Shown here in pieces: positions 1 to 58,050 of a DNA stretch of 58,050 nucleotides. Each line of letters opens with the position of its first letter. Within the stretch, counting starts at the first letter, position 1. Under the pieces are notes generated by a model. The model worked only from the letters and a program-made list of their open reading frames with translations, ran no database searches and had not been told where the DNA came from. The stretch is from a virus. Lineage: Duplodnaviria; Caudoviricetes. The stretch covers positions 1 to 58,050 of IMG/VR virus record IMGVR_UViG_3300035670_000246. One strand, given 5' to 3'. A program made the position numbers and the translations under genes.

Positions 1-92
1 GTTGCCGGGCTTCCGGCTGTTAGCGTGAGAGCAGTTTACCGCGTGAGGGTCAGGGCGTCAAGGTGTTTATTTATATAAATGTCAACTGTAGT

Positions 93-247
93 AAAAGCAC
101 ACTCCATTCCACCAATGCCATTTTAACAACCCCCTAACACGAGAAAAAAGTGTTATATATTTAATTAGTTATAGATATAAATATATAATAGAAAAAAGAG
201 AAATAGGGAAAGAACTTTTTGGCATTGGTGGAATGGAGTGTGCTTTT
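93..247. repeat. Perfect 28-bp inverted repeat flanking an AT-rich spacer (candidate replication origin)
   Basis: AAAAGCACACTCCATTCCACCAATGCCA (93-120) and its exact reverse complement (220-247) enclose about 100 bp of strongly A/T-rich DNA in a GC-rich genome. Confidence 0.85.
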
Positions 248-295
248 GAAAGTCGGGGTTGACGGGTGCCTTGATCGGGTTTTATTTATACAACT

Positions 296-679
296 ATGAG
301 CTACCCCGAAGGCAAACACCAAATCCCGCTTCACGTCCCTTACACGCTCTTCACTGAGATCAGGTCTGCTGCGACTGCGTCGCACCGCAGCGTGACGGCT
401 TGGATGCTGAACGCTGCGCGTGAAAAATTGGAGAGAGAGAAGACCGGAGGGCTTTCCGGCCCTTCCACCGAGTCAACGGAACCTTCTCTTGAGGCGCATT
501 CATCCATGGTCGTGAAGGCCAGCGCGGATGAATATTTCAGACTGAAGCGAGAATTCGAGGCCGCGACAACGGAAGAAGACCGGGACAGGCTGCTTGCGGC
601 TCTTCTGGAGATCAAACCCGAAATGGAAGGCAAGCTGCGGATGTGGCGCAAGAACAAGCCGCTTGCGGAGTTTGTGTGA
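296..679 (+). CDS. Putative ribbon-helix-helix (Arc/CopG-like) DNA-binding protein
   Basis: N-terminal HQIPLHVPYTLFTEIRSAATASHRSVTAWMLNAAREKL fits the beta-helix-helix pattern. Confidence 0.6.
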   Translation: MSYPEGKHQIPLHVPYTLFTEIRSAATASHRSVTAWMLNAAREKLEREKTGGLSGPSTESTEPSLEAHSSMVVKASADEYFRLKREFEAATTEEDRDRLLAALLEIKPEMEGKLRMWRKNKPLAEFV

Positions 680-909
680 TGCCGGTGCTACACGGCTGAA
701 GCAGAAAAAGGTCAAGTCGTCACGGGGGCGGTGTTGGTCAGGTGGCGGGTAGCCAAACCCAAGCCCGGAAGGAGGTTTTCCCTTGGTGCTCAGTCTCGGA
801 GAGTGTCACCATTTTCCGGGTGCGCCGAGCCGTTGCTACACGGCGGATGCGGAAAATCTCGCTGGTTTCGTCCCGGGGGACAAGGAGATCCAGCTTCCTT
901 ATGTGGGGG

Positions 910-1359
910 TTACTGGCGAGCTGCGGCAATCACGGCCTTTGCCGCTTCGATCTCTGCCAGCTTCACTGAATCGAAGATGAGCGATGCCAGCTCATCAAGA
1001 ACCCGCTCGGTCATGTCCGGCTCATAACCTGAGATTGTGGGATTGCTTTCTTCTGGGCTAACAGGCGGTTGAACTGGCGCATTCCCGGCAGAATCCTGCG
1101 CTTTTGGGGCTTCTGCGGTCGGCGTCAATGCGGCAAGGCGCTCTTTGGCTCGGCGCAAACCTTCCTCGCCCTTGAATCCAATGGTGCCAGCAAGAGAGGC
1201 ATTTGTGATTCCGGCTCGCCACACCTTGAATGATCCATTTGGCTCCTGTGTGATATAGTTACCAGCAGCATCCATTTCAAGAATGCCGTCCTTTGGCGTT
1301 TTCTTTGTGGCTTCTGCGGTCGGGTTCGCGATGGCTTTCTGGAGTTCTGTCTTTCTCAT
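910..1359 (-). CDS. Hypothetical protein
   Basis: 149-aa ATG ORF, divergent from the next gene. Confidence 0.55.
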   Translation of the reverse strand: MRKTELQKAIANPTAEATKKTPKDGILEMDAAGNYITQEPNGSFKVWRAGITNASLAGTIGFKGEEGLRRAKERLAALTPTAEAPKAQDSAGNAPVQPPVSPEESNPTISGYEPDMTERVLDELASLIFDSVKLAEIEAAKAVIAAARQ

Positions 1360-1490
1360 ACTTTGGTCCGGTTAACTTATTGATCTGGTGCCGGGGCTAC
1401 CCGGCTTTTAGCGTGTATAAATATACACCAGAAAACCACAGGGTGCAAGCGTAACCTTGACAACTTGGTGGTGGGAAAAGAAGTTGGGGG

Positions 1491-2048
1491 ATGGTGAAAA
1501 CACGCGGCAGAAAACCCGGATCGAAACCCGTGAAGTACAAACACGGGAAAAAGCTCACGGCTGAAGAATGGCAAGACATCAAAATTGCGAACATCGCTGG
1601 CGCAGAAGATCGCGTTCTTGCGGCTAAATATGGGATTCCAGTCGGCACTTTGCGCACTCGGAGATGTCTGGACAAGTTATGGGCGGCAGCTATTCAGACA
1701 CAGAAAAAAGTTATAGTCTCTAAGCCTGTTGAGACGCCATCTCGGTTAATCGCGCAGGAATCTATATATGAGAGCGCATCATCTCTTTCCGAGACAAACC
1801 GCCTCTTAGCCCTCCGCATCGCCGGAAAGGGCCTCGCCGCCGCACTGGACAAGCGCGGCGAACTGCGCCCCCATCTCAAGCCGAACGAGATCAAGGACCT
1901 AAAGGACCTCACTGACATCGCGGCTAAGGCGGGATCGTGGTCAAGTGAACAGCAAGTTACCGTGAACTGCCAGGCCTTCGCAGGGGCCGCAGTCTCAATA
2001 AGCAATGGCAGCGAGCAGGACAATATGCAGATCATTGATAATGAATGA
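1491..2048 (+). CDS. Putative terminase small subunit (N-terminal HTH)
   Basis: WQDIK...LAAKYGIPVGTLRTR HTH, helical middle, DLKDLTDIA...QVTVN tail typical of TerS; followed by repeats and a C-rich tract. Confidence 0.5.
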   Translation: MVKTRGRKPGSKPVKYKHGKKLTAEEWQDIKIANIAGAEDRVLAAKYGIPVGTLRTRRCLDKLWAAAIQTQKKVIVSKPVETPSRLIAQESIYESASSLSETNRLLALRIAGKGLAAALDKRGELRPHLKPNEIKDLKDLTDIAAKAGSWSSEQQVTVNCQAFAGAAVSISNGSEQDNMQIIDNE

Positions 2049-2106
2049 GTTACGCGAGGGCCGTACTTTGAATTAGCGATGTTGGTGGTATATATGCACT
2101 TGCTAT

Positions 2107-2225
2107 GAGTTAACGTGCCTGAGTTAACGTGCCTCGTGGTGATCTGACCCCCACCACGCCCCCATCCCCCCGGCCCCCGGTCAGCGAACGCCCGGTACGT
2201 ACTACCCCCACAAAAATTTTTCTTC
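2107..2225. repeat. Tandem 14-bp repeat plus C-rich tract and A/T run (candidate packaging/terminus region)
   Basis: GAGTTAACGTGCCT x2 (2107-2134), C runs at about 2148-2178, AAAAATTTTT near 2212-2221. Confidence 0.5.
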
Positions 2226-2267
2226 CAAAAAGTTGAATTTGAGATTTTACACCCACCGTGTTAACGT

Positions 2268-3011
2268 GTGAGTCGTATGGCTAACTTCATCGACCTCACC
2301 GGGAAAAAGTTTGGCAGGTGGACCGTGTTGGCACGGTTTCCGACCATCAAGGGCTCCACGCGTTGGAGGTGCCGTTGCGTTTGTGGCAAAGAAAAACAGG
2401 GTGTCCTCTACACGTCCCTTGTGCGCGGACACAGCCAGTCGTGCGGGTGTCTGCGCAAGGAGATGATGACGAAACCTGATTTGACGGTCCACAGTCAGAG
2501 AAACCCGATGTACCGCATCTGGATGGCCATGCGGACGAGGTGTGACAACCCTGGACACGCGTCGTGGAAGGGCTACGGCGCACGTGGCATCAAAATCTGC
2601 CCCCGTTGGAAAAAATTCGACCTTTTCCTCAAGGACATGGGACCGAGGCCGACACCAGACCACCAGCTTGAGCGCAAGGACAACGATGGAGACTACTCGC
2701 CTGAGAACTGCTGCTGGCACAGCCGCGTTGGTCAGGCCAACAACCGTCGCAGCAACCTCAAGGTCATCTGGAAAGGCAAGGAGATGACGATGACCATGGT
2801 GGCACGCCAGGAGGATGTGGATTACCCGATTCTGTGCCATCGTGTGGTGCGTAAAGGGCTCCCGCTTGAGGAGGTGGTTGAGGCGATGAGGCAAAACCCG
2901 GATGAGAGGTTTGTCGAAAGGGCTGTGGCGTTTGGCGGCGCAGGAAGGGGCACACGCAAAACAAGCCACAAACGAAAGCGCCGGACCACAGTTGAAAAAA
3001 CCTGGGTCTAG
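2268..3011 (+). CDS. HNH-family (homing-type) endonuclease
   Basis: DLTGKKFGRWTV, WRCRCVCG, SCGC, YGARGIKIC, LERKDNDGDYSPENC..QANNRR motifs. Confidence 0.8.
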   Translation: MSRMANFIDLTGKKFGRWTVLARFPTIKGSTRWRCRCVCGKEKQGVLYTSLVRGHSQSCGCLRKEMMTKPDLTVHSQRNPMYRIWMAMRTRCDNPGHASWKGYGARGIKICPRWKKFDLFLKDMGPRPTPDHQLERKDNDGDYSPENCCWHSRVGQANNRRSNLKVIWKGKEMTMTMVARQEDVDYPILCHRVVRKGLPLEEVVEAMRQNPDERFVERAVAFGGAGRGTRKTSHKRKRRTTVEKTWV

Positions 3012-3324
3012 TGTAAATATGGTTGACACCTGACGGCTGGTGTGCGAAGCTCATGTCATGAAACGCACCCCGCAGACCAGACGGTTCTTCCCCCTGCGCA
3101 GGAGGCACGTCCCCGCTGCATCACTTGGACCAGCGGACCAACTACGCGGACGACGCACGCAGGTTGTTTGGTGTCGGGCCAGGAACCAGATGGGGGCACA
3201 TCCAGGCGTCTGACCTGTTGAGCCACGCCCGGAGACAGCCTGACTGCCGGGTGGTCATGCACCCGGACGGCACCGCCACGATCACAATCACCCGCACACC
3301 CAGAATCTCAGCCAAGCAGAAAAT

Positions 3325-3594
3325 ATGAGCACACCAATCAACGACGGCGGACCGGCGTTTCCGTATTTTAACCCCGACACGGAAGTAGCTTATTCCGGCA
3401 TGTCCCTTCGCGACTGGTTCGCGGGGCAGGCAAATGAGCAAGACATCAAGCACCACCAGCAATTCGTCCAGTATGAACGGGCTTACGGAGAGAATCCAAA
3501 ACCTGCGGAACCTAAATTCACCCGAGAGCAAGCTCGCTACCGCTATGCCGACACCATGCTTGCCGAGCGAAACACCAACACCGCCAACCAATGA
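3325..3594 (+). CDS. Conserved small phage protein (NDGGPAFP...GMSLRDWFAGQA type)
   Basis: Motif common in phage accessory genes. Confidence 0.75.
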   Translation: MSTPINDGGPAFPYFNPDTEVAYSGMSLRDWFAGQANEQDIKHHQQFVQYERAYGENPKPAEPKFTREQARYRYADTMLAERNTNTANQ

Positions 3595-3977
3595 GCACAC
3601 TCACATCTGAAATCAACCAGTTCCAGGACGAAGTCCGCGAGGGCTACGTGCCGGAGAAAAAGACAGCGCCGGACTACGGGGAGCCGTGGAAACCAGCGTA
3701 TTCATTCTACATCTCAGACCGTGATGATGACGTTGCTGTCGATGACTCAACGGTCAGGGGATTTCACGAATGGAAACAACGTGACCGCGCCATCGAATGC
3801 GTCAACGCCTGCGCGGGAATGACTGATCCGTCTGCCGAGATTCAGGCGATGCGGGAGGCGATCAAAGAAATCTACGCCGAAGCCGACGCCTACGCGGACG
3901 GCGCTTCAGATGCCTCCGCACATGATAAGTTCTGCAACGAGATTGCCGCCAAACTGAAGCCCTTCATCAAGCCATGA
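3591..3977 (+). CDS. Hypothetical protein
   Basis: ATGA-coupled; RAIECVNACAGM phage-type motif. Confidence 0.7.
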   Translation: MSTLTSEINQFQDEVREGYVPEKKTAPDYGEPWKPAYSFYISDRDDDVAVDDSTVRGFHEWKQRDRAIECVNACAGMTDPSAEIQAMREAIKEIYAEADAYADGASDASAHDKFCNEIAAKLKPFIKP

Positions 3978-4456
3978 GCACAACACCACGACCAACACCG
4001 GAGACCGATGCAGCAACCTTTGATATTCCACACCACGGGGCAGACGGCACCGGATCGCGGGTTGCTGTTGTTCATTATCAAGTCGCCCGTCGCCTCGAAC
4101 GCGAGCGCGACGAGGCGAGAGAATACGCCGAACGCTGCAAGCAAGGCTGCATCAAGCTGTCTTATGCCATCGACCGCATCGACTACGCGTGCGGAGAACC
4201 AAATGAGATGGAAGTCTCAGACTATGCCATACATCAAAACGAGGATCGCGTCGTTCAGCGTGTGAAGGAAAAGCTCGAAGCTCTCCACCATCTCACCTGG
4301 ACTCCCATCTCCGAGCGCAAGCCGACTATCGAAGACGCCAACGAGTTTGAAGATGTCGAATGGAGCGATGGGAAAGACATCTGGCAGAGCTCATACTATC
4401 TGCCAAACAGCAACCAGCACTACGCAACCCATTGGAGAAGGATCACATTGCCATGA
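3974..4456 (+). CDS. Hypothetical protein
   Basis: ATGA-coupled; TPETDA..ARRLERERDEAR and WTPISERKP..ATHWR motifs. Confidence 0.7.
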   Translation: MSTTPRPTPETDAATFDIPHHGADGTGSRVAVVHYQVARRLERERDEAREYAERCKQGCIKLSYAIDRIDYACGEPNEMEVSDYAIHQNEDRVVQRVKEKLEALHHLTWTPISERKPTIEDANEFEDVEWSDGKDIWQSSYYLPNSNQHYATHWRRITLP

Positions 4457-4794
4457 AACTCACAGACCACGAGAAACGAATCAAGATCGCGGAGGCATGC
4501 GGGTGGATGTTTTGCGCGCCAAATCCAAGCTGGCCCACTCCATATTGGACAAATCCAGTCACAAAGGAGCTTTCGGTTTTTGCTCAGCTTCCAGACTACC
4601 TCAACGACCTCAACGCGATGCACGAGGCGGAGAAAGGTCTGACAGATGAACAACATCTGACTTTTAGAGTGCGCTTATGGGAAATTTCTGTCGCAGATGC
4701 CCCCGACGATCTCTGGGATAGGCGCTATGTTTCGCCCACCGCCGCAGAACGCTTTGAAGCCTTCGGCAGAACCCTCAATCTTTGGACAGAATAA
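4453..4794 (+). CDS. Hypothetical phage protein
   Basis: ATGA-coupled start at 4453; IAEACGW...LPDYLNDLNAMHEAE motif. Confidence 0.7.
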   Translation: MKLTDHEKRIKIAEACGWMFCAPNPSWPTPYWTNPVTKELSVFAQLPDYLNDLNAMHEAEKGLTDEQHLTFRVRLWEISVADAPDDLWDRRYVSPTAAERFEAFGRTLNLWTE

Positions 4795-4801
4795 CAACAC
4801 C

Positions 4802-6027
4802 ATGAACACAGAACAAACCGCACAACAGCTCCGCCTCGCCGCCACGATCCTCGAAACCGGGCACCCGTGGGAGTATCAACCAGACCACTACAACTGGAAA
4901 CTCAGCCAAGGGCACTGCCCACTGTTCGCTATTGAGCAAAGATTTCCTATCCGCCTCGCCCTCGCAGTTCCACCAGACGGTCGCGATCTTCGCAACCCGG
5001 ACGATCTCACCGCCGATCAGGTGGGTGTTGGGTGGAGGCTGACATTGGCGGGTGAGGAGCCGCACGATGAGGCTGAGAGATGGAGCCTTATGCCTGCTCA
5101 TGGAAAAAACGTGAGTCTGCCGTTGGTTTGCCTTACAACCATCAAGACACCTATCGCGTCCCGCTCTCCGCCCCATGGCCTGAGTCTCCAAAGCCAGACC
5201 CATACGCTGAGCTGAAGGCGGCGCAGGCGGAGGGGAAGATGATACAAGTCCGCCCCAAAAACCGCACCGAAGACTGGCATGAGGAGTGGCAAGATTGCGT
5301 CCCAGAATGGCTCGACGGCTACGAATACCGCATCAAGCCCGAACCCACCTTCCAGCTCCCTCCAGCGCCTCCAGGCATGCGCTGGCACCGCGAGGACGGA
5401 TGGCAAGAGGGCGATCTGCCGCAGGGGTGGAGGCCATTGGTGGATGGTGAAAGAGGTCCTCCGACAGGCGAGATAAAGAGGCGCGGCAAATGGGAAACGC
5501 TGGATGCACCAAACGATATTCCTGGATTGCCTGCGAGAATTAGAACCTGTCATTGCCGCACCCGTCGCCCCCTGGCCTTCGAGCACGCTGGCAAGACTTG
5601 GACATGGCACCGCCCGGGCGATCCGATGCCGTGTGATGGGGATGCGCGGATTCACTATTTGACGAAAGAAGTAGAACACTCTGGAGTTTACAGCGTTGCC
5701 TTTGCGCAAAGAGCCGATTCCCGCAACTGGGACTCCACTTCTTCTATCATCGGCTGGCGCTACGCAGACGAAAAGAAAACCGTCCCGCTCGGACCTGAGG
5801 ACGTGCCTCCGGGGAGTGTGTTTCGCTATTCAGACTCAGACGACAAAGCAGCGTGGCAAGAGCCTCACGAGATAGACTATGAAGGCGCGGCGTTTCACAA
5901 CGGAGGCGGCAGCGTTATGTGGAAAAAATGGGACTACTTAGCCAAGGATTTTCAAATCAACCGCTCCATCCCGCTCACCGGCAAATGGGACGCCAGCGCC
6001 TGGGAACCTTGCAGCAAACAAATCTGA
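4802..6027 (+). CDS. Trp/Pro-rich hypothetical protein split across two frames (4802-5215 and 5080-6027)
   Basis: Overlapping ORFs related by -1; A_AAA_AAC heptamer at 5104-5110. Confidence 0.5.
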
Positions 6028-6035
6028 TCAACGCC

Positions 6036-6284
6036 ATGGACACATCAATAGTCAAACCAGGAACCCGTTGGTCCATCCAGTTCACTTCGGAGCGTTGCAT
6101 CGAAGTTCACATTGACACCGTCTTCGAGGACCGCGTGCGGTGGCGCTACAAGCGCAGTTATCACAACGAGATGTTGCAGGATTTTTGTTCCGACTTCCGG
6201 TGCGCCGTTCTCCTTCCTCCAAAACCGAAGCCGTGGTGGCGTAGAGTTCGGGACCTCTGGTTAGGACAAGGCTGGTGGGCGTGA
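6036..6284 (+). CDS. Hypothetical protein
   Basis: ATG just after the previous stop; KPKPWW C-terminus. Confidence 0.55.
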   Translation: MDTSIVKPGTRWSIQFTSERCIEVHIDTVFEDRVRWRYKRSYHNEMLQDFCSDFRCAVLLPPKPKPWWRRVRDLWLGQGWWA

Positions 6285-6353
6285 CAAGGCCCGTTTCTAC
6301 CATCTTACAATCAGCTTGAACTTTGACGACGCCAAAGCACCATCTGGGTCCAA

Positions 6354-6989
6354 ATGGACATCTGGATCACGCTACGCGACGGCCGCACGGCACCCATGAC
6401 GGGTGTCACCGGAGTCACCTCCGTTGACACAGTCGGCACGGCCACGGAGTTCACGGGGGCGTCGATCACCAGTGGCAGCCCCAACGTCACGGTTGCCAGC
6501 ACCGCAGGCATCCGACCGGGCTCCAACGTCTATGGATCGGGCATCCCCACGGGAGCCACGGTCCTGTCGATCACCAGCGCCACGGTGTTCGTTCTTTCGG
6601 CCAACGCGACGGACACCATCGGCTCGCAGACGATCACGGTCACGACAGTGACTGACGCCGACCTCAAGCTGTTGACGGTCAACTCGGGGTGGTATCGGGA
6701 CATCTTCACACCGGACGGCATCCGGCTGGGGGCGCTCACGTCCGCCACGCTGGACACCATGACCGCCGCCCTCGTCTCGGACGTGTCCATCACGTCGCTG
6801 GAGCCGCCTACCGTGGAAGGCACGATCTCCACCTCCAACTCGGACGAGATCGGTCATGCCGCGCTGCGTCAGGCCACGTGGCTGGAGTCACTGTGGTGTT
6901 TCAGTTGCACTGTGGAAAGCGACACTCTTTCCTGCTACTACCGCAAGATCGACGTGATCGGCTGGTGCAACGTGGCACCGTCCCTCTGA
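6354..6989 (+). CDS. Putative virion structural protein (Thr/Ser/Gly-rich)
   Basis: TSGSPNVTVASTAGIRPG..GSGIPTGATVLSI beta-rich segment; strong codon bias. Confidence 0.6.
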   Translation: MDIWITLRDGRTAPMTGVTGVTSVDTVGTATEFTGASITSGSPNVTVASTAGIRPGSNVYGSGIPTGATVLSITSATVFVLSANATDTIGSQTITVTTVTDADLKLLTVNSGWYRDIFTPDGIRLGALTSATLDTMTAALVSDVSITSLEPPTVEGTISTSNSDEIGHAALRQATWLESLWCFSCTVESDTLSCYYRKIDVIGWCNVAPSL

Positions 6990-7001
6990 CCAACGTGACC
7001 C

Positions 7002-7802
7002 ATGGGAACGCCGATTGATTTCTACACGGTCAGCACGCCTAACCCGGCTGAGATCGCGTTCTACATCACGGTGGACGCCAACCAGCTCAACCCGGGCAAC
7101 GTGCCTGCGGTGGGAACTCCTTACAAACGGATCAACAACTCGTTCGTCAACCCGAGGGTCAATGAGTGCGGTTTCGGTGACTACGTGTACACCTACATGG
7201 CCCCCTCAGGCGACTCGTTGCAGTTGTTCTTCGGCAAGCCCAAGACCCAGGTCGAGAAGAACACGCCGTTTCGCACGGTGTACTCGACCAGGTATTACCC
7301 GTGGCCCCCGGTGCTGGAGGACCTGCGCATCCTCAAGACGACGGCCTTCCCGCAGTCGGTCTGGAACGGCACTGCCACGGTCACAGCGCCGCGCTACTTC
7401 CCGCGCTACCGCTACCGCCCGACGCCGAGCATCAACTCGGTCATCAAGATCGAGCAGTTCCTTGCGCCCACGCCCTACGACGGCCAGGCGTTGATCCACC
7501 CGCAGCCGACGCCCACGGAGGTCAGCGGCTACTATCTCGGCATGTCGGTCAGCTTCCCCAAGTGCCTGCACCCCAAGATCGTGCTCGATGAGAACATCCC
7601 GGGCGCGGTCGTGGTGGAGGGCCAGGGCACCGTGGACGTGCCGCGCACCAACAGCTCCACCAAGCAGGTGTTCCCGGCGACCAACTTCCTCGACTGGGCT
7701 CCTTTCATCCTGGAGGATCAGGTGCAGCCGGTCAGCGGCTTGTTCCTGCGCGAACGTGTCACCATCTACCCGCCGTTCCGGCCGCAGCCGATTGAGAGAT
7801 GA
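7002..7802 (+). CDS. Putative virion (tail-associated) protein
   Basis: 266-aa Pro/Tyr-rich ORF co-oriented with the upstream structural-like gene. Confidence 0.55.
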   Translation: MGTPIDFYTVSTPNPAEIAFYITVDANQLNPGNVPAVGTPYKRINNSFVNPRVNECGFGDYVYTYMAPSGDSLQLFFGKPKTQVEKNTPFRTVYSTRYYPWPPVLEDLRILKTTAFPQSVWNGTATVTAPRYFPRYRYRPTPSINSVIKIEQFLAPTPYDGQALIHPQPTPTEVSGYYLGMSVSFPKCLHPKIVLDENIPGAVVVEGQGTVDVPRTNSSTKQVFPATNFLDWAPFILEDQVQPVSGLFLRERVTIYPPFRPQPIER

Positions 7803-7897
7803 AACCCGCTCGCCACGGCTCCTCGCTTCGCTCGATGAAACCCGCTCGCCACGGCTCCTCGCTTCGCTCGATGAAACCCGCTCGCTTCGCTCGATGA
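7798..7897 (+). repeat. 36-bp tandem repeat (2 full copies + 1 internally deleted) forming a 32-aa mini-ORF
   Basis: GATGAAACCCGCTCGCCACGGCTCCTCGCTTCGCTC at 7798 and 7834, shortened copy at 7870. Confidence 0.9.
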
Positions 7898-8067
7898 TCA
7901 CAACTCAAAACGGCTCATACGAAGGCGACACCCCGTTTTTCAACCGCCCGTGGTTGTGGGGCCAGGATGGCATCCAGACCTACCGTGACCCCAACACCGG
8001 GAGCACCATGCTGAACGTCCCCACCGACCCCGTGGTCAGGTTCGACAATTTTACCTACATCGGATAA
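7894..8067 (+). CDS. Small hypothetical protein (57 aa)
   Basis: MITTQNGSYEGDTPFFNRPW...; ATGA-coupled to the mini-ORF. Confidence 0.55.
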   Translation: MITTQNGSYEGDTPFFNRPWLWGQDGIQTYRDPNTGSTMLNVPTDPVVRFDNFTYIG

Positions 8068-8068
8068 T

Positions 8069-8097
8069 TTGACAATGGAACGTCAAGGTGTTAGGGT
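8069..8097 (+). promoter_or_regulatory. Sigma70-like promoter
   Basis: TTGACA-17 bp-TAGGGT just upstream of ATG 8104. Confidence 0.5.
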
Positions 8098-8103
8098 TGG
8101 TCA

Positions 8104-8820
8104 ATGCTAGCAGTCACCATCGTCACCCCGGCCTACCGTCACCTTGAGAAGGAGGCGGTCAGGCGGTTCAAGAAACACACCGGACTGCCGGTCAAGGTCC
8201 TCCGGTGCAAGGACCAGGACGGGTTCATGACCAAGCTGGAGCTGGACCGCCACTGCCCCCAGGCCCGTGTGGTCTTCTTCGACGTGGACTTGTGGTTGCT
8301 GCGTGACATGAACCCGGAACGCTGGGATTCCTTTGGCTGGTCAGCCGTGCATGACAGCGCGGTCTTCAACCCGCATGCCTTTCCGCATACCGATTGTGGT
8401 TCGCACGGGATGAACCCTCTGCGCTACTTCAACAGCGGCCTGATGGCGTTCAATCTCGGTCTCCCCCATCACCGCAAGGTGTTTCAGGAGGCACGCAAGA
8501 TGCGCAAGCAGGTGCTTGCCGGGCGCATGCCGGTGCCCAAGGATGTCACCGACCAGTTCTACCTCAACATGGCGGTGCAGCGCCTGAACGTGTCACAGGT
8601 GATGCTCCCCACCAAGTTCAACTTCTACAAGAAGGCGTCCGACTGGGGGCAGCTTGCCTTCATCCCGCGATGCATCATCGGGTTGCACGCGGCGGGGGAA
8701 CCCGTCCGCAGCAAGCACCACGCCCTCAAGGTCCAGTCCGAGGTGTTCGGGAACGACACGTGCCCCGTGTGGCGGGACGCGGCGATCCACAACCAGAATG
8801 CTATTTTTGATCTGCGATGA
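8104..8820 (+). CDS. Glycosyltransferase (GT-A fold, GT8-like)
   Basis: FFDVD (DxD), YFNSG, TDQFYLN, LHAAG motifs. Confidence 0.75.
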   Translation: MLAVTIVTPAYRHLEKEAVRRFKKHTGLPVKVLRCKDQDGFMTKLELDRHCPQARVVFFDVDLWLLRDMNPERWDSFGWSAVHDSAVFNPHAFPHTDCGSHGMNPLRYFNSGLMAFNLGLPHHRKVFQEARKMRKQVLAGRMPVPKDVTDQFYLNMAVQRLNVSQVMLPTKFNFYKKASDWGQLAFIPRCIIGLHAAGEPVRSKHHALKVQSEVFGNDTCPVWRDAAIHNQNAIFDLR

Positions 8821-9464
8821 AAGCCCTCATCATCCACACCCCGGACATCGTCGAGATGGCGCGTGAGTGCGCCACCCGCGTGGCTCATTTCACCAACCTC
8901 AGGCCGGAATTGGTCGAGGCGGACAGTCGTTTCACGGCCCACCGGCTCAAGCTGGAGGCGTTCCAGTGGCAAAGCGAGCCTGTGTGGCTGGTTGATGCCG
9001 ACCTGTGGTTCATCGCGCCCTGCGTGCTGCCGGTGCTTTCAGGTCCTGTGATCTACGGCAACCCTGACAACTCCATCCTCAATCGGGAACGCTACGCATT
9101 CACCAAGGTCGAGATCAGTCACGCGTTCAACACGTCCTTGATCGGACTGGACCCGACGTGTCGCGAGGTGCGTGAGGCGCTGGAGGACGCGTCAGCCATG
9201 CAAGCTGAGCGGTACGGCCCTGAACCCGTCGAGGACGAGAAGTTCTTCAACATTGCCGTCTCGCGTCCAGGTCTCACCCTGTGCCGCCTGAGCACGCGTT
9301 TCAACTGGTGCGGCATCGATCCACCGGCCAGCACGGTCGCCGTGCATGCGGCGTCCCGCCGCGACAAGATGGCGTGGCTGCGGGAGGTGGTGGACGATCA
9401 AGCTCTGCCAGCAAGCCCTGGCGGAGCGCAACAACGAAGCGAAGGAGATTCAAGCCATGAGTGA
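8817..9464 (+). CDS. Glycosyltransferase (GT-A fold); current C-terminus supplied by an attC arm
   Basis: LVDADLW (DxD), FNTS, EDEKFFN, VHAAS; paralogous layout to 8104-8820. Confidence 0.7.
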   Translation: MKALIIHTPDIVEMARECATRVAHFTNLRPELVEADSRFTAHRLKLEAFQWQSEPVWLVDADLWFIAPCVLPVLSGPVIYGNPDNSILNRERYAFTKVEISHAFNTSLIGLDPTCREVREALEDASAMQAERYGPEPVEDEKFFNIAVSRPGLTLCRLSTRFNWCGIDPPASTVAVHAASRRDKMAWLREVVDDQALPASPGGAQQRSEGDSSHE

Positions 9465-9517
9465 CATTGATACGACAACAAGCGGGGCGCAGCTTGGCGG
9501 CAGCGTTTTTGTTCGCC
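9389..9517 (-). repeat. attC-like site (terminal, non-canonical R' G|TCCACC)
   Basis: Minus strand GGCGAAC AAAAAC GCTGCCGCCAAGC ... GCTGGCAGAGC TTGATC GTCCACC. Confidence 0.55.
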
Positions 9518-9828
9518 TTGGTCCCGGCTGTGGACTCAGTTACGCCGATCAAGCTAAATCCCTCGGTCTAAGAGTTGGGGACACTATCGTCGGGAAAGAG
9601 CATTACGGCGGCGGATCGTGGAGTGAGGCTGAGCTAACATTGCTGTGGATGGGATCGCAAATCTGCGTCTGGCGGCATCGCTGGCGCAACTCGCGCTTTC
9701 CTAACATCTGGAATGGTGGAGGCGAGGCCGCGAACTGGAGCCTGACCGACCGCGACTGGCATAAGGCGAACGCACAAGGTCTGGCGCAGATGCCAGCGCC
9801 GAAAGACTCCGAATCCATAACCGACTAA
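9457..9828 (+). CDS. Cassette-borne hypothetical protein (Trp-rich)
   Basis: Starts in the loop of attC 9389-9517 and stops in the loop of attC 9765-9866. Confidence 0.65.
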   Translation: MSDIDTTTSGAQLGGSVFVRLGPGCGLSYADQAKSLGLRVGDTIVGKEHYGGGSWSEAELTLLWMGSQICVWRHRWRNSRFPNIWNGGGEAANWSLTDRDWHKANAQGLAQMPAPKDSESITD

Positions 9829-9866
9829 CCCGCTGGCATCTGTTGCCAGCACCGACTTTGTTCGCC
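9765..9866 (-). repeat. attC-like site
   Basis: GGCGAAC ... CTGGCGCAGATGCCAGCG / CGCTGGCATCTGTTGCCAG ... GTTCGCC imperfect palindrome with bulges. Confidence 0.8.
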
Positions 9867-10340
9867 ATGTTGAATGACTCGCTATACAGCTCCGAAAAAA
9901 TGGATTGGGAAACGCCCGATCACCTCTTCCTTGGCCTTGATGCCGAGTTCGCGTTCACGCTCGACGTGGCCGCGAGCAAAGAAAACGCCAAGTGCCGCCG
10001 ATACTTCACGGCGGAGGATGACGGACTGAGCCAACCGTGGGAGGGAACCTGCTGGATGAATCCACCATACGGGCGGGAAGTGGGCGATTGGATGCGCAAA
10101 GCCGTAGAGGAGTCCAAGCGCGGCGTTCTCACCGTGGCCTTGGTGCCAGCACGAACGGATACGCGCTGGTGGCATGAGACGGCGATGAAGCATGAAATCC
10201 GATTCCTCGCACGCCGCCTGTCCTTCAAGGGATCTGGCAACAAGGCTCCTTTCCCGTGTGCCGTCGTGGTGATTCGCCCGCCGCACGCCGCAATCCTTTC
10301 TCTGGCGAACACGGATTATCCCGACCAAAATTCCAGGTAG
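9867..10340 (+). CDS. Phage-type DNA N6-adenine methyltransferase (cassette-borne)
   Basis: WETP, FTLDVAAS..NAKC, DGLSQPW, WMNPPY, LVPARTDTRWW, APFP. Confidence 0.9.
   Translation: MLNDSLYSSEKMDWETPDHLFLGLDAEFAFTLDVAASKENAKCRRYFTAEDDGLSQPWEGTCWMNPPYGREVGDWMRKAVEESKRGVLTVALVPARTDTRWWHETAMKHEIRFLARRLSFKGSGNKAPFPCAVVVIRPPHAAILSLANTDYPDQNSR
10310..10326 (-). other. attI/attG-like cassette target half-site
   Basis: Minus strand GGTCGGGATAATCCGTG|TT; 12/17 identical to 56791-56807. Confidence 0.55.
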
Positions 10341-10365
10341 CACCCCCCCCAAACCGGAACAACCT

Positions 10366-10923
10366 ATGAATGACCAACCCATCTGGACCAACGACTGGGC
10401 CACTTACCACTACACCAACTGGAAAAAGTTCCTTGGCAAGTTCCGGGATGTCCCGGCAATCGGCCTGGAGATCGGGTCATGCGAGGGCAGGTCATCCTGC
10501 TTCTTTGTCCAGAACATTCTCACGCACGCGGAGTCCAGGCTGATCTGCGTTGATCCGTGGGTGATGCCGGGGACTGAGGAGAGGTTCCAGCACAACATCG
10601 ACGTGCTTGGGTGTCGCCCCAAGATGGAGGTCCACAAGACGTTCAGCGACAGGTTCGACCTGAGCAACCACGCCAAGGTCGATTTTGTTTATGTTGATGG
10701 CTGCCACACGGCCCCGGCCACCCTCAAGGATGGAGTCCGTGCATGGATCGCGCTCAAGACGGGAGGGATCATGATCTTCGATGACGTGATGTGGCGGATC
10801 AACGAGCTTCCCCGGGTGGCATGCCCCAAGCTGGCGATTGACGCGTTTCTCACCGTGTTTGAGAAGGAAATGAGGGTTTTGCACGTCGGCAGTCAGGCAA
10901 TCGTTGAAAAGATTTCGCCTTGA
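10366..10923 (+). CDS. Class I SAM-dependent methyltransferase (Methyltransf_24-like)
   Basis: LEIGSCEGRSS, CVDPW, DFVYVDGCH, LKTGGIMIFDD. Confidence 0.85.
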   Translation: MNDQPIWTNDWATYHYTNWKKFLGKFRDVPAIGLEIGSCEGRSSCFFVQNILTHAESRLICVDPWVMPGTEERFQHNIDVLGCRPKMEVHKTFSDRFDLSNHAKVDFVYVDGCHTAPATLKDGVRAWIALKTGGIMIFDDVMWRINELPRVACPKLAIDAFLTVFEKEMRVLHVGSQAIVEKISP

Positions 10924-10977
10924 CGCTGCCCCACTTTTCTATTGTCAACCTGATTCCCGGGGAGGATTATCGCGGTC

Positions 10978-12057
10978 ATGGCTATCACCTCTGTTAGCGC
11001 GGGGCTAAACCCAAACAGATTAACGCGTGGCAACGGCGAGCACCCGGGTGTCGCGTTGATGCGTGCAAGCGGGGGAAACTACGGAGGCTTCTCGTTTCCA
11101 AGGACCACCTCGAACAAGCGCATTCAAGGATACTCGCAAAAGCAGGGACCTCCTCCTCGCGGTTTTGGTGGCCTGAACGAGTATTACATGAAGCAGCAGT
11201 TCAAAGACGCCTCCCCGCAGGCGATTGACGCCGCAGCACAAGAAGCCCGCAAAGCCGGGGTTTTGGTCAATCAGCAGGGCCAGCGAACGGCTGACACATG
11301 GTCCAACCGAGGCATGACCTCGTCCCGGGCGGCGGCAGCCAACCCATATCAGAAGACCGTGACACCGACTTCAGGCCCCACGGATGCTCAGCGCCGATGG
11401 TTCAATGTGGCCTCCAGCCAAGGCTCCCCGGCATCAGAGGTTCCTTCGGGCGCTGCCGCAGGTTCCTTGGGGTCGGCAATGGGCGGCAGCGGTCTCTCGC
11501 TTCCGTCCCGGGCGTCTGCCGCCAACCCGTACACCCGGGCAGGCAACATCGCCAACGCCAAAGCGGCGGGTGAGTTCGGTGACGTTCGTGCGGCCTACAA
11601 CCGTGACAACGCCGCCCAAGGCTATAACATGGATGAGGCAGGCAACATCTCCGAGGACATGGCGCAGAAGCAGGCGTTCGCCCGCAGTCAGCTTGCTCCT
11701 ATCGCCGAGGACATCGCGGCACGGCGTGACTTCGCCCGTGGTGAGGCTCCGGTACGTTTCAGCGGCCCGGACATGAGCGATCCCAACGCCGACGAGATGT
11801 CACCAGGGTTGCGCCGGGCGGAGAAGATCAATCCGTACGGCACAGCCACGGCGACCTATGGTGCCCCGTCATCCGTGGCAACTACCCGTGATGCCATGGG
11901 CCGCACGGTCCCGTTGGCCGAGTTCCTGCGCACGCAGCGGGCGATTCAGGACACCAAGTTCAACGCGGGTGAAGACCAGCCTCTTGGGCAGGCCAACGCC
12001 GAGCAGTTCCGCAAGATTGCCCGTGGCGGCAGCATCAACACCAGCCGTCGCACATGA
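10978..12057 (+). CDS. Putative internal virion/ejection protein
   Basis: 359-aa Gly/Ala/Gln-rich ORF heading a structural-type operon. Confidence 0.5.
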   Translation: MAITSVSAGLNPNRLTRGNGEHPGVALMRASGGNYGGFSFPRTTSNKRIQGYSQKQGPPPRGFGGLNEYYMKQQFKDASPQAIDAAAQEARKAGVLVNQQGQRTADTWSNRGMTSSRAAAANPYQKTVTPTSGPTDAQRRWFNVASSQGSPASEVPSGAAAGSLGSAMGGSGLSLPSRASAANPYTRAGNIANAKAAGEFGDVRAAYNRDNAAQGYNMDEAGNISEDMAQKQAFARSQLAPIAEDIAARRDFARGEAPVRFSGPDMSDPNADEMSPGLRRAEKINPYGTATATYGAPSSVATTRDAMGRTVPLAEFLRTQRAIQDTKFNAGEDQPLGQANAEQFRKIARGGSINTSRRT

Positions 12058-13031
12058 ACACCAGACTGACGGTAGCCGACGTGCGGGCGCAACTCTGGCA
12101 ACTGGCCGACCCCAACGACCAGAACAGCGTCACGTTCCTCAACATGCTCAACGAGGTGTGCGAGAAACTCACCCTGAGCGGCAAGTGGAAAGGGTCCGTC
12201 ATCTACGTCACGTTTGACTCATCAACCGGCTATATCAGCCTGCCTCCCGAGGCGTACTCGGTGCTCTCCATGAGCTACAACCGGGTCCCCGCGATGACCT
12301 TCACGCAGTTTCACGGATTCCAGGAAAACGGTCCCGGAAACTTGGAGGAGACACTCAACTGGCCCGGCATCCTGATCGAGCAAGGAGACGGGTTTGTGAC
12401 GCAGGAAGACATCCCCGCCAACACCACGGCCAACCTGCGGGTGACGCTCTCCAATGCAGCCGACGCAGGTAAGACTTTCCGGTTCTACGGCCTCAATGGT
12501 GACGGCAACCCGATCTACGATCTGACCACGGGCGTCGAAGGCATCGACCTGACCAGCGCCTACCCGTCTGCCGACACGCCGGTCACCACCAGCCAGCTTT
12601 TTACGGCTGTCACAGGCATCCAGGCTCCGGCTGACCTCAAAGGCTCATGGACTCTGTCCTATCTGGTGAGCGGCACCGCGACGGTGATCGGGCAATACAT
12701 GCCATGGGAGACGCGCCCGATGTACGCCCGGTATCAGACCGGCACGGCGGAGAAGACCATCCGCATCCTCTGCCAGCGTCGGTTCCGGCTGCTGCGTAAC
12801 GAGACCGACTGGGTGATACCCGGCAACCTGGGGGCGCTGCGGGAAGGCTTCTGGCACCTGAAATATCTCAACGCCTCCGACGACGAGAAGGCCAACGCCA
12901 AGTTCGAGCGGGCGCTCTACTGGCTCAACAATGAAGCCCGGTCAGCCCGTGGCGGGGCGACGGCCTCGACCAACTTCCAGAACTGGGGTGTGTCGTCCTA
13001 CTATGGCTGTGACGCCATGCCCAACTACTGA
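12054..13031 (+). CDS. Putative tail adaptor/tubular virion protein
   Basis: Helical termini around a beta-rich core; position in structural operon. Confidence 0.5.
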   Translation: MNTRLTVADVRAQLWQLADPNDQNSVTFLNMLNEVCEKLTLSGKWKGSVIYVTFDSSTGYISLPPEAYSVLSMSYNRVPAMTFTQFHGFQENGPGNLEETLNWPGILIEQGDGFVTQEDIPANTTANLRVTLSNAADAGKTFRFYGLNGDGNPIYDLTTGVEGIDLTSAYPSADTPVTTSQLFTAVTGIQAPADLKGSWTLSYLVSGTATVIGQYMPWETRPMYARYQTGTAEKTIRILCQRRFRLLRNETDWVIPGNLGALREGFWHLKYLNASDDEKANAKFERALYWLNNEARSARGGATASTNFQNWGVSSYYGCDAMPNY

Positions 13032-13036
13032 CCACC

Positions 13037-13957
13037 ATGCCGCCCCCTTCAGTCACCCCAGCGATGCGTGAGTTCGGTTTTGGAGCCAAGCGCGTGCTCC
13101 AGCCTTACCAGAACCCGGAGGCCAAGGACTTCTTCCGTGCTTTCCGCCCCTCGCAGGAAGAACTGGACAACCCGTTCCTGTCGTCCCCCTATGCCCGGCA
13201 GCAAGACGCCCTGGTGGCGCAGGAGGACGTGGTCAACCAGCAGCTTGCGGCCGAGCAGGCGCAGATGATGGCGGACCAGCGCAAGGCCAGCCGTCTGGAG
13301 CAAGTCTATGAGGCTGAAGACCTCGCCAACGAGGCGCTGGCCTCCGGTGTGCCGCCCGACGAGGTGATCCAGCGGTTTCCCCGGCTGGCGCAGTCTCCGA
13401 GTTTCAGCAATTACATGCAGCAGGCACGCGAGGTGCGCCCGGCGCAGAAGACGCTGGCTCCGCATTTTCGTCAAAGCCTCAAGAGCCCGACGGCACGAAC
13501 CTACTTTGACCGTCATTTTCAAACCACAGGAGACGCCACGCAGGCTTACGATTTGGCGCAGGCGGACGAAGAGCAGGACGACATCCGGCTCGAACTCGTA
13601 AAGAACGGAGTCCCCGTTGAGATAGCTGAGGCCAAAGTCTGGACCCCATTGGCGGCACAAGCGGCCATTCAGCAGTTCAGCCGAAAAACGGAGGACGACC
13701 CGAACGAACTGGCCTACAAGAAGACGGTGGACAAGTATTTCGCCGATCTGGCGAACTCTGCTGCCATGGCTATTGATGGAGAAGAAAAGAGCACGGAGCA
13801 GATCAAGGCGGACCTTGACCGCATCCGCAGTATTTTCTATCCGCAGGCCGCGCCAGCGCCGGTCTCAACGGTCAAGCCACCCACTGCCACTAAAGCCACG
13901 TCCAAGGTCAAATCCCTGGCGGAACGCTACGGCATCCTCAAACCTAAACAGCCATGA
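13037..13957 (+). CDS. Putative internal virion/ejection protein
   Basis: Ala/Gln-rich helical ORF coupled to the giant gene. Confidence 0.5.
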   Translation: MPPPSVTPAMREFGFGAKRVLQPYQNPEAKDFFRAFRPSQEELDNPFLSSPYARQQDALVAQEDVVNQQLAAEQAQMMADQRKASRLEQVYEAEDLANEALASGVPPDEVIQRFPRLAQSPSFSNYMQQAREVRPAQKTLAPHFRQSLKSPTARTYFDRHFQTTGDATQAYDLAQADEEQDDIRLELVKNGVPVEIAEAKVWTPLAAQAAIQQFSRKTEDDPNELAYKKTVDKYFADLANSAAMAIDGEEKSTEQIKADLDRIRSIFYPQAAPAPVSTVKPPTATKATSKVKSLAERYGILKPKQP

Positions 13958-16900
13958 GCCCTTGGGAAGACATCGAGGCTGATCCCGAGTTTGGCACGCT
14001 GACTCCTCAGGAGAAGGTGTCCCTGTTCGACGATTGGCACAAGAACACCGTCAACAGCTTTGCTGAGATCGACCCGGAAGAAGTGGACCTTCAAGGTCTC
14101 AAAGGATTCATGGCGTCAGGTCAGGTTAAGCGCCGGGAGCTTCTTGGGGAACCTGTGGACCCGGACCAGATCACCCAGCAGTACCTGACGGGGTTGACGG
14201 AGCGCAACAAATCCCAGAAGCAGATGCTGGCGGATTACGACGCTTTGGAGAAGGCCCGGTTTAACTTGCAAGACGCAACTCTCCAGAAAGGGGTTACCTC
14301 CGCAGGAGATCGGGGCATGATCATCAGCCCCAAAGTTCAAGAGATTCTCGGTAAACCAAAGCAACAAGCGGAAAAGGAGTTTGAAATCGCTCGCAGCAAG
14401 TTCACCCCCGAACTGGAGCAGCAGGCCCGGGAGGCACGTGAGGCCATGCGTGGAGAACGCCCGGTGGCAGTTCTCGGCAGCGACATCTACACCGACCCGT
14501 CGCTGACACTGGACAAAGAGGAGTACCGCAGAGCGGTAAACGGAACCTCAGCTTCGCCAGAAGCCAAGATGCTCGCGTTGGCGGATTTCTCTTCTCGCCG
14601 GGACGAGTTCGCGAAAAACGCTCTTCGTGCGTTTCGAGTTGCGGGTGAGGCACCGATTCCAGGCATGGAGTCTTTCGCGTCGTGGGAGGCGAAGCAACCT
14701 GAAGAGACACGTGTCAAATCTCCAGAAAGCAAAGCCCTCGAATACCTCCGTCAGATGCGTGGACGAGAAGGTTACCGTAAACTGATCAGCGCCATTGGCA
14801 CCGGGGCTGTTCAAGGTGGGGCGGACGTGGCATCTCAGGCCGTTGGCACGGCTGCCATGATCACCGGAGACCGAGGGCTTGCTCAAAAAGCGGGGGAAGT
14901 TCAAAAAGGCGCGGAAGCGTTGTCTGAAGTCCAAAAGCTCGAAGGAGACATGTCTGCCACAGGTGCCACCACGGCTGGCGGCGTGGCACGTCTCGGAGTT
15001 GGCATGGCTCCCGCAATCGGAGCAGGCCTTCTCACCGGAGGCAGTCTTCCGGCTGCCGCGTTGGCGGCTGGAGCACAGACCGCAGGCGCTCAATTCCCAT
15101 CGACGTACAACGCGATGCTGGAACAGGGGAAAAGTGAAGAGGAGGCACTACGTGCCTCTCGCGGAGCCGCCCTCATGTCCGGGGCCGTGACTTCAGCATT
15201 GACCGCACTTGGGGGAACGTCTGGCGTGGAAGCGTTGATCCGCCGCAGCGGTGAAGGGTTTGCCCGTGGGCGCGTTGCCTCCATCCTGCTTGGGTCAATC
15301 AAAGAAATACCCGAAGAATTGGCTGATGAGGCTGCCAGTCAGGTTATTGAGTCGAGCCTGACCAACCCGGACAAGCCGGTGTCCCAAGTGGTCGATGAGT
15401 TTCTTGGGCAGGCCCCCGACCTTGCCTTGCAAGTCGGACTCCTTGGAGGAGCTGGTGAAGCCTTCTCTTCTGGAGGAAAGACACCGCCCACATCCCAGCC
15501 CACGGAAGAAACCGAAGAGCCGGTGGTTCTTGGGCGCACGGTGCAGCAGGTGCTCGACGAAGCCGACGCCGTCAGCGCCCGGGCAGTCGTGCAAGCTGAG
15601 GAGGCAGGGTCGCCTTTGCTGGCGCAGGCCATCGCAGAACAGACGGCTGCCACGGTTCCCGAGGCTCAAGCGGAAACCGCAGAGCCAAGCGGACAGACGG
15701 AACCAGAGGTAGCCGCCGAAATCCTTCCCGAAAAATCTCCCGCAGTCAACGCCGTTACCACAGAAGAACAAGAAACCCTCCCCCTGTTGCCACAGGAGGA
15801 GGGTCAGGCCGGTGAGTCGCGAACTCCGGCAGAAGGGTCGATTCCTGCCGTTACCGCAGAGAAAATGCCTGATACTTCAGAAGTGTCAAGTGTTGCCCCT
15901 TCTGCCGGAGTTGAGCGTAATCGGGCGTTGATCGCTCAAGCCGCAACCACAAACGCCGGACGTGCCCAGGTGTCAGCCAACGAGTACATCCAGAAAGCGG
16001 CAGCAGCACCGCAGCCGAACCTTCCTCCAATCACCACGCAAGGTGGAGAGGTGGAAGTCCAAGCCGCGCCTGAGCGTACGGTCGAACAGAATCCGATTGC
16101 CGCGATGGCCGCACAAGCCGCCGCCAAAGCCCGAGGAGAGGTCAAGGAAGTCAGCGCCCCTCTGGCACGGATGTTACAGCCTTCTCCGCCGTCGCCGTCA
16201 GCTCCGTCTGGCTTGGGCGCAGGTGCCGCTACAACTCCGCAAGGAGCCATTGAAAGTCCCACAGCACCAGCGACGGCGGAGGACATCGCCGACCGCATCA
16301 ACGCGTCGTCCTTGTCTCCTGCGACGACCTATCCATCTCTGGTGCAGGACATCAAGAGTCTCACGGAAGGCAGGCCAGCACGGTTGCAGGAAGTCGCCGA
16401 CGCCCTGTTCGAGCAACCCATGCAGCGCCCGACTGCCGAGAAAATCGCACGCCGCCTGCTCGACGAAAATGCCGCCGAACGCGAGGTCACGGCTTCGCGT
16501 GATCGCCGGGTCGCCCGTGAGATGATCGGCGAGGAAGAGAACCAGCGTGGCGGCGAAGCGCCGGTCAGCGATGACAAGGCCCCCTTGGAAAAGGGCGAGT
16601 TCGTCGCGTGGCAGGACGAGAACGGCGCGATGCAGGAAGGCGTTCTCACCAAGATCAGCGCCGGTCGAAACAACCTTGGCGAACCGATGTCGGAGGTTAC
16701 CTTGGAAACCAGCGAGGTCGTGCAGGTGCCACGGCGAGAACTGAGGCCTATGGCGTCCATGAGGCCGGATGCGCGTGATGCCGAATACCTCGCCGCCGTT
16801 GAAGCTGGCGACATGGCGAAGGCGCAGCGGATGGTGGATGAGGCGGCGAAGGCGGCGGGGTATAACGTGGGGCCGGTGTATCATCACGGTGGGTTCGACA

Positions 16901-19900
16901 TCCAGGAAAACGCCGTCCCAGACACATCTCGTGGCTTTCACATGGGCACCCGGCAAGCCGCTGAAGAGAGGGCTTTTGGCAAACCTGTCGATGATTTTAT
17001 AGCGGAGGCCGAAGTAACGTACGATGAAGGCCTTGGTGCCTGGTTTTGGTCATCACAAGGAGTGGACAGTTACGACGTGGTCGATGAGGACGGGTTCAGT
17101 AGCGAAGAGAGGGCTCGCCGCAGCTTAGAAGAATATGCCTCCCAAGAGGATTTCAGTGGTTCTGACATCGAAGACCTTGGTAAACTGACCGCTGCGTATT
17201 TGAGGGTGTCTAACCCGTTGGTAGTGGCTGACCAAAAAGCGGACTGGGACGGCGTGATTAAGCGAGCGGTGTCTGGCGGCTATGACACCGTGCAGTATCG
17301 CAATGACTTCGAGGATAAAGGGTCAACTTCATACATAGCCCTGCAAGAAGGGCAGATCAAATCCGCCGATCCAGTCACCTACGACGACGCGGGGAACGTG
17401 ATCCCGCTCTCACAGCGTTTCCAGACGACCTCGCCGGACATCCGTTTCAGCAAGAAACCGACGAACCCAGTTCGCGACGCCCGTGCCGCAGCGATCAAGT
17501 CACTGCGCGGTCACCTCGGAGAAGAAGTCTCGGTCGGTGTGTCCGCCGTGGACGGCATCAACGCGATGACCAGCCTTCAAGGTGCCGTGCCTGGAGTGCA
17601 GAAGGCATGGATCGGCACGCGTGAGGATTTTCTTGCGGATGAATCCCTCGGCCGTGCCTTCCCCGGCATCCGCCGCGAACTGGAGAGCCCGCGAGGAGAT
17701 CAACTGGAAGGTCTGTTCGACGGCGGCCGGGCGTTCGTGTTCATCAACAACGTCGGCGTTTACGAAGGCGATGTCCGTGTCGCCAAGGAACAGTCCGAAC
17801 TGACTGGAGAAGAGGTTACTCCGCAACAGGCAGCGGTGCAGCGCGTCATCACTCATGAAGGGCTGGTGCATCGCGGGTTCTATGCTCTCGACAAGGACAC
17901 CCGGCGTGCGCTGTTCCAGTGGGGCGCTCAGAACATCTACGAAGCCGAGATGGACGCGATGGCCGAGGAATACGGCTACGCTGACGACTGGCGCACCAAC
18001 GAACGGTCCCGCGAGTGGATCATGGAGGAGATTCTGGCGAAGAAGATCGAGCGCCTCAAGGCCCCGCCGAAGTCAGGCCCGCTCAAGGCCCTGTGGGACA
18101 TCCTTGTCTCGTTGTGGCGAAAGCTCACGGGCAGCGTGCAGGAGGTCACCCTCAAGGACATCCAGGATGTCGCCAAGGTGCTGCGCACCGCGTTGGAGCT
18201 GTCCGAGAACAACGTCGAGACGCGCAACGGGATGCCGATCCGGGTGGAGGTAGCCAAAGGTTCCCTCCGCCCCCGTTTCACCAGCCCGCTTGACGCCACG
18301 CTCTCGGACACTGCGAAGGCCCTGCGCCTCATGCGCGACGGCCCACCCGCAACCCCTGTGGACCTGCAACAAGCCTACGCCACGGCCGTGCGTGGCAAGT
18401 CCTCGGCCATGGTGTCGCTCGACGACCTGTTCGCCGCCGCCAAGGCATCCGCTCCGTCCCTGACCGAGGCTGAATTCGGACAGCAGGTGCAGAACCTCTA
18501 CAACGACAACGGAGCCTACGTGGAGTCCGCCGAGTCGCCTGCTGTGATGAAGCAGTCCGCCGACCGCTACAACGTCCGCTCGTCTCAAGGGATTCCGGCG
18601 AGTTACGTGATGATCCTGGAGACCGGACGCCCGATGGCGTCCATGAGGCCGGAGACACCCTTCTACTCGAAACTGTCCCGCGTCGTATCGGATAAGATGC
18701 CGAATCGCGCCGATGTCGCGACCATCAAGGGCATCATCACGAACCCGCAGACAGGCATCAAGGCAGAGGAACTGAAGTGGAGCGGGATCGTGCCGTGGCT
18801 TGATGCTCAAGAGGGCATGGTCACGAAACAGGCCGTGCTCGACTACCTCGCCAGCGACGGCGCGGTGAGGCTGGAGGAGGTGCGGATGGGTGGACAAGAT
18901 CGAACCATCAAACCGGGCGCTGTTTTTGGTGATTACCGCGTGATTGATGATGCTGGCGACTTGGCTCTTGAAAGAGTGGACGATGGTTCTTTTGTTCGTT
19001 CTGGCACCGCTGAACAACTAGCGGATTACTTGGAAATAGGCACTGGCGAAAGTGGAGCAGGAACCAAATACGCCCAATACCAACTACCCGGCAGCGAGAA
19101 CTATCGCGAGGTGGTGCTGGCGATGCCGGTTGAAAGACGTTCGATGACAGAAGCAGCGGCTGTTTATTACAACACTTTTGTTCGTCGTGGGGGCGAGCCT
19201 CAATGGGCTGAATTGCCAGAAAGTCGGCGCTTGCAGATCATCACGGAAACGCCCGCAGAAGCATTCAACGAACCACCTGAATACACCTCCAGCCACTTCC
19301 CCGACGTGCCGAACTACGTCGCGCACATGCGGCTGAACGACCGCACGGACGCCGAGGGGCAGCCGGGGACGTTCATCGAGGAAATCCAGTCCGATCGCCA
19401 TCAGCAGGGACGGGAGAAGGGGTATCAGGGACAACGTGACCGCTCTCTAAGCGTGAAATGGGATGCCAATCTTCAAACCTGGAAAGTTCTCAACGAAGAG
19501 GGTCGAATGGTTGGGGGATTCCAAACCGAAGAAGCGGCAAAAGCCGCCGCTAATAAGTTTGCGTCAGGCATCCCCGACGCCCCTTTCCGAACAACCTGGC
19601 CGCTGCAAATGTTCAAGCGCGCCCTCGCGGACGCGGTGGCGGCGGGCAAGCAGTGGATCGGCTGGACGACCGGCGAGACGCAGGCGGAGCGGTATGATTT
19701 GAGCAGGCAGGTGGACAAGATCGAAGTTTACCCTTTGGAAAAATCACCGGGCATGGTGGCTATCACAGCCTACAAAGATGGCCGCCAAGCCATTCGGCAG
19801 GATGTCGCACGTGGTAGCATGGCGGATTTGATCGGCAAAGAAGCTGCTCAAAAAGCCGAGCAACAGATTCAACAGAACAACTTTGCCACCCTCGAAGGAG

Positions 19901-22900
19901 ACGGCCTCAAAGTCGGCGGCGAGGGCATGAAGGGCTTTTACGACACCATCCTGCCGAAGGAAATCGGCAAGTATGTGAAACAGTGGGGAGCTGGCGTGGT
20001 GAAGGGGGAAGCAGTGACTCGAAAGGAATCGTTTGAAGAGTCTCCTATTTCTTTTGATGATTCCCCTGTTCTTGTGCGCCAACAAACCACCCCCATCTGG
20101 CGCGTGGACATCACGCCGTCGATGCGCGAGTCGATCCAGAAGGAGGGCCAGCCTAAATTCAGCCTCCGTCCTGACGCCGCACGACGCCTCAACCGTGCCG
20201 TCTGGGAGGCTCAGGAAGCCTCCGGCCCGATCAAGGATTCCGAGCAGACGCCACTCAAGGACTACCCGGTGCATTCGTTCGCGCAACAGTCCGGTAAGAG
20301 CCGCACGGACGTGGCCATTCAGGTCGTGGACGAGCTGCTCAAGTCTGGTGTGCCCGTCAACGGACTTGTCGATGCCATCAACAGCTACGAGCTGCACCGC
20401 CAGCTTGGCATCGAGCGCGATCCTGACATGCTCGGCATCTTGCTGGCCGAGGCCATGCTCCGGGGCGACCCCAACGCGTTCAAGGCGCATCAAGATATTC
20501 GTTCCCGCATTGGACGTGCTCAAGGGACTGGAGCCATCCTGCACAAGGACCCGAGGTACCAACACCTGTTCTTGCTCGAAGGCATGAAGGACGAGCAAAT
20601 GCAGCAGGCCCGCGACATCCTCAACGCCAACGCGCCGATGAACGCGGACGAGGTGAGCCGGTTGGACGCGGAGGCGGGGCGGACGGCTGCGGCAGAGGAT
20701 GCCGGGGCAGTCCAAGATGCCCTGGAAGAAGACCTTCTGGAGATCGGTGAGAAAGGACTTTCTCCCAAAGAGCGCACGCTGTGGGAGAAGGCAAAGTATC
20801 TTGTTGCCCGTATCGGTTACCTCCTAAAACTCGGATCAGGAGATGCCAAGCCATCACTACGTTTTGAGTTTCCTGACTCCGAGAAGCAGGCCCTCTCAAA
20901 ACTCTCGGCGGACGAGAGGCAGAAAGAGTTGCAGAGGACGCGTGCAGAACTTCGCGCCACTTTGGGCGAATTGCTCGGGCAGCGCAAGCCACGTAAAGTG
21001 GCTGGCGGTGTCGAGACCATCGAAGGTGACCTTACCACCCGTGCGGTTGCTGACATGGTCCAACGCATGCAGGAACGCCTCAACATCCCGGTGGACACTG
21101 CCACGGCGATTGACGCCTTGACGACCACAGGAAACCTCAAAGGTCAGTTTGAAAACTTCATCTCCGACTCGCTGATCTCAAAAGTGAAGTCGGCCATGAC
21201 GCCGAAGCAGGCCCCGGTCAAAAACCTGAACAGCGTCATCAGGCAGATCACCAGCATCCTTGCGGACAACCTCAACTTGCCAAAGGCGCAGACGGCCAAA
21301 GAGTCTTTGGGGGAACGTGCTCTTGACACCTTCGGACGTGTCCGGTCCAATGAACAGATGATCCGGGAAGCGTGGGAACGTTCCCGTGAAGGCATCCGGC
21401 AGTATCTTGCCGAACGCGCCGTCGAGGGCAAGGAAGGTCTGACCGAGGAAGAGGCCGCAGAGATTGAAGAGGCGGTTGATGCACAGCTTGACGCCATCGC
21501 GTCCTCGGTGCCAGCTCGCATGTGGGCGCGTGGCCAGGCTTACAGCCTGATCCGGGACGCTCTGGAAGGCTCCAAATTTGGCACCAACGAGGACATCTTG
21601 CGTGACCCGCAAGCTGCTTTGAAAACAGTCCAGGACCTCCTCAACTCCGAGGTGGGCAAGATCGGCAACGTGGACCCGGCACGCTGGGACAGTGACCAAG
21701 CCTACATTGTGGCGGCGTTCAATTCGTTGGTGGCCGATCTCAAGGAGCGCAAGGCCAAAGCGGAGGCACGTCGGGCAGGCAAGACCCGCTCAGGGTTGAT
21801 GACTGGATCGGATAAAAAGACTCTGACATCGCTTATCGAGCAGGCTCGCAAACGCTCTGGGGACAAGGCTCCGCTCCTGCCTGACAGCGCCACCTGGACG
21901 AAGATTTTCAGCGGGTCGCCGCAGTCGCAGGAGGCGAAGGCGAGAGAGATGCTGGACTACATGAAGGCGGACCCGCTGCTCGCGAATCTCACGGCTGCCG
22001 AGCAACAGCAGCTTGCGGACATGTTCGCACGTCGCTGGGAGAAGAAGCGCAAAGAACTCCTGGAGGCCAAAGTCGCTTCCATCCTCAAAGCGCGAAACGC
22101 CACCCCCAAAGGCAAGAACGCCGCCAAGGACGCGGTGCCGAAGTTCATCCAGGCGATCAACCGTGGTGAGCTGACCAACGATGTCATTGCCGAGGAGATC
22201 GCAGAAAAGTTTGGTTTCGAGAAACTCACCGAGGGCGAGAAGAAAACGCTCGAACGGTTGTCCCGGGAACTCCAGGAACCCAACCTTCCGCAGCACGAGA
22301 AAACCGCCAAGATCGACGAGATGGCGAAGATCATCGCGAAGAAGACCCGCATGTCGATGGCTGAGATTTTGTCAGCGTGGTGGGTGACCTCCGTGCTCTC
22401 CGGGCCGCGCACAGCCTTCACCATCGGGCTTGCCGCCTCCAACGGTGCCTTCGAGGTGCTGGGGCACGCGGTGTCCACGGTGCTCAACGCCAACTGGAAC
22501 GGTCGTCGTGCGGAGGGTCTCGCCGCCACAGGTCAGGCGCTCACCAACTACTTCAAGTCGTGGCCGCGTGCCATCCAGCTCGCGTGGCAGTACGTCCTGA
22601 CAGGTGACAAGAAATTGCTCTCCGCAATGGACCCGGCCTACTCGCAGTTCTTTGAGACAGGTCGCAACAACCCGCTGTCGGTGGGATGGAGACTGTCGCA
22701 GTCCAAAAACCCCGTGGCTCGTGCCACCGGCCGGTTCATGCATTTCTTCGAGAAATTGCTCTCCGCGCTCGACTTGTTCACGGCGACCACCACGCGTCAC
22801 GGCATGCTTCCGATCTCCTACTACCTGAACCAGAAGGTGTACGACAAGGCACGTGCCGCGAGTGAGACCGATCTGGCAAACTACCGGAAGAAGGTGATCG

Positions 22901-24312
22901 ACTTGTGGTGGGGAGGCAAAGAGCCGACGACCGGAGCCGAGCAGGCCTTGGTGACACGCCAGTCTATCAACATGATGGAGGAGCAGCTCGCCAAGTACGC
23001 CAACGTTCTTGAAGACGCCGGGTTCGCTGCCGCACAGGCTGCCATGACACTGACGCCGGAAGGCCTTGGGGGTCAGTTCTATCAGGCGGTGCGCAGCGTC
23101 GCCAACAAGGCGGAAAGGTCAGCAGAGAAGGCGGTTCGTGAAGCTGAAAGGCTGGACGGCAAGGACCACGGCCCCATTGAACGCAACACGCGCAAGGCAC
23201 TGGCCTATCTGTACCGTTTCCTCGCCTACCAGATGCTCAACGTCGCAGGTCTGCGCTTCGCCCGGTTCGCGGGCAACAAACTCAACCAGTCCCTCGGGTT
23301 CATTCCAGGCCTCGGACTGTTGCGCAAGTTCGAGAAAGACTACGCGGGTCCGATGAAGAACCAGGCGATCATGCGCAACCAAGCCATCGGAGCCATGATG
23401 GCGATGGTCGGATACAACGTCCTCAAGGCCATCGGCGATGAACCTGACGACGACAAGCGTGGCTGGGGCATCGAAGGCTCATGGAAGAACCTCACGCCAG
23501 ACCAGATCAAGCAGCTTCAGGCCGCAGGTCGCAAGCAGTACACCATCCACATCGGCGAACAGTCCTACAACTATGCCAACTGGCCGGTGTCCTCGGTGCT
23601 CGCCGCCATCGGCACCATGGCTGACCGCATCAAATACTCCCCGGACAAGTGGAAGGAAACCTCGACCCTCGACAAGATCGCAACGGGCGCGTGGGCGGCT
23701 TCCACAGCCACCATGGACGCCTCCTCGCTGTCACAACTGGCGGAGGTGTTCGGCAGCAACATTCACACCCGTGACCCGGTCGAGGCCAGCGCAAAATGGG
23801 CGTCCCGGGTGTTCGGCAACTACGCTGGCGGCATGATCCCACGCGTCTTCAAGGACGCCGACATGATCCTGGACGGCAAGATGGGCAAGTACGACGGCTG
23901 GGAAAACTTCGGGAAGGAGATTCCCGTCTATCGTCGCTACGTCGGTGGTCCGTTGCTCGACATCTTCGGCAAACAGGTCGAAGTGTCACGCACCCCGTGG
24001 AGCCGTGAGTTTCAGGTGCAGCCGCCCGAGCGTGAATATCGCCTGCTGGGCCAGCTCAACAGCAACGACTTGTGGCTGACACCCGCCAATCCAGGCGGAC
24101 GCCGCGTAGGCCGTGGCAAACGGTCCCGCGAGATGACCGACGCCGAGCAGAAGCGTTACGTGACCCTCGTGGGCGACGGCTACCGTAAAGTTGTGTTGAA
24201 GTTTGGCGACCGTCTCGCCAAGATGGACCGCGAAGGGGCCAAAGATTTACTCGGCAAGCTGACCGCGCAGGTCCGTGACCGTGCCGAACGACAAGCCGTG
24301 ACACAACAATGA
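13954..24312 (+). CDS. Large polyvalent (ejected) protein with ART-PolyVal-like and metallopeptidase-like domains
   Basis: 3452 aa; VYH..GFHMGT..QIKSADPVTYDDAGNVIPLSQRF; THEGLVH..MEEILA; FYSKL..GIKAEELKW..FIEEIQSD..GMKGFYD segments. Confidence 0.8.
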   Translation: MSPWEDIEADPEFGTLTPQEKVSLFDDWHKNTVNSFAEIDPEEVDLQGLKGFMASGQVKRRELLGEPVDPDQITQQYLTGLTERNKSQKQMLADYDALEKARFNLQDATLQKGVTSAGDRGMIISPKVQEILGKPKQQAEKEFEIARSKFTPELEQQAREAREAMRGERPVAVLGSDIYTDPSLTLDKEEYRRAVNGTSASPEAKMLALADFSSRRDEFAKNALRAFRVAGEAPIPGMESFASWEAKQPEETRVKSPESKALEYLRQMRGREGYRKLISAIGTGAVQGGADVASQAVGTAAMITGDRGLAQKAGEVQKGAEALSEVQKLEGDMSATGATTAGGVARLGVGMAPAIGAGLLTGGSLPAAALAAGAQTAGAQFPSTYNAMLEQGKSEEEALRASRGAALMSGAVTSALTALGGTSGVEALIRRSGEGFARGRVASILLGSIKEIPEELADEAASQVIESSLTNPDKPVSQVVDEFLGQAPDLALQVGLLGGAGEAFSSGGKTPPTSQPTEETEEPVVLGRTVQQVLDEADAVSARAVVQAEEAGSPLLAQAIAEQTAATVPEAQAETAEPSGQTEPEVAAEILPEKSPAVNAVTTEEQETLPLLPQEEGQAGESRTPAEGSIPAVTAEKMPDTSEVSSVAPSAGVERNRALIAQAATTNAGRAQVSANEYIQKAAAAPQPNLPPITTQGGEVEVQAAPERTVEQNPIAAMAAQAAAKARGEVKEVSAPLARMLQPSPPSPSAPSGLGAGAATTPQGAIESPTAPATAEDIADRINASSLSPATTYPSLVQDIKSLTEGRPARLQEVADALFEQPMQRPTAEKIARRLLDENAAEREVTASRDRRVAREMIGEEENQRGGEAPVSDDKAPLEKGEFVAWQDENGAMQEGVLTKISAGRNNLGEPMSEVTLETSEVVQVPRRELRPMASMRPDARDAEYLAAVEAGDMAKAQRMVDEAAKAAGYNVGPVYHHGGFDIQENAVPDTSRGFHMGTRQAAEERAFGKPVDDFIAEAEVTYDEGLGAWFWSSQGVDSYDVVDEDGFSSEERARRSLEEYASQEDFSGSDIEDLGKLTAAYLRVSNPLVVADQKADWDGVIKRAVSGGYDTVQYRNDFEDKGSTSYIALQEGQIKSADPVTYDDAGNVIPLSQRFQTTSPDIRFSKKPTNPVRDARAAAIKSLRGHLGEEVSVGVSAVDGINAMTSLQGAVPGVQKAWIGTREDFLADESLGRAFPGIRRELESPRGDQLEGLFDGGRAFVFINNVGVYEGDVRVAKEQSELTGEEVTPQQAAVQRVITHEGLVHRGFYALDKDTRRALFQWGAQNIYEAEMDAMAEEYGYADDWRTNERSREWIMEEILAKKIERLKAPPKSGPLKALWDILVSLWRKLTGSVQEVTLKDIQDVAKVLRTALELSENNVETRNGMPIRVEVAKGSLRPRFTSPLDATLSDTAKALRLMRDGPPATPVDLQQAYATAVRGKSSAMVSLDDLFAAAKASAPSLTEAEFGQQVQNLYNDNGAYVESAESPAVMKQSADRYNVRSSQGIPASYVMILETGRPMASMRPETPFYSKLSRVVSDKMPNRADVATIKGIITNPQTGIKAEELKWSGIVPWLDAQEGMVTKQAVLDYLASDGAVRLEEVRMGGQDRTIKPGAVFGDYRVIDDAGDLALERVDDGSFVRSGTAEQLADYLEIGTGESGAGTKYAQYQLPGSENYREVVLAMPVERRSMTEAAAVYYNTFVRRGGEPQWAELPESRRLQIITETPAEAFNEPPEYTSSHFPDVPNYVAHMRLNDRTDAEGQPGTFIEEIQSDRHQQGREKGYQGQRDRSLSVKWDANLQTWKVLNEEGRMVGGFQTEEAAKAAANKFASGIPDAPFRTTWPLQMFKRALADAVAAGKQWIGWTTGETQAERYDLSRQVDKIEVYPLEKSPGMVAITAYKDGRQAIRQDVARGSMADLIGKEAAQKAEQQIQQNNFATLEGDGLKVGGEGMKGFYDTILPKEIGKYVKQWGAGVVKGEAVTRKESFEESPISFDDSPVLVRQQTTPIWRVDITPSMRESIQKEGQPKFSLRPDAARRLNRAVWEAQEASGPIKDSEQTPLKDYPVHSFAQQSGKSRTDVAIQVVDELLKSGVPVNGLVDAINSYELHRQLGIERDPDMLGILLAEAMLRGDPNAFKAHQDIRSRIGRAQGTGAILHKDPRYQHLFLLEGMKDEQMQQARDILNANAPMNADEVSRLDAEAGRTAAAEDAGAVQDALEEDLLEIGEKGLSPKERTLWEKAKYLVARIGYLLKLGSGDAKPSLRFEFPDSEKQALSKLSADERQKELQRTRAELRATLGELLGQRKPRKVAGGVETIEGDLTTRAVADMVQRMQERLNIPVDTATAIDALTTTGNLKGQFENFISDSLISKVKSAMTPKQAPVKNLNSVIRQITSILADNLNLPKAQTAKESLGERALDTFGRVRSNEQMIREAWERSREGIRQYLAERAVEGKEGLTEEEAAEIEEAVDAQLDAIASSVPARMWARGQAYSLIRDALEGSKFGTNEDILRDPQAALKTVQDLLNSEVGKIGNVDPARWDSDQAYIVAAFNSLVADLKERKAKAEARRAGKTRSGLMTGSDKKTLTSLIEQARKRSGDKAPLLPDSATWTKIFSGSPQSQEAKAREMLDYMKADPLLANLTAAEQQQLADMFARRWEKKRKELLEAKVASILKARNATPKGKNAAKDAVPKFIQAINRGELTNDVIAEEIAEKFGFEKLTEGEKKTLERLSRELQEPNLPQHEKTAKIDEMAKIIAKKTRMSMAEILSAWWVTSVLSGPRTAFTIGLAASNGAFEVLGHAVSTVLNANWNGRRAEGLAATGQALTNYFKSWPRAIQLAWQYVLTGDKKLLSAMDPAYSQFFETGRNNPLSVGWRLSQSKNPVARATGRFMHFFEKLLSALDLFTATTTRHGMLPISYYLNQKVYDKARAASETDLANYRKKVIDLWWGGKEPTTGAEQALVTRQSINMMEEQLAKYANVLEDAGFAAAQAAMTLTPEGLGGQFYQAVRSVANKAERSAEKAVREAERLDGKDHGPIERNTRKALAYLYRFLAYQMLNVAGLRFARFAGNKLNQSLGFIPGLGLLRKFEKDYAGPMKNQAIMRNQAIGAMMAMVGYNVLKAIGDEPDDDKRGWGIEGSWKNLTPDQIKQLQAAGRKQYTIHIGEQSYNYANWPVSSVLAAIGTMADRIKYSPDKWKETSTLDKIATGAWAASTATMDASSLSQLAEVFGSNIHTRDPVEASAKWASRVFGNYAGGMIPRVFKDADMILDGKMGKYDGWENFGKEIPVYRRYVGGPLLDIFGKQVEVSRTPWSREFQVQPPEREYRLLGQLNSNDLWLTPANPGGRRVGRGKRSREMTDAEQKRYVTLVGDGYRKVVLKFGDRLAKMDREGAKDLLGKLTAQVRDRAERQAVTQQ

Positions 24313-24875
24313 AACGACCACGCTATGAGAACGTGATGCCTCGCGGGGGCTGGAAATACACGGACCCGCTGACAGGTGTACGCATTGAGGACAATCATCT
24401 TGGGGCCGTGCTGGAGCGCGTGCGCCGTGCCTGGGCAGCCAACGAAGTCGAGCCGCCTCCGTCGTGGGAGGAAGAGATCATGGACTCCATGTGCCAGCAG
24501 AACCCTGACTTGGACTGTTTCGAGGTGGGCGAGGTCGAGCGCACGATCACCATGGACGACATCTGGCGCTTTGCCAAGACCGCACAGAAATGGCTCGAAG
24601 GTGGCGGCAAGTGGGTGGACGCTGAAGAGTCAGACCGTCGTGCGGCCATCTGTGCGCAGTGTCCCATGAACGTCGTGGTTCACGGATGCTGGGGGTGCCG
24701 TGGTGCGATCAAATGGCTGGCCGAGAGAGCCGGGATGCCGCCAGCCACTCAAAGTGAGGACAAGCTACAAAGCTGCAAGGTGTGCGGATGCTACAACAAG
24801 GTGGCGGTCCACATGCCTCTCGACGCAATGGATGTCACGGGTCTGGAGTTTCCAGAGGGGTGCTGGAAGAAGTAG
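24309..24875 (+). CDS. Cys-rich putative Zn-binding protein
   Basis: RAAICAQCP, CWGC, CKVCGC, CW motifs. Confidence 0.7.
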   Translation: MKRPRYENVMPRGGWKYTDPLTGVRIEDNHLGAVLERVRRAWAANEVEPPPSWEEEIMDSMCQQNPDLDCFEVGEVERTITMDDIWRFAKTAQKWLEGGGKWVDAEESDRRAAICAQCPMNVVVHGCWGCRGAIKWLAERAGMPPATQSEDKLQSCKVCGCYNKVAVHMPLDAMDVTGLEFPEGCWKK

Positions 24876-24955
24876 GAAAGGCCGGAATTGCACCGGCTAC
24901 TTGGCACCACTCGTAACTGACCTTGCCACAGGTATGTTTACGTTGAGGTTGCGTG

Positions 24956-25114
24956 TCACTGTCCACGCCGCTTTCCTGTTTTCTTCTTTGGTTTCTTGCC
25001 GGTCTTCAGGGACATCCCGGTGATGCTCTGCGCGATGCGTGCCGCCGAGGCTTTGTTTTTGCCTTGGCGGAGCATCTCCTGATACACGTTATCGACTTCG
25101 GTTCCTTTGGGCAT
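24956..25114 (-). CDS. Small basic protein (52 aa)
   Basis: MPKGTEVDNVYQEMLRQGKNKASAARIAQS...KKPKKK; ATG at 25114. Confidence 0.6.
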   Translation of the reverse strand: MPKGTEVDNVYQEMLRQGKNKASAARIAQSITGMSLKTGKKPKKKTGKRRGQ

Positions 25115-25127
25115 ATGGTTGGGAGGG

Positions 25128-26372
25128 TTAGATGTCCACGTCGTCTGCGGCGGCATCGGCGGCATCCGCAGGAACTTCGACCGTCTCAGGCTCAGGTTCT
25201 CCGACGCTGTCACCACGGCTGATCCAGCCCGGGGTGGACACCTTGAAGCCGAAGCCAAGGACTTCCTCTTTCAGTTTGGCAAGCTGGTTCGGGCCACGCA
25301 CGCCGATGTCTTTGGCGAGTTCGTTCATGCGGTAGGAACCGACCCGCAGCTTGCGCTCGATCATGTCCACGAGGAAAGGTTTTTCCTGCGGTGGTTGAGG
25401 CTTGGGTGGGATGACTTCGGTCTGGACAACAGGCGGTTCGGACTCAGGTGCCGGGGCAACGGTTTCCACGGGTTCGAGGGGCTCAGGTGCCGGGGCTGAC
25501 TCAATCACGGGTTCGAGGGGCTCAGGTGCCGGGGCTGACTCAATCACGGGTTCCGGTGTCTTCTCAACGACCTGCGTTTTCGCCACGGCCTTCACTTCCC
25601 CCATCACGATCTGGCGCAGGGAGTCGTCCTTGCACCCGTGGACAAGCACGGCAGTGGCAGGCACGAGTCCACCACGACAGCGCACCAGTTTGTCAGTGGG
25701 CCGCGCCGAGCACTTGATCCCTTCCGGGGTGGCTTCGTAACAGCCAGTATTCCACATGTCGGCGATCAGGTTGCTGTTGGCCCAGCCAAGGGTTTTGACA
25801 CCGCCACGGATGTAAGTATCGAAGTTCTCCTTCGGGTTGCTGTGAGGCGGCATGCCGAGGTCCTGGATCAACGGACGGATGGCTTCATCCGTGTGCATGG
25901 TCGGCGGGTACACGCCCACGGCCATCATGTATTCCTCCCCGGCCCGGTATTCGAGCTTGCCGTTCACGATGAAAGGCAGCGGCACGATGTTGCCGTAGCA
26001 GAGACGCCCCTTGGCAAAGTAGTCGTGCTGGATCAGGTTGAGCCAGTCAGGCTTGATCGGCAGTGAGTCCAGTTCCAGCCACAAGAACGGTTCCTTGTTC
26101 TGTAAACGTCCAAGGTTGAACACCGCGCCGAAGAACAGGATGCCGCCGTCCATGGGCATGCCGAACTCAGGTTCGTAGAGCGCCTGGGCCACCGTGACCT
26201 CGCGCATGTGCGGCTTCAGCCGTGCAGACTGCTCGGTGACCTCGACGATGGTGGCCGGGGTGGCGAAGAAGAAGGCCGAGTGATCGGTCAACCCGCCAAA
26301 GTGGATCAGGGTGTCGATGAAGGACGGCAGGCGGGACACGTCGTGTCGGGAGACGGGGATGGTGAGTTTCAT
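25128..26372 (-). CDS. Glycosyltransferase-like protein with Pro/Glu linker and possible C-terminal HTH
   Basis: FLWLELDS DxD-like motif, VLVHGCKD; RMNELAKDIGV C-terminal segment. Confidence 0.55.
   Translation of the reverse strand: MKLTIPVSRHDVSRLPSFIDTLIHFGGLTDHSAFFFATPATIVEVTEQSARLKPHMREVTVAQALYEPEFGMPMDGGILFFGAVFNLGRLQNKEPFLWLELDSLPIKPDWLNLIQHDYFAKGRLCYGNIVPLPFIVNGKLEYRAGEEYMMAVGVYPPTMHTDEAIRPLIQDLGMPPHSNPKENFDTYIRGGVKTLGWANSNLIADMWNTGCYEATPEGIKCSARPTDKLVRCRGGLVPATAVLVHGCKDDSLRQIVMGEVKAVAKTQVVEKTPEPVIESAPAPEPLEPVIESAPAPEPLEPVETVAPAPESEPPVVQTEVIPPKPQPPQEKPFLVDMIERKLRVGSYRMNELAKDIGVRGPNQLAKLKEEVLGFGFKVSTPGWISRGDSVGEPEPETVEVPADAADAAADDVDI
25467..25553. repeat. 39-bp coding tandem repeat (2 copies + partial)
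   Basis: CACGGGTTCGAGGGGCTCAGGTGCCGGGGCTGACTCAAT x2; encodes EPVIESAPAPEPL. Confidence 0.9.
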
Positions 26373-26381
26373 GTGGAGATT

Positions 26382-27401
26382 TCAGAATCCAGCGGATTGC
26401 ATGGCAAGTCTATACCTTGACGCCCCGGTGTCAACATTTTGGAAGAACTCCGGGGTGCGGTCGGCGTTGAATTGAAGGATTGCCACGCGGGCGTGTTCGT
26501 GTGTCTCGAAGGTTTCTCGCTGGTTTCGCCACAGCATGGTGACCGCCGCGTCGATGTGCTGTTGCGACGGCATGCCGGGATACTGCCAGCCTCCGGGAGG
26601 CATGGTGGACGGGTTGATCTGGGACACGTTGGTGACAAACTTCATCTTGCGAGTTCCCGAGCCGTCGATGTCAGGCAGTTCGCAATCTCCTTTGGCGCAG
26701 AAGATACCGTTCTCACGGCCGAAGATGCAGTCTGGTATGTTGAGGTCAGTCTCCTGGATCGAGCGGTGCTTGAGGCCCTCGTTGACCGCGTTGGCGCAGG
26801 ACTGGTTGCCGATGAAGAGTTCGCTGCCAGCGATCAACTCAGCCACTTCCAGCATGTTGCTGGTAGGGTGGAAATCGACGTAGCCAAAGGTCCCGACGAA
26901 CTCACGCCACTCGTGATGCAGCCCGACGAACAGCAATCTGTGACGGTAGTGATCGACCACGTCACTCCACATGAAGAACGGGTTCCGATAGCGGTTGGTG
27001 CGGTTGATGACGATGCGTCCCTTGGATCGTGGGGAAGGATCGACGTTGAAGAGCCACGGGTCTCTGCTGGTGAAGTCTTTGCCGATGCCGTGAATCTTGA
27101 TCAAGTTGTTCAGGTGGGCCTGCATCAACGTCTCACCCGGGGTGTAAAACTTCTCGCGGAATTTCTCGCTGGCCCAGTCAACCTTGTCCTCCGGCCCGAT
27201 GATTTTGACCTCAGCAATGTATGGCTGCTTCAGTGCCAGCGGGGCGATCAGATCATGCAACTTTTGCAGGTCGGCGGGGGTGCGATATTTCGTGCCGCCA
27301 CCGGGACGCAGGCAGAGCGTGTGAGGGCCATTCGGGATTTGGCGGATCAGGTTGAGGAGGTACAGGGCATCCCCGCAGTCGCCTTGGGTGGAGATCAGCA
27401 T
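26382..27401 (-). CDS. Glycosyltransferase (GT-B, GT9-like)
   Basis: N-terminal GDCGD; MLEVAELIAGSELFIGNQS motif. Confidence 0.7.
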   Translation of the reverse strand: MLISTQGDCGDALYLLNLIRQIPNGPHTLCLRPGGGTKYRTPADLQKLHDLIAPLALKQPYIAEVKIIGPEDKVDWASEKFREKFYTPGETLMQAHLNNLIKIHGIGKDFTSRDPWLFNVDPSPRSKGRIVINRTNRYRNPFFMWSDVVDHYRHRLLFVGLHHEWREFVGTFGYVDFHPTSNMLEVAELIAGSELFIGNQSCANAVNEGLKHRSIQETDLNIPDCIFGRENGIFCAKGDCELPDIDGSGTRKMKFVTNVSQINPSTMPPGGWQYPGMPSQQHIDAAVTMLWRNQRETFETHEHARVAILQFNADRTPEFFQNVDTGASRYRLAMQSAGF

Positions 27402-27484
27402 TTTAGTTTGTCCTCCGCGCTGGGTGTGATAAATCAAGCGCAAACCTGAGCACGCTTGCTACCGATTTACGCAAACGACGCCGC

Positions 27485-27617
27485 AGCGAACAAATCGCGG
27501 CAGGATCAACCGCCTTGGCGGTCTGGACTTCGGCGGCTTCTGTCTTCGATGGAGGCGGCATGGTTGACGTGGGGTAATTGTGGTTATTCGGCGGTGCCTG
27601 CGCTTGGGTCGTTCGGC
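27485..27617 (+). repeat. attC-like site
   Basis: AGCGAAC AAATC GCGGCAGGATCAACCGCC ... GGCGGTGCCTGCGC TTGGGTC GTTCGGC. Confidence 0.75.
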
Positions 27618-27829
27618 GTAGCTCGACATGCCTTCCACGAATCCCACCACCAAAAGAGCGGGTCGATCAGCCTGTGAATTGGATCAGTTGAATCATCCAC
27701 GCAGAGCGCAGCCGGACTCACAAACAGCAGCACGATCAGGTATGGAGGTCCTGCGATGAGAAGCAGCGCAAGCAGCCCAACACGCCGAACAAAACGGATG
27801 CAGGCGACGGCTCGAAAAGGATTTGTCAT
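27584..27829 (-). CDS. Cassette-borne small membrane protein
   Basis: Hydrophobic stretch; starts and stops inside flanking attC-like sites; cassette spans 27612-27871. Confidence 0.6.
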   Translation of the reverse strand: MTNPFRAVACIRFVRRVGLLALLLIAGPPYLIVLLFVSPAALCVDDSTDPIHRLIDPLFWWWDSWKACRATPNDPSAGTAE

Positions 27830-27877
27830 GGTGTCGAAAGTTTGTTGCTCGCCGTCGCCTGATCCGAGTCGTTCGGT
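27784..27877 (+). repeat. attC-like site (most canonical example)
   Basis: GCCGAAC AAAA CGGATGCAGGCGACGGC ... GCCGTCGCCTGATCCG AGTC GTTCGGT; single extrahelical G. Confidence 0.85.
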
Positions 27878-27912
27878 GTGCCATATAGTGAATCGCCAAA
27901 CGTGGAAGCACG

Positions 27913-29112
27913 TTAAATGAAGTTCACGTGTTTCGGCAAGCTCCCCACAGGCTGTGGGTCAGCCCCTTTCCAAATGGCATCCAGCGCACGGTTCTGTGCC
28001 CCGAAGACGCATTTTTGACAGTGGACTAAGGGGTCAATGAGAGAGCGGACAGGCCTCCCATAAAGTTCATGAATCGTGTCCCAACGGCCAATGACGTACA
28101 CTTGGCCTCCTTGTGAGCGGTTGGCTTGGTCAAGCAGCGTGACCGAGTCGCAGGGCGTTACGTCACCCGAAGGCCACAACACGGGGTGCGAGTAGCCAAG
28201 CAGGCAGCAGGTGTGCGGTGAAGGCGGTTTGTACTGCACCATGATGCGCGGGTCAACCTCCAACGCCATCTGTTCTAGCTCGGTGCAACGCTCAGGGATT
28301 TTCTGAACTTCATAGCAGTTGGGTAACGCCCGGATGTATGTGAAGGGTTTGGTGCTGAGCAGTTCCTTCAACTTCTGTTTGATGAATGGCAGGCGGTCTC
28401 TGCCCCAGATGACCCGGGTTTCTTCTTCACCTGCGAGCAACGGAGTTTGCAAGTCTTCTGGGCGGCTGACTTTGCCATGTCGGTCTTTGGGGTCTAGGTA
28501 CTGATCGTGGTAAACCCAACTTCCCCCTAAAGCCGTTAGGTCTGGATTGATGTCAGGCACCTCCACTTCTTCCCCATGGTCCCAAGCACTCAGGGAGATT
28601 CGCAGCCACGTCAGTTTGTCCAAGGTTTCAGGACTGACGGTTTTCCACGATTTGCGCCCGCAAGGGTACTCCACCATGTTTTTGAGACCATTGCTGATCA
28701 GGCCAATCTGCAACCCTTTACCATGAAGTAGGCTGACCAAGTCGTTGAAATCAGCGCCACAGGATTTGTCCCGAAAGAGGATCGGATTTCCACCACCGCT
28801 CAGGATGACCGCTTTCAAACCAAGAGGGATTAACTGGTCAACATACACTTCGATCTGGTGCATGGTGAGTGAGTCTCCTTGACGGTTGGCTGTAGAGCAG
28901 AAGGCACATTTATGCTGGCAGGTGTCTGAAACAAATATGCCGCTCACTTTTGGAACACCGCGACCTTGATGGAGCCCGTCGATGATGTCACGGTGCCATG
29001 GTATTTTTGATGAAGTGCTGGTGAACTCGTTCAAGAGTTCTTTCATGGATTCGGGGGTCTCGTGATTACACGAGGCATTTCCACCGGGAAGCGGTTCAAG
29101 AGAAGGGTTCAT
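27913..29112 (-). CDS. Radical SAM enzyme with C-terminal SPASM/twitch-like Cys motifs
   Basis: CQHKCAFC (CxxxCxxC), LSGGGNP, SNG; CC..GDVTPC..CQKC. Confidence 0.9.
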   Translation of the reverse strand: MNPSLEPLPGGNASCNHETPESMKELLNEFTSTSSKIPWHRDIIDGLHQGRGVPKVSGIFVSDTCQHKCAFCSTANRQGDSLTMHQIEVYVDQLIPLGLKAVILSGGGNPILFRDKSCGADFNDLVSLLHGKGLQIGLISNGLKNMVEYPCGRKSWKTVSPETLDKLTWLRISLSAWDHGEEVEVPDINPDLTALGGSWVYHDQYLDPKDRHGKVSRPEDLQTPLLAGEEETRVIWGRDRLPFIKQKLKELLSTKPFTYIRALPNCYEVQKIPERCTELEQMALEVDPRIMVQYKPPSPHTCCLLGYSHPVLWPSGDVTPCDSVTLLDQANRSQGGQVYVIGRWDTIHELYGRPVRSLIDPLVHCQKCVFGAQNRALDAIWKGADPQPVGSLPKHVNFI

Positions 29113-29696
29113 AGTGCTTTCTGTGCCCACATTTCGAGTGAGAATTTGCGACGGTTGAGGTGCTGGGCCATCTCCCAGAAAGAAGGGACGCCGTAGTCAC
29201 CGACGTTTCCCTTTCCGACGTTGTGGACGAGGTGGGAAGGAAACCCCGCACGGACGAAGTGCGCCCACAAGGAGTCTTCCGTGAATATCTGGGCGTGCTG
29301 ATCGAACCAGAGGGCGGCCTCGAACCACGTCGGGATCGGGTTCGGCGGGTCACTCACCTCAAAGAGTTCCGGCCAGTTTTCATTGCGGTCGTCCGGGTAC
29401 ACGCTGCGGAAGTAGCTGGCGTCGGGAACGCTGACCAGGAAAACGCCCCCAGGCTTGAGCACACGCAGCACTTCGCGCATCACCTTCACGGCCTCACGGC
29501 AGTCCATGTGCTCCAGGACGTGGCTGCACAGACACCCGTCGAAAGTGTTGTCGTCGAACGGCAGTCTCTGTCGCAGGTCGTGACGGACAAAATTGGGCTC
29601 GTTGATCTCGTGACCACCACCTTCCCAGTTGTCCACGTTGATCCACTTGGAATCTTGGGGCCTTGTGCCTCCGCAGCCTAGGTTGATGATTTTCAC
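29109..29696 (-). CDS. Class I SAM-dependent methyltransferase
   Basis: INLGCGG, LPFDDNTFD, SHVLEH, RVLKPGG, SVPD; GTGA-coupled start. Confidence 0.85.
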   Translation of the reverse strand: MKIINLGCGGTRPQDSKWINVDNWEGGGHEINEPNFVRHDLRQRLPFDDNTFDGCLCSHVLEHMDCREAVKVMREVLRVLKPGGVFLVSVPDASYFRSVYPDDRNENWPELFEVSDPPNPIPTWFEAALWFDQHAQIFTEDSLWAHFVRAGFPSHLVHNVGKGNVGDYGVPSFWEMAQHLNRRKFSLEMWAQKAL

Positions 29697-30094
29697 GACA
29701 ACGTCCTCTGTTTGAGTTTGTACTGGCGCACCTCGGACTCGTCGGCGATCCCGGCAAGCAGGTTCTGCGTTCCCACCGAAGCCTTGGGCGACCCAATCTT
29801 GATGAGCTTGCACAAGGTGACCTCACAACCATACAGGCGCTCCATCAGTTTGACTGCGATAGTGTCTTTCACCTGAACTGCCGTTTCAGCAGCTTCCAAG
29901 GTGATCGCGTTGAGGTCCAGCTGCTCACCGAGGCCCTTCATGCGCTCGACCACGGCGTCGTAGGCGGATTGATAGTCTTCGTAGGCTTTCCCAAGGAACT
30001 TGTGGTCCTCGAAGAACGTGGACCCATGCGTTTCAATGTGCGCACGGTGCGCGATGAACTGCATGGTGCGGAGATAAACGGCGATGGCTTTCAT
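29693..30094 (-). CDS. Ferritin/Dps-like protein
   Basis: AHRAH..HGSTFFEDHKFL..YDAVVERMKGLG resembles the Dps ferroxidase motif. Confidence 0.7.
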   Translation of the reverse strand: MKAIAVYLRTMQFIAHRAHIETHGSTFFEDHKFLGKAYEDYQSAYDAVVERMKGLGEQLDLNAITLEAAETAVQVKDTIAVKLMERLYGCEVTLCKLIKIGSPKASVGTQNLLAGIADESEVRQYKLKQRTLS

Positions 30095-30813
30095 ACGTGC
30101 TCAGTGTGGTCGAGAAGCGGGGAGTAGTCCAGCCCGGTGATGGCGCTGGCCTCGTCAAAGTGGGCTTTCTGCTGCTCCAGCGTCAGCGGGCGCAGGTCAA
30201 CGCCGGGGTTGGGGTAAGGCAGTTCCTGGGAGAACGTGACAAGCCTTCTCGCCTTCTTCCGGATGAAGATGGTGAGTCCGTTGTCGGAGTGCAGGTCGAG
30301 GCGCTGCCAGTCCCTCTCCTTGAACAGGTTGGGCTGGTCCACGAACAACCGGGGTCCGACGCAGTTCTCGACATCGTCAAACGCGACGAACGTGGCTCCG
30401 CGCTCCACGGCTTTCCAGGTGTCGTTGAGGCATGCCTCATGGCTGTGCCAAGCATCAATGTAAGCAAAGTCCACTGTTTCGGGCCACACTGCGCCATCGT
30501 GCGTGTCGCCATCGTGGAACCGGACCCACTCGCGCACACCGAGGACGGTGAGATTTTCCTCAGCGTGCTGCTTTGGGGTCTTGTCGCCGAGGATTTGCGC
30601 ATGCTCCAGGAGAGACCAGTTGTCGATGGCGTGAACGACGCCAAAGTTGTTCTCCTGACACGCCTTCGCCATCCACGCCGCAGACAAGCCCCGGTAGGTG
30701 CCGCAATCGACAAGGTGGTTCGGCTTGAGGGCGCGGGCGAAACTGTACAGGATTCGCGGAGAGTCGTAGTTCCAGGTGGCGTAAACCTTGTTGACGTTGT
30801 CGAAGAAACTCAT
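30091..30813 (-). CDS. SAM-dependent methyltransferase (Methyltransf_24-like)
   Basis: VDCGTYRGLS, AIDNW, DFAYIDAWH, AFDD. Confidence 0.85.
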   Translation of the reverse strand: MSFFDNVNKVYATWNYDSPRILYSFARALKPNHLVDCGTYRGLSAAWMAKACQENNFGVVHAIDNWSLLEHAQILGDKTPKQHAEENLTVLGVREWVRFHDGDTHDGAVWPETVDFAYIDAWHSHEACLNDTWKAVERGATFVAFDDVENCVGPRLFVDQPNLFKERDWQRLDLHSDNGLTIFIRKKARRLVTFSQELPYPNPGVDLRPLTLEQQKAHFDEASAITGLDYSPLLDHTEHV

Positions 30814-31046
30814 GCTTGGTGGTCTTGAATCGCTTTCTTGAGCGCCCGCCTTTCCTTCTTGGACATGCGGGTGCGTTTGAGGATGTTGCCGTCAGGCCCC
30901 AGTTTGCGCAAGCTGCGAGTCCGGGGATCGAAGACGTAGGGCGTGCCGTCCGCCGAGACGCCTCCGATGCCGGAGATCGTCTTGATGGGGCGTGGTGAGT
31001 CGATGACGATGACGATGTCGTTGAGTTCAGAATAATTGGCGGTCAT
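30810..31046 (-). CDS. Small hypothetical protein
   Basis: ATGA-coupled at both ends; basic C-terminus. Confidence 0.55.
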   Translation of the reverse strand: MTANYSELNDIVIVIDSPRPIKTISGIGGVSADGTPYVFDPRTRSLRKLGPDGNILKRTRMSKKERRALKKAIQDHQA

Positions 31047-31822
31047 ATCCTTGGCTGGTGTGAAATCCACATGTCTTTGGTGACACCGGGTTCCAAGGCC
31101 TCGTAAATGGCGATGTCCTCGGTGTTCTGCTCCGGCTCCTTGGCCCGGTAAAAGTGTGAGTAGTGGTCAATGAACGGACCCGTGTCCAGGTTGGCCCGGT
31201 TGAACTTGGGCTCGGACCACGTGCGGGTGTCCTTCAGCAGCTCGTGCATCTTCCGTTCAGGGTCGTAGCACAGCCACTTGGACTGCTTGAGGCACCGGAG
31301 CTGCCAGTCAGGCTCCCCGACGCCTTCGTTCCAGTTCTGGCACGGGCGGTCCCATTCACCAGGAGCACCGAACCAGTGACGACGCGAGAGACACAACGCC
31401 AGTGAGCCCTCGCGGTCGGCCTTGGCGATCTGCTCACGCAACGTCGCGTGTTGGTCAATCACCCCATGCTGCGTGACCGTGAGGTCCGGGGTCAGCGTGT
31501 CGGGGAACTTGCCAGTGCCTGTCACCGAGAGGTGCGGAACCGTGGGCCACAGGCGTTCATCCGCGTCGGCGAGGACCAGCCAGTCACACTTGGAGTAGCT
31601 GATGCAGCGGGTGCGCAGGACACCGAAACCACGGGAGATGGTGTCGAAGATCAGCCGGTGCCCGGACTTCCTCGCGATCTCAATGGTCTGTTCGTCAGGT
31701 GGGGTGCCGTCAGGCGGTGACGAGACGAGCACGACCTCGTCGAACATCTTCTCAGCGCATTCGATGAAGCCGGGGAGCGCGTGAGGCTCGGCGTGGAAGT
31801 GACAGACGGTGCCGAGGGTCAT
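31043..31822 (-). CDS. Glycosyltransferase family 2-like
   Basis: CDWLVLADADE, PDWQLR, MHE motifs. Confidence 0.8.
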   Translation of the reverse strand: MTLGTVCHFHAEPHALPGFIECAEKMFDEVVLVSSPPDGTPPDEQTIEIARKSGHRLIFDTISRGFGVLRTRCISYSKCDWLVLADADERLWPTVPHLSVTGTGKFPDTLTPDLTVTQHGVIDQHATLREQIAKADREGSLALCLSRRHWFGAPGEWDRPCQNWNEGVGEPDWQLRCLKQSKWLCYDPERKMHELLKDTRTWSEPKFNRANLDTGPFIDHYSHFYRAKEPEQNTEDIAIYEALEPGVTKDMWISHQPRI

Positions 31823-32493
31823 ACCCGGGTAAACTGAATGAACCCGCAGGACTTATGCACGATCTCGGACGCAGGTTTGATTCCGGGGTAGTGCCACGAC
31901 CCTGTGATGGGGCCTTCTTTGAGAGGTGTGACAGAGCGCAGCAGGTCCATCCACCATTCGAGCGGCTGGGCGTTCACATGGCTGGGGTCCGCGTTGTCCT
32001 CATCACGGAGATATGGACCGTTCGGGTGCCACGTGAGGGGGACGATCAACAGAAGGTTTTTGCGGGTGGCTACGACCAGTTTTTCAAGCAGCGCGGTCAG
32101 CTCCGCGAGAGGGATGTGCTCGGCAACATCCTTCAGGAGCACGTGGTCCCAATGTTCCACGAGCACCTTGGGGTCACTGCTCACGTATCCGCGAACAGCC
32201 TCGTCACAGTGTGAGACGGCGTAGGTACTCACGTCATACCCGTGGGCGTTGACGCCGCGCATGCGGAGGGCTTTGACCAGGAATCCTTTCGCACAGCCCA
32301 CGTCGAGAAATGTGTCGCCGTCCTTGATGTGAAGCAGGCGCTTGAGCCAGTCCGCCATCGGGAGGGTCAGGTCCGGCAGCCAACGGTAGTCCCGGTAGTT
32401 CGACTTGCCGGTGGCCGGGCCGTTCTCGTAATAGTCCTGATCGTAAAACGAGCCTGACGGACGCGTCAGGATTTCGGTGGGAGGTTCGTCCAT
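31819..32493 (-). CDS. Class I SAM-dependent methyltransferase
   Basis: FLDVGCAKGFLV, GYDVS, DVAEH, DPSHVN. Confidence 0.85.
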   Translation of the reverse strand: MDEPPTEILTRPSGSFYDQDYYENGPATGKSNYRDYRWLPDLTLPMADWLKRLLHIKDGDTFLDVGCAKGFLVKALRMRGVNAHGYDVSTYAVSHCDEAVRGYVSSDPKVLVEHWDHVLLKDVAEHIPLAELTALLEKLVVATRKNLLLIVPLTWHPNGPYLRDEDNADPSHVNAQPLEWWMDLLRSVTPLKEGPITGSWHYPGIKPASEIVHKSCGFIQFTRV

Positions 32494-32543
32494 TTCCGTG
32501 ACATATAGCCTTGACGGGCCGCCGTGGTCAAGCATAATTCGGC

Positions 32544-32726
32544 ATGGCAAAGAAAAAGACACTCTCCCGGCAACGACGCTGGCAGATCAGAATGCGCGAG
32601 GAAGGGCGCTGCCCGATGTGCGGCAGTCCGTCCGAGGAAGGTTACAAGAGCGGGCTGTGCAAGAAACACCGTCTGGTCAACCGCAACCGTCAGCGTGAAC
32701 GGAAACTCAAGGACGTGGAGATTTAA
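32544..32726 (+). CDS. Small Zn-finger protein (CxxC...CxxH)
   Basis: SRQRRWQ..CPMCG..LCKKH; preceded by TTGACG-16-CATAAT. Confidence 0.65.
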   Translation: MAKKKTLSRQRRWQIRMREEGRCPMCGSPSEEGYKSGLCKKHRLVNRNRQRERKLKDVEI

Positions 32727-34600
32727 CCATAACCCCACCCGCCCGCGTCACTGATGGTCTCGACCGGCATCAGTGACGTGCTGCGGCGGGCGTTCAGGTC
32801 AACGGCAGGGAACAGAGACTGGCTCCGTTGCGGTGTTGACCGCTTGGCCGCAGACTCAGTACTGCTGAGGTTGTGGCGCATGCGGGCGACGTGAAGGCAC
32901 AGAAACACCGAGTCCGCGATGTCCGGTGACTTCTTGGTGCGCAGTTTCATGTCGTCCTTGCTCTCGACTTTCACCACGCCGGAGGTTTCCTCATACGTGC
33001 GGGCCACCATTTCCGTCACGATGTCAGGTTGAATCCCTTTGAACTGCCCGGAGCGGATCAACTCTTTGCCGACGTACCACAATTCGCTGACCATGTTCTT
33101 GAACCGTTCACGGCCTTTGCGTGTGTCCGTTTTGGAGACGGGGCGGTCGGACGCTTTCCCGGCAAACTGGACGTTCAGAAACCCGATGCCGAGATCACGT
33201 GCAACCAGGGCGCTGAAGGGTTCGCCACCACCCGTGGCGTCAATGGCTAGGTTGCGCACGTCAACGCCGTGTTCCTTCATCTTCTCCTTGGCGAGCTTCA
33301 CCACCCACTCCGTCTTGGACATGGCGGTGTTGGTCATGTCGAGATCAAGCACATAGAACTTCTGCACCTCGAACACTTTCTGCGTGACCCCCGTGTCCAC
33401 GGACTGCGCCCACCCGACCTTCCCGATGGTCAGCACCGCCCGGTCACCACCATGAGTGAACGCGGGGTCGAGACCTGCCACAAGCACGGGTGCCTCGGTC
33501 CAGGTGCGGACCTTGGAATCAGCCCGATATTGAATGACCTCGGCTTCCGAGTAGATCGAGTCCACGCTGCCGGTGGCGCTCCACCAGCCGCGCACCATCG
33601 AATAGTAGGTTGGCGTGGTGCAACCGAGACCACCGTACTGCTTGATCTCGTCGATAGAGAGAAGGCCCTTCCACTTCTTGTAACCGGCAACGACGTTGGG
33701 AGATTTCTCGCCGTCAAAACGGATGCAGTAACCTTTCTTGCCGAATGGCTCAATGATCGTCTCCCACTCCGTGTCGGACTCCGTGACGGAATGCCAGCCG
33801 TTGGCGGGTTTGGAGATGACACCCCCTGGAGAATAGTAGCTCGTCGGGTTGAACGACGCCAGCAGGTAAACGGTGTTGTTGGAGGACAAATTGCCGAAGA
33901 TGGTGTTGACGAGGCTGTGCTCCAACGTGTCAAACTCATCGCCGACCACCACCATGATCGGGGCCTTGGTTCCTTGCACCTTGTCCGACGACTCTTTTGA
34001 GCTGGACTTCTCCCCCGGCACCAACGCGAGCCCACGAAGCTCGTGCTTCACTCCATTGTTCTCGTAGCGGATGATGTTCTTGGAGTCCATCAATCTGCCC
34101 GGCAATCGCTCTTCTCCGCCGAAAAACCTCGCAAGATGTTGCCATATCAGCTTCACTTTGCCCCACACTTTTTGTTGTGCGGCGGCAATGGTGGTGGAGG
34201 TGACGATCACTTTCACGTCTTCCGGGAACAGCCAGAACATCATGACCCCGATCATGGCTATGGTCTCCGTTTTGGACGACGAAGCGTGTCCCGCGATGGA
34301 GAGAATCCTTTTCTCACGGAATTTCTTGAGGATGCGGATGGCGTTGGGGTTCCACTCGAAATGGTAGATGCCGTCTGGGTTGCCGAAGATGGCCCTCACC
34401 AGACGGGCGAAGTGCTCGGCCCACGGCATCATCTTGAAGTCCGGCCGCTGTTTTTCGAGCTGCTCTTTGAACTCGTCATATTTTATGCACATGTTGCGCT
34501 CAATGTACCAGTCCGGCGCTGGCACGAGACGGCCCTGCATGTCCGGGACCGGGTTCCACGACAGGCCATATTTATCGACTTTCAGATTCTTGGGACTCAT
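32723..34600 (-). CDS. terL: Terminase large subunit
   Basis: Walker A-like AGHASSSKT, Walker B VVVGDE, coupling SFNP, nuclease GLDPA / IDATG / KSPDIADS; ATGA-coupled start at 34600. Confidence 0.85.
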   Translation of the reverse strand: MSPKNLKVDKYGLSWNPVPDMQGRLVPAPDWYIERNMCIKYDEFKEQLEKQRPDFKMMPWAEHFARLVRAIFGNPDGIYHFEWNPNAIRILKKFREKRILSIAGHASSSKTETIAMIGVMMFWLFPEDVKVIVTSTTIAAAQQKVWGKVKLIWQHLARFFGGEERLPGRLMDSKNIIRYENNGVKHELRGLALVPGEKSSSKESSDKVQGTKAPIMVVVGDEFDTLEHSLVNTIFGNLSSNNTVYLLASFNPTSYYSPGGVISKPANGWHSVTESDTEWETIIEPFGKKGYCIRFDGEKSPNVVAGYKKWKGLLSIDEIKQYGGLGCTTPTYYSMVRGWWSATGSVDSIYSEAEVIQYRADSKVRTWTEAPVLVAGLDPAFTHGGDRAVLTIGKVGWAQSVDTGVTQKVFEVQKFYVLDLDMTNTAMSKTEWVVKLAKEKMKEHGVDVRNLAIDATGGGEPFSALVARDLGIGFLNVQFAGKASDRPVSKTDTRKGRERFKNMVSELWYVGKELIRSGQFKGIQPDIVTEMVARTYEETSGVVKVESKDDMKLRTKKSPDIADSVFLCLHVARMRHNLSSTESAAKRSTPQRSQSLFPAVDLNARRSTSLMPVETISDAGGWGYG

Positions 34601-35043
34601 GCCTTTCGGTGTTTCTTCCAGTAGCGCCACCTCACCGTGCGCAGGGTGACTTTCATCTCAGCCGCGATGTCCTTGTGCGGCCTTGTCCAGTCCATCGCCG
34701 CCCACGCCTCCTCCTTGCTGACTCGCGGAGGTTTGCCGACCGTGCGACGACGCCACCTCACGGTGCCCGGTTCGACGCCCATCTGGTCGGCGATCACTTG
34801 CACAGGGAGGGACCAGTCGATGTTTTTCCAGTCCTCCGCCGACGTGTAATGCTTGACCGTGCCGTCCCGCCGTCTCCGGTTCTCCTTGGCCTTGGCGCGG
34901 TGCTCTTTGCAGAGCGGGGAGCCATCCGGCACCGGTTTGGCGCACTTGATGCATTTCCTCATGGCAAACTGCCGGAGCTGCCACCGACGCTGCCGGGAGA
35001 CTCCGACACGGGGTTTGGCCTGTGGCTTTTTGCGTTGATCCAT
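34597..35043 (-). CDS. Zn-finger plus tandem HTH DNA-binding protein
   Basis: SRQRRWQ..CIKC..LCKEH, then two DW..IA..M.V...TVRWR repeats. Confidence 0.7.
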   Translation of the reverse strand: MDQRKKPQAKPRVGVSRQRRWQLRQFAMRKCIKCAKPVPDGSPLCKEHRAKAKENRRRRDGTVKHYTSAEDWKNIDWSLPVQVIADQMGVEPGTVRWRRRTVGKPPRVSKEEAWAAMDWTRPHKDIAAEMKVTLRTVRWRYWKKHRKA

Positions 35044-35128
35044 GAATTTGCGACTATATAGAAATACTTCTTGACGGTGCAACTAACAACAGCATTGATC
35101 TTTATTCCAGAAAATCTTACTGTCGGGA

Positions 35129-37390
35129 ATGATCTCCTCCGCAAGCGCATCACCCACTCTTCCCGCTTCCCTCCCTTCCGTTGTCGATGAGGAGGGCGAA
35201 ATCATCGAACGTGGCCGGGTCAAGTCGGCTGCCGCCCTTGCGGGGCTTTACCAGTATCTCTTCACCTCGGACCTCGGCTCCAGTCGTGCCCGTGCGAAGG
35301 TGCAGAGTCAGGTGGACGGTGACCCTCCTTTCAACTCAGACCAGGATCGCCTGCTAGGCCTGGGTGGGCGCACCAACGCCAACTGGGGCTATGCCAGCCA
35401 GTCGCAACAGGACATCGAGCGCCCCTACAACGACGTGTTCGATTCGATTGACGTGTTCGGCACCACGCCGCTCAAGGCGGATTACGCCGACGAACTGGCA
35501 CGCCAACAGTGGGCACCGATCATCGCGGAAGAGATCAGCCGCATGATCCGCAACTGGCCTGAGTTCACGTTCAACCGGCAGATGTGCGTCCACCTGTTCA
35601 CCATGTTCGGCGTGGCTTTCACCTACCGTGAGGACAAATACGACTGGCGCTGGAAAGTCACGTCGCTCCAATGGCTGAAGGTGCCGCGAAGGACACGGGC
35701 TTCCATCGAGGCGCAGGACTTCTTCTGCGCCCGAGACTACATGTCGCCGGTCGAGCTGGAGAAAAAGATCAGGAACCCCGAGGCGGCGGAGAAAGCAGGT
35801 TGGAACGTCAGGGCCGTGAGGGAAGCTATCCGCAGTGCTCAACCGACCGTCATCGACACGTCAAACCCGGAAACCCTGCAAGAGTCGGTCAAGGACCAGG
35901 ACTATTTCAGCGGTGCGGGAGCCATCACAGTGGACATCGTCCACGGCTGGGTCAAGGAGATGGACGGCTCCATCACTCACGTTATCGGGCGTTACGACGG
36001 TCAGGGGGACTTTCTATATAAGTGCGAGGGTCTTTATGAGAACATGTCGCAGTTCGTCACGGCCTACACGGACGGGGTCGGCAGCAACGGTGACTTCTAC
36101 AGCATCCGGGGCAACGCATGGCGTGGGTTCAACGGGTCTCTCTACCTGAACCTGCTCACCTGCAAGTTCGTGGACATGGCTTGCTGGTCGGCCACCCCCC
36201 ACCTGAAGGCGGACTCCGAGGACACCTTGATCGACCAGATGGTCCGGCCTATCGGGCCTTACAACCGCATCGGGTCCAACGTGGAGTTCGTGGAGCTGAA
36301 CCACATCCCGTTCCAGAACAACCTGATCCCGGCGATCCAACAGGTGCAGAACATCTTCCAGATGCGCTCGCGCCAAGCAGGTGGAGCCTATCGCTACACC
36401 AACAACGCCCCCAAGACCGCCGAAGAAATCAAGACCAACACGGCCATTGACGGTCAACTGACCACGGCTGGCATGGACCTGTATTTCGAGTCGTGGAAGA
36501 ACGACTTCAAGGAAGTGGTCCGCCGTGCGACCTGCCGTGAACTCTCTGCCGCGCATCCCGGGGGCGCTGAAGCCTTCAAGATGCGCAAACGGTGTGTCGC
36601 TCGTGGCGTGCCCCTCGAAGCCCTCTACAACATCGACATCGACGCCATCGAGATCAACCGTGGCGTCGGCAAAGGGTCTGCTCAGGAACGTCGGGCATCT
36701 TTTGATGCTCTCATGCCAAACATCGGCATGTACGACCCTAAAGGGCAGCAACTTCTGCTGCGTCAGTACACCGCCTCCTACGCCGGGATCAGCTTCGCCA
36801 ACCTCCTTGTTCCCGCCGAACCGGGGTCACGGCCACCCATTGACGTGCAAGTTGCCAACATGGAGAACTCCCTCATGGAGCTTGGGCAGCCTGCGGTCAT
36901 TGAGCCGAATCAGGATCACACGGTCCACGTGGCGACCCATCTCGCCAAGCTCTCGGAAATCAATGGTCAGCTCAGCCAGTTTCAAATCGAGTTTGCCCGG
37001 GCCATCGAACTCATGGGGCCGATCTGGCGTCACGCAGTGGAGCACATGGCTTACATCAGTCCGGAGAACCCGCTCTCCAAGACCTTCAAGGAGGCCCTTT
37101 CCGAGATCGAGGAAGTCGTCGTCAACGGGGAGAAAAAACTTGCCGCCGAGGCCCGACGCGCCGAGGAGCAGGCCGGTCAACAGGCCCCGGGCAGTGACGT
37201 TCCTCTCGGCATCCTGCGCCAGTCGGCTGACGCCGGGGCACGTCTGGAGATGCTCGACGTTCAGGCCAAGAGACAGCAGCTCGGGTTCGAGGCCGAGAAA
37301 CAGCGCCTTGAACTGGCGAAGAAGCAGCAGGACCTCGCTTTCAACGACGCCAAGATGGCGAACGAGATCAGGAAACAGACCGCAGGTTGA
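35129..37390 (+). CDS. Portal protein
   Basis: 753 aa, adjacent to TerL, KTAEEI motif, coiled-coil C-terminus, precedes scaffold and capsid. Confidence 0.75.
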   Translation: MISSASASPTLPASLPSVVDEEGEIIERGRVKSAAALAGLYQYLFTSDLGSSRARAKVQSQVDGDPPFNSDQDRLLGLGGRTNANWGYASQSQQDIERPYNDVFDSIDVFGTTPLKADYADELARQQWAPIIAEEISRMIRNWPEFTFNRQMCVHLFTMFGVAFTYREDKYDWRWKVTSLQWLKVPRRTRASIEAQDFFCARDYMSPVELEKKIRNPEAAEKAGWNVRAVREAIRSAQPTVIDTSNPETLQESVKDQDYFSGAGAITVDIVHGWVKEMDGSITHVIGRYDGQGDFLYKCEGLYENMSQFVTAYTDGVGSNGDFYSIRGNAWRGFNGSLYLNLLTCKFVDMACWSATPHLKADSEDTLIDQMVRPIGPYNRIGSNVEFVELNHIPFQNNLIPAIQQVQNIFQMRSRQAGGAYRYTNNAPKTAEEIKTNTAIDGQLTTAGMDLYFESWKNDFKEVVRRATCRELSAAHPGGAEAFKMRKRCVARGVPLEALYNIDIDAIEINRGVGKGSAQERRASFDALMPNIGMYDPKGQQLLLRQYTASYAGISFANLLVPAEPGSRPPIDVQVANMENSLMELGQPAVIEPNQDHTVHVATHLAKLSEINGQLSQFQIEFARAIELMGPIWRHAVEHMAYISPENPLSKTFKEALSEIEEVVVNGEKKLAAEARRAEEQAGQQAPGSDVPLGILRQSADAGARLEMLDVQAKRQQLGFEAEKQRLELAKKQQDLAFNDAKMANEIRKQTAG

Positions 37391-37396
37391 TTTTAC

Positions 37397-37732
37397 ATGA
37401 CCCACACCACCACTGAAGAAATCCAGGCTTTTCGGCAATCCGCCGAGCATCGCCAAAAACTGGCCGCGTTGCTGGCTGACCCGACTCTGCAACTGGCGTT
37501 GTCCATCATTCGCAAGTCAGCAGTGCCCAAGCCTCCAACCGATACGGAGACCAATCAACTCGCCGACATCTGTCTGGCTCGCCGCTACCTGCTCATGTCT
37601 GGCGTGAACCAGGGGCTCGACAAGCTCAACCTACTCACCCACCCCGTGCAGGCCAACGAGAACCTCGACTTGCTCATGGACAACGCCTACGACCACACCC
37701 TTCCCGCCCACCTTCGCACCCCAGCCAAATAA
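37397..37732 (+). CDS. Hypothetical head-module protein
   Basis: Small ORF between portal and scaffold. Confidence 0.65.
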   Translation: MTHTTTEEIQAFRQSAEHRQKLAALLADPTLQLALSIIRKSAVPKPPTDTETNQLADICLARRYLLMSGVNQGLDKLNLLTHPVQANENLDLLMDNAYDHTLPAHLRTPAK

Positions 37733-37738
37733 CACGCC

Positions 37739-38947
37739 ATGTTCCTGCGCCATCTCCCCTTGTTCAACGAAGCCCCTGCCGCCGAAGCCGCCCCGGTCCT
37801 GACCGACCATGGTGGTGACGCCGAGGTGCCCGGCGAGTCCAGTTTTTTCGACAAGCTGCGTCAAGCCGACGATCATCCTGACAACGTCGCCCGCAAACAA
37901 CAGGAAGCTCCGAAACCCGAGGTCAAGCCCTTGGAGAAAAAGGCCGATCCTGCGCAGAAGCCCGAGCCCAAGAAAGCCGCCGACAAGTTGGGCTCCGTTG
38001 AGGAAGAGGTCGTGGAGGAAGAAAAACCTGCGGACGAAGAGCCCCCGCCCGAGGGTACCAACGAGAAGGGCCTGAGCCGGTGGAAGCAGCTCAAGGCCAA
38101 AGAGAAGGTGGCTGACGAACTGACCAAGAAGGTCGAGGCCATGACCAAGGAGATGGAGGAGCTGCGCAAGTCTCCGGTGTCCAAGGAGGTTCAGGAAAAA
38201 CTTGAGGAACTCCAGAAATTCCGTGACATCCACGATGTCAAGCGGTCCAAGGAATACCAGGAAAGTGTGATTGCTCCGTTGGCAAAGGCCGAGAAGGGCA
38301 TCGAGGAAGTCTGCGGCGAATTCAAGATCGACATGGACAAGATGCTCCACGCCATGTCCGAAGTCAGCGAGTGGAAGCGATCCATCGCCATCGACAAGCT
38401 GGTGGAGGAAGCCGACGACGCGCCTGCGGCCATCAAGGCCAGCCTCTACAAGATGGCTGACCAGCTTCACGTTGCGTGGCAGAAAGGCGCGGAGATCGAG
38501 TCCAAGGCCAGCGAGTTGCGTGCAGCCCAAGAAGCCCTTGCCAACCAGGGGAACGAAAAACAGACCTACGAGCAGCAGCAGGCGTGGCAGAAAGCCCTGG
38601 CCGCAAGCAAGTCCTTGGTCGAGACCAAACTGGCTCCTGTGCTCAAAGGGATGACTGAAGACGAGCGCAAAGAGTTCACCTCGTCCATCGAGAACGCCAC
38701 CATCAGCGACGACCCGGAAGAACGGGCTTTGCAGGCGCAGTCACCTCAGGTGGCTGCCGTGTTGATCCGCCGTCTCAACAACCTGACCAAGGAGTTTAAC
38801 GCGCTCAAGAAGGAACGCGACACCCTGATCGCTGCGCGTCCCGGTGCCCGCGAGCGGCAAACGGACGACGGTGATCCGAATGTGCCTTCGTCCGACGAGG
38901 ATTTCATGGCCCGCGTTCGACAGGCTGACGACTACATGCGCCGATAA
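37739..38947 (+). CDS. Capsid scaffolding protein
   Basis: Glu/Lys-rich helical protein upstream of the major capsid gene. Confidence 0.7.
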   Translation: MFLRHLPLFNEAPAAEAAPVLTDHGGDAEVPGESSFFDKLRQADDHPDNVARKQQEAPKPEVKPLEKKADPAQKPEPKKAADKLGSVEEEVVEEEKPADEEPPPEGTNEKGLSRWKQLKAKEKVADELTKKVEAMTKEMEELRKSPVSKEVQEKLEELQKFRDIHDVKRSKEYQESVIAPLAKAEKGIEEVCGEFKIDMDKMLHAMSEVSEWKRSIAIDKLVEEADDAPAAIKASLYKMADQLHVAWQKGAEIESKASELRAAQEALANQGNEKQTYEQQQAWQKALAASKSLVETKLAPVLKGMTEDERKEFTSSIENATISDDPEERALQAQSPQVAAVLIRRLNNLTKEFNALKKERDTLIAARPGARERQTDDGDPNVPSSDEDFMARVRQADDYMRR

Positions 38948-39155
38948 CAACCAAGCTAAGCTATCGGGCGTTTTGAAGTGTTCCCGGGCTGGAAAGTTGC
39001 GCCTGCCGGGTCAGGTCGTCGTATGATCCTCTCGAAAGAGGCCCGCACTCTCCAGTCGCGGGATATGTCACTGCCAATCAACGCCCATGGCGGGCACTGC
39101 GTGGAAACAAACGCATACCCCACCTTCCAGGCATCGTCAACCATAAAACAGCACG

Positions 39156-39184
39156 TTGACATTATTTCCGTCGCTATATAAACT
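39156..39184 (+). promoter_or_regulatory. Strong sigma70-type promoter for the capsid gene
   Basis: TTGACA-17 bp-TAAACT. Confidence 0.8.
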
Positions 39185-39189
39185 TCGCA

Positions 39190-39394
39190 CCGAGTTGAAA
39201 TACCGTGTTTTCCGGGCTGCCTGCTCACCAGCGATGAAAGCGTCAACGAGTTAAAAGGAACCCGCGAGGGTTTGGTCGGCTGCTCACCGGTCGTGTTAGA
39301 GGCCTCATCCGTGAGGCATTCTCTTGTCACGCCCGAAATCAAAGCTCCGGCCCGTGGCGAGAGGTTTAACCCACCTACCTCCTTCCACATCATC
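39190..39394 (+). ncRNA. Candidate structured 5' leader of the capsid mRNA
   Basis: Hairpins AACCC-GCGA-GGGTT and GCCTCA-TCCG-TGAGGC; two stems displaying CTGCTCA loops. Confidence 0.45.
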
Positions 39395-40567
39395 ATGGCT
39401 ACCATCGGTCAAATCTTCGCGTCTGACGCCTCTCGTCTTGAGGGTCAGGTTTATCAAAAAATGCGTGCCAAGGGCCGCGTTTCCGCCCTCATGGAGAAGC
39501 AGAACTTCCCTGACGGCATCGGCTACAACCCGTCCACCGTATCCACCCTGCGCTCCGGCATCGTCGGCGGCAGCGGCTGGACTCAAGTGCAGTCCCCGGA
39601 CACCCCGGTCAACAACTGTCAGCTCACCCCCGGCGTCATCACCCCGGCCCGCCTGATCCAGAACTACAGTGTGGAGCAAAACCAAATCAAGTCGAGCGAC
39701 ATCTGCTTGACGGACGGTCGCTTCTCCTACGAGTGGGAGCAGCAGGTCACCCAGACCAAACAGAACTTCGTCGGCAACGTCGTCGATCTGTGGGAGGACC
39801 GCTCCAAATACTGGTTCCAGTACTGGGTCAACAAGGTGGTGTTCAACAGCTCCGCCACGGTGACCACCGGCACCAGCTTCACCAACACCCCGGCGACCTA
39901 CATCGCCAGCCAGAGCATCCTCAACCGCCTCTACAACCGCATCATGCAGGACGGCGGCGGCGAGGAGCCCTATGCCATGTCCAATGGCGCGGCCCTGCTC
40001 ACGTTGATCTGCTCGGCCGAGGCCAGCCAGAACATCATCCAGAACGACGCTGGCGTCCGTCAGGACGTTCGCTACGCCCAGATGGGCAAGGATGGCGGTG
40101 CCTACCTGATGCAGTCCTGGGGCATTGACCGTGCCTACGGTGGCTACATGCACTGCATCGACTATCGTATGCCCCGCTACAACTTCACGGGCGGTGCCTA
40201 CGTCGAGGTGCCTTACTACACCACGGCATCCAGCTCCATCGGCGGCAACCAGCAGATCGTCAACCCTGACTACGAAGCTGCTCAGTACGAGGTGATGTAC
40301 ATCTGGAACCCGAAAGCTGTCATCCGGCAGACTCCGCGTCCAAAATCTTCCCTCGGTGCTGGCACCAGCTTCAAGGCCGTCAACTACAACGGCGACGTGA
40401 TCTGGGCCAACATCCCGAACGTGGACAACAACCTGTTCGGCAACATCGGCGTCTATGCCGCCGACCTGATGGCCGCCTGGAAGCCCACGGTCAACGCGCA
40501 GTATGGCTACGCCATCATGGTGTTGCGCTGCCCGGCCGTTGTCGGCAACACCTGCCCGAGCTACTAA
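39395..40567 (+). CDS. Major capsid protein
   Basis: 390 aa from ATG 39395, strong codon bias, follows the scaffold, has its own promoter and a downstream hairpin. Confidence 0.8.
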   Translation: MATIGQIFASDASRLEGQVYQKMRAKGRVSALMEKQNFPDGIGYNPSTVSTLRSGIVGGSGWTQVQSPDTPVNNCQLTPGVITPARLIQNYSVEQNQIKSSDICLTDGRFSYEWEQQVTQTKQNFVGNVVDLWEDRSKYWFQYWVNKVVFNSSATVTTGTSFTNTPATYIASQSILNRLYNRIMQDGGGEEPYAMSNGAALLTLICSAEASQNIIQNDAGVRQDVRYAQMGKDGGAYLMQSWGIDRAYGGYMHCIDYRMPRYNFTGGAYVEVPYYTTASSSIGGNQQIVNPDYEAAQYEVMYIWNPKAVIRQTPRPKSSLGAGTSFKAVNYNGDVIWANIPNVDNNLFGNIGVYAADLMAAWKPTVNAQYGYAIMVLRCPAVVGNTCPSY

Positions 40568-40586
40568 TCGTCCTCGGTTGTTCATC

Positions 40587-40619
40587 GGCGTGCCCGTGGC
40601 CTGAAAACCCGGGCACGCC
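40587..40619 (+). terminator. Hairpin after the capsid gene
   Basis: GGCGTGCCCG / CGGGCACGCC 10-bp stem; weak U-tract. Confidence 0.6.
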
Positions 40620-40650
40620 TTCAACACGTAAACTCTGACCAAGCACGTTC

Positions 40651-40983
40651 ATGAAAATGCTTCCCGACATGGAAGAGGAAGAAACCGAGATGGAGATGCC
40701 GGAAAAATCTGGTGCTCCCAAAGTCGAGGTCGAAGTGGAGAAGGAAGTCTCCGCAGCCCCCGACATGAGCATCCCTCTGCCCGAGGGTTTCCCGATGCCT
40801 CCCAACGTCCGGGACGGTGAGACTTTCGAGGTGATCGCCAAGGCCAAAGTCAAAGATGGCCGCCTGATGTTCGAGTCCTTTGATGGGCAGGCTGCGGCCC
40901 CCGGCGAAGAAACCGAGGCCGACAGCTACGAGGCGTCTGAAAACGCCTTGCGCGAGGCCATGAAGACGGAGGGATACCGATGA
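40651..40983 (+). CDS. Acidic hypothetical protein
   Basis: 110-aa Glu-rich ORF. Confidence 0.65.
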   Translation: MKMLPDMEEEETEMEMPEKSGAPKVEVEVEKEVSAAPDMSIPLPEGFPMPPNVRDGETFEVIAKAKVKDGRLMFESFDGQAAAPGEETEADSYEASENALREAMKTEGYR

Positions 40984-41120
40984 CCTTCACGCCGGTCATT
41001 CCCTTCTCGGAGTCTGCCGCCCAACGGGCCGAAGAAGCCCTGGGCGGCCAGCCCATTGCTGGTGACGACTCCAACGTCCTGAAGCAAATCCTCGTGCTCG
41101 CAGCCAACCTCATCTCCTGA
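40980..41120 (+). CDS. Small hypothetical protein (46 aa, not in ORF track)
   Basis: ATGA-coupled MTFTPVIPFSESAAQRAEEALGGQPIAGDDSNVLKQILVLAANLIS*. Confidence 0.6.
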   Translation: MTFTPVIPFSESAAQRAEEALGGQPIAGDDSNVLKQILVLAANLIS

Positions 41121-41121
41121 C

Positions 41122-42006
41122 ATGTCCCAGATCGCCTCTGACGCCAAAATCCAGTCCGCCATGACCAAGCTGGGCATGACTGCCCCGCTGACGAACATGG
41201 ATGACTCCCAGGTGCTCAAGGCGATCCTGGTCGCTCTTGGTAACGTGACTGGGGGCTCAGGCAGCGTCGATTGGGGCAGCATCGGCGGCACGTTGAGTAA
41301 CCAGACAGACCTGGCTGCGGCACTGGCTGCAAAGCTTGACCTAGCTGGCGGCACAATGACCGGGGCGCTGGTGAATTCTACCAACGGCGCGGCCTCGACA
41401 CCGGCCTTGAAATTGACAGGTAGTTTGTTCAGCGGCGGCACTGGAACGACCACGATGCCGCAGTTTTTGGTCCAGCCTACCGGTGCCACTGCTGCAACCA
41501 ACTGGAACACCAACGGGTCAGCCGTGGGGTGGAACCTTAACGCGGTTGGCAGCTACCCGAACTATCCCAGCGTGTGGGCAGCAAGGGCAGCTGGAAATTT
41601 CGTCGCAGAACTGACGACGGACGGAACACTGACGGCAGCAAGTGGCATAGCTTTTAACAACTCTGCTAGAGACGTTGCCATCGACAATGGATTTGCTCGC
41701 CACAGCAGCGGCAATGGGGTTAATTTTAAAGCCGGTGGGAGTTACCCAGTGACCCTTTTGGCAGATGGTCTGAGATGTGACTCGGCGTCGCAATTGTCGT
41801 TCACGGACGGCACCTCTTACAACGGCACCCGTGACGTGGGTGTGGCTCGTGGTTCTGCCGGTTACATCAAGATCACGGACGGCACCACTGGTGTCGGGAC
41901 GCTGCAATTCGGCGTTCATTCCGCGCTCGGGGCCGAAACGGTCACCGGATACATCACCGTGAAGGATGGGGCCGGAACGACCCGCAAACTCGCCGTCATC
42001 TCCTGA
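41122..42006 (+). CDS. Tail/head fibre protein
   Basis: WGSIGGTLSNQTDL and AGGTMTGAL fibre motifs; Gly/Thr-rich. Confidence 0.75.
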   Translation: MSQIASDAKIQSAMTKLGMTAPLTNMDDSQVLKAILVALGNVTGGSGSVDWGSIGGTLSNQTDLAAALAAKLDLAGGTMTGALVNSTNGAASTPALKLTGSLFSGGTGTTTMPQFLVQPTGATAATNWNTNGSAVGWNLNAVGSYPNYPSVWAARAAGNFVAELTTDGTLTAASGIAFNNSARDVAIDNGFARHSSGNGVNFKAGGSYPVTLLADGLRCDSASQLSFTDGTSYNGTRDVGVARGSAGYIKITDGTTGVGTLQFGVHSALGAETVTGYITVKDGAGTTRKLAVIS

Positions 42007-42008
42007 CC

Positions 42009-42278
42009 ATGAACACCACCCTTACCATCCCTGACGACACCTCTGAAGCGTGGCAATACCGCTTGAACCAGTTCAACGCGGGTTCGGGCCAGCCTCCCGT
42101 TGATTTGACGCAGTTCCTTCAGCTTCAGTTGGACGATCAAACTGCGTCCAACGTCGCGGCTTACAACGCGTATAACCTGCGAAATTTGACCGCTCTTGGC
42201 GAGAAATATCTCGCTGCCCCCGATAGCGTGAAACAGCAAGTTGACGAAGCGCTGGAGCCTTATAGCCTTGACGCATGA
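42009..42278 (+). CDS. Hypothetical protein (fibre-associated)
   Basis: Small ORF directly after the fibre gene. Confidence 0.6.
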   Translation: MNTTLTIPDDTSEAWQYRLNQFNAGSGQPPVDLTQFLQLQLDDQTASNVAAYNAYNLRNLTALGEKYLAAPDSVKQQVDEALEPYSLDA

Positions 42279-42571
42279 GCCACACCCTCAAAGTCACCAA
42301 CGGGAGCAGCATCCTCCTCAGTAACATTGTTGTCATCCCCGACACTTTCAAATCTCCTTCCGAGGTCTTGCGAGCGGCTGAGTTTTTGAAAAGCCTGGAC
42401 GCGCCCCTTTACAAGGACGACGCCAAATGGCTTGATGAAGGTGAGCGGGAAATCCTGTTACCTGAGAAAACCCGGGACTTGCTCAAGCGTGTCATCGAAC
42501 AGCACGCCAACAAACTTGCCCCCAGCAAGTACGCCATAGATATTCTGACCCAGCTAGGTTTCGAGATGTGA
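42275..42571 (+). CDS. Hypothetical protein
   Basis: ATGA-coupled ORF. Confidence 0.6.
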   Translation: MSHTLKVTNGSSILLSNIVVIPDTFKSPSEVLRAAEFLKSLDAPLYKDDAKWLDEGEREILLPEKTRDLLKRVIEQHANKLAPSKYAIDILTQLGFEM

Positions 42572-42996
42572 TGAAACTGCCCATCGACCAGATCGAACTG
42601 CCTTTCAATGTCGTGCTGGCGATTGTTAGCAGCACTGGGGCACTCCTTCTGGCTGGATGGCAGTTTGTCGGCAGCATGCTTGCCCAGATGCCGACGCCCG
42701 ACCAAGTCAGCGGGTGGCAGGAGCGCGACATCTATCTGTGTGCTTTGATCCTGTTCGGTGCGGCCATCGTCTGGATGGCTCGGTGGATCGCCACCAAGCT
42801 GTTCTCGCTGATACGTGAGATTCTGGAAGTCCTGAAAAAGAACACGGACTCCAATGCCTCCGTCGCCAACGCGCTGAAGAACTTCACGGACAAGGTGGAC
42901 TCGTTGGTGGTTCCCGCAGTGACCCACGCCATGAGCGAGGCGTTTTCCCCGGCCCACCCGTCCGTCCGGCGCAAGGAACCAAAGGAGAAGCCGTGA
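42568..42996 (+). CDS. Putative holin / membrane protein
   Basis: Two hydrophobic helices; upstream of the hydrolase genes. Confidence 0.55.
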   Translation: MMKLPIDQIELPFNVVLAIVSSTGALLLAGWQFVGSMLAQMPTPDQVSGWQERDIYLCALILFGAAIVWMARWIATKLFSLIREILEVLKKNTDSNASVANALKNFTDKVDSLVVPAVTHAMSEAFSPAHPSVRRKEPKEKP

Positions 42997-43457
42997 ACCT
43001 GAAGCCCCGCATAGCCCTTTTCCGTGGTTCCGGCGTGGTGTCGTGGCTCATCAAGGCCCAGACCCGGTCGGAATACTCCCACGCTGCCTTCGTGCTTCCG
43101 AACACCCTTGACCGCGTGATTGAGGCCCGTGAGTTCGCAGGGGTGCAAACCCGGGTGCTGACCGAGCACGACATGCGCTCCGTCGATTACTACGCCGTCC
43201 CAGACATGAGCGACGACGAGTATGCCGAAGTCATCGAGGCTGCGTACGCTGAGTTGGGCAAGCCCTACGACTATGGGAGCGTGGCGAGGTTCCTTTCCAA
43301 ACGACCTGCGCGTGAAAACGGCAAGTGGTTTTGTTCCGAGTTCGTCCACAAACTGCTGGCCGATGGTGGTCATAGGCTGCTTAACCGTATCCCGTCAGCC
43401 GAGGTTCCCCCGGCGTGGCTGTCCTACTCCCCAAAAACCAAACTTGTAGTCCCATGA
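42993..43457 (+). CDS. Permuted papain-like (NlpC/P60, YaeF/YiiX-type) enzyme
   Basis: YSHAA before GKPYDY and WFCSEFV (His precedes Cys). Confidence 0.85.
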   Translation: MNLKPRIALFRGSGVVSWLIKAQTRSEYSHAAFVLPNTLDRVIEAREFAGVQTRVLTEHDMRSVDYYAVPDMSDDEYAEVIEAAYAELGKPYDYGSVARFLSKRPARENGKWFCSEFVHKLLADGGHRLLNRIPSAEVPPAWLSYSPKTKLVVP

Positions 43458-43951
43458 ACCTGCTCGCACCCAAAATCGTTGAAACCGCCCTCAAAGAGGT
43501 CGGCGTGGAAGAAGTCAACGGAACCAACTGCGGACCTCGCGTGAACCAGTACAAGGCCGCCACCCGGCTTGACCCGGAAGAGCCTTGGCCTTGGTGCGCG
43601 GCGTTCGTGTGCTGGGTGGTGCGCGAGGCCATGGCTACCTCAGGGATCAAGGAAACCGCGACTTTCAAGCGTCCCACAACGGCGGGGGCATGGAACCTTG
43701 AAAACTGGAGCCTTGCCCAAGACAACTCCACCCAGACAAAGAAACCTCACAAGGGTGACATCAAAGCCGGAGACATTGTGGTGTTTACTTTCAGCCATGT
43801 CGGCATCGCCGTAGGTGAGCCAGACGACGAAGGGTGGCTGAGCACCGTGGAGGGCAATACAGATTCTTCAGGCTCCCGCGAAGGTGGTGGTGTGTTTCGC
43901 AAACGGCGCAAATTGTCGTCGATCAGGAGCCGGATCAGGTTCACGGTGTGA
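43454..43951 (+). CDS. CHAP-domain endolysin
   Basis: PWCAAFVCW, GDIVVF..SHVGI, TVEGNT. Confidence 0.85.
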   Translation: MNLLAPKIVETALKEVGVEEVNGTNCGPRVNQYKAATRLDPEEPWPWCAAFVCWVVREAMATSGIKETATFKRPTTAGAWNLENWSLAQDNSTQTKKPHKGDIKAGDIVVFTFSHVGIAVGEPDDEGWLSTVEGNTDSSGSREGGGVFRKRRKLSSIRSRIRFTV

Positions 43952-44197
43952 GATGATCTGCCCCATGCACTCGGCGTAACCGGCGATGTCCACCGGGGTG
44001 TCCAGTTTGTCGCTCGTCTTGCTACGGCTCACCTTCATGAGGATCAGCATCGCCGAGACATCTTTCGCGGTGACTGTGATTCCAAGATAGGCGCTCCAGA
44101 ACGCGGCGATGCGCTCGAACGACTCCACACAGGAACCGTAGTCCTGCTGGCGGTCGCCTGCGACGATCTGTTTGGCGGTGTCAAGGATGGTGGTCAT
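43868..44197 (-). CDS. DUF6378-like (putative nucleotide diphosphatase-related) protein
   Basis: DRQQDYG..FERIA..W..LMKVSR..DIAGYA. Confidence 0.75.
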   Translation of the reverse strand: MTTILDTAKQIVAGDRQQDYGSCVESFERIAAFWSAYLGITVTAKDVSAMLILMKVSRSKTSDKLDTPVDIAGYAECMGQIISHREPDPAPDRRQFAPFAKHTTTFAGA

Positions 44198-44649
44198 GGC
44201 TCTTCTTCAAGGTTTTTGAGGAACTGGGCGCGATACACGGCTTTTTCGCCTTTGGAGAGTTTGCCGTCGCCACCGATCTCGGGGTGCATGATGTCGTTAG
44301 GATCATCCGAGTGCGGGAGGCCGAAAACATGTCCGAACTCATGCACGAGAGTGGCAAACGTGTCTTCGCCACGGCCGAGAAAGCGGTCCCAAAAGGTATC
44401 CCGACGCCAACGTAGAGACGCCTCCAAGCGTATCTGCCATTTGTCCGGACCAATGCGCTGGCATTCGGCGATGCGGGTGGGGTTGCCTTTGGACCTGACA
44501 CCCCACTGGAATGAAATGTGGATGTTGGTTTGATTGCCGGGAGCGAGCGCGATCAGGTCGCGCAGCGTGTCGTTCCAGACGGCTGCCGCCTTTTGCGCGA
44601 CGGAAGCGATTCCGGGCGGGCAGTAGTAGGTGAGGGTCTCTGGGGTCAT
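44194..44649 (-). CDS. Matrixin-like zinc metalloprotease
   Basis: HEFGHVFGLPH metzincin motif with Met-turn IMHP. Confidence 0.85.
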   Translation of the reverse strand: MTPETLTYYCPPGIASVAQKAAAVWNDTLRDLIALAPGNQTNIHISFQWGVRSKGNPTRIAECQRIGPDKWQIRLEASLRWRRDTFWDRFLGRGEDTFATLVHEFGHVFGLPHSDDPNDIMHPEIGGDGKLSKGEKAVYRAQFLKNLEEEP

Positions 44650-46040
44650 ATTTCAGGTACGTTCAGTTTGAGTTCTTTGGCGCTCTCCAGCATCATCAGC
44701 GCGGCCAGGAGACGCTGCTCGGTGTCCTTCTTGTTTTCCAACGACGTGGCGATGGCATCGTCCACGGTGCCGGGGCACATCAGACGATAAACGGTGGTGA
44801 CTTCTTTCTGCCCCCGGCGCACCAGACGGGCGATGGTCTGTTCGTAGTTCTCCCGCGACCATGGCAGGCTGGTGTACACGATGGTGTTGGAACCAAACTG
44901 GATGTTGAGGCCGTGACCGCATGATTTGGGGTGGACGACCAGCATGGGTATCTCGCGCCGGTTCCATTGGGCCAGCAGGTCAATTTGAGACTGCTGGGTT
45001 TTCGCGTCCGCGAAGAACCGTGCTTCTGGAAACAGTTTGCGAATGCGGTCCTGTTCATGCTTGAAGTTGATCGCCACCAGCACCGGACCTTTGGTGTCCT
45101 TGTAGATTTTGCGCAAGGCTTCGAGCTTCAGGTCGTGCAGGGTGTGGGCGACCTTGTCGCCGTCGTAGATCGCGCCACTGGTGAACTGGAGCAGCTTGGT
45201 GACCAGCGCGGCGGCGTTCATCGCCGTGATCTGGGCGTTACGAATCTCCATGATGAGGTCCTGCTCGAACTTGCGATACTGCGCAGCCAGGGCGTCATCC
45301 ATCTTGATCTCGACATCCTCGAACACGGGCTCGGGCACATCGGTCAGCCAGTCCTTCGAGCGCAGCACCAACGTGATGTCACTGATCTTCTGCTCGATGC
45401 GTTCCTTGGCCCCGTCGTTGGCGACCCAGTTGTACTCCATGTAGTCGGTGGCATGGAAATACGTGCGCTTGAACTGCTCAAAACTGTGTCCGAGGCGTTC
45501 GCCGTCGTCGAGGAGACGAACTTGAGCCCACAGGTCAAGCAGGCTGTTGGGGGCGGGGGTTCCCGATAGACAGTATCTTCTTTCGACGGGGGGCACCTGT
45601 TTGCGAAAAACAGCCATCCTCTTCGACTTTGCTGATTTTGCGCGGGTGCTTTCATCGAATACCACCATCTCGTAAGGCACTGTGCCCCCGCGTTTCTCCA
45701 CCAGTTTTGCAAGCAGAGGGATCGACTCGTAGTTGATCAGGTAAATGTGAGCGGCCCCGGCAAGAAAAGCCCTCTGCCCCAGAGGTGTGCGAAGATTGGA
45801 CACGCGGAGATGTTTGAACTGGTCCCACTGTTTAGCCTCAAGGTTCCAAGTCAAGTTACAGACCCGGAGCGGAGCGATCACCAGCATCGCGTTCACCTCA
45901 AGGTTGTCGTAAAGCCTGCAAAACGTGGAGAGCATGATCGCGGTCTTGCCTAACGACATGCCAAGCATAAGGAACGCAACTTTGTGATCAACCGCGTAAC
46001 TGATGGCCCGTGGCTGGGGTTCGACAGGAGAAAAAATCAC
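44646..46040 (-). CDS. SNF2-family helicase
   Basis: MSLGKT, FDES, SGTP, GHGLNIQ, QTIARLVRRGQ. Confidence 0.9.
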   Translation of the reverse strand: MIFSPVEPQPRAISYAVDHKVAFLMLGMSLGKTAIMLSTFCRLYDNLEVNAMLVIAPLRVCNLTWNLEAKQWDQFKHLRVSNLRTPLGQRAFLAGAAHIYLINYESIPLLAKLVEKRGGTVPYEMVVFDESTRAKSAKSKRMAVFRKQVPPVERRYCLSGTPAPNSLLDLWAQVRLLDDGERLGHSFEQFKRTYFHATDYMEYNWVANDGAKERIEQKISDITLVLRSKDWLTDVPEPVFEDVEIKMDDALAAQYRKFEQDLIMEIRNAQITAMNAAALVTKLLQFTSGAIYDGDKVAHTLHDLKLEALRKIYKDTKGPVLVAINFKHEQDRIRKLFPEARFFADAKTQQSQIDLLAQWNRREIPMLVVHPKSCGHGLNIQFGSNTIVYTSLPWSRENYEQTIARLVRRGQKEVTTVYRLMCPGTVDDAIATSLENKKDTEQRLLAALMMLESAKELKLNVPEI

Positions 46041-46354
46041 GGTTTTTGTTTTTGCGGAAAGTCCATACCCTTGAAGGCTTGCTCAACAGATTGTCCTCTT
46101 CTAAATCTAGCCCTCAACGCCAAGTTAGTGATCCCAAGTAACCGAGCCCACTGTGACCTTGTTTTAGTTAGCCCTTGATAGCTGATGTACACGTTGGTGT
46201 CTTTGTTATTGTCGCATCTGCACAGGATCACATGGCCGTGTCGATCCGACGACAACACTTCTAACGCGACCCACCGTCCAAATCTCATACCGGGTGAGTT
46301 TTTCCAGTTGATACGCTCGCGTTTACGCTTCAGGTTTTTGGCAGCCTTATTCAT
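46037..46354 (-). pseudogene. Internally deleted HNH endonuclease remnant
   Basis: Keeps GMRFGRW..LCRCD and ISYQG..QWARLLG ends but lacks the nuclease core seen in 2268-3011. Confidence 0.55.
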
Positions 46355-46447
46355 AGTTTCTGTATGGATGGGTTAAGAGCCGCATCGGGAGTCACGATCC
46401 CCTGCGGCTCTGTCATTGATGCGCATAAAACATCTTCCGTCAATACT

Positions 46448-46897
46448 TCAAAAAGGTTCCGTGTCCGCGTCATCATCTTCGACGGTGTGGTTGCTGATCT
46501 TGGCATCGACAAACCGTTGACGCCGTTCTTCGTTCTCCTTGCGGACATTCTCCTCACAGGTGCAGACCCGCAGGTTGCCACGGATGTAGCCGAGTTCAGT
46601 GTTCTTGCGGTCCACGTGGAGGCAGTAACGCGTGCGCCCTTTGTCGTCCATGTAGCGTGTGGAGCCGATCACATCCATGAAGTCCTCGAAGGTGATGCTG
46701 AAGGCCTTGTGCCTCTTGCGTGCGCTGGCCCGCAGGTTGTCGTAGGCGGCCTTCTCGGGGTTCTTCTGCCGCCAGAGGGCCTTGTAATGGTGCCCGCAGA
46801 GCTGGTGGCTTGTCGGGTGCGTGTCGATGTTACGCGGCGGCTTGCGGCACCAGCGCACACGGCATTTACCAGGGATGGGGGTGGTGCGGAGGTTCAT
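46448..46897 (-). CDS. HNH-like endonuclease with N-terminal Cys/His motif
   Basis: HVDRKN..GYIRGNL..C...N. Confidence 0.65.
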   Translation of the reverse strand: MNLRTTPIPGKCRVRWCRKPPRNIDTHPTSHQLCGHHYKALWRQKNPEKAAYDNLRASARKRHKAFSITFEDFMDVIGSTRYMDDKGRTRYCLHVDRKNTELGYIRGNLRVCTCEENVRKENEERRQRFVDAKISNHTVEDDDADTEPF

Positions 46898-47088
46898 ATC
46901 GCCTTTTTCCGCACTTCCAGCGGAAAGTTAAGCTCCGTGGCCCACTGGCGCAGTTTGTCCATGCCGGTTTTCACACGTTTCTCGGTGATGACAACGCCAT
47001 AGCCAGCCTTGAGCATCTCCCGGGCTTTCCTGAGTTTCTGCTGCCTCACTTCGAGGGGCACCTGTGCGAGTGATTTTTTCGAGATCAT
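46894..47088 (-). CDS. Small hypothetical protein
   Basis: ATGA-coupled at both ends. Confidence 0.55.
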   Translation of the reverse strand: MISKKSLAQVPLEVRQQKLRKAREMLKAGYGVVITEKRVKTGMDKLRQWATELNFPLEVRKKAI

Positions 47089-47594
47089 ACCCAGTCTTCG
47101 GTTTTTAGCGCCTTCATGAAAACGAGCCAGTGGGTTTTAGCGGTTTTCCCACAGCGTTGACCGATGAGCGGACGCTCAGGTGTCAGCGCAAGAATTTGTG
47201 ACACCGGCACGTCATGTTCGTTTCATTTGAAAATCAGCGTTCCTTCAGGCTTGAGCACTCGAAAGCACTCAGCGAATCCACGGCGGATCATCTCGCGCCA
47301 GTCGCCTTCGAGATTCCCGTATTTCTTCGCCAACCAACCTTTCTTACCAGCGCGAACAAGGTGCGGAGGATCGAACACCACCATTGCGAAGTGATCGGAC
47401 GGGAACGGAAGTTCTGTGAAGTCCGCCACAATATCAGGGTTGACTTCAAGCGTGCGGACGCCGCCCGGGCTGCCCACGTCTCGCAAAGCATGAGTCTCGC
47501 GGCGTTTGTCCACGAACACGGCGCGGCTGTCCTGCCTGTTGAACCAGAACATTCGAGAGCCACAACATACATCGAGCACGCGAGCGGCATTCAT
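47085..47594 (-). pseudogene. Methyltransferase interrupted by an in-frame TGA
   Basis: LDVCCGSRMFW, FDPPH; GTLIFK*NE at 47223-47225; frame continues THWLVFMK to TGA at 47085. Confidence 0.8.
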
Positions 47595-47875
47595 GGTTTT
47601 GAGGGTAGCCTGTCCACGAATTGCTTGCCACCTTCCACCGAGTCCGTCCATTCCGCGTGGCACCCTTGTTCTTTGAGCCTGCGCAGCGTGTCAGCCTGCA
47701 ATGGTGTCGGCTTGTTGCCCGGGCGTTTGAGTTCCAGGAATCCAACTTTACCACCGGGGGCGATGATGATGCGGTCAGGGACGCTGCGGTTGTTGGGCGA
47801 CGTGAACTTGAAGACGAGGCAACCTCGTTGCTTCGCGTAGTCGCACACTTTCTTTTCAATGTGTTTTTCGAGCAT
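47591..47875 (-). CDS. VRR-NUC nuclease
   Basis: EKHIE..KFTSP..VPDR..FLELKRPG..LQ. Confidence 0.9.
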   Translation of the reverse strand: MLEKHIEKKVCDYAKQRGCLVFKFTSPNNRSVPDRIIIAPGGKVGFLELKRPGNKPTPLQADTLRRLKEQGCHAEWTDSVEGGKQFVDRLPSKP

Positions 47876-47878
47876 AGG

Positions 47879-49975
47879 TTAGTCCTTCAAATAGTATGGC
47901 ACCACCCCGCCTTTCGCCTTCACGGGCATGCCGTCCGCCCACGCGGGCAGGGTGGTAAGGTGCCGGTTGAGTTCGTCGATCACTTGCCCGGGCTTGAGGT
48001 AGCCGAGCCACTCGTCGTGAACCAGCGTGGCGGTCTCGTAGCCTGCCTTCTCGGCGTTCAAGCAGCCGATGCACATCACGTCGGTGGCGATGGCCTGAAC
48101 TTGATTCTCGACGGCGGAGCCGGGGGTCAGTTCGACGCGGGTGGAACTGGCCTTCGATTTTGTGCTGGTCTTGTATCCTTCAAACGTCAACGCCGCTTCC
48201 TTGTACCATGCCTTCGGGTCCACCTTTTGAGCGTGGCTTATTTCGTCGTCGGTGGGTGAGAAGACCTTGAAGAACTTGCCCTTCTCGGACCACTGCAACA
48301 CCGGCTCGATCTTGCAGTGAGGGTAGGCGAGGTTACGCCCGCTCGGCAACTTGCAGAACAGAAACTGGATGCCCGCCACCTTCATGCTGAAGTAACACAC
48401 GTCGTGGCGCACGTTGAACTTCCCACCGGGGTTCCTCACAGCGGCCTCGGCCTGCCGGATGGACCGCCACCAGTAGTTCACGATGTTCGGGTTGGCGTCC
48501 CTCCACTTGGAAACGATGTCGGGAAGCTCGTCTTTCTTGAGGCCCATCTTCAAAGCCCCCATGACTTCGAGAGCGCCCGTGCCCCCCTGAAACTGCAATG
48601 CAAGCTCACTTATCTTCGCTTTTTGCCGGAGATGTTTGGTGACTTCCTCTAGTGGGACCTTGAACATTTCAGAGGCGCTGGACTCGTAAATCTTGCCGTG
48701 AGTGCGGAACACCTCAAGCCTCCATTCTTCCTCAGCCAAGTGAGACATGACCACGGCCTCGATTGCCGTGTAGTCGGAGTTGAGCATCGGACCCGCTGGA
48801 TCGTGGATGAAGTGCCGGATGCACGATCCCACGGCTTCGATGACCGGACCGTACATCAGTTCGATCTCATCACGTGACGCACGGGCGCAGATCAGGTCGT
48901 AGATGTCCTTGGTGTGGGCCTCCAGGTGCGCCGAGGGCTTCTTCATGTTCTGCGGCTGGACCAACCGGCCCGCAAAGCGTCCCGTGCGGACAGCGCCGTA
49001 GTACATCAGGGTGCCCCGCACGCGCCCGTCATCACAGACCGTGTCCAGGATCGACGGCAGCTTCGCCACAGAAGAGAACGACACCTGTTTCTTGAGCGTC
49101 AGGGCGCGGCCGGTCGGCGTGCTGTCGTCGAACGTCTCAGCCTGAAGCGCCTCATCCACCGTGGCGGCACGCATGTTTTTGATCGGTGCCCCGTTGGCGC
49201 GGAGCCACTCGATGAACTTGTCACGTTGCGTCGGGTTCAGCCCGGTGATCCGCGTGAACTCCTCGTTGATCGCCGCCGTGGCTTCCTGCACCAATTGGTC
49301 GGCGTAACGCACGGCCTCGACGTTCACAGGCAGGCCACGTGTGTTGATGGCGATCTCCATCTGGAACGTGTCCAAGGCAAAACCCTTCAACTCAAAAGCC
49401 CTCAAAGCCGAGTGAATTTCCTGCTCGACGCGGTCGTCCTGGCGACAGTACTCACAGAACTTCTTGAACTCGGCTCCGTTGTGTTTGGGTTCGTTGAATT
49501 TCCCACTCTTCTTGTCGGGAATGGACAACAGGTTGATCAGACGCCAGCCGCTGTTGTCCTTCTGCTGGCGCAGCCCGAGCGCGGCGGCACAGTCCTTCAG
49601 TGAAAAAGGCAGGCCTGCACGTCTCGCCATGGCTGCGGTGCAGCGCCAGCGGCGGTGGTCGATGCCCTTTCCGAACAGCTTCGACAGCACGTACATCGTG
49701 ACCGCGTGCTCGAACTGGGCGTTGTGGGCATAGACAGGCTCCTCGTTGTCCAGCATCTCGCGCATCAGCGCGTCGGCACCAGGGTCGCTCTTGACTGTCA
49801 CACCCCACTCATCGGTGAAGTGAAACTTGGGGTTCACCCAAAGCAGAGGCTGCCCGTTGTCCTTCGCCACGGCTGCGCAGAAAATCTCCGTCGAAGCGTC
49901 TGCGGCGTATCGAAAAGCCCCGACCGTCTTGATGTCGGCACGGGATCGGGTTTCGTAGTCCAGATGGTATGGCAT
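47879..49975 (-). CDS. Family A DNA polymerase
   Basis: Exo LDYET, AHNAQFE, YCRQD; RTGRF; motif A DYTAIE; motif B RQKAKISEL; motif C VHDE. Confidence 0.92.
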   Translation of the reverse strand: MPYHLDYETRSRADIKTVGAFRYAADASTEIFCAAVAKDNGQPLLWVNPKFHFTDEWGVTVKSDPGADALMREMLDNEEPVYAHNAQFEHAVTMYVLSKLFGKGIDHRRWRCTAAMARRAGLPFSLKDCAAALGLRQQKDNSGWRLINLLSIPDKKSGKFNEPKHNGAEFKKFCEYCRQDDRVEQEIHSALRAFELKGFALDTFQMEIAINTRGLPVNVEAVRYADQLVQEATAAINEEFTRITGLNPTQRDKFIEWLRANGAPIKNMRAATVDEALQAETFDDSTPTGRALTLKKQVSFSSVAKLPSILDTVCDDGRVRGTLMYYGAVRTGRFAGRLVQPQNMKKPSAHLEAHTKDIYDLICARASRDEIELMYGPVIEAVGSCIRHFIHDPAGPMLNSDYTAIEAVVMSHLAEEEWRLEVFRTHGKIYESSASEMFKVPLEEVTKHLRQKAKISELALQFQGGTGALEVMGALKMGLKKDELPDIVSKWRDANPNIVNYWWRSIRQAEAAVRNPGGKFNVRHDVCYFSMKVAGIQFLFCKLPSGRNLAYPHCKIEPVLQWSEKGKFFKVFSPTDDEISHAQKVDPKAWYKEAALTFEGYKTSTKSKASSTRVELTPGSAVENQVQAIATDVMCIGCLNAEKAGYETATLVHDEWLGYLKPGQVIDELNRHLTTLPAWADGMPVKAKGGVVPYYLKD

Positions 49976-50110
49976 GTTTATCGGGAGGTGGTGATAGCGG
50001 GTGGATTTGAACCACCACTGCACGCGGTATCCTTTCGGCTGGTTGTACAGGGAAACAGGCTCATGAGGCCTGCGCGTCTTTACATTTCGCCACGCTATCA
50101 TTTTGAGGGG

Positions 50111-50239
50111 TTGCCTGCCGCCGCAAGAGTGGTGCCGTTACTGCGTCACCGGGTCAGCCCCGTGCTCTCTTGCGCTTGTCGGTTGCGTTGGATTTATGGG
50201 CACCAACATCGCTTCGGCCAGCACAGGCACGGCAGGCAA
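50111..50239 (-). ncRNA. Candidate multi-stem structured element between SSB and PolA
   Basis: 10-bp closing stem TTGCCTGCCG/CGGCAGGCAA with nested CGCAAGAG/CTCTTGCG and GTTGG/CCAAC. Confidence 0.45.
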
Positions 50240-50245
50240 AGTTGT

Positions 50246-50890
50246 TCAGATGTCGTCGTTGGAAGGCGACAGGTCGTCCTCGTCACCGAGGCCAGCGAAC
50301 TCCTTGTCAGCGTCCACCGGACCGGCACCAAACGCCTCGCCGTCCTTGTCGAACATCACCGCTCGCAGCTCGGCGCAGACGCGTTTGCCGAAGTCGTTGT
50401 CCATCGGCCACAGGCGAACGGACGCGTTCACGTAACAGCCGCTGTACGGACTCTCGGAGGTGCCCGGGCCGACATCGACACGCTTGCGGTTGACCACCTT
50501 GGGCTTGCGGTCGGCCTTGGCGCTGGAACTGATGAACATCACGTCGGGGCCGTAGCCATCCTTGCCGTCGAGGTCCTCGCCGTCACGGAAACAGATGCCA
50601 CTGAGCACCACGGTGCCGCTGTCACCCTGTTGCAGAACTTCGTTGGTGCCTTTGACTTTGACGGTTTTGCCTTTCCACTTGTCCATCCCGGACACGACGC
50701 GCCGGATGGCCTGCTTGATGATCTTCACCTGCGGGTCGTCCTTGCGCAGGATGAAGTTGGCGGAGTAGGACTCCTTGCTGCTGCCGTCGTCACCTTTGTT
50801 GGTGCGCGGCTTGTAGATGCTTTCGTAGCTGAGGCGGACGCCTTTGAGCACGACGATGTTCTGGTCCTGCGGTTTCTTCTGGTCACTCAT
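50246..50890 (-). CDS. ssDNA-binding protein (DUF2815-like)
   Basis: VRLSY, FRDG, YSGCYVNA, DGEAFG; acidic tail. Confidence 0.85.
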   Translation of the reverse strand: MSDQKKPQDQNIVVLKGVRLSYESIYKPRTNKGDDGSSKESYSANFILRKDDPQVKIIKQAIRRVVSGMDKWKGKTVKVKGTNEVLQQGDSGTVVLSGICFRDGEDLDGKDGYGPDVMFISSSAKADRKPKVVNRKRVDVGPGTSESPYSGCYVNASVRLWPMDNDFGKRVCAELRAVMFDKDGEAFGAGPVDADKEFAGLGDEDDLSPSNDDI

Positions 50891-50954
50891 GGTGTTGTCT
50901 GGTTTCTCGGTTTCTCGGTTTCGACGCCCCGGGGTGGAGCGTTCGGAAAGTGTT

Positions 50955-52166
50955 TCACACAAACTCGTCGGTGTCAACCATATCATCGAAATCTTTCGAC
51001 GCGTCATCGACGTGCGCGGGACGTGGATCGTTCTCGGGCACCACGATGGGTGAGCCGGGTGGCTTGACCATGAGCTGGTTCATCTCGATGATCTTCGGAC
51101 CCTTCTTGCCTTTGGTCGCCTTCTCGGCCTGGGCTGGCGAGATGATGTCCACGGAGTGAATCTCATCCCACGAGAGGCCCAACCCGGTGAGCACCTTCTC
51201 AGCGGCGGACTCGTCCGTCCAGCGACGGTGCCCACCCTTGGACAGCACGACCTTGAGGCCCTTCATCGGTTTGCCGGACAGCGCCATGCCCTGCACGTGT
51301 TCACGGATCACCTTGATGAGTTCCTCAACCTTGTCGAGGGTCGGGTATAGCTCCGCCAGCCGGTCGTTGCTGAATGACGTGATCTCCGGCACCTCTGCCT
51401 GTTGCGTGAACGTGGGAACAATCTCGTCGAAGTCGCTCAGCATGGAGCGGTTGTACGCCTCGCACTTGGCCTGGGCACGGCAGAACTTGCAGATTTTCTC
51501 ACTGGCTTTGAACACCAGCGTCGGGGCCTCACCCAGAATGTCCTTGGCCGCCTGGGTCACGTAACGGTCGGTGAACTCGCGCAACTCTTTCCACGTGACG
51601 CTCCACGTCACTGTTTCGTTAGGCAGGCGAGGCTGGAAGATGGTCATGGTGACCTTGGTGTCGTCTCGTGCCTCCCAGAGGACCGGGTCAATGAGGCCGG
51701 ACTCAATCAGGCTGCGGGCATAGATCGCCATCTGGCGGTTCTCGGTGGACTCAACCTCACCGTAGCCGAACTTGTAGTCCACCAGATGCAGTCCGCGACG
51801 ATTGATGCACCAGAAATCCACGGTCCCTTTCTCAGTGGGCAGGTAGTAAAGAGGGATACGCGACTCGATGCCGACAGCAACAATCTGGCTCTTGTGCCCC
51901 ATGACCTCGGTGCAGAAGTCGTGGTAACCGCGTCCATGCTCCAGCATTTCCCGGGTGGCGTTTGCCGGGGGCCTTTCACCCTTGAGCATCGCCTCACAGA
52001 CGGAGTGGGCCAGGGTGCCTTCAATGGCAGCCTTGCCAACACGTTCGGGAGGAAGTTCTCCTGCGGCGTCGAGCTGGCGGATGTATCCGAGGGCGGCTGT
52101 GCATTCGGTCCAGGTGTGGGCTTTGGACGGCGAAAGACGTGAGTGGGCTGGGGCGGAATCGGTCAT
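50955..52166 (-). CDS. DUF2800 Cas4-like nuclease
   Basis: HSRLSPS..W..C, EGTLAH, GTVD, VDYKFG, QMAIYA, CKFC...C. Confidence 0.85.
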   Translation of the reverse strand: MTDSAPAHSRLSPSKAHTWTECTAALGYIRQLDAAGELPPERVGKAAIEGTLAHSVCEAMLKGERPPANATREMLEHGRGYHDFCTEVMGHKSQIVAVGIESRIPLYYLPTEKGTVDFWCINRRGLHLVDYKFGYGEVESTENRQMAIYARSLIESGLIDPVLWEARDDTKVTMTIFQPRLPNETVTWSVTWKELREFTDRYVTQAAKDILGEAPTLVFKASEKICKFCRAQAKCEAYNRSMLSDFDEIVPTFTQQAEVPEITSFSNDRLAELYPTLDKVEELIKVIREHVQGMALSGKPMKGLKVVLSKGGHRRWTDESAAEKVLTGLGLSWDEIHSVDIISPAQAEKATKGKKGPKIIEMNQLMVKPPGSPIVVPENDPRPAHVDDASKDFDDMVDTDEFV

Positions 52167-52180
52167 ACCTTAAAACCTCG

Positions 52181-52543
52181 TTATCCGAGTCCCAAGAGTC
52201 GGCGCTCGTAAGGGCTGAGTTTTTCCAACGCTGCTTGCCGGTCAGCCTTGGATTTTTGAGACTGCATTTCTGCCTCCAATCGTTTTGCGTCTGCCTCCTG
52301 GTGGTCCCGCCACCACATCTGCATTTCCAGACTGTACTTCGTCACGTCCTCGTTTTGAAGTTTTGCGCACAGCTCTGAAACAAGGGAGTCTCCGTCCAGT
52401 CCTTTGTTGTACACCGCAGGATGGTACCCCCGCCAGTGCTCTCTGTTTATGGGTTTTCCTCGGAGTTCGTCAAGAAGGCAAGCCACTTGTGAAAGGGCTA
52501 TTTCTTTTCCTGAAGCGTCCATGTAGTCTGAGTTGCAGGGCAT
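52181..52543 (-). CDS. Hypothetical protein
   Basis: MPC..., WWRDHQEAD, ALEKLSPYERRLLGL. Confidence 0.7.
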   Translation of the reverse strand: MPCNSDYMDASGKEIALSQVACLLDELRGKPINREHWRGYHPAVYNKGLDGDSLVSELCAKLQNEDVTKYSLEMQMWWRDHQEADAKRLEAEMQSQKSKADRQAALEKLSPYERRLLGLG

Positions 52544-52560
52544 ATCGTTAGTAGAGATGT

Positions 52561-52589
52561 GGCCCCACGGCATCGGCTGCCGTGGGGCC
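52561..52589. terminator. Perfect 12-bp hairpin
   Basis: GGCCCCACGGCA-TCGGC-TGCCGTGGGGCC. Confidence 0.6.
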
Positions 52590-52597
52590 GGGGTTGA

Positions 52598-53341
52598 TCA
52601 GATGTCGTCAGATTCCTTTTTGCGCGTGTCGGTCGCGCCGAGCTTCTGAAGACCTTTCAGGAGGGCCGGATAGTACTGAGGGTCACACTCAGCCGTGGAC
52701 GGGGCACTGCCGCATTTGTCCTTGAGGAACTTCTTGATACGCTCGCGCTTTTCCTGGGCGTCCGGCATGGACCGGATGGACTCCACGTGGGCCTTGATGT
52801 CCTCGAATGTGATGCCGTGATCTGCGGGAGAAGCAGGAGCGGCGGTAGCGGCGGGGGCAGCGGGGGTTTCTGGGGCAGCGGGGGACGCTGCGGGAGGCTC
52901 AGCGGAAGTTTCGTCAACCTCGGTGGTTGCTGGTTCCACGGCGGGTTCGCCCACCGGAGCAGAGGCCTTGGGTTTCTTTTTGGGCGCGGGCTCGGGGGTC
53001 TGCGCGGGTGCTGTCGGCACCGGGACGTTGCCAAGAGCCGTAGCGAGGCTGTTGATGGCGGCGACGATGGGGTCGATGAGTTCGGCACGAATGGCCTTGA
53101 GGAGTTCAGTCATGGTGTTGTTCGTTGTGTGTTTGTGGTTTTCTACTGGAGGCGTGATGTCTCCGTCGAAAGTGATGGGCAGCCCTTGTCGCACGCACCC
53201 ACGTGCGTGGTCAAGCAAGGGTTGCAGGTCAGGGTTCTGGCAGGCGAGATGTTCCAGCGAATCTCGTTCCCGCTCATCGTGCAAGGTGGTGCCGTGCCAG
53301 TTGTGGCGTTGGAGCCAGTATTTGTAGCGATCAGCGGTCAT
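52598..53341 (-). CDS. Hypothetical Pro/Ala-rich replication-module protein (likely internal start at 53113)
   Basis: ATGA-coupled to the primase; second plausible ATG after AACAACACC. Confidence 0.6.
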   Translation of the reverse strand: MTADRYKYWLQRHNWHGTTLHDERERDSLEHLACQNPDLQPLLDHARGCVRQGLPITFDGDITPPVENHKHTTNNTMTELLKAIRAELIDPIVAAINSLATALGNVPVPTAPAQTPEPAPKKKPKASAPVGEPAVEPATTEVDETSAEPPAASPAAPETPAAPAATAAPASPADHGITFEDIKAHVESIRSMPDAQEKRERIKKFLKDKCGSAPSTAECDPQYYPALLKGLQKLGATDTRKKESDDI

Positions 53342-55968
53342 ACCCATTCCTCCTCACCAAGGCTCGCACGTTGTCGCAGAACGTCAAGTGGTTTGTCAGT
53401 TTTTAGTAGGTCTTTGCGCACCCATACCTGTTGGCGTGCCCCGGCGATGACGGGTCTGCCTTCGAGCCTGGAGAACCCCGCGTCGTGCAGCACGGTGGAG
53501 AGGTACTGCGGGTTGACGTGCTGCATGCCCTCCATCTGCAACTGTGTCACCAGCGGGCCTGCGCACAAGATGTCCTGACGCACCAGCGGGTTGTCGCCGT
53601 CCTCCCAGATCATGCGCAGGAAGCTCATCAGCTCGTTGCTGGTGTCCTCGACCATCTCGTGCAGATACTTGGTGACCGGGGCCTGCCCGTTGCTGCTGAA
53701 CGCATCGGAGATCGTGCGGTTCTCCAGGTAGTGGCGCAGGCCTCCTTGCAGACAGTCGAACATGTACACCAGATTGGTGAAGTAGTCGGGGTTGCGGCGG
53801 GTGAGTTCCTCGACCTGCGCCTTTTTCTGCAACGCGCTCTTGAGCACGAAGTAGCGGCGGCTCTCCTCGGTGACCGCGAGGGCGTCATGGTAGTTGGAAA
53901 ACACCATGTAGTTGGTCACGTTGCGACGGGTGACCGTGGCCTTGTTACGTTCGTTGATGGCGATGTAGTCGTTCGAGATGGGCTCCTTGAGGATGTTCAT
54001 CAGGTCGTGCCTGTTGGTGCCTGCCACGCGGATTTCCTCGATGGCGATGAACTGGCTGCCTACAGCCCACTCTGTCCACCCTTTCTTGATCGTCGAGTTG
54101 TTGATGATGCGGGCGTTGTCGTTGCCCAGCACGGCACGCATGACTTGCGCGAGAATGGTCTTGCCGCAACCTTCAGCTCCTTGCAGAAACAAAGCCCACC
54201 TGATCTTGAGGCCCGGGTGCTGCACGTTGAACGCCATCCAGTCGAGCACGACCCGGCGATACTCTGGTTCTGCGATCAGGTTGCACAGGTGGTCGAGCAG
54301 CGTGTCCTCCGCCTGCGCGGCCTGATCCTTGTCTGCGGTCTTGTAGCTGCGGCGGTAAGTGTTGACGAAGATGCGCCGGTCACGTTCGTACACAATCTCC
54401 TCCGGCTCGGAGGGGTCGTAGTCATAGTCGTCCACCGTGGGGCATTTCAGGTGGTTGAGCACAAACTTCGACGGCAGGAAGATCGGCGTGTTCAGCGTGG
54501 CCTGATTGACCTCCTTGTCCGCCTTCATGAGATCCTCGGCAGTCGGCAGAAGTTCGCGGCTGTACACGTTGTCAAACTCCGGGATGCCGTAGAACTGCCG
54601 CGTGGCCTGCCGGAAGAACCGGTTGTCAGCCACCACGTAAACCAGACCCCGCCCCCACTTCGGAGTGACCACGTCGATGTCCTTGCTCTTCTGCTGGTTG
54701 ATGAACTCGCGGTGGCGCTTCAAGTCCTTGCGCAAGGCCTGGATCGTCGGTTTCGATCCGAAGCGTTCACGTGAGGCCTGCATCAATGTTTGCAGCAGCG
54801 AGTCCTCCTCGGCGTGGTTGAGCAACGGGGCGGCGGCGGCGATGCGCTTGACCCCTTCCCCGATGAGCTGGGTGTAGGTCGAGCACTCAAACATCATCCA
54901 CTTGCTGACCGTCTGATAGCTCTCCTCCTTGATCTTGCTGCCGTCCCAGCCGTGCTCGTTGGCACGTTTGAGCAAGGTGCGGATAGTGACCGGGGCGCGG
55001 CCCTTCGGCTGGTCGGTGATCGACTTCCACTTGGCCGCCGTGTCCGCCTTGCCGATGTATTTTGCCCCGGTCGCGGACCACTTGTCAAAGAGCTGGTAAG
55101 CCTCGAACTCCTGGTCCTCGAACTGATGCCTCAGCGCCATTGCCACGTCGAGCCACTCGGCATAGGAGCAATCCGAAGAAAGCACGTCAATCGCCTCCTC
55201 CGCAATCTCCAGCGTGATGCCCGGGATGGGGGACTGGTAGAAACGCAGGAAGTCCTCGACCGAGTCGCCTGCGCCCCGGGGGCGCGTGGCGTCCTTGCGG
55301 GTGCCGCTGACCATGCCCGGCAGCGTGTCGAGGTCCTTGGCGATGTCGTCCTCAGTGAAGGCACACCCTTCTGTGAGCGAGGTGACCAGCATGGGGTGGT
55401 CAAGGTCCGGGTCCTGCCCCGCGAACATCGTGGGACGGAACATCGGCTGCACTGCCACCACCGACTCACGGGTGACGTGTGTCAGCCCGAGCTTCTGCGC
55501 CAGCGTGAGCACCGCATCCGGGTATTTTTCCACCGGGATGGCGTCAGCCTCCACCATGACCCGCAGACGCGGCTTCTCAGGCCGGTGGCTGGCGGTTGTC
55601 CAGACGGCAAAGTTGAACCGCCCCAGACGGTCCCGCAAAACGGAGGGGTCAGCGACGAAGGGAGCCGCAGGACAGGTGCCGTCCGGCAGCTCGTCGATGT
55701 CGAGGAAGAGCAGGTTGCACTCCCCGGCATGCTCCAGCTTTCGACCTTCGGTCCACGGTGACTCCGGGAAGGTGGCAGCCACCACGTAGCTTACCCGCTT
55801 GGCCTCGTCACGTTCGCGTTTGGTCTCCAACGCCCAGAACTCGTCATACGTGATCGACAAAGGCACCGGCATGTCCATGACCTGCTTGACCAGCGCCACG
55901 AAGGTGCGGGCGTCGGCTAGCTTGAGGGTCCTGGACTCGACAGACTGACCGGTGAAGTAGCGGGGCAT
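53338..55968 (-). CDS. Primase-helicase (AEP-like, PriCT-2-like, P-loop)
   Basis: LDID, TTASH..PRLR; YAEWLDVAMAL..FDKWS; GAEGCGKT, IEEI, FSN. Confidence 0.88.
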   Translation of the reverse strand: MPRYFTGQSVESRTLKLADARTFVALVKQVMDMPVPLSITYDEFWALETKRERDEAKRVSYVVAATFPESPWTEGRKLEHAGECNLLFLDIDELPDGTCPAAPFVADPSVLRDRLGRFNFAVWTTASHRPEKPRLRVMVEADAIPVEKYPDAVLTLAQKLGLTHVTRESVVAVQPMFRPTMFAGQDPDLDHPMLVTSLTEGCAFTEDDIAKDLDTLPGMVSGTRKDATRPRGAGDSVEDFLRFYQSPIPGITLEIAEEAIDVLSSDCSYAEWLDVAMALRHQFEDQEFEAYQLFDKWSATGAKYIGKADTAAKWKSITDQPKGRAPVTIRTLLKRANEHGWDGSKIKEESYQTVSKWMMFECSTYTQLIGEGVKRIAAAAPLLNHAEEDSLLQTLMQASRERFGSKPTIQALRKDLKRHREFINQQKSKDIDVVTPKWGRGLVYVVADNRFFRQATRQFYGIPEFDNVYSRELLPTAEDLMKADKEVNQATLNTPIFLPSKFVLNHLKCPTVDDYDYDPSEPEEIVYERDRRIFVNTYRRSYKTADKDQAAQAEDTLLDHLCNLIAEPEYRRVVLDWMAFNVQHPGLKIRWALFLQGAEGCGKTILAQVMRAVLGNDNARIINNSTIKKGWTEWAVGSQFIAIEEIRVAGTNRHDLMNILKEPISNDYIAINERNKATVTRRNVTNYMVFSNYHDALAVTEESRRYFVLKSALQKKAQVEELTRRNPDYFTNLVYMFDCLQGGLRHYLENRTISDAFSSNGQAPVTKYLHEMVEDTSNELMSFLRMIWEDGDNPLVRQDILCAGPLVTQLQMEGMQHVNPQYLSTVLHDAGFSRLEGRPVIAGARQQVWVRKDLLKTDKPLDVLRQRASLGEEEWV

Positions 55969-55974
55969 AAAAAG

Positions 55975-56166
55975 TCAGAGGAGCTCAGTGAGTTTGATTT
56001 TCAGCGCGTCCGCCAGTTTGCGCAGCGTCTGGACGCACGGGTTGGTCTGCGACCCCGTTTCGATCATGGAGATGGTCCCGACTGACACGCCCGCACGGAC
56101 GCTCAGCTCAGGGATGGTGAGACCTGCGTCCGTGCGGGCCTTCAGGAGTCTGGCACCTGTGGTCAC
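55975..56166 (-). CDS. XRE/Cro-like HTH regulator
   Basis: GLTIPELSVRAGVSVGTISMIETG..NP..TLRKLADAL. Confidence 0.85.
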   Translation of the reverse strand: MTTGARLLKARTDAGLTIPELSVRAGVSVGTISMIETGSQTNPCVQTLRKLADALKIKLTELL

Positions 56167-56324
56167 GGCCTCGTCTTGCGGTGTTGCTCGGCTGCGAGGT
56201 CGTAGCCCTGTTTGTAGCCTCGGCGGTAGGCCCGTGCCTTCTCCTCAAGCTCGTAGCGCCGGTAGGCCGAGTACAAGATGAGGGCGATGCCTAGGCCGCA
56301 GATGAATCCGATGGTGAAGTCCAT
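56163..56324 (-). CDS. Small membrane protein (53 aa, not in ORF track)
   Basis: MDFTIGFICGLGIALILYS..AYRRGYKQG; stop overlaps the HTH gene start. Confidence 0.6.
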   Translation of the reverse strand: MDFTIGFICGLGIALILYSAYRRYELEEKARAYRRGYKQGYDLAAEQHRKTRP

Positions 56325-56377
56325 GTTGGTTTTTCAGTATATTGAAAGGACGGGCAAAAGGTCAAAGGTTGTTTTCA

Positions 56378-56755
56378 TCAAACGAAATCCTCTTCGACTT
56401 CCGGCTCTTGAACTGCTGGCGGCTGCGACGGCACGGCCCCCGGCTGGCGGTTATGAAACGAGAACGCCACGTAGCCGTGATCCGTGACCCACTCGCACAG
56501 CGCGACCGAGTAGGCTGCGGTCAGCGTGCCAATCGCCTTCAGCGCCACGGTGTAGGGGATGGTGCAAATGAAGACGTACTCCAGGTCGTCCGGATTGCCG
56601 AAGTTGCGCAGGGTGAGCTGCGGCAGCAAGGCGTGAACTTTTTCCGCGTCGCCCAGGAACGCCGTGAGGCCGTCGCCCTCCGTCAGGAGGCAGATGTCGG
56701 CTCTTGGGCAGCAGGACCGCAGGGAGGCGTGTTTGCGTTGGATAAGGGATGTCAT
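56378..56755 (-). CDS. Hypothetical protein
   Basis: 125-aa ORF. Confidence 0.55.
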   Translation of the reverse strand: MTSLIQRKHASLRSCCPRADICLLTEGDGLTAFLGDAEKVHALLPQLTLRNFGNPDDLEYVFICTIPYTVALKAIGTLTAAYSVALCEWVTDHGYVAFSFHNRQPGAVPSQPPAVQEPEVEEDFV

Positions 56756-56790
56756 TGGTTTTAGAAAAGCAAGTTGCTATGCTAACCGCT

Positions 56791-56807
56791 GGTCAGCAGA
56801 ATCGGAG
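56791..56807 (+). other. attI/attG-like cassette target half-site
   Basis: GGTCAGCAGAATCGGAG|TT, similar to 10310-10326. Confidence 0.55.
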
Positions 56808-56813
56808 TTCGGG

Positions 56814-57077
56814 CTACCATCCGCCACATTGCCATTCGAGAGCTTCGGCAGAAATTGTGTGAGGGTGTCCGCTGTCCGGCTCGCCGGGGAAAATATGGAT
56901 GCAGCAGCCAGTGCCCTCTCCAGAGATAAATCCCTCGGCGTGTGCCCAGCCTCCGCCGCGGGCAATGTCCAAGGCGTCTTCGAGTGCTTTAGCTGCCTTA
57001 TCCAGCTTCGCCTGCACGCGAGACCGAACACGGCGCGGCAGATCAACCGCTCGTAGGCTATCAGTCGTGTTTTTCAT
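56814..57077 (-). CDS. Cassette-borne hypothetical protein
   Basis: Starts in an attC loop; N-terminus AVDLPRRVR encoded by the attC arm. Confidence 0.65.
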   Translation of the reverse strand: MKNTTDSLRAVDLPRRVRSRVQAKLDKAAKALEDALDIARGGGWAHAEGFISGEGTGCCIHIFPGEPDSGHPHTISAEALEWQCGGW

Positions 57078-57116
57078 TGCGTGTTCCTCGCGGTGTCTGC
57101 GCTTGAGGCGTTCTGC
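57023..57116 (+). repeat. attC-like site
   Basis: ACCGAAC ACGGC GCGGCAGATCAACCGC ... GCGGTGTCTGCGC TTGAGGC GTTCTGC. Confidence 0.8.
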
Positions 57117-57535
57117 GACTCGCGAGAGTCAGTCGTGATTCGCGGCATTACGGAAAGGTCCACTTTACATCCGTGCTCCATGTAGAGGTTCCACGCCATT
57201 CTACCATGAGGTTTGAGCGCGCAGTCGAACGGTCCGCGAGGATCGCCTATTCTCTCATGCTCGCCTTTCACCATCTGGTCGATATCCTTTTCAGTCGCCC
57301 AGCTTGCACAATCACGTTTGAGCAGTCCTCGGTAATCCACGGCTCCGATATGCCGCAGCAGATCTTGCATCAGCTTCTCAGGCTCGCAGGCATTTTCCGT
57401 CCACGGCACGGCGATCAAATCGCAGTCAGTGGTTACTGTGCCGTGGATTGCAAGCGCGTAGCCGTTGGCGCGAGCTGTATCACACAGCGCAGCGTATAGG
57501 CAGGCAAAGAATGGTGCGTGAGTCGAAGGTTTCAT
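57074..57535 (-). CDS. Cassette-borne hypothetical protein (nucleotidyltransferase-like motif)
   Basis: GYALAIHGT..DCDLIAVPW..KPHGR..VDLSV. Confidence 0.7.
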   Translation of the reverse strand: MKPSTHAPFFACLYAALCDTARANGYALAIHGTVTTDCDLIAVPWTENACEPEKLMQDLLRHIGAVDYRGLLKRDCASWATEKDIDQMVKGEHERIGDPRGPFDCALKPHGRMAWNLYMEHGCKVDLSVMPRITTDSRESQNASSADTARNTQ

Positions 57536-57834
57536 GATCGTGAGTTTTGGGCAACCGTCGCAGAACCAGCGGCTGGAGGATCAACCTCGCTAAGGCTCGG
57601 TGCCTCAGCCTTTTTGTTCGCGTATTCATCAATTTCAGCTTTCAGTTCTCTGCGGGTTCTGGCGCTAAAGTCAGCTTCTCCCGTCTTGAGATTTTCCGCC
57701 TGCCACCAAACGCAACGGTCGGGCGGATAGTAGCCGTGATTAACGAGCCGGTATCCACGATAAAGCCTCCCGCGAACCAGTCGCTCGACCGCAACGGAGT
57801 CCCGTTGCTCGTCTGTTGTGGATTCGTTAGCCAT
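57532..57834 (-). CDS. Cassette-borne hypothetical protein
   Basis: Starts in an attC loop and reads through the whole of attC 57560-57622. Confidence 0.65.
   Translation of the reverse strand: MANESTTDEQRDSVAVERLVRGRLYRGYRLVNHGYYPPDRCVWWQAENLKTGEADFSARTRRELKAEIDEYANKKAEAPSLSEVDPPAAGSATVAQNSRS
57560..57622 (+). repeat. attC-like site (short)
   Basis: GCAGAAC CAGC GGCTGGAGGATCAACC ... GGTGCCTCAGCC TTTTT GTTCGCG. Confidence 0.75.
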
Positions 57835-57869
57835 TGGTCGGGCCTCCGTGGGTCAGCTTGTCGTTCACA
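57771..57869 (+). repeat. attC-like site
   Basis: CGCGAAC CAGTC GCTCGACCGCAACGGAG ... CTCCGTGGGTCAGC TTGTC GTTCACA. Confidence 0.8.
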
Positions 57870-58050
57870 CCCACAGGTCGTCCACCTTGATGCCGTTGTC
57901 GGCTGGTTGCGCGGGGCGCGTTTTGCGTCTCTTCATGCGCCGGACTTTGTAACCCTTCTCAACCATGATGGCGCGTGCCCAGTTGACGTGGCAGCCCATG
58001 GCCTTCGCGTTCTCGATGGCGGACTTGCGGATGTCACACTTGCTGCGGTC

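Follow-up and report, generated by a model that had tools for sequence, protein, structure and literature searches.

The 3' end of a phage glycosyltransferase gene probably carries an integron-type insertion of two cassettes (a CALIN) at a secondary site, where it forms a hot spot for cargo. The window, by which we mean the whole stretch of 58,050 nt analyzed, is a 58-kb Caudoviricetes virus record (IMGVR_UViG_3300035670_000246) estimated to be 91% complete. The presence of extra DNA is confirmed: about 915 bases, holding orf123 and a PF05869 Dam gene, lie between codon 193 of the second glycosyltransferase gene (GT2) and its final 10 codons, which Dam now reads. In sequence comparisons, the insert is absent from distant relatives and other cargo takes its place in close ones, and its borders, the fit of its hairpins to attC geometry and the several contexts of Dam point the same way. 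The genes and junctions of the locus are as follows.

8104-8820, + strand: GT1, a putative GT8-like glycosyltransferase (DxD motif, FFDVDLW)
8817-9464, + strand: GT2, a GT1 paralogue; native part 8817-9394, last 23 codons (9395-9464) from inserted DNA
9389-9395, + strand: left junction, hybrid R' box GGTGGA|C (G|TCCACC on the - strand), the proposed secondary site
9457-9828, + strand: orf123, with AAGGAG 8 nt before its ATG and a start that overlaps the GT2 stop (ATGAGTGA)
9867-10340, + strand: Dam-like N6-adenine DNA methyltransferase (PF05869, phrog_111)
10310-10340, + strand: right junction and GT2 3'-end relic (C ACG GAT TAT CCC GAC CAA AAT TCC AGG TAG), now Dam's last codons
10366-10923, + strand: Methyltransf_24 (MT24), downstream backbone gene (PF13578, E 1.9e-17; 70% identical to its L001 counterpart)

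GT1, GT2 and MT24 follow one another with no gene between in every relative whose DNA could be read across the site. These are two distinct phages, L001 and L003, with GT2 proteins 53-60% identical to the window's; L006 equals L003 in every ORF read and hence was not counted as a separate phage. In both, the GT2 3' end overlaps the MT24 start by 32 nt. The contiguous GT-GT-methyltransferase operon that a sequence-only reading of the window had proposed for the state without the insert is therefore found in nature. In an alignment of 16 GT2 homologues likeness stops at ...WLREV[VA], and the tail NYERN..P.. is common to all 13 of the 13 distant ones. BLASTP aligned GT1 with GT2 (E 1e-7), and their DxD motifs coincide. 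PF01501 (Glyco_transf_8) scored the GT1 orthologues of L001 and L008 at 22.1 and 16.7 bits, below the gathering cut-off of 24.3; the window's GT1 had no match in Pfam or PHROG, and neither GT1 nor GT2 of the window matched PF01501 even at E 10. A profile search found no relative with a solved structure, and the AlphaFold model of GT2 (pLDDT 48) was too poor for use.

The letters at 9387-9401 read GTG GTG GAC GAT CAA, and those at 10308-10340 read AAC ACG GAT TAT CCC GAC CAA AAT TCC AGG TAG. Removing 9395-10309 takes out 915 nt (305 codons), keeps the frame and gives GT2 an in-frame end with the tail ...REVVDTDYPDQNSR*, as the sequence-only reading had predicted. Its view that DNA had been inserted into the GT2 3' end without disrupting the operon held up, as did the claim that the methylase now reads the former last codons of GT2: the last 10 codons of Dam lie past the border. 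It had also pointed to the C-termini of GT homologues as a check. Those of cassette-free relatives (48-60% identical) end in ...V[KQ]N[YH]ERN..P.., unlike the rebuilt ...VDTDYPDQNSR, but we do not take the difference as a refutation because a relative about 95% identical to the window, with other cargo, shares 10314-10365 as backbone. A profile test gave every variant of the rebuilt tail 272.2-274.6 bits and so did not discriminate among them. The exact empty junction GGAGGTGGTGGACACGGATTATCC was found in no sequence reached. No contig held the predicted empty site GGTGGA|CACGGATTAT, and in four runs none joins 9387-9397 directly to 10310-10366; contigs from these runs show presence, not absence, and uncovered parts of the insert count as no evidence. 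Alternative breakpoints at 9396-10325, which would give ...VVDQNSR*, were dropped: the contig of one close relative (X7) keeps 10314-10365 as backbone, and the divergence of Dam homologues begins at 10310 and not at 10325.

Sequences independent of the window place the borders mostly 0-4 nt from the predicted crossovers, a scale on which alignment ends cannot fix a dinucleotide. Contigs of close relatives (X5, X7 and X8), 95-98% identical to the window, leave it at 9387 or 9397 and resume at 10314 or 10366. On the left, X7 and X8 track the window to 9397 and then continue in unlike sequence, and X5 leaves at 9387, 7-8 nt earlier than the crossover. The GT2 proteins P0001-P0003 diverge after LREV[AV]; past ...LREV, the window, P0001/P0002 and P0003 each carry a different continuation, and the short P0003 tail GGEATQQRS resembles the window's ...GGAQQRS and may represent related cargo. 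On the right, Dam proteins P0017 (97%) and P0018 (95%, BLASTP) are the same as the window's up to ...SL[A/E]N (N148) and then differ, and a Dam contig (X6, 88% identical) is alike to 10310, followed by 349 nt of unlike sequence. The X7 backbone resumes at 10314, preceded by ...GGGATAACAGT (...GATAAC AGT), and X8 resumes at 10366 after ...GCATAAC AACGACC; the X7 and X8 cargoes thus have AAC 3 or 7 nt ahead of the alignment restart. The middle border falls at 9769-9771 as judged from the end of an X5 contig and from protein P0016, which diverges from orf123 after ...AN; this last case, seen at the protein level, could be a frameshift within homologous DNA and not a joint. In a high-depth X5 contig, element A (below) is shared, divergence begins after GTTCG and a different downstream gene is joined. 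This divergence lies where the cassette model has no crossover, and to accommodate it one must further suppose that similar attC sites form a family. The same Dam is followed by at least three different sequences, all starting right after AAC, bearing out the earlier suggestion that the methylase unit is mobile. Across the sequences compared, the GT2 3' end emerges as a hot spot, with other cargo in close relatives and nothing in distant ones.

The proposed division of the insert into two units, with crossovers at GGTGGA|C, GGCGAA|C and GGCGAA|C, also stood. Nivina 2016 (PMC5027507) describes attC sites as having an AAC/GTT R box, a spacer of 5-6 nt per arm and a length of 57-141, with two or three bulges on one arm, opposite AAC; the first lies within L'' and is usually G, the last is a conserved T, and a 6-bp stem separates them. 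Two elements in the insert and one elsewhere in the window resemble such sites.

9389-9517, + strand: element B, 129 nt; R box GGTGGAC/GTTCGCC, spacers GATCAA/GTTTTT
9395-9770, + strand: cassette B, 376 nt, element B and the orf123 core, ending ...AAGGCGAA
9765-9866, + strand: element A, 102 nt; R box GGCGAAC/GTTCGCC (7/7), spacers GCACAA/GACTTT
9771-10309, + strand: cassette A, 539 nt, element A and Dam, ending ...TGGCGAA
27784-27877, - strand: element C, 94 nt; ACCGAAC...GTTCGGC (6/7), spacers 6+6, bulged C and T, a strict scanner match

All three share 6+6 spacers, 3 bp, a bulged C, 6 bp and a bulged T, with every bulge on the 3' arm, and their lengths (94-129 nt) lie within the published range. 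In element A, itself a strict scanner match, GGT:ACC is followed by bulged C9850, CTGGCG:TGCCAG, bulged T9843, a 12-bp stem and a 32-nt loop, and the free DNA fold reaches -26.8 kcal/mol (z -3.8). Element B pairs GCT:AGC, with bulged C9501, and CTGCCA:TGGCGG, with bulged T9494; its free fold lacks the attC pairing (z +0.74), which appears only when imposed, and it matched the scanner only after the 5' triplet was relaxed to [AG]AC, its own triplet being GAC. GAC in place of AAC is what would be expected if its R' were a hybrid with the target. The 3' arms of A and B agree at 21 of 27 positions. From A to B, GGT:ACC changes to GCT:AGC, and in the 6-bp stem a G:C pair becomes C:G and the next two pairs, C:G and A:T, become G:C and C:G; these pairs were counted by script, and a MAFFT alignment of the two elements splits that stem. 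The letters also depart from the usual pattern: the first bulged base is C in all three elements, not the usual G, the extended consensus RYYYAAC/GTTRRRY is fitted by GGCGAAC/GTTCGCC only in the triplets and in its first and last letter, and the position flanking the R-box triplet has G/C, versus T/A in both control phages described below (TAAC/GTTA in 17 of 17 control sites).

Each R'' best matches the far end of its own unit. In cassette B, GTTCGCCTT (9511-9519) is complementary at 9/9 positions to its own far end AAGGCGAAC (9763-9771) and at 5/9 to the adjacent hybrid R'; in cassette A, GTTCGCCA is complementary at 8/8 to its own far end TGGCGAAC and at 7/8 to the adjacent R', and an inverted repeat joins TGTTCGCCA (9859-9867) with TGGCGAACA (10303-10311). 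The putative cassette of element C, which would extend to CGCCGAA|C at 27611-27618, shows the same preference (8/8 against 7/8). Together with the geometry of A and B, this supports the integron framing of the sequence-only reading. Its 9/9 and 8/8 repeats are thus present, but by themselves do not exceed chance; their position at confirmed borders is what lifts them. By our own estimate (N^2/2/4^9) the 1301 nt at the locus should hold about 3 perfect 9-nt inverted pairs, and they hold three plus one 12-nt pair. The window has 15 copies of GTTCGCC, where 13.85 would be expected.

We searched with a scanner built on the rules of Nivina 2016 and written after element A had been noticed. An additional rule demanding two further pairs was removed: with it, no real Vibrio site was recovered. 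In the control Vibrio phage MK672802 the scanner gave 15 matches, all in the integron array and on the expected strand and covering 14 of 15 repeat copies, with none outside the array in 41 kb. In Tetrasphaera phage TJE1 it gave two, at the ends of the methylase gene and of orf3, and no further match in 49 kb. Under the stricter rules a match of any kind arose in 0 of 100 random windows (AAC) and 1 of 200 ([AG]AC). Looser rules, which real attC sites need, gave a mean of 0.23 matches per random window (at least one in 37 of 200) and 5 matches in the 486 kb of all other loci scanned, most of them Dam-bearing. One such Dam-bearing phage locus, L013, has two matches on the coding strand at ORF ends. 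The hairpin arms matched 7 IMG/VR and 5 GTDB genome sequences, none alike beyond the pattern; we found no plasmid match save distant Dam genes, no reference-phage match beyond Dam, no other copy within the window and no Rfam family. For element C, a check of the flanks in one relative (G001, 59% complete) found the 353-aa gene (67% identical) and failed to find the 405-aa gene. No tyrosine recombinase (PF00589) matched in the 58-kb record.

Dam is a clear family member (PF05869 over residues 9-137, E 5.5e-29, 101.4 bits against a gathering cut-off of 28.1; phrog_111, E 9.4e-55), and no partner nuclease was seen beside it. Its relatives at E<=1e-30 number 1739, most in phage-like contigs. Among 51 IMG/VR relatives the match mostly stops near residue 135-143, and tails of 0 to about 25 aa follow, unconserved. 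Upstream of Dam, the translation from P0017 is similar, not identical, to the window's. The only orf123 homologue in a large protein set is P0016 (78% identical, 106 aa); orf123 had no Pfam or PHROG match and no IMG/VR relative, and its Atlas matches were weak and unnamed. orf123 spans the joint between cassettes A and B. All three window ORFs lie on the strand that corresponds to the attC 'bottom' strand, opposite to both controls. The sequence-only reading had overlooked this orientation, as it had the site being a hot spot with several cargoes.

On the model we favor, two integron-type cassettes were inserted into the last codons of GT2. Each reads, on the + strand, C, attC-like hairpin, GTTCGCC, ORF body and GGCGAA, a layout that corresponds to the recombinogenic 'bottom' strand, with AAC on the 5' arm and both bulged bases on the 3' arm. 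The joints would fall between A and C, at GGTGGA|C (9394|9395), GGCGAA|C (9770|9771) and GGCGAA|C (10309|10310). A host integron integrase may have joined a circular two-cassette molecule, or the cassettes in turn, to an attG-like G|TCCACC in GT2, and an integrase may later have swapped cargo there. ORFs can run through the joints because the GC-rich core GGCGAAC has no stop codon; GT2 now ends in element B, overlapping the orf123 start, with orf123 ending in element A and Dam in the relic GT2 tail. We found no promoter-like or terminator-like site within the insert (9300-10400 for terminators), and the cargo is therefore probably transcribed with the phage operon. By analogy with orphan phage methylases, the phage would probably benefit by methylating its own DNA and so resisting host restriction.

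Two other histories would do away with the insertion altogether. Metagenome assembly could in principle have created the insert, since the record is a metagenome-assembled virus, but we give an artefact or chance next to no credence: all sampled words of 8100-10950 occur in four runs of one study (possibly the source sample), coherent reading frames cross all three joints, and the overlap of GT2 with orf123 (ATGAGTGA) is accompanied by a Shine-Dalgarno sequence. It also seems very improbable that orf123 and Dam are ancestral and were lost in relatives, with the 'empty site' as a deletion scar and the relatives' GT2 tail derived from the end of Dam. In gene order, L001 and L003 resemble each other more than either resembles the window, and taken by itself the DNA evidence could fit a single loss. 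However, 13 of 13 distant GT2 homologues from several subgroups share a conserved tail overlapping the MT24 start, and this tail is not a Dam feature because the tails of Dam relatives are unconserved, the match ending near residue 135-143 in most of the 51. Loss also fits poorly with close relatives that hold other cargo at the same joints instead of nothing, and with the Dam unit occurring elsewhere with other downstream sequence.

A weightier alternative, though in our view still an unlikely one, accepts the insertion and changes its mechanism. The site could be an ordinary 'moron' hot spot, at which cargo arrived by illegitimate or microhomology joining and was swapped by homologous recombination in the flanks, with the hairpins regulatory or terminator-like on the mRNA strand and GGCGAAC a microhomology linker. 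In 3 of 3 cases the hairpin is indeed on the coding strand, just after the upstream ORF ends and before or over the next start, but no terminator-like site was found in 9300-10400. No integrase was found in the record, the R-box letters are off consensus, the genome-wide motif count is at chance and X5 has element A joined to a different downstream gene, all as such a hot spot would allow; the coding-strand matches at ORF ends in L013 may be of the same non-integron kind. What microhomology leaves unexplained is the base-exact attC geometry of three elements with compensatory changes, the best match of each R'' to its own unit's far end, and the AAC 3-7 nt before the X7 and X8 contigs restart. 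These features argue for integron-type cassettes.

Integron components in phages have only recently been reported and appear rare. The present case adds to these in three ways. Comparison with independent sequences locates the joints with an error of a few bases; close relatives sampled from wastewater, soil and sludge have other cargo at these joints; and the cassette genes are arranged so that they are read within the phage operon. If an integrase is responsible, the locus represents a route by which the cassette pools of bacteria supply phages with methylases and further counter-defence genes, and it establishes a GC-rich kind of attC site that may escape current models. A bolder extension, which we put forward tentatively, is that the GT2 3' end is a phage-borne dock at which, as at about 27.8 kb, host integron integrases repeatedly load and unload GC-rich 'inverted' attC cassettes, so that the lineage would obtain anti-restriction and other genes from the cassette pools of its hosts, with expression from the phage's own operon. 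Were this true, phages would be regular users of the integron system and not accidental carriers.

The hyperplastic regions of T4-type phages contain morons and mobile regulatory cassettes whose repeats carry a promoter and undergo homologous recombination within the repeat. The window resembles these regions in its small accessory ORFs, flanking repeated stem-loops and variability among close relatives, but on the favored model its joints would lie at a single fixed dinucleotide, in one case beside plain backbone. Its Dam belongs with the orphan phage Dam methylases (PF05869), most of which, in contrast, showed no attC-like neighbor in the 486 kb of other loci scanned. With classical integron arrays the window shares the alternation of core and inverse core at cassette borders and an attC length (94-129 nt) and geometry, and it differs in lacking attI and intI, in having all ORFs inverted relative to attC and in a stop-free core that lets ORFs read into the next segment. 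A typical cassette ORF lies on the attC top strand and reads towards its attC, whereas the window's ORFs are on the strand that scans as bottom. The MK672802 array, part of a chromosomal integron, has an inverted methyltransferase CDS (29527-30195) that ends at the first base after a G|TT crossover; the first bulged base of its sites is mostly A, compared with C in the window elements.

Cassette insertion outside integrons, at secondary or attG sites, is known from Loot et al. 2024, as cited in PMC12614218. As far as that citation describes it, such insertion likewise joins an attC cassette to a non-attI genome site with a hybrid core on one side; here a phage gene is the target, with G|TC as the hybrid core. 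The closest precedents are phage CALINs with methylase cassettes, which have already been described, and the window would join this known type. Qi 2023 (PMC9892861) reports 17 phage CALINs among 10,705 genomes, with five methyltransferase cassettes and inverted GTTRRRY motifs at CALIN borders, and uses the term for at least two close attC sites, called by IntegronFinder or HattCI+Infernal, with no integrase nearby. Elements A and B lie 248 nt apart on one strand and are attC-like by our own scanner. As in the CALINs of that study, the window combines attC-type hairpins, small cassettes and methyltransferase cargo with no integrase, and in TJE1 our scanner likewise placed attC-like sites directly after the 'modification methylase' gene. 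The window is set apart from those CALINs by cassettes that sit inside a gene's 3' end with the frame kept, a GC-rich core (GTTCGCC), ORFs on the bottom strand and close relatives that carry other cargo at the same joints.

The 58,050-base virus record is present whole (completeness estimate 91%), and every gene around the insert lies on the + strand, with structural-looking genes as neighbours.

Genes at the locus
8104-8820, + strand, GT1, putative glycosyltransferase
8817-9464, + strand, GT2, putative glycosyltransferase
9457-9828, + strand, orf123
9867-10340, + strand, Dam-type N6-adenine methyltransferase (PF05869, E 5.5e-29)
10366-10923, + strand, Methyltransf_24 gene

The glycosyltransferase identity of GT1 and GT2 is modestly supported. 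Neither window protein matched Pfam, PHROGs or PDB sequences; GT1 orthologues of two relatives matched Glyco_transf_8 just under the cut-off, and GT1 and GT2 are paralogues whose DxD motifs align. The AlphaFold model of GT2 (pLDDT 48) was too poor for use. Between a 266-aa gene and GT1 lies a perfect 36-nt tandem repeat of 2.4 copies (7798-7886), at which contigs of relatives skip 48 (wastewater), 116 (estuary) and 95 (soil) bases, indicating that copy number or content differs among relatives. Downstream of the locus is a single 3452-aa ORF (13954-24312). A gene block on the - strand (26382-32562) resembles, by eye, sugar/nucleotide-modification enzymes: several ORFs look like methyltransferases or glycosyltransferases and one like a radical-SAM enzyme; this judgement suggests a second modification region besides GT1-GT2-Methyltransf_24.

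Judging from sequence comparison, the stretch holding orf123 and Dam is an insertion between GT2 and Methyltransf_24. The sequence-only reading had placed a two-cassette insert in the GT2 3' end, and insertion at this point is borne out by two IMG/VR phages (one also recovered from JGI metagenomes) in which GT1-GT2-Methyltransf_24 are contiguous with no gene between. In both, the GT2 end and methyltransferase start overlap by 32 nt; identity to the window is 53-60% for GT2 and ~70% for the methyltransferase. A tail ...V[KQ]N[YH]ERN..P..* is common to 13/13 distant GT2 homologues (48-60% identical) from a large protein set which, together with the two insert-free phages, indicates that the empty state is widespread. 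The three close GT2 homologues (96, 93 and 82% by BLASTP) each depart from the window directly after ...WLREV[AV], so it is precisely here that the sub-lineage of the window varies; the short tail of the 82%-identical homologue resembles part of the window tail. The exact empty junction was seen in none of the sequences examined. An eight-C run at 10341-10365 (AGCACCCCCCCCAAAC) compares with AGCAATACCCCAAAC at 6598-6612 of L001, an IMG/VR relative. The Methyltransf_24 N-terminus reads M-N-D-Q-P-I-W in the window versus M-S-E-T-A-I-P-Q-T-P-E-W in L001; the start appears shifted, and remodelling of the junction region has gone further than the insertion.

To locate the borders, we aligned Logan contigs from four runs of four other studies (wastewater, estuary, soil and sludge) to 7000-12500. 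A ~98% identical wastewater contig tracks the window over 7712-9387 before 470 unlike bases, departing 7-8 nt before the proposed left crossover, and a second contig of that run rejoins at 10366. A ~95% identical soil contig follows the window over 7000-9397 and then enters unlike sequence (AAAAAAAAGCAC...); another rejoins at 10314, preceded by ...GGGATAACAGT. In the sludge run a contig departs at 9397, its continuation being of the kind found in the soil contig, and likeness returns at 10366 after ...GCATAACAACGACC. The estuary contig carries a Dam gene 88% identical over 9939-10310, followed by 349 unlike bases. Among proteins, two homologues of Dam, 97% and 95% identical, agree with the window through ...SL[A/E]N, in which N is codon AAC at 10308-10310, and then read VPITGEP* and DEVSDGG... 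versus TDYPDQNSR* in the window. These divergence points put the proposed crossovers, 9394|9395 and 10309|10310, within 0-4 nt of the borders in most independent sequences. Positions 10314-10365 are backbone, common to a relative with different cargo.

According to passages of Nivina et al. 2016 (PMC5027507), attC sites (57-141 nt) are bottom-strand hairpins in which R' reads 5'-RYYYAA|C and R'' reads GTTRRRY. Each arm has 5-6 nt of unpaired spacer, and the L'' arm carries extrahelical bases, of which the first is usually G and the last is a conserved T; a 6-bp stem separates the two. Free folding of element A (9765-9866) gives this layout (z -3.8): 7-bp R box, 6+6 internal loop, 3 bp, bulged C9850, 6 bp, bulged T9843, 12-bp stem and 32-nt loop. 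Element B (9389-9517) has the same layout once its arms are paired (GGTGGAC/GTTCGCC, 6+6, GCT:AGC, bulged C9501, CTGCCA:TGGCGG, bulged T9494). Free folding of B did not give the attC layout and preferred a local hairpin; a 10-bp stem with a 6-nt loop at 9402-9427 (GCTCTGCCAG/CTGGCGGAGC), immediately within the left joint, is a competitor of B's long-range pairing. A and B share 21/27 positions of their 3' arms, with compensatory double changes at four paired positions. A third attC-like hairpin, element C (27784-27877, - strand; ACCGAAC...GTTCGGC, spacers 6+6, bulged C and T), lies 36 nt past a 405-aa gene, radical-SAM-like by eye; an 81-aa hydrophobic ORF begins in its loop, and its matching far end, CGCCGAAC, is at 27611-27618 (region 27584-27877). 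In one relative, whose record is only 59% complete, the neighbouring 353-aa gene is present (67% identical) and the 405-aa gene was not found.

The reported repeat matches of 8/8 and 9/9 are real, but by count alone they are at chance level for 1.3 kb. Genome-wide, the 7-mer GTTCGCC shows no enrichment, with 15 occurrences versus 13.85 expected. What matters is arrangement: the + strand series runs GGTGGAC (9389), GTTCGCC (9511), GGCGAAC (9765), GTTCGCC (9860) and GGCGAAC (10304), with AAC- or GAC-ending copies at all three joints. R'' matches its own far end versus the adjacent R' at 8/8 versus 7/8 in A, 9/9 versus 5/9 in B and 8/8 versus 7/8 in C, the signature that would be expected of circularising units.

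We then built an attC scanner from Nivina-derived rules, dropping an extra rule of our own under which every real site of the Vibrio control was missed. It was run on an integron-array control, Vibrio phage MK672802 (15 matches, each within the array and correctly stranded, covering 14/15 repeat copies; 0 elsewhere), and a published control for a CALIN, an attC cluster without integrase, Tetrasphaera phage TJE1 (2 matches, at the ends of the methylase gene and orf3; 0 elsewhere). Strict rules returned A and C in the window, and loosening the 5' triplet to [AG]AC added B and three weaker matches. Chance is not negligible for a single match: random windows gave 0.23 on average, and 486 kb of other loci gave 5. 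Under stricter rules only A survives, plus B when relaxed, with matches in 0/100 and 1/200 (relaxed) random windows. A and B belong to one sequence family, lie 248 nt apart on one strand and sit on independently mapped joints, a combination very unlikely by chance. In L013 (IMGVR_UViG_3300025121_000080), coding-strand matches at 4907-4968 and 6197-6254, 1.3 kb apart, fall where small ORFs end, 1.5-3 kb downstream of a 57% identical Dam homologue; the pair may represent a further CALIN in a phage, or false positives of the same sort.

The observation of the sequence-only reading is confirmed and its interpretation supported. The best reading, and a probable one, is that two cassettes were inserted in integron fashion and that the site is a hot spot for cargo. 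From known biology, a host integron integrase would have made the joints at a secondary site. GT2 gains 23 new codons and overlaps the start of orf123 (ATGAGTGA), and AAGGAG lies 8 nt ahead of that start; orf123 terminates in element A, and Dam begins directly after GTTCGCC and ends in the relic of the GT2 tail. Within the insert neither a promoter-like nor a terminator-like site was found, which makes it probable that the cargo is expressed as part of the operon. Known biology also suggests that Dam may shield phage DNA from restriction.

The main rival, a moron hot spot of the ordinary kind whose hairpins are regulatory, is in our view unlikely. Several observations fit the integron-type reading poorly. 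The 58,050-base record holds no tyrosine recombinase, the R boxes depart from the purine/pyrimidine consensus outside AAC/GTT, and the first bulged base is C. The ORFs of the insert are on the strand read by the scanner as 'bottom', whereas both controls show the opposite arrangement. orf123 begins inside element B, spans the A/B joint and stops inside element A; its only homologue (78% identical) ends ...WHNAN RHK*, and divergence after AN may mark a true joint or merely a frameshift in homologous DNA. A wastewater contig of depth 91, versus 6-10 for the phage relative's contigs in the same run, begins at AAC 9769, carries element A near-exactly and diverges after GTTCG. Similar attC sites of one family, attached to different genes, would account for this, or the hairpin could be its own module. 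Searches of IMG/VR, GTDB genomes, plasmids and reference phages did not find the hairpin elsewhere.

Because the GC-rich core GGCGAAC is free of stop codons, the window's ORFs on this strand read through the joints. By contrast, the inverted methyltransferase CDS of the Vibrio control (29527-30195) ends at 29527, the first base past the G|TT crossover of core 29526-29532. Phage CALINs with methyltransferase cassettes are already known from Qi et al. 2023 (PMC9892861), and attG-site cassette insertion is cited in PMC12614218; what the present locus contributes is mapped joints, cargo turnover between close relatives and a putative attC type that is GC-rich and inverted.

Follow-up and report, generated by a model that had tools for sequence, protein, structure and literature searches.

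A recombinase-less phage carries the attC repeat of Verrucomicrobiota integrons and two candidate cassette insertion points

Introduction

The Dam methyltransferase gene of a virus of the Caudoviricetes (IMG/VR record IMGVR_UViG_3300035670_000246) closes with a stretch which, read on the opposite strand, resembles a second stretch elsewhere in the same genome; in both places the likeness runs up to a G|TT, the crossover letters of integron recombination. A preliminary description took the two 17-mers for a shared attI-like motif heading two independent cassette arrays, that is, for the double-stranded target of a recombinase, and suggested that the motif could identify the integron of the host. 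This raises the question whether the two places are points at which integron cassettes enter a phage genome and, if so, whose enzyme would act there. The window analysed here is the whole virus record, a linear stretch of 58,050 nt with a CheckV completeness of 91%; the features discussed are collected in Table 1.

Table 1. Positions of the two sites, their boxes and the attC-family copies in the window
Feature	Positions	Strand	Remarks
Site 1, 17-mer	10310-10326	-	GGTCGGGATAATCCGTG, then TT; crossover between 10310 and 10309
Site 2, 17-mer	56791-56807	+	GGTCAGCAGAATCGGAG, then TT
Site 1, box G|TTCGCC	10304-10310	-	7/7 complement of the copy b inner box GGCGAAC (minus strand, 9866 to 9860)
Site 2, box G|TTCGGGC	56807-56814	+	GTTCGGGC; the only plus-strand GTTCG in 55812-57616 (1.8 kb)
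Locus-1 cassette-like unit	9771-10309	-	539 nt; most of copy b, with the Dam gene on the opposite (bottom) strand
Head module downstream of site 2	56756-56798	-	reads TGCTGACCAGCGGTTAGCATAGCAAC... on this strand and reaches the ATG at 56755
attC-family copy a	9386-9520	+	R2 21.3 bits, E 3.6e-4 window-wide; outside the training set; decayed
attC-family copy b	9762-9869	+ (bottom strand)	R2 61.4 bits; in the training set
attC-family copy c	27781-27880	- (bottom strand)	R2 97.5 bits; in the training set
attC-family copy d	57020-57119	-	R2 33.8 bits, E 4e-8 window-wide; outside the training set; decayed

Results

Gene content of the phage

The gene at 9867-10340 (+) encodes a Dam-type N6-adenine DNA methyltransferase, which matches PF05869 (E 6.5e-29, residues 17-145 of 165) and phrog_111 (E 9.8e-55). 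A replication block on the minus strand comprises a primase, an exonuclease, a Gp2.5-like protein, a DNA polymerase, a helicase and an endonuclease VII. Six-frame searches of the whole 58,050-nt record with the tyrosine recombinase family PF00589 and the serine recombinase family PF00239 gave zero matches at E<=1. The phage being without a recombinase, we infer that any recombinase acting on the two sites must be that of the host. Rfam and tRNA scans of the window returned no matches, nor did a megablast of the window against phage records.

Methyltransferase-type genes are unusually many (9867-10923 and 27913-32562): besides Dam there are a Methyltransf_24 protein and three more matches to methyltransferase PHROGs, and a weak radical-SAM match within the same regions reaches 29.4 bits, just below the cut-off of 29.5 bits. 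A 3,452-aa ORF (13954-24312) matches no Pfam family and shows a weak PHROG 'endolysin' stretch in residues 1776-1926 only. Ahead of the first ORF, the left end of the record holds a very AT-rich core of 99 nt, which has an 11-nt palindrome of its own (153-188) and is bracketed by a perfect 28-nt inverted repeat (93-247); an origin, a promoter or a packaging region may be sited here. The long spacer at 2049-2276 contains GTTAACGTG three times as well as a C-rich run and has the look of a regulatory region or operator. Two tandem repeats consist of two perfect copies each, one of 36 nt (7786-7916, overlapping the end of ORF 7002-7802) and one of 39 nt (25451-25544). Perfect inverted repeats of 14 nt (56089-56139, inside a Cro/CI-type HTH gene) and 10 nt (57400-57447, inside ORF 57074-57535) fold significantly (z to -5.2) and are without AAC/GTT ends.

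Four copies of an attC-like hairpin

A generic scan for hairpins closed by AAC...GTT, followed by folding against shuffles, brought out only 9765-9866, 27784-27877 and a weaker candidate at 32694-32798. The first folds far better than its shuffles (RNA z -7.0, DNA z -5.6, 0/200 shuffles), as does the second (z -4.4 and -5.7). Copies b and c share one architecture and are homologous (global alignment z 6.0, 0/1,000 shuffles). A covariance model (R1) was built from these two phage copies, and a second one (R2) from 64 host copies together with the same two; copies a and d took no part in the training. In copy b, the basal stem is formed by 7 bp (GGCGAAC/GTTCGCC). Beyond it lie an unpaired spacer of 6 nt and a stem whose 3' arm carries two bulged bases, T-N6-C; after these come 3 bp, the spacer and the basal stem in turn, and the Dam ATG (9867) is reached at once after the repeat. 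Copy c has arms nearly identical to the host consensus. Copy d keeps a loop near that consensus on damaged stems and folds no better than shuffles (z +1.1).

Copies b and c display the traits of attC hairpins (a length of ~57-150 nt, AAC...GTT ends, an unpaired central spacer, two or three extrahelical bases on one side and a terminal part that varies), copy c with a single bulge only, and the bottom-strand layout of copy b with bulges, spacer and AAC/GTT stem is the one laid out in the accessible portions of PMC3053210 and PMC11641012. Their boxes, GGCGAAC/GTTCGCC and GCCGAAC/GTTCGGT, do not conform to the canonical RYYYAAC/GTTRRRY, from which the former departs at two of the four degenerate positions; the host family described below has the same non-canonical letters. 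GTTRRRY is given as the core in the available text of PMC9892861, and the letters behind the two G|TT sites, CGCC and CGGG, do not fit it either. A canonical scan of the window (RYYYAAC...GTTRRRY) yielded 6 pairs as compared to 7.1 +/- 4.0 in shuffles, none of them at copies b or c, and CGAAC...GTTCG pairs were not enriched (12, with 16 +/- 4.7 in shuffles). Three more candidates for attC, 57556-57625 (E ~0.9, fold z -2.35), 57768-57872 and 27482-27620 (E 0.58), fell short of significance and were rejected.

We also observed that each of the four copies holds the start codon of a bottom-strand ORF in its loop or directly after its last base (9457, 27829, 57077 and 9867); the N terminus of the ORF at 56814-57077 is coded by the conserved attC loop sequence.

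The repeat belongs to Verrucomicrobiota chromosomal integrons

The pattern of positions shared by copies b and c matched at least 120 stretches in a bacterial genome collection, many of them in arrays, and every named record among these is from the Verrucomicrobiota, including Verrucomicrobiaceae, Prosthecobacter, Brevifollis, Akkermansiaceae and Chthoniobacter. In one host locus (L150), R1 finds 13 same-strand copies within 8 kb, spaced 400-700 bp, while 12 of the 14 ORFs of at least 120 aa between them lie on the opposite (top) strand. The modelled strand, plus at locus 1 (around copies a and b) and minus both at 27.8 kb and at locus 2 (around copy d), is the attC bottom strand.

Of seven host-clade genomes searched, two have the integron integrase IntI (TIGR02249) at scores above the curated cut-off: G002 (394.9 bits) and G004 (289.5 bits, or 349.5 with neighbours). 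In G004, intI lies ~0.8 kb from the first attC and starts ~170 nt from a junction, GTGAATGATCTTCAATG|TTCGGGC..., which is followed by a cassette ORF and then by an attC with arms nearly identical to those of phage copy c. A second G004 integron has the same 17-mer before a different cassette (|TTCGCCTAACA); since the 17-mer is identical before different first cassettes, it defines a true attI junction. Two further attI junctions were read in G002 (ATTGTGGCTAAACAACG|) and G006 (GTTAACCATCTTCAATG|), and the first cassettes of the hosts begin with G|TTCGGGC or G|TTCGCC. The two G004 integrons lie at L252 ~16026 and L253 4640, the intI of L252 appearing interrupted and being read in two frames, and the third genome, G006 (L250), has a homologous attI (...ATCTTCAATG|TT).

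Because it stands in same-strand arrays with opposite-strand ORFs and adjoining IntI genes, the phage repeat is the attC of Verrucomicrobiota chromosomal integrons. The integron setting that had been proposed for both sites is real in this sense, as the phage repeats match arrays beside IntI in this phylum. That Verrucomicrobia encode integrons is stated in the accessible part of PMC4889954.

The bare likeness of the two 17-mers is within chance for this genome

The letters and positions of both 17-mers proved exact, and so did their identity at 12 of 17 positions with the same spacing and no shift, which rises to 16/21 when the TTCG that follows is included. Their description as non-palindromic is nearly right, except for a small palindrome in site 1 (GGAT-A-ATCC) and an 8-bp hairpin (56780-56798) that overlaps site 2. 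On the plus strand, site 1 codes for part of the last 10 codons of the Dam ORF, past the conserved domain; site 2 lies in a 58-nt spacer that separates the minus-strand ORFs 56814-57077 and 56378-56755. The flanks of both sites fold no better than shuffles (z -0.69 and +0.58), and with GTT at the cut and no hairpin of their own, both are of the double-stranded G|WT type known from attG.

In the window, 16 places agree with each 17-mer at 12/17 or better, the 17-mer itself being counted, and some of them reach 13/17. Across the whole genome, 980 of 1,682,695 pairs of GTT-anchored 17-mers are alike at 12/17, and 1,115 of the 1,835 GTT sites have such a partner; a partner at 16/21 or better is found for 320/1,835. 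Among the 127 antisense GTT sites no more than 30 nt from a stop codon, 8 of 8,001 pairs reach 12/17. The chance of this agreement is ~6e-4 per pair, a figure that holds only if both places were fixed beforehand. When the two ends of the window were aligned to each other with blastn, many chance alignments scored equal to the site pair. Likeness at 12/17 is, on its own, not beyond chance for this genome. As the bare likeness is unremarkable, the question became whether each of the two places is marked independently.

The motif was also sought in other viruses. A motif search of IMG/VR gave 96 matches, all of them single, and the head pattern ACCAGCGGTTAGCATARCAAC gave no match there. At up to two mismatches the motif was found in 0/26 loci related at the protein level, and a match with three mismatches in L018 falls inside the ORF of a small membrane protein. 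The relatives of Dam are ~50% identical and without the tail, those of the primase <=49% identical, and two other protein queries for relatives of the phage gave no matches.

Both sites stand where the first G|TT of a cassette is expected

Independent marking was found in the surroundings of the sites. Each 17-mer lies one cassette length 5' of an attC copy, in terms of the attC top strand, so that at both sites, as at an attI, a G|TT crossover is followed by a cassette ending in attC. The box of site 1 complements the inner box of the neighbouring attC in full (Table 1). At locus 2 the inner box of copy d, GACCGAAC (57022-57029, +), complements GTTCGGTC, which agrees with the site 2 box at 7/8 positions; the seven letters after the G of that box are identical to those opening the first cassette of G004 host integron 1. 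That both sites are placed where a cassette's first G|TT would be is supported. Of the claim that they head two arrays one half stands: locus 1 has two same-strand attC copies, 9386-9520 and 9762-9869, whereas locus 2 has the single decayed copy at 57020-57119.

Without the unit 9771-10309, the upstream ORF stays in frame and runs into the present Dam tail (...WHKAN|TDYPDQNSR, then a stop), while Dam read round the unit would end in the attC loop (...SLAN|AQGLAQMPAPKDSESITD, then a stop). Judged by these reading frames, the locus-1 unit behaves like an inserted circle. At locus 2, the site 2 box is followed by a unit of ~300 nt that ends in the decayed copy d. The genes of the phage lie on the attC bottom strand, the reverse of the cassettes of the hosts, and the distal junction of locus 1, near 9392, has no clean G|TT. 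Neither the 874 kb of host loci nor the five host-clade genomes gave a match to the Dam query; family searches with the antisense ORF of Dam and with the ORFs of both strands of the locus-2 unit (56808-57109) likewise returned no match.

Related phages differ between the attC end and site 1

Contigs of X5, X6, X8 and X11, from four other metagenomes (wastewater, soil, estuary and freshwater) of four studies, are 90-99% alike to the window and were compared with it across locus 1; the evidence comes from assembled contigs, not from reads, only loose contig ends and pieces were counted, and uncovered parts of 9474-10277 were left out. All four match the window from 8000 up to 9387, 9393, 9393 or 9397, no more than 10 nt from where copy a has its outer end, and continue in unlike sequence. 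The match resumes at 10314 (X6), 10315 (X11), 10359 (X8) and 10366 (X5) and extends to 12000. The right breaks of X6 and X11 are 4-5 nt from the site-1 crossover, X11 having a CGAAC box of its own at the same place, and pieces of copy-b-type attC with other flanks occur in X5 and X11. In related phages, then, the cassette region changes and, in two of the four, the backbone resumes next to the predicted crossover. By eye, the 30 letters directly before 10366 in X5 are 24/30 identical to the site-2 head (56798 to 56769), with an exact run of 16 letters; such agreement greatly exceeds what chance would give in a window of 58 kb.

The motif is unlike the attI of the hosts

The true attI junctions of G004 (both integrons) and of G002 share, by eye, 6-8 of 17 letters with sites 1 and 2, and the junction of G006 looks unlike the motif, again by eye and with no count made. 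The host loci examined, 874 kb in all, contain 2,690 sites anchored by GTTCG, and the 21-mer pattern matched none of them within three mismatches. In five host-clade genomes the motif has 15 matches at two mismatches, as compared to 5 for a reversed control, and none of the 15 lies at the contig and position of an intI match. Going by the letters of these junctions, the two heads are not a copy of the host attI, and the suggested resemblance to it is not borne out. Being unlike attI and absent from the host junctions, the motif is therefore unusable for finding the host integron, which the preliminary description had hoped it could identify; the attC repeat does so instead. As for the proposal that the motif is the target of a recombinase, its setting at cassette junctions holds, the enzyme would have to come from the host, and the likeness to attI falls away.

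Enrichment of the motif at array starts was another expectation that failed: it is absent from 15 candidate heads of 6 arrays on five other viral contigs bearing this attC family; the best of these heads has 5 of the 12 specified positions wrong, and this counts against a general motif. These five records gave no match to the DNA polymerase of the phage. L259, a viral contig 57,705 nt long, 100% complete and bounded by direct terminal repeats, has, at 2443 and upstream of two attC copies, GTTAATGATCCGTACTG before G|TTCGCC. By eye this is 12/17 identical to the true G004 attI junction, and the L259 phage may carry a remnant of a host-type attI. Separately, site 2 starts with GGTCAGCAG (56791-56799), which on the opposite strand reads CTGCTGACC; ~35 nt from the crossover, on the other strand, the attI regions of both G004 and G006 have CTGCTGACA, an 8/9 match to the start of site 2 that was seen post hoc.

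Discussion

Two probable docking places for cassettes

Taking the results together, the two 17-mers on balance probably form the invariant flank, on the side of the phage backbone, of two places (array heads) at which an integrase of the host inserts cassettes of the integron type. During infection, the host integron integrase would recombine the folded attC of circular cassettes with the double-stranded heads, so that cassettes would enter there in the same way as at attI or at secondary (attG) sites. Common ancestry of a head module would then account for the likeness of the two heads, possibly together with what the integrase tolerates. Against a reading as array heads stand locus 2, with its one decayed and non-folding attC, and the relatives X5 and X8, which resume at 10366 and 10359 and not at the crossover.

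The likeness of the heads could also have a cause other than recombination. The cassette boundaries would be real, and what the heads share would be a regulatory or 5'-untranslated module before the next backbone gene, the cassettes merely sitting just upstream of it. We consider this unlikely, even though the motifs end at similar distances, 39 nt (site 1) and 35 nt (site 2), before the next start codons, 10366 and 56755, in the same relative orientation, and although in X5 the head similar to that of site 2 extends as far as the ATG at 10366. Moreover, attG sites of known integrases need little beyond GWT, according to the available text of bioRxiv 10.1101/2022.09.11.507474. Yet no sigma-70-like promoter was called at either site; the five extra motif matches at two mismatches are about the number expected by chance, none of them 30-40 nt before another gene; and site 1 is parted from the next gene by a mere 25-nt gap after the Dam stop. 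A reading of the 17-mers as promoters was rejected, with no promoter called and no recurrence before other genes.

Ordinary phage mosaicism, through homologous or illegitimate recombination, would dispense with cassettes altogether, the attC copies being host-derived passengers and the G|TT positions and the 12/17 agreement a coincidence. The chance statistics of the likeness agree with it, and so do the inverted genes, the distal end of locus 1 without a clean G|TT, the lack of a cargo homologue in the host loci searched and the two of four relatives that break at 10359 and 10366, a gene start. What makes it improbable is that the left breaks of the four relatives all fall at most 10 nt from the outer end of copy a, that two of the right breaks are 4-5 nt from the predicted crossover, one of them with its own CGAAC box, that the box of site 1 complements the attC inner box at 7/7 positions, and that the frame is kept across the locus-1 unit. 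Finally, that the 17-mers are leftover 3' ends (L' box, spacer and R' box) of further decayed attC copies, alike only by family likeness, is very improbable: by eye both align to the end of the attC top strand (GTCG...ATCCG...G|TTCG), given one insertion and a 3-nt deletion, but against it speak alignments to the 3' ends of attC from the host and from copies c and b, in which the sites rank 701st to 1,696th of 1,834 GTT sites, their 130-nt flanks, for which the best p against six family members is 0.046 in 12 tests and not significant, and half-site HMMs from 76 host copies, which hit neither site, R2 giving no match at either site as well.

Returning to host-driven insertion at two heads, we tentatively entertain a wider reading, which is rather doubtful as a whole. 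The phage lineage would keep integron platforms without an integrase of their own, and the integrase of the host's chromosomal integron, acting in trans during infection, would insert and remove attC-bearing cassettes, such as the one with the Dam methylase, at the two docking heads. With the attC bottom strand lying on the sense strand of the phage, phage transcription would read the cassettes, and the attC copies could let the phage genome recombine with the attI of the host.

Comparison with known integron elements

A CALIN, as defined in the available part of PMC4889954, consists of two or more attC sites that share a strand, are spaced by under 4 kb and have no intI. Locus 1, with its two tandem attC copies, both on the plus strand, therefore falls under this definition, the first copy being decayed. 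In the CALIN of phages treated in the accessible portion of PMC9892861, attC sites and cassette-like units likewise occur in phages without intI, and that of Polaribacter phage P12002L has a DNA methyltransferase as cargo, as here. Compared with the description given there, the present phage differs in that its attC copies are one conserved repeat family of Verrucomicrobiota chromosomal integrons, that they were found with a covariance model of their own and not with IntegronFinder, that the genes lie on the attC bottom strand, and that natural variants point to a turnover of content at a fixed head.

The repeat of the host clade resembles the attC of sedentary chromosomal integrons in being a highly conserved imperfect hairpin of ~100 nt that recurs every 400-700 bp on one strand beside IntI. 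AAC...GTT ends, an unpaired spacer and bulged bases are common to both, the repeats of Vibrio cholerae being an example of such attC; it differs in having GGCGAAC/GTTCGCC in place of RYYYAAC/GTTRRRY and in its Verrucomicrobiota hosts. With an integron attI the phage sites share a double-stranded site at the head of an array, a G|TT crossover and a constant 5' side. They depart from it in that no intI adjoins them, in being unlike the attI junctions of four host-clade integrons and, for site 1, in lying inside a coding tail. Like the two sites, attG as presented in the available text of bioRxiv 10.1101/2022.09.11.507474 is double-stranded, lies away from any integron and has G|WT at its single cut; its cassettes are brought in by an integrase whose gene is located elsewhere, as is proposed here. 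The only features which the same text gives for IntI1-3 in E. coli are GWT and weak hotspot motifs. In contrast to such sites, the two phage heads share 12/17 letters and one locus appears to have been used repeatedly, and the reconstructed right flanks (CTTA and CGAC) do not show the CRGM motif at +6 to +9.

What the finding means

Phage attC sites have been known before as static features found by software. Here, a recombinase-less phage carries the chromosomal-integron repeat of its presumed host clade, and its relatives differ between the attC end and a fixed head. The 17-mer motif does not serve the use first proposed for it; it is the attC repeat that identifies the host clade, and for a virus that could not otherwise be placed it predicts a host among the Verrucomicrobiota, in the family Verrucomicrobiaceae and its relatives. 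As double-stranded targets that a non-model integron integrase would accept, the two heads are concrete candidates. Since the variation lies between the attC end and a fixed head, the traffic of cassettes between phage and integron becomes directly testable.

Follow-up and report, generated by a model that had tools for sequence, protein, structure and literature searches.

Integrons are gene-capture devices of bacteria, and the sequence analysed here raises the question of whether a phage lacking an integron integrase can carry cassette arrays that take part in cassette exchange. The window, by which we mean the whole stretch of 58,050 nucleotides (positions 1 to 58,050 of IMG/VR record IMGVR_UViG_3300035670_000246), is a 58 kb contig of an uncultured phage of the class Caudoviricetes, estimated to be about 91% complete. 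Three integrase-less arrays with seven attC-like palindromes had been predicted in it from the letters alone. We assign a probability of roughly 0.73 to the reading that the window is a nearly complete phage genome with three integrase-less cassette arrays (CALINs), the cassettes of which are exchanged by integron-type recombination.

Layout of the three arrays

The left array (9.39–10.31 kb, plus strand), the middle array (27.48–27.88 kb, minus strand) and the right-end array (56.81–57.87 kb, minus strand, with its edge within 180 bp of the contig end) comprise only two or three attC sites each. They are classed as CALINs rather than as complete integrons because no intI match was found in the window. 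Each cassette runs from an attC hairpin through a GTT box and a small gene to a terminal AAC box that complements its own GTT box. Such a unit has the layout of an integron cassette read along the bottom strand of attC, for which the crossover point is the AAC triplet (G|TT on the opposite strand). When 19 of the larger open reading frames (ORFs) were scanned against PHROG, the only assignments were to replication genes, a tail protein, a methyltransferase and an endolysin-like stretch, and blastn of positions 55900–58050 against the phage collection gave no match.

Detection of attC sites with covariance models

The first covariance model (R1) was trained on 14 attC sites from a chromosomal integron of Opitutales, which lies beside an integron integrase (IntI) scoring above the cut-off. 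R1 ranked the sites at 57767–57873 (minus), 57019–57120 (minus) and 9761–9870 (plus) first in the window, with 19.6, 17.8 and 11.4 bits, the next match scoring 8.2 bits; alone, it missed four of the seven sites, and its third site reached an E-value of only 0.29. Across nine sources, the eight best R1 matches were all junction sites delineated by hand, and all lay on the gene strand. One iteration from those eight phage sites gave the model R2, which recovered four further window sites (42.6, 40.1, 33.4 and 13 bits). R2 matches seven of seven window sites, six with E-values of 1e-7 or better and one with 0.19; the E-values derived from either model are rough. Detection is reciprocal: R2 matches all 18 attC sites of the source integron and, in four other genomes of Opitutales, sites that adjoin IntI, and 40 of its 41 matches there are on the intI-coding strand. 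The covariance-model check that accompanied the original prediction was run in this form, with models built from Opitutales attC sites, and all seven sites were recovered, one of them weakly. Judged by these mutual matches, the window sites belong to the attC family of the chromosomal integrons of Opitutales (Verrucomicrobiota). Weak R2 matches at 23231–23275, 44110–44180 and 19304–19381 were taken as false positives.

The presence of attC-type sites at all seven places is confirmed, as each predicted palindrome coincides with a full-length model match. The triplets are 48–125 nt apart, for an attC range of roughly 55–140 nt. The left triplet is AAC in six sites; at the seventh (9393–9395), where AAC had been claimed, the letters read GAC. 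The sites overlap ORFs, and they were at first read as chance palindromes inside tightly packed minus-strand ORFs, a reading that was dropped after the DNA likeness of cassette II (below) was found. Seven palindromes arising by chance in GC-rich coding sequence would be in keeping with a generic energy scan for AAC–hairpin–GTT arrangements, in which the window was not separated from shuffled sequence (45 candidates versus 22–40), and with single 9-nt repeats occurring near expectation. This explanation is opposed, and refuted, by the model matches and their reciprocity, and by the own-cassette rule and the boundaries seen in comparison with other phages (below). The generic scan served only to pick the strongest hairpins, and a MAFFT alignment of 21 hand-picked sites was too poor for modelling and was left unused. 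Rfam, which may hold no attC family, gave no match in the window at gathering thresholds. Repeat chains at 2930–4654, 33848–36821 and 39270–41508, which have no model matches, were taken as chance.

The right-end array

Read along the minus strand, the right-end array opens with the site at 57767–57873, the best R1 match in the window (E-value of 7e-4; R2 score of 49.6 bits; hairpin energy of −19.7 kcal/mol). Its AAC lies at 57865–57863 and its GTT box, GTTCGCG, starts at 57777. The R′ box of this site, the third by coordinate in the array, is GTTCACACC at 57863 and not the GTT at 57826, which corrects the original reading. The loop holds the ATG (57834) of a 100-aa ORF (57532–57834, minus), the body of which makes up cassette I (57617–57863, 247 bp, minus), the last 27 codons being supplied by the next cassette. 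Cassette I has a 7-nt own-cassette repeat, GTTCGCG/CGCGAAC. The ORF has 19 homologues (60–88% identity), and in 11 of 12 aligned body homologues the likeness extends no further than the Asn codon formed by the AAC, the tails beyond it being different.

The second site (57556–57626, minus) forms the leader of a 153-aa gene, with AAC at 57618–57616, the GTT box GTTCTGCGAC from 57566, and a fold composed of an R box, an unpaired spacer of 5/4 nt and a stem. This site is weak in the window (R2 score of 13 bits, E-value of 0.19), but its homologous copies in five other loci score 14.6–29.6 bits with R2, and the hairpin at 57564–57619 is also present on small contigs of three other runs with unlike flanks. 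Cassette II (57111–57616, 506 bp, minus) comprises the leader hairpin, the GTT box, the 153-aa ORF (57074–57535) and the end box GTCGCAGAAC, and has a 10-nt own-cassette repeat. The 153-aa ORF has 237 homologues and belongs to the phrog_35913 family. Its product probably adopts a Pol-beta-type nucleotidyltransferase fold: the predicted model (pLDDT of 90) weakly resembles TdT and Pol lambda in its fold, and the Foldseek matches, all weak (best E-value of 6e-3), are almost all Pol-beta-type nucleotidyltransferases. A profile of the family gave no match to PDB sequences.

The third site (57019–57120, minus) is the second-best R1 match in the window (E-value of 2.5e-3; R2 score of 63.2 bits), with AAC at 57112–57110 and the GTT box GTTCGGT from 57030. 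Within its loop, the stop of the 153-aa ORF and an ATG at 57077 overlap as ATGA. Cassette III (56808–57110, 303 bp, minus) carries the corresponding 87-aa ORF (56814–57077) and ends in CCCGAAC at 56813–56807, with an own-cassette repeat of only 6 nt. The array then ends without a hairpin in a stretch (56770–56807, minus) that holds GTTAGCATAGC at 56786–56776 (minus strand), has no R1 or R2 match, and is 90–99% conserved in relatives from three other runs. This is the side on which the attI of an integron would lie, and the stretch may act as an attI or attG site.

The left and middle arrays

The left array begins with the site at 9385–9521 (plus; R2 score of 33.4 bits, E-value of 1e-7; outside the training set), which has the GAC left box and the GTT box GTTCGCCTT at 9511. 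The cassette at 9395–9770 (plus) contains an internal ATG at 9457, within the attC loop, and an ORF ending at 9828; its 9-nt own-cassette repeat is GTTCGCCTT/AAGGCGAAC, with the AAC in the reading frame. The site at 9761–9870 (plus), third best for R1 in the window, scores 67.1 bits with R2 and has AAC at 9769–9771 and GTT at 9860; its DNA fold has a z-score of −5.4, and an equally good fold was found in 0 of 200 shuffles. The cassette that follows (9771–10309, plus) carries a Dam-type DNA adenine methyltransferase (ORF 9843–10340; PF05869 match of 101 bits) and an 8-nt repeat, GTTCGCCA/TGGCGAAC, ending at 10310. No hairpin was found 3′ of this cassette.

The middle array lies directly downstream of a radical-SAM gene (27913–29130). 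Its first site (27780–27881, minus; R2 score of 40.1 bits, E-value of 1e-9; outside the training set) has AAC at 27873–27871, the GTT box GTTCGGCGT from 27790, an ATG at 27829 in the loop and a hairpin energy of −23.4 kcal/mol. The adjoining cassette (27612–27871, 260 bp, minus) carries a hydrophobic 81-aa ORF (27584–27829) and a 9-nt own-cassette repeat, GTTCGGCGT/ACGCCGAAC, with the AAC again in the reading frame. The second site (27481–27621, minus; R2 score of 42.6 bits, E-value of 2e-10; outside the training set) has AAC at 27613–27611 and the GTT box GTTCGCTGC from 27491. The cassette that it would open is uncertain; a candidate 9-nt partner lies at 26819, inside a 353-aa ORF.

Box complementarity and folding

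The end of each cassette had been predicted to complement the start of its own cassette better than the neighbouring box. This pattern holds over 16 adjacent pairs, with a median of 9.5 nt versus 4 nt; the own-cassette lengths are 3, 3, 7, 8, 9, 9, 9, 9, 10, 10, 10, 10, 10, 10, 11 and 12 nt, one of the two shortest being due to a single point change and the other to a non-adjacent pair. Boxes of the same site pair over a median of 4 nt (maximum 7, n = 25), and all other box pairings over a median of 4 nt (n = 584). The three complementarities predicted for the right-end array are present: 10/10 for GTTCTGCGAC (57110–57119) with GTCGCAGAAC (57557–57566), 7/7 for GTTCGCG (57616–57622) with CGCGAAC (57771–57777), and a weak 6/7 for GTTCGGG (56807) with ACCGAAC (57024–57030). 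The window holds six GTTC-type repeat pairs of at least 9 nt, compared with about 2.6 in shuffles. A single repeat of 9–10 nt is near chance, and the own-cassette rule as a whole is beyond chance. An inverse core site complementary to the core site of the same cassette is a sign of circular intermediates.

Most boxes are of the GTTC/GAAC type, with a pyrimidine at the fourth position, and depart from the textbook consensus RYYYAAC…GTTRRRY. Bona fide attC sites of Opitutales integrons likewise have GTTC, GTTA and GTTG, so the textbook consensus is unfit for this lineage. In several bottom-strand folds, an R box and a spacer of 4–6 nt are followed by a stem whose 3′ arm bears single-base bulges. 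Constrained folding of 19 phage sites gave more unpaired bases on the 3′ arm in 12, fewer in 4 and equal numbers in 3, a modest excess; for 14 sites of the Opitutales integron, the counts were 8, 0 and 6. The bulged base is often C in a hand alignment, the textbook extrahelical base being G.

Cassette boundaries in other phages

The DNA likeness (approximately 87%) of cassette II to loci L006, L007, L092, L093 and L094 is confined to 57101/57110–57611/57628. The cassette has the same upstream end in six contexts and the same downstream end in seven, and its flanks differ in every context. From these alignments, whole cassettes recur with identical ends in unrelated phage contexts. Cassettes shared with the window lie downstream of a terminase gene in one unrelated phage and, in another, of a gene resembling a fibre gene. 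The first cassette of L006 and of L094 comes after such a gene and a plain AAC, as it does in the window after the radical-SAM gene. Cassettes may first have entered the phage at simple GTT sites.

Relatives at 90–99% identity, from other studies, differ from the window at the right-end array. Contigs of runs X5, X6 and X12 turn unlike the window at 56809/56810 and at 57857–57863, and at cassette III contigs of two runs match up to 56809/56810 and then diverge. In run X7, a bridging contig goes from 56794 to 57857 through 336 different letters, where the window has 1,062. This evidence consists of assembled contigs, of which only the loose ends and the X7 bridging contig were used; most of 56836–57843 is uncovered in X5, X6 and X12, and that absence was kept out of the evidence, as were the small shares among runs X8–X20. 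The anticipated array differences at G|TT in related phages were found, as divergence at the outer GTT triplets and as a shorter stretch in one relative. Presence or absence bounded by the crossover is seen for the 153-aa cassette, in the homologues of the 100-aa ORF, and in the outer-triplet divergence together with the X7 contig. The predicted integron-type cassettes without an integrase are supported by the model matches, the own-cassette rule and AAC/GTT boundaries in many contexts.

Some sites may be decaying, as suggested by the 6-nt repeat of cassette III and the GAC left box at 9393–9395. Similar signs occur elsewhere: L093 has GCT in place of GTT, L094 has a point change in an end box, and in L095 the 153-aa gene has its end box but lacks the leader. 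These degraded-looking sites, and L095, would suit arrays that are static fossils of a host integron, acquired once by illegitimate recombination, with hairpins that are only RNA or terminator structures. We consider this very unlikely, since close relatives from other studies differ here, with contigs diverging at the outer triplets; the same cassettes are found in unrelated phages, after a terminase or a fibre-like gene; and the genes are on the strand opposite to that of the integron in the host order, which argues against a simple copy of a host array.

A further possibility is that the cassettes are shuffled without an integrase, by phage functions acting in homologous recombination between conserved parts of the leaders. 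This would resemble the PeSL cassettes of T4-type phages, which are small accessory genes flanked by repeated stem-loops, are shuffled by homologous recombination between repeated regulatory sequences, and have been reported as circles. To our knowledge, PeSL cassettes neither cross over at AAC/GTT nor have ends that complement their own starts, and they do not resemble attC. The leaders do share short conserved stretches after AAC and before GTT, the phage encodes a phrog_69 exonuclease, and gene-sized mosaic likeness is common in the gene family in phages without such sites. Left unexplained would be why, in about 14 distinct cassettes, the end complements the start through a sequence peculiar to that cassette; why all junctions coincide with the triplet and leave the hairpin intact in a single cassette; and why the match to real attC sites is confined to one strand orientation. 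Homologous recombination is accordingly a quite improbable source of the exchange.

Source of the recombinase

Integron-type exchange calls for a recombinase, and the claim that the window contains no tyrosine recombinase is borne out: six-frame profile searches of this roughly 91% complete contig found no match to PF00589, TIGR02249, PF00239 or PF01797, and hence neither a tyrosine recombinase or integron integrase nor a serine recombinase or Y1 transposase. The missing 9% or so of the phage genome could hold an integrase. An integron integrase encoded in that part of the phage, or lost from it recently, would be in line with the position of the right-end array within 180 bp of the contig end. 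It would also have a parallel in a provirus (locus L042 of G003), in which an IntI (361 bits, cut-off of 265) directly follows a three-cassette array that includes a relative of the 153-aa gene. However, the IntI of L042 follows an array end without a hairpin, and next to the corresponding end in the window (56807) come a 125-aa ORF, an HTH gene and then a primase; moreover, two phage contigs with the same attC family, G001 and G004 (63% and 46% complete), also have no IntI. A phage-encoded integrase is thus unlikely. The L042 integrase, used as a query against viral contigs, found only itself.

A host IntI acting on the phage arrays in trans, as originally proposed, is plausible, because the attC family is that of Opitutales chromosomes and because IntI above the cut-off is present in 60 of 301 Opitutales genomes. 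R2 matches occur in 30 of 121 Opitutales genomes and in 1 of 121 genomes of a control class, these being the only two bacterial groups compared. The assignment of the host to Opitutales draws on the relatives of one gene (50–65% identity) and on the attC family, and is to that extent provisional. Under the host-integrase reading, cassettes would leave as circles and be inserted through an integron integrase not encoded by the phage, most probably the IntI of the host. The attC family ties this uncultured phage to the host order Opitutales, for which we know of few phages. If a host integrase serves the arrays, phages could vary accessory or anti-defence genes by site-specific recombination.

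Gene orientation and cargo

A further correction to the original reading is that the genes lie on the strand equivalent to the bottom strand of attC. The 153-aa gene, the Dam gene (PF05869) and an N6_N4 methyltransferase gene in L007 are all on the strand matched by the models, which is the intI-coding, or bottom, strand in real integrons. Because the genes are on the bottom strand, each has attC at its 5′ end; a promoterless top-strand ORF with attC at its 3′ end is not what the phage cassettes contain. Many of the phage genes begin within the loop of attC and carry no stop codon themselves; AAC is read as an Asn codon and the frame closes in the attC that follows, in many cases where stop and start overlap as ATGA. 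With such read-through, shuffling would also alter C-terminal tails and translational coupling.

The opposite-strand, read-through genes suggest a phage-specific design and pool. A tentative extension, which we hold to be possible rather than probable, is that Verrucomicrobiota phages keep their own pool of reversed, bottom-strand cassettes, without stops and with AAC read as Asn, and borrow the integrase of the host. Starting in the hairpin and lacking stops would make any cassette order translatable, often with coupling, and each move would give a protein another C-terminal tail. Reversed cassettes would then be silent in the integron of the host, so that the two pools would remain apart even though one enzyme serves both. 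The cargo includes DNA methyltransferases and the protein with the predicted nucleotidyltransferase fold, and may act against host defences.

Comparison with known systems

Clusters of attC sites without an integrase (CALINs) were described in virulent and temperate phages in 2023, and the main text reports that IntI1 recombined five of six tested phage attC sites (Qi et al., PMC9892861). As described there, those arrays share with the present ones at least two attC sites without an integrase, small cassettes, DNA methyltransferase cargo and the proposed use of a bacterial IntI. They were predicted in isolated, sequenced phages and tested in Escherichia coli, whereas the window is an uncultured phage with three arrays, for which the evidence is of natural exchange at the crossover triplet, bottom-strand genes with read-through and a Verrucomicrobiota attC family. 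The main text of that paper does not contain the words Verrucomicrobia, 'opposite' or 'in trans'; its supplementary tables may list similar phages or layouts. Judged by titles and the beginnings of abstracts, none of the publications found in literature searches concerned attC arrays in phages of Verrucomicrobia or bottom-strand phage cassettes. What is new here is the evidence of natural cassette turnover, the bottom-strand genes read through the crossover triplet and the attC family held in common with Opitutales. The differences between arrays of near-identical phages, together with the cassettes in unrelated phages, represent a population-level trace of cassette exchange among phages.

IntI also inserts cassettes at genome sites other than att sites (attG), with a minimal GWT motif, as reported by Loot et al. 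(10.1101/2022.09.11.507474). This offers a route for a cassette into DNA without attI, demonstrated, in what that report describes, for IntI1 in the E. coli chromosome. By analogy, insertion of the attG type may have seeded the phage arrays.

The Opitutales chromosomal integron (G228, locus L217) shares its attC family with the window, the models detecting each other. In both, the fourth base of the AAC/GTT boxes varies and cassette ends complement their own starts; the bottom-strand folds of both appear to have an unpaired spacer and a surplus of bases, modest in the phage sites, on the 3′ arm. It has an adjoining IntI, and all but one of its listed ORFs of at least 50 aa are on the top strand; the phage arrays, in contrast, have no IntI, bottom-strand genes and only two or three sites each. 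The L042 provirus, which holds a complete integron and is the same DNA as contig L182 of a Balneola sp. MAG (no R2 match at an E-value of 0.1 or better), differs from the window in having its own IntI (TIGR02249) and boxes that fit GTTRRRY/RYYYAAC. Shared with the window are an integron-type array in phage-type DNA, here between a DnaC-like gene and an apparent portal gene as judged from translations, and a cassette with the relative of the 153-aa gene (40% identity). Its GTT box lies 15 nt before the ATG and its AAC at the end of the ORF, with the ORFs running along the same hairpin polarity as those of the window.

An attC family shared with Opitutales integrons

Of 301 Opitutales genomes searched, 60 have an integron integrase (IntI) that scores above the TIGR02249 cut-off, and beside one of these genes, at the chromosomal locus L217, lie 18 repeated attC sites. 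A covariance model (R1) was built from 14 of the 18, read on the intI-coding strand, and searched against the window with filters off. Its best match is at 57767–57873 (minus strand, 19.6 bits, E = 7e-4), followed by 57019–57120 (minus, 17.8 bits, E = 2.5e-3) and 9761–9870 (plus, 11.4 bits, E = 0.29), the E-values of this and the following model being rough after brief calibration; the fourth-ranked match reaches only 8.2 bits. Over nine sources, the top 8 R1 matches are junction sites delineated by hand beforehand, all at full length and on the gene strand. A second model (R2), built from the 8 phage sites best matched by R1, matches the window at 27481–27621 (minus, 42.6 bits), 27780–27881 (minus, 40.1 bits), 9385–9521 (plus, 33.4 bits) and 57556–57626 (minus, 13 bits). 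All seven palindromes described as attC-like in the original prediction are matched in this way, three by R1 and the remaining four by R2.

R2 recovers 18 of the 18 L217 sites (45–63 bits) and also matches sites beside IntI in four further Opitutales genomes, on the intI-coding strand in 40 of 41 matches. At a rough E-value of 1e-4 or better it matches 30 of 121 Opitutales genomes versus 1 of 121 Balneola-class genomes, and a search of three Balneola loci gave no R2 match. On the basis of these R1 and R2 matches, the phage sites are members of a lineage-associated attC family. The minus strand just beyond the last cassette has GTTAGCATAGC at 56776–56786. Several L217 sites likewise have GTTAGCAT as their box, and this likeness past the array end may be chance or the remnant of a site.

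Each cassette carries its own complementary boxes

The three box complementarities named in the original prediction are present in the window sequence. Complementary GTTC-type pairs of 9 nt or more number 6 in the window versus about 2.6 in shuffles, so that a single 9–10-nt repeat is within chance, and a generic hairpin scan finds equally many candidates in shuffled sequence; the overall pattern goes far beyond what chance would give. Comparison of boxes at sites as delimited by the covariance models bears out the proposed own-cassette complementarity. Between the GTT box of one site and the AAC box of the next, the complement in 16 adjacent pairs, five of which involve the 153-aa cassette, is 3, 3, 7, 8, 9, 9, 9, 9, 10, 10, 10, 10, 10, 10, 11 and 12 nt (median 9.5), one 3-nt value reflecting a single point change and the other a non-adjacent pair. 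The two boxes of one site share a median of 4 nt (maximum 7, n = 25), and the median over the 584 remaining pairings is also 4 nt. Counting terminal cassettes, the rule is kept by approximately 14 distinct cassettes, with a different box sequence in each. One cassette has unlike boxes in its versions at L092 and L094, two loci with relatives of the 153-aa gene, and each is complemented at its own end.

In another phage contig (L021:980–2500; G004:C1:14759–17417), six own-cassette repeats of 8–10 nt follow in succession with gaps of 75–98 nt, where shuffles give 0.2 links; four attC sites scored by R2 lie inside the run, and the locus also holds two copies of 153-aa family genes. Some boxes appear degraded: the left box at window 9393–9395 has GAC in place of AAC, the second-cassette leader at L093:1086–1149 has GCT in place of GTT, and the end box of the 153-aa cassette at L094:957–967 has a G-to-T change.

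A 153-residue cassette in several contexts

The ORF at 57074–57535 (minus strand) belongs to the phrog_35913 family. It has 237 homologues, and further contigs of viral or metagenome origin hold close relatives. Its DNA is approximately 87% alike to five relatives, restricted to window 57101/57110 to 57611/57628. Read in the direction of the gene, all six contexts have AAC as the last letters of the upstream flank, and the shared part starts at the next base; downstream, the shared unit ends in GTCGCAGAAC in seven contexts (with a point change in one copy), followed by unrelated sequence. In L006 the shared unit directly follows a large-terminase gene, and in L094 it follows a fibre-like gene. 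The unit therefore comprises an 85-nt hairpin leader, the box GTTCTGCGAC, a gene without its own stop and a complementary end box.

The protein has no match in a Pfam search. Its predicted structure (pLDDT 90.1) gives weak fold matches (best E 6e-3), almost all to Pol-beta-type nucleotidyltransferases (TdT, Pol lambda and terminal uridylyl transferases). The closest bacterial relatives of the gene are in Opitutaceae and Lacunisphaera MAGs (50–65% identity). In the loci examined, the family has 128 members, mostly ordinary phage genes without cassette boxes; in approximately 11, a repeat of 8 nt or more occurs with the same geometry. At L095:1377–1926, a copy with 80% identity keeps the end box GTCGCAGAAC and has no attC leader; it has an apparent ribosome-binding site of its own and an apparent glycine-rich fibre-type gene after it, and seems to be a cassette now fixed in place.

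Genes read through the attC site

The L217 ORFs run opposite to intI, the classical layout, and the model strand is therefore the attC bottom strand. The phage-array genes lie on this strand, among them the 153-aa gene, a Dam methyltransferase (PF05869, 101 bits) and the N6_N4 methyltransferase of locus L007. On the gene strand, the inferred crossover lies at the 5' AAC, which agrees with cleavage of the bottom strand between A and C. Bases left unpaired on the 3' arm are in modest excess. At 18 cassette ends, the longest open frame upstream reads AAC as a codon in all 18 (one third expected by chance), and frames crossing it continue for 1–27 codons. The stop overlaps an ATG as ATGA at nine of these ends; at three, the gene proper is in a different frame, with its stop within 9 nt of AAC or overlapping it.

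The body of the 100-aa ORF (57532–57834) has 19 homologues. Of 13 aligned sequences, 12 share the body, and for 11 of them the likeness stops at the Asn codon of AAC, with differing tails. The thirteenth, P0140, shares only the tail, the part encoded by the next cassette.

Array differences in other samples

Relatives 90–99% alike on both sides of the 56.8–57.9-kb array were found in assembled contigs, rather than raw reads, of four public runs, which belong to four further studies (two of wastewater, one of soil and one of an estuary). In contigs of runs X5 and X6 the match ends at 56809/56810, followed by 255 unlike letters, and in X5, X6 and X12 contigs it starts at 57863, 57857/57862 and 57862, respectively, preceded by unlike letters. 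In X7, a 1517-nt contig bridges the array, with 336 different letters between 56794 and 57857 where the window has 1062. The breakpoints are the outer GTT triplets, 56807–56809 and 57863–57865, the kind of G|TT position at which the original prediction proposed to look for differences between relatives.

Recombinase and earlier reports

Searches of the window (an estimated 91% of the phage genome) for a tyrosine recombinase, integron integrase, serine recombinase or Y1 transposase found none encoded, in agreement with the original prediction, in which no tyrosine recombinase was recognised; none was found in two other, incomplete phage contigs with the same attC family. On the simplest reading, a host IntI would serve the window arrays in trans. 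A complete integron lies at L042:2000–4314, whose DNA is also that of L182, a contig of a Balneola sp. MAG, in a region classed as provirus by IMG/VR, so phage-type DNA is able to carry one. Its IntI (361 bits with TIGR02249, cut-off 265) directly follows, on the same strand, three cassettes whose own-cassette repeats are 11 nt long and whose boxes are textbook GTTRRRY, one of them with a relative of the 153-aa gene; unlike in classical integrons, the cassette ORFs and intI are codirectional. The MAG has two additional IntI genes above the cut-off.

Integrase-less arrays (CALINs) in phages are already known as a kind: Qi et al. 2023 (PMC9892861) describe integrons or CALINs in 21 phages (17 being CALINs), recombination of five of six phage attC sites by IntI1, and methyltransferase cassettes, and the preprint of Loot et al. 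(10.1101/2022.09.11.507474) describes IntI insertion at GWT genome sites. New here, relative to what these reports describe, are the turnover at the triplets under natural conditions, genes on the bottom strand whose frames cross the attC site, one genome with three arrays and the attC link to Opitutales.

Genome setting of the arrays

The window is linear (58,050 bp, a whole IMG/VR virus record), and among its larger ORFs matches to known phage families are few: a family-A DNA polymerase, helicase, exonuclease, primase and methyltransferases. Between 56.8 and 57.9 kb, the minus-strand ORFs are small and densely packed, with ATGA stop/start overlaps. Modification-type genes adjoin the arrays, encoding a radical-SAM protein (27913–29130, minus; Pfam 29.4 bits, slightly below the cut-off of 29.5), a Methyltransf_24 protein (10366–10923, plus) and a further methyltransferase (31819–32562, minus; phrog_27380). 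A 3452-aa ORF (13954–24312, plus) was first read as an N4-type virion RNA polymerase, a reading dropped as no such match was found; its sole PHROG match is an endolysin-like stretch at residues 1776–1926.

Follow-up and report, generated by a model that had tools for sequence, protein, structure and literature searches.

Between 57.9 and 56.8 kb of the window (the whole 58,050-nucleotide stretch of phage DNA that was analysed), the minus strand carries a run of small genes whose junctions contain the sites W1 to W3 (Table 1). The ORFs of 100, 153 and 87 aa lie as a sequence-only reading of this DNA had described them, and the ATGA stop/start overlap which that reading placed inside a loop is present, together with a second 4-nt ATGA overlap at 57532-57535. 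Eight terminal peptides had also been quoted as encoded by the arms of attC-like sites, and all eight were located where they had been placed.

Table 1. Positions of ORFs, sites and units in the three small-gene arrays of the window
Feature	Positions	Strand	Remarks
Upstream ORF, 3' part	57865..58050	-	extends past window; TGA 57867-57865 overlaps W1 AAC
Site W1	57775..57865	-	AAC 57865-57863; GTT 57777-57775; bulges g, c, t, a on 3' arm
Segment (W1 hairpin + 100-aa ORF body)	57622..57860	-	replaced in minority contig of run X3
100-aa ORF	57532..57834	-	start in W1 loop; AAC 57618-57616 read as Asn; TGA overlaps next ATG
153-aa unit	57110..57620	-	511-nt module common to L001, L002, L005, L006, L007
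Site W2 (153-aa unit)	57557..57618	-	AAC 57618-57616; GTT 57566-57564; bulges on 3' arm
153-aa ORF	57074..57535	-	unit itself without stop codon for this ORF
Site W3	57020..57119	-	boxes reach 57119 and 57020
ATGA stop/start overlap	57074-57077	-	within W3 loop, 6 nt past GAGGAA (57089-57084)
87-aa ORF	56814..57077	-	starts in W3 loop; own TAG 4 nt ahead of distal box
Distal AAC, 87-aa unit	56807..56809	-	X5, X6 contigs match 56500-56809/56811, then diverge
Site W4	27788..27873	-	fold with flanks -27.4 kcal/mol; boxes complementary 9/10
81-aa ORF	27584..27829	-	AAC 27613-27611 in frame (TPN); ends in W5 loop
Site W5	27489..27613	-	75-nt loop
52-aa ORF	27403..27561	-	start in W5 loop
123-aa ORF	9457..9828	+	AAC 9769-9771 in frame (KAN)
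Site W6	9769..9862	+	between 123-aa ORF and Dam gene; fold with flanks -26.6 kcal/mol
Dam-type N6-adenine methyltransferase ORF	9867..10340	+	boxes at 9860 and 10301-10310

Site W3 spans the junction between the 153-aa and 87-aa genes; between its AAC and GTT boxes lie a bubble, an imperfect stem and a loop. In gene orientation its 5' half comprises AAC (57112-57110), a spacer (57109-57103) and the 5' arm (57102-57090); the 39-nt loop (57089-57051) begins with the Shine-Dalgarno motif GAGGAA, and the 3' half comprises the 3' arm (57050-57035, with three bulges, c, a and t), a spacer (57034-57030) and GTT (57029-57027). Because of this anatomy, the tail of the 153-aa ORF (SQN/ASSADT) is encoded in the 5' arm and the N-terminal AVDLPRRVR of the 87-aa ORF in the 3' arm. 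Three homologues of the 87-aa ORF are conserved from VDLPRxVR, which is 3' arm-encoded, to the C-terminus, and vary at the loop-encoded N-terminus; no relatives of the 87-aa and 123-aa ORFs were found in viral contigs. The loop of W1 holds GGAGG (57847-57843) and the start codon ATG (57834-57832).

The 153-aa ORF belongs to a large family of hypothetical phage proteins of about 125-145 aa, and its variable columns by codon position (24, 16 and 94 of 142 each) mark this as the coding strand. The model of its protein weakly resembles pol-beta-type nucleotidyltransferases, an assignment that is tentative because the Foldseek matches are weak (best E 0.008).

Two further arrays lie at 27.9-27.4 kb and 9.4-10.4 kb. 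The loop of W4 holds ATG 27829, which the AAC-frame stop overlaps as ATGA. W6 has 21 pairs, with bulges c and t on the 3' arm, six pairs apart, and the boxes of the 123-aa ORF, at 9511 and 9762-9771, are complementary at 9/10 positions. The relatives of the Dam gene are at most 66% identical, too distant for the ends of its unit to be mapped. The edges of the arrays are incomplete: no full site was found 3' of Dam or of the 87-aa unit, and a weak one stands ahead of the 123-aa ORF, at the left edge of the 9.4-kb array (about 9430-9513).

Units compared between phages and within populations

The case for cassettes comes from comparison, not from W3 taken alone. The 153-aa unit (57110-57620) retains 87-94% DNA identity across six otherwise unrelated contexts, and is the sole DNA match of window positions 40000-58050 to the 57-kb record G001, the remainder of the window matching that record just in patches of <150 nt inside a giant ORF. 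Six unrelated upstream contexts (the window, L001, L002, L005, L006 and L007) all diverge just 5' of AAC, and five downstream contexts (the window; L001; L002; L005, identical to L006 and similar to L007; and L008) all diverge directly past the distal AAC. Contigs L005 and L006 are 99.9% identical over 1047 nt from the unit boundary onward and unrelated ahead of it, and in L001 the unit has a GpA-type terminase gene on one side and a lambda-family portal gene on the other. For both the 153-aa and the 100-aa unit, the two whose break points are defined by comparison, the hairpin 5' of the gene accompanies the gene.

The same boundaries recur in assembled contigs from sequencing runs, which make up the population evidence. 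In an 879-nt contig of run X3, 57621 and 57861 are connected through 819 different letters, at a depth of 39 vs 150. In contigs of X5 and X6, which are runs from other studies (X1-X4 are possibly the window's own source), the break points at 56809/56811, 57553, 57619, 57773 and 57863-57867 all fall at boxes, 57773 and 57863-57867 being the edges of W1, and one X5 contig has only 57553-57619 of the window, between flanks unlike it. Neither the uncovered parts of the stretch in X5 and X6 nor the runs of small share, X7-X20, were taken to indicate absence or habitat. The units travel as blocks, both among phages that are otherwise unrelated and inside a single population, breaking at AAC. The phage cassette class proposed from the letters is supported: the 153-aa unit is a discrete module always ending at AAC, and the 100-aa unit is swapped between the same boxes.

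No protein family is common to the window, G001 and G003; backbone relatives (primase gene) are 24-42% identical and without consensus-like sites; matches to a 20-mer of the W2 leader were confined to two contigs already known, and a degenerate pattern for the W2/W5 3' half matched one further record. The W5 3' half was found again in G003 (L068), there preceding other cargo, with divergence directly past the proximal box; residues 1-25 of the 52-aa ORF are homologous to a 104-aa ORF of L068 and the remainder is unrelated. A half of this type before other cargo is usual in homogeneous attC families, yet is unpredicted by a strict rule that the hairpin moves with its gene.

Site geometry, reading frame and chance

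Eleven sites, W1-W6 of the window among them, were tabulated from AAC...GTT pairs. The AAC/GTT R-box pair is present in 11/11, and its AAC positions coincide with the independently mapped break points. All 11 have unpaired spacers of 1-7 nt per side and stems of 12-21 pairs, with loops of 3-75 nt and site lengths of 48-125 nt, the length of attC sites being about 57-141 bp; folds of W1, W2, W4, W6 and the second L068 site contain R stem, bubble and L stem. Of the bulged bases, 32 are in the 3' arm, facing the cut AAC, and 6 in the 5' arm. In 5/11 sites (W1, W3, W5, W6 and L001_S5) the distance from the first bulge to a bulged T is exactly 6 pairs, and in W2 and L005_up it is 5 pairs; the first bulge is C in most sites, vs the usual G.

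Nivina et al. (2016, PMC5027507) describe the attC bottom strand as carrying extrahelical bases opposite the cleaved AAC, the first and last 6 bp apart and the distal one a T. The gene-sense strand of the phage sites has this bottom-strand geometry, with the cut AAC in one arm and the bulges in the other. The ORFs had been claimed to lie opposite the canonical attC top strand, and this holds by bulge side for the six window sites and, by actual break points, for two units. An integron-type ORF would lie on the top strand with attC 3' of it; here the site is 5' of the ORF. None of the 11 proximal boxes fits GTTRRRY, and C occupies position 4 in 10/11, giving a GTTC core. Since AAC is given as the sole conserved element among all attC sites (PMC5027507), we count the extended consensus RYYYAAC/GTTRRRY as a feature that is typical of attC and not one that defines it.

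Each unit also tends to carry a box complementary to its own start. Beyond GTT, the cognate boxes of 11 units share 4, 7, 3, 6, 5, 6, 0, 9, 6, 8 and 7 contiguous complementary bases, a mean of 5.5 vs 1.2 (maximum 4) for 104 non-cognate pairings, and the 10-base box of W2 (57566-57557) is the exact inverse complement of 57119-57110. From a by-eye reading of the site table, W3 has homology to both W2 and W5, and compensatory changes in pairs separate them; at least four such changes distinguish the homologous W2, W3, W5 and L007_S3.

Reading frames follow the sites. The start codon of most ORFs lies within their own site's loop or shortly past it, and the stop lies in the loop of the next unit, where it often overlaps the following ATG. 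That ORFs run through attC-like arms, as the sequence-only reading had it, is seen in 10/11 distinct cassette-type ORFs, which read the boundary AAC as an in-frame Asn codon; 10/11 cassette ORFs end in the next site's loop. An ATGA formed by the AAC-frame stop and the next ATG is present at 5/16 distinct junctions, at two of these five without an in-frame ORF arriving; there is additionally one 8-nt overlap. This layout suggests that ribosomes may couple translation across the sites.

Several measures place the sites at chance. For W3 alone, DNA folds of 57023-57116 gave z +0.35 and +0.91 and 141-nt folds z +0.37 and +0.18, and an inverted-repeat search lists none there. The folds of W5 and of the first L068 site do not exceed those of shuffled sequence either; W2 gave z -2.2 (5/200 shuffles). 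Pairs of RYYYAAC...GTTRRRY are not enriched (6 vs 7.1 +/- 4.0 in 100 shuffles, 0 in the three arrays), nor is TTGTTCGS (7 vs 6.07), and other short consensus motifs are likewise at chance. An Rfam scan gave 0 matches and a tRNA scan nothing. An initial scan for box-pair 'triples' was too permissive (116 matches) and was dropped, a first structural descriptor stood barely above shuffles (11 vs 8.5) and was replaced by stem scoring with a cognate-box criterion, and consensus-like 5' halves at 24287, 41976 and 44565 are without hairpin. At a weak threshold the stem-scoring descriptor finds 10 sites vs 6.9, a value reached by 45/200 shuffles. It is the set of sites that exceeds chance, with 3 strongly paired AAC...GTT sites (0.11 +/- 0.31 in shuffles) and 3 sites that have a cognate distal box (0.24 +/- 0.52), counts reached in 0/200 shuffles each.

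The arrays might be nothing more than ordinary phage genes, closely packed and overlapping, whose junctions happen to contain imperfect palindromes. The fold of W3, the canonical motifs and the weak-threshold descriptor, all at chance, agree with this, as does the frequency of ATGA-type overlaps, which are ordinary in this phage (20/61 co-oriented adjacent pairs in a heuristic gene map). It is contradicted, however, by a 511-nt module with identical ends in otherwise unrelated phages, and cannot account for the X3 replacement allele, the cognate box complementarity, the enrichment of strong sites or the 10/11 in-frame AAC codons, so that we consider it very improbable.

Recombinases and the mode of exchange

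No complete integron (intI, attI and Pc beside the array) is present, and the arrangement is at most CALIN-like. Among the four phage records G000-G003 (estimated completeness 91, 63, 20 and 100%, respectively), no Phage_integrase domain (PF00589), Y1 transposase (PF01797; the control was positive in 6/14 genomes) or resolvase domain was found, and the integron-integrase model TIGR02249 had no match in G000, the one record searched with it. The phage does encode a DUF2800 nuclease and an Enc34-type ssDNA-binding protein. One promoter-like site (56365-56336) occurs in the three arrays, outside any site and no more than in shuffles, and terminator-like hits do not coincide with sites, save one weak hit inside the W5 3' arm.

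We think it probable that the three small-gene clusters are integron-type cassette arrays in phage operons, with their cargo inverted and recombined in trans. In gene orientation a unit would start just past AAC and continue with a spacer, an imperfect stem with 3'-arm bulges and a variable loop, followed by a second spacer, the GTT box, the ORF and then the inverse complement of its own GTT box, ending in AAC. Once the unit was circularised, the two boxes would pair to give a complete attC-like hairpin, with an R box, an unpaired spacer, an L box with extrahelical bases and a variable loop. A host integron-type tyrosine recombinase would act in trans on the gene-sense strand in its folded state, in the way of attC clusters that lack an integrase. 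The fixed phase would allow any cassette order without polar effects, and the site would thereby also serve as a translational coupler.

The same units could have been shuffled without a dedicated recombinase, the hairpins being conserved regulatory or linker motifs and the exchange homologous or microhomology-driven, in the manner of PeSLs, with the phage's DUF2800 nuclease and Enc34-type SSB, or host RecA, as agents. The four records are without a site-specific recombinase, the phage encodes both of these proteins, and W2, W3 and W5, being similar in both halves, would be substrates for homology-driven exchange; PeSL exchange with mini-circles is documented (PMC2839356). All breaks nevertheless fall at AAC (six left, five right, and the ends in X3, X5 and X6), with none elsewhere in the shared 50-120 nt; homology-driven exchange gives no role to cassette-specific box complementarity and does not explain why the bulges are one-sided and spaced by 6 pairs; and promoter and terminator signals are absent at the sites, apart from the weak hit in the W5 arm. 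On this balance we regard shuffling of this kind as unlikely.

A different hairpin-specific system might instead act in trans (a single-strand recombinase or transposase, or some novel enzyme encoded by phage or host), and the likeness to attC would then be convergent. The GTTC core in 10/11 sites, a first bulge that is C and not G, and cargo polarity reversed with respect to integron cassettes would suit such a system, as would the outcome of a pattern scan of limited sensitivity, which found no relative of the 153-aa gene in 185,579 species genomes. Against it, the four records hold no Y1 transposase or resolvase, and each unit has one hairpin, whereas IS200/IS605-type elements combine Y1 with subterminal hairpins at both ends. 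The box complementarity fits a single hairpin site rebuilt on a circle, which is integron logic, and the side and spacing of the bulges agree with integrase-binding rules. We judge this explanation to be improbable.

Known cassette systems and the biology of phage arrays

According to Qi et al. (2023, PMC9892861), virulent phages carry integrase-less attC clusters (CALINs) that IntI1 recombines; in this recent report phage attC sites appear as rare, conventionally oriented clusters. The sites described here resemble attC in their R box (AAC/GTT), unpaired spacers, L box, one-sided extrahelical bases and variable loop, in a distal T about 6 pairs away and in breaking at AAC, and differ in the GTTC core, in place of GTTRRRY, and in a first bulge that is mostly C. 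As in integron cassettes, the inverse box of a unit is complementary to its own start, the units form tandem arrays and a DNA methyltransferase is among the cargo; as in CALINs, no integrase lies nearby. Unlike integron cassettes, the cargo ORF is on the bottom-strand side with the site 5' of its gene, the ORFs run through the crossover point in one constant phase, from a start in their own loop to a stop in the neighbour's, and the arrays are inside phage operons (e.g. between terminase and portal) rather than behind attI and Pc. Our literature search turned up the paper on phage CALINs, reviews and the attG preprint, and found no description of antisense, in-frame cassettes; orientations may stand in the supplementary tables of PMC9892861.

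The PeSLs of T4-type phages are described as mobile regulatory cassettes by Arbiol et al. (2010, PMC2839356). They share with the present arrays small accessory phage genes that are flanked by repeated stem-loops, shuffled modularly and co-oriented with their neighbours. They carry a sigma-70 promoter and a terminator and exchange by homology, whereas here all breaks fall within a single triplet and every unit comes with its own pair of complementary boxes. The sites fall outside the definition of PeSLs because no sigma-70 promoter or terminator coincides with them, the weak W5 hit excepted. PeSL cassettes of T4-type phages are reportedly the subject of Comeau et al. 2014 as well. A route by which cassettes could enter non-integron DNA, with the integrase in trans, would be offered by attG: the preprint of Loot et al. 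(10.1101/2022.09.11.507474) describes insertion by IntI at minimal GWT sites of the genome, with the cassette facing either way. The demonstration used canonical cassettes and the E. coli chromosome, whereas most of the phage junctions here have a full hairpin site on each side.

The nearest precedent for the reading frames is ORF-11 of attI1 in class 1 integrons, a short frame that crosses the recombination point, takes an in-phase stop from the core site of the neighbouring cassette and couples translation to the next gene (PMC8876359). Here too the reading frame crosses the recombination point and stops in the neighbouring cassette's site, but where ORF-11 is one fixed leader peptide, the frames that cross in these arrays are those of the cargo proteins themselves, and the arrangement would apply to every cassette junction. 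It is possible, and we put it forward tentatively, that the arrays represent a distinct phage-borne class of phase-locked cassettes whose recombinase may not be a classical integron integrase. The site 5' of a gene would bring a ribosome-binding site and a start codon in its loop, and would give a tail and a stop codon to any gene upstream; with the crossover triplet always an in-frame Asn, cassettes would act like phase-compatible exons, free of polar effects, and a cassette pool would circulate among unrelated lytic-type phages.

In the comparative record, cassettes are seen moving between unrelated phage genomes and within one population. If their interpretation as integron-type cassettes is true, they would supply a concrete mechanism for phage mosaicism at the single-gene level and would explain how essential operons take up small accessory genes undisrupted, genes for a nucleotidyltransferase-like protein and a Dam methylase among them. 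The reach of integron-type recombination would then include a pool of cassettes whose cargo a bacterial integron would express in the reverse direction, and viruses could trade genes without breaking operons.

Open reading frames and the hairpin site at 57 kb

The IMG/VR record was taken complete (58,050 nt, linear, estimated completeness 91%) and carries at 57 kb three consecutive small minus-strand ORFs, joined by 4-nt ATGA overlaps at 57532-57535 and 57074-57077. The ORFs, the second overlap and the attC-like site around it were confirmed as the sequence-only reading had described them; the overlap does lie within the loop of this site (W3), which starts with GAGGAA and has ATGA six bases further on, and all eight terminal peptides said to be encoded by the arms of the sites were found in their places.

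Coordinates of the 57-kb ORFs and of the parts of site W3, in gene orientation
Feature	Position	Strand	Remark
100-aa ORF	57532..57834	-	
153-aa ORF	57074..57535	-	
87-aa ORF	56814..57077	-	
W3 AAC	57112-57110	-	between the 153-aa and 87-aa genes
W3 spacer	57109-57103	-	7 nt
W3 5' arm	57102-57090	-	13 nt
W3 loop	57089-57051	-	39 nt
W3 3' arm	57050-57035	-	16 nt, three bulged bases
W3 second spacer	57034-57030	-	5 nt
W3 GTT	57029-57027	-	

Taken singly, W3 proves nothing. Its folds, both of 57023-57116 and of a 141-nt stretch around the site, do not surpass those of shuffles (z +0.18 to +0.91), the repeat search reported no inverted repeat there, and four-base overlaps occur at 20 of the 61 co-oriented gene pairs in a heuristic gene map of the window. 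Canonical integron core pairs number 6 in the window against 7.1 ± 4.0 by chance, with none inside the arrays, and the TTGTTCG motif, which had been taken as recurring, is present at chance level (7 vs 6.07). As a separate observation, the cassette ORFs at 56814-57834 (-) have a lower codon-usage score per residue than neighbouring backbone genes (for example 15-25 for ORFs of 87-153 aa, while a 125-aa gene at 56378-56755 scores 45), which is consistent with a foreign origin.

The 153-aa unit and its boundaries

Comparison alters this picture for the unit with the 153-aa ORF. Relatives of the 153-aa protein are encoded on nine contigs, two from IMG/VR and seven from metagenomes. Positions 57110-57620 are the sole DNA match of window 40000-58050 to the 57-kb phage record G001, the remainder of the window matching that record only in patches below 150 nt inside a giant ORF. 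In an alignment of ten sequences, the six close copies (window, L001, L002, L005, L006 and L007) have six unrelated upstream sequences, all diverging just 5' of one AAC, while the downstream contexts form five classes (window; L001; L002; L005=L006~L007; L008), each diverging directly after a second AAC. From the left boundary on, L005 and L006 agree at 99.9% over 1047 nt, and before it they are unrelated; in L001 the unit is flanked by the gene for a GpA-type terminase large subunit and one for a lambda-family portal protein; the ends of the close copies are not common to the more distant L009-L011 (70-77% protein identity). Because the flanks diverge at both AACs, unrelated phage genomes have received a discrete unit of ~510 nt, each time with the same ends, and the travelling block is the hairpin 5' of the gene followed by the gene, the downstream hairpin being left behind.

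The 153-aa protein belongs to a family with 237 hits, and its minus-strand frame is under purifying selection (variable columns by codon position 24, 16 and 94 of 142 each). Its predicted model (pLDDT 90.6) shows weak likeness to pol-beta-type nucleotidyltransferases (E 0.008-0.03, TM 0.34-0.42), so that such a function can be proposed tentatively; 16 GenBank phage records contain distant homologues, every one of them annotated as hypothetical.

Twenty sequencing runs contain all or part of 56500-58050, and contigs of X3-X6 were compared with it; X1-X4 come from one study and may be the window's own source, X5 and X6 from two others, and these assembled contigs give no frequencies and may hide rarer forms. 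In X3 an 879-nt contig (depth 39, against ~150 for the window's path) joins 57621 to 57861 via 819 other letters, replacing the W1 hairpin and the 100-aa ORF and keeping site W2. Contigs of X5 and X6 follow the window over 56500-56809/56811 and 57863/57866-58050 and have unlike sequence beyond; in one X5 contig of 279 nt only 57553-57619, i.e. site W2, is shared, between unlike flanks, and another X5 contig has the W1 site twice, 340 nt apart. The ends of all pieces lie at boxes, except for one at 57825, within the W1 loop, and those of short X6 contigs that begin at 57832.

Box pairing, strand polarity and reading frame

Six sites occur in the window, W1-W3 at 57.9-57.0 kb, W4-W5 at 27.9-27.5 kb and W6, which separates a 123-aa ORF from a Dam methyltransferase gene, at 9.77-9.86 kb; both ORFs of the second array scored under the gene-calling threshold. 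Folded with their flanks, W4 (-27.4 kcal/mol) and W6 (-26.6 kcal/mol) form an R stem, a bubble and a long L stem, and W2 folds at z -2.2. The array edges are incomplete, with no full site after the Dam or 87-aa unit and a weak one before the 123-aa ORF.

In each unit the proximal GTT box is complementary to the unit's own end box, with 4, 7, 3, 6, 5, 6, 0, 9, 6, 8 and 7 contiguous bases beyond GTT; the mean over these 11 cognate pairs is 5.5, against 1.2 (maximum 4) in 104 non-cognate pairings, and the zero, in the L007 copy of the 153-aa unit, reflects one changed base followed by six matches. The window contains three strongly paired AAC...GTT sites (0.11 ± 0.31 expected) and three sites with a cognate distal box (0.24 ± 0.52), numbers reached by none of 200 shuffles. 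Weak-threshold sites are at chance (10 vs 6.9; 45 of 200 shuffles reach 10), as is an earlier structural descriptor (11 vs 8.5 ± 3.3), and no consensus-like sites were found around distant backbone relatives in five loci (~59 kb). A chance origin of the sites is excluded by the unit with identical ends shared with G001 and the aligned copies, the cognate boxes, the contig variants and the shuffle enrichment.

Nivina et al. (2016, PMC5027507) describe attC crossover between A and C of AAC, a recombinogenic bottom strand with extrahelical bases on the arm opposite that triplet, a 6-bp stem separating the first and last of these, and a conserved T as the distal one. Among 11 sites in gene orientation, the 3' arm has 32 bulged bases in total and the 5' arm 6, with a bulged T exactly six pairs past the first bulge in W1, W3, W5, W6 and L001_S5, and five pairs past it in W2 and L005_up. 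Bulge side and spacing and the breaks mapped to the 5' AAC thus make the gene-sense strand the bottom-strand equivalent. This polarity is the reverse of that of bacterial integron cassettes, where, according to the same source, insertion via the bottom strand puts the ORF in line with Pc. The earlier claim that the cassette genes are antisense is therefore supported by break points, defined by comparison for two units only, and by geometry at 10 of 11 sites, L007_S4 being ambiguous. Both halves of W2, W3, W5 and L007_S3 show homology, and at least four compensatory pair changes, read by eye, separate these sites.

The terminal AAC is read as Asn, and the frame continued into the next site, in 10 of 11 distinct cassette-type ORFs (YAN, SQN, TPN, KAN, LAN, NEN, AQN, HAN, KPN and VPN), for which we calculate a probability of ~1e-4 on a one-in-three expectation; the sole exception, the 87-aa ORF, has its own TAG 4 nt earlier. 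Three homologues of this ORF are conserved from VDLPRxVR, encoded by the 3' arm, to the C-terminus, and variable in the first 9-19, loop-encoded residues. Five of 16 distinct junctions, namely W2 (in each of its six copies), W3, W4, L007_S3 and L005_up, have an ATGA in which the first stop of the AAC frame overlaps the following ATG; the overlap at W1 is 8 nt, and at ten others the next ATG follows 8-63 nt downstream. At W2 one and the same TGA ends four different upstream ORFs, and since the arrangement is present at W4 and L005_up with no ORF currently reading in, it belongs to the cassette and not to its present neighbour. Frame and stops follow the pattern predicted if the recombination site doubles as a translational-coupling linker, a role that these sites may have. 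The closest precedent is ORF-11 at attI1, described as taking its in-phase stop from the first cassette (PMC8876359).

Cargo of the arrays and the means of exchange

This architecture is also found with unrelated cargo: L007 has three consecutive units after a collagen-like gene, and L005 one further unit upstream. In the phage record G003 (40,961 nt, 100% complete), where a W5-type half-site precedes different cargo, the L068 unit has boxes complementary at 9/9 bases, its next site folds at z -5.2, and another lies 1.7 kb on. The ORFs at window 27403-27561 and L068 82-396 are alike in their first ~25 residues and unrelated beyond; this stretch, for which the loop and 3' arm of a W5-type site code, is an N-terminal leader fused to different cargo.

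DNA methyltransferases recur in or beside the arrays (Dam at window 9867-10340 (+); N6_N4_Mtase at L002 3781-4473, just downstream of the unit), echoing the five methyltransferase cassettes reported for phage CALINs (PMC9892861). Modification genes are unusually dense at 27913-32493 (-), a cluster adjoining the second array, 9867-10923 (+) and 47223-47651 (-), and include a radical-SAM protein, at least five SAM-methyltransferase-domain proteins, a Dam-type methylase, a weak glycosyltransferase-2 match and a ferritin-like protein.

Elsewhere in the window, 13954-24312 (+) is a single 3452-aa ORF with no assigned family, whose G001 relative has 42% identity over 339 residues and matches it in short internal DNA patches (72-85% identity). 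Its end (24287-24312 (+)) has the 10-base 5' half-site consensus of W1 and overlaps the following gene by ATGA, with no hairpin or GTT box and with AAC out of frame, and may be a decayed half-site or chance. Two repeats lie in or beside coding sequence: four tandem copies of a 36-nt unit, two perfect, at 7786-7916, and a perfect 39-nt duplication at 25467-25544.

Profile search found no Phage_integrase, Y1 transposase or resolvase domain in G000 (the window) or in G001-G003, positive controls for these Pfam families having matched in 14, 6 and 12 of 14 genomes, respectively; the search for an integron integrase gave no match in G000, and no protein family common to the window, G001 and G003 was found. 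The window encodes PolA, a PriCT_2/DUF5906 primase-helicase, an Enc34-type SSB, DUF2800, an SNF2 helicase, a radical-SAM protein and several methyltransferases. Since no recombinase was found in the phage records, the simplest reading is that a host enzyme would act in trans on the cassette sites, as for CALINs, 17 of which Qi et al. (2023, PMC9892861) report in phages, with IntI1 recombining five of six phage attC sites tested; insertion by IntI at GWT sites of the genome, with the cassette in either orientation, is also described (preprint 10.1101/2022.09.11.507474). Against a classical integrase count the GTTRRRY consensus, which none of 11 boxes fits, and the first bulge, usually C; an unrelated hairpin-specific enzyme is possible. 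Homology-driven exchange, as with the PeSLs of T4-type phages (PMC2839356), would also account for the absence of a recombinase, but it leaves the single-triplet breaks, cognate boxes and one-sided bulges unexplained, and none of the sites falls on a promoter or terminator signal, apart from one weak terminator-like hit inside the 3' arm of W5. The evidence supports a set of integron-type cassettes that are inverted in polarity, would be translated in locked phase across their sites and circulate among unrelated phages.
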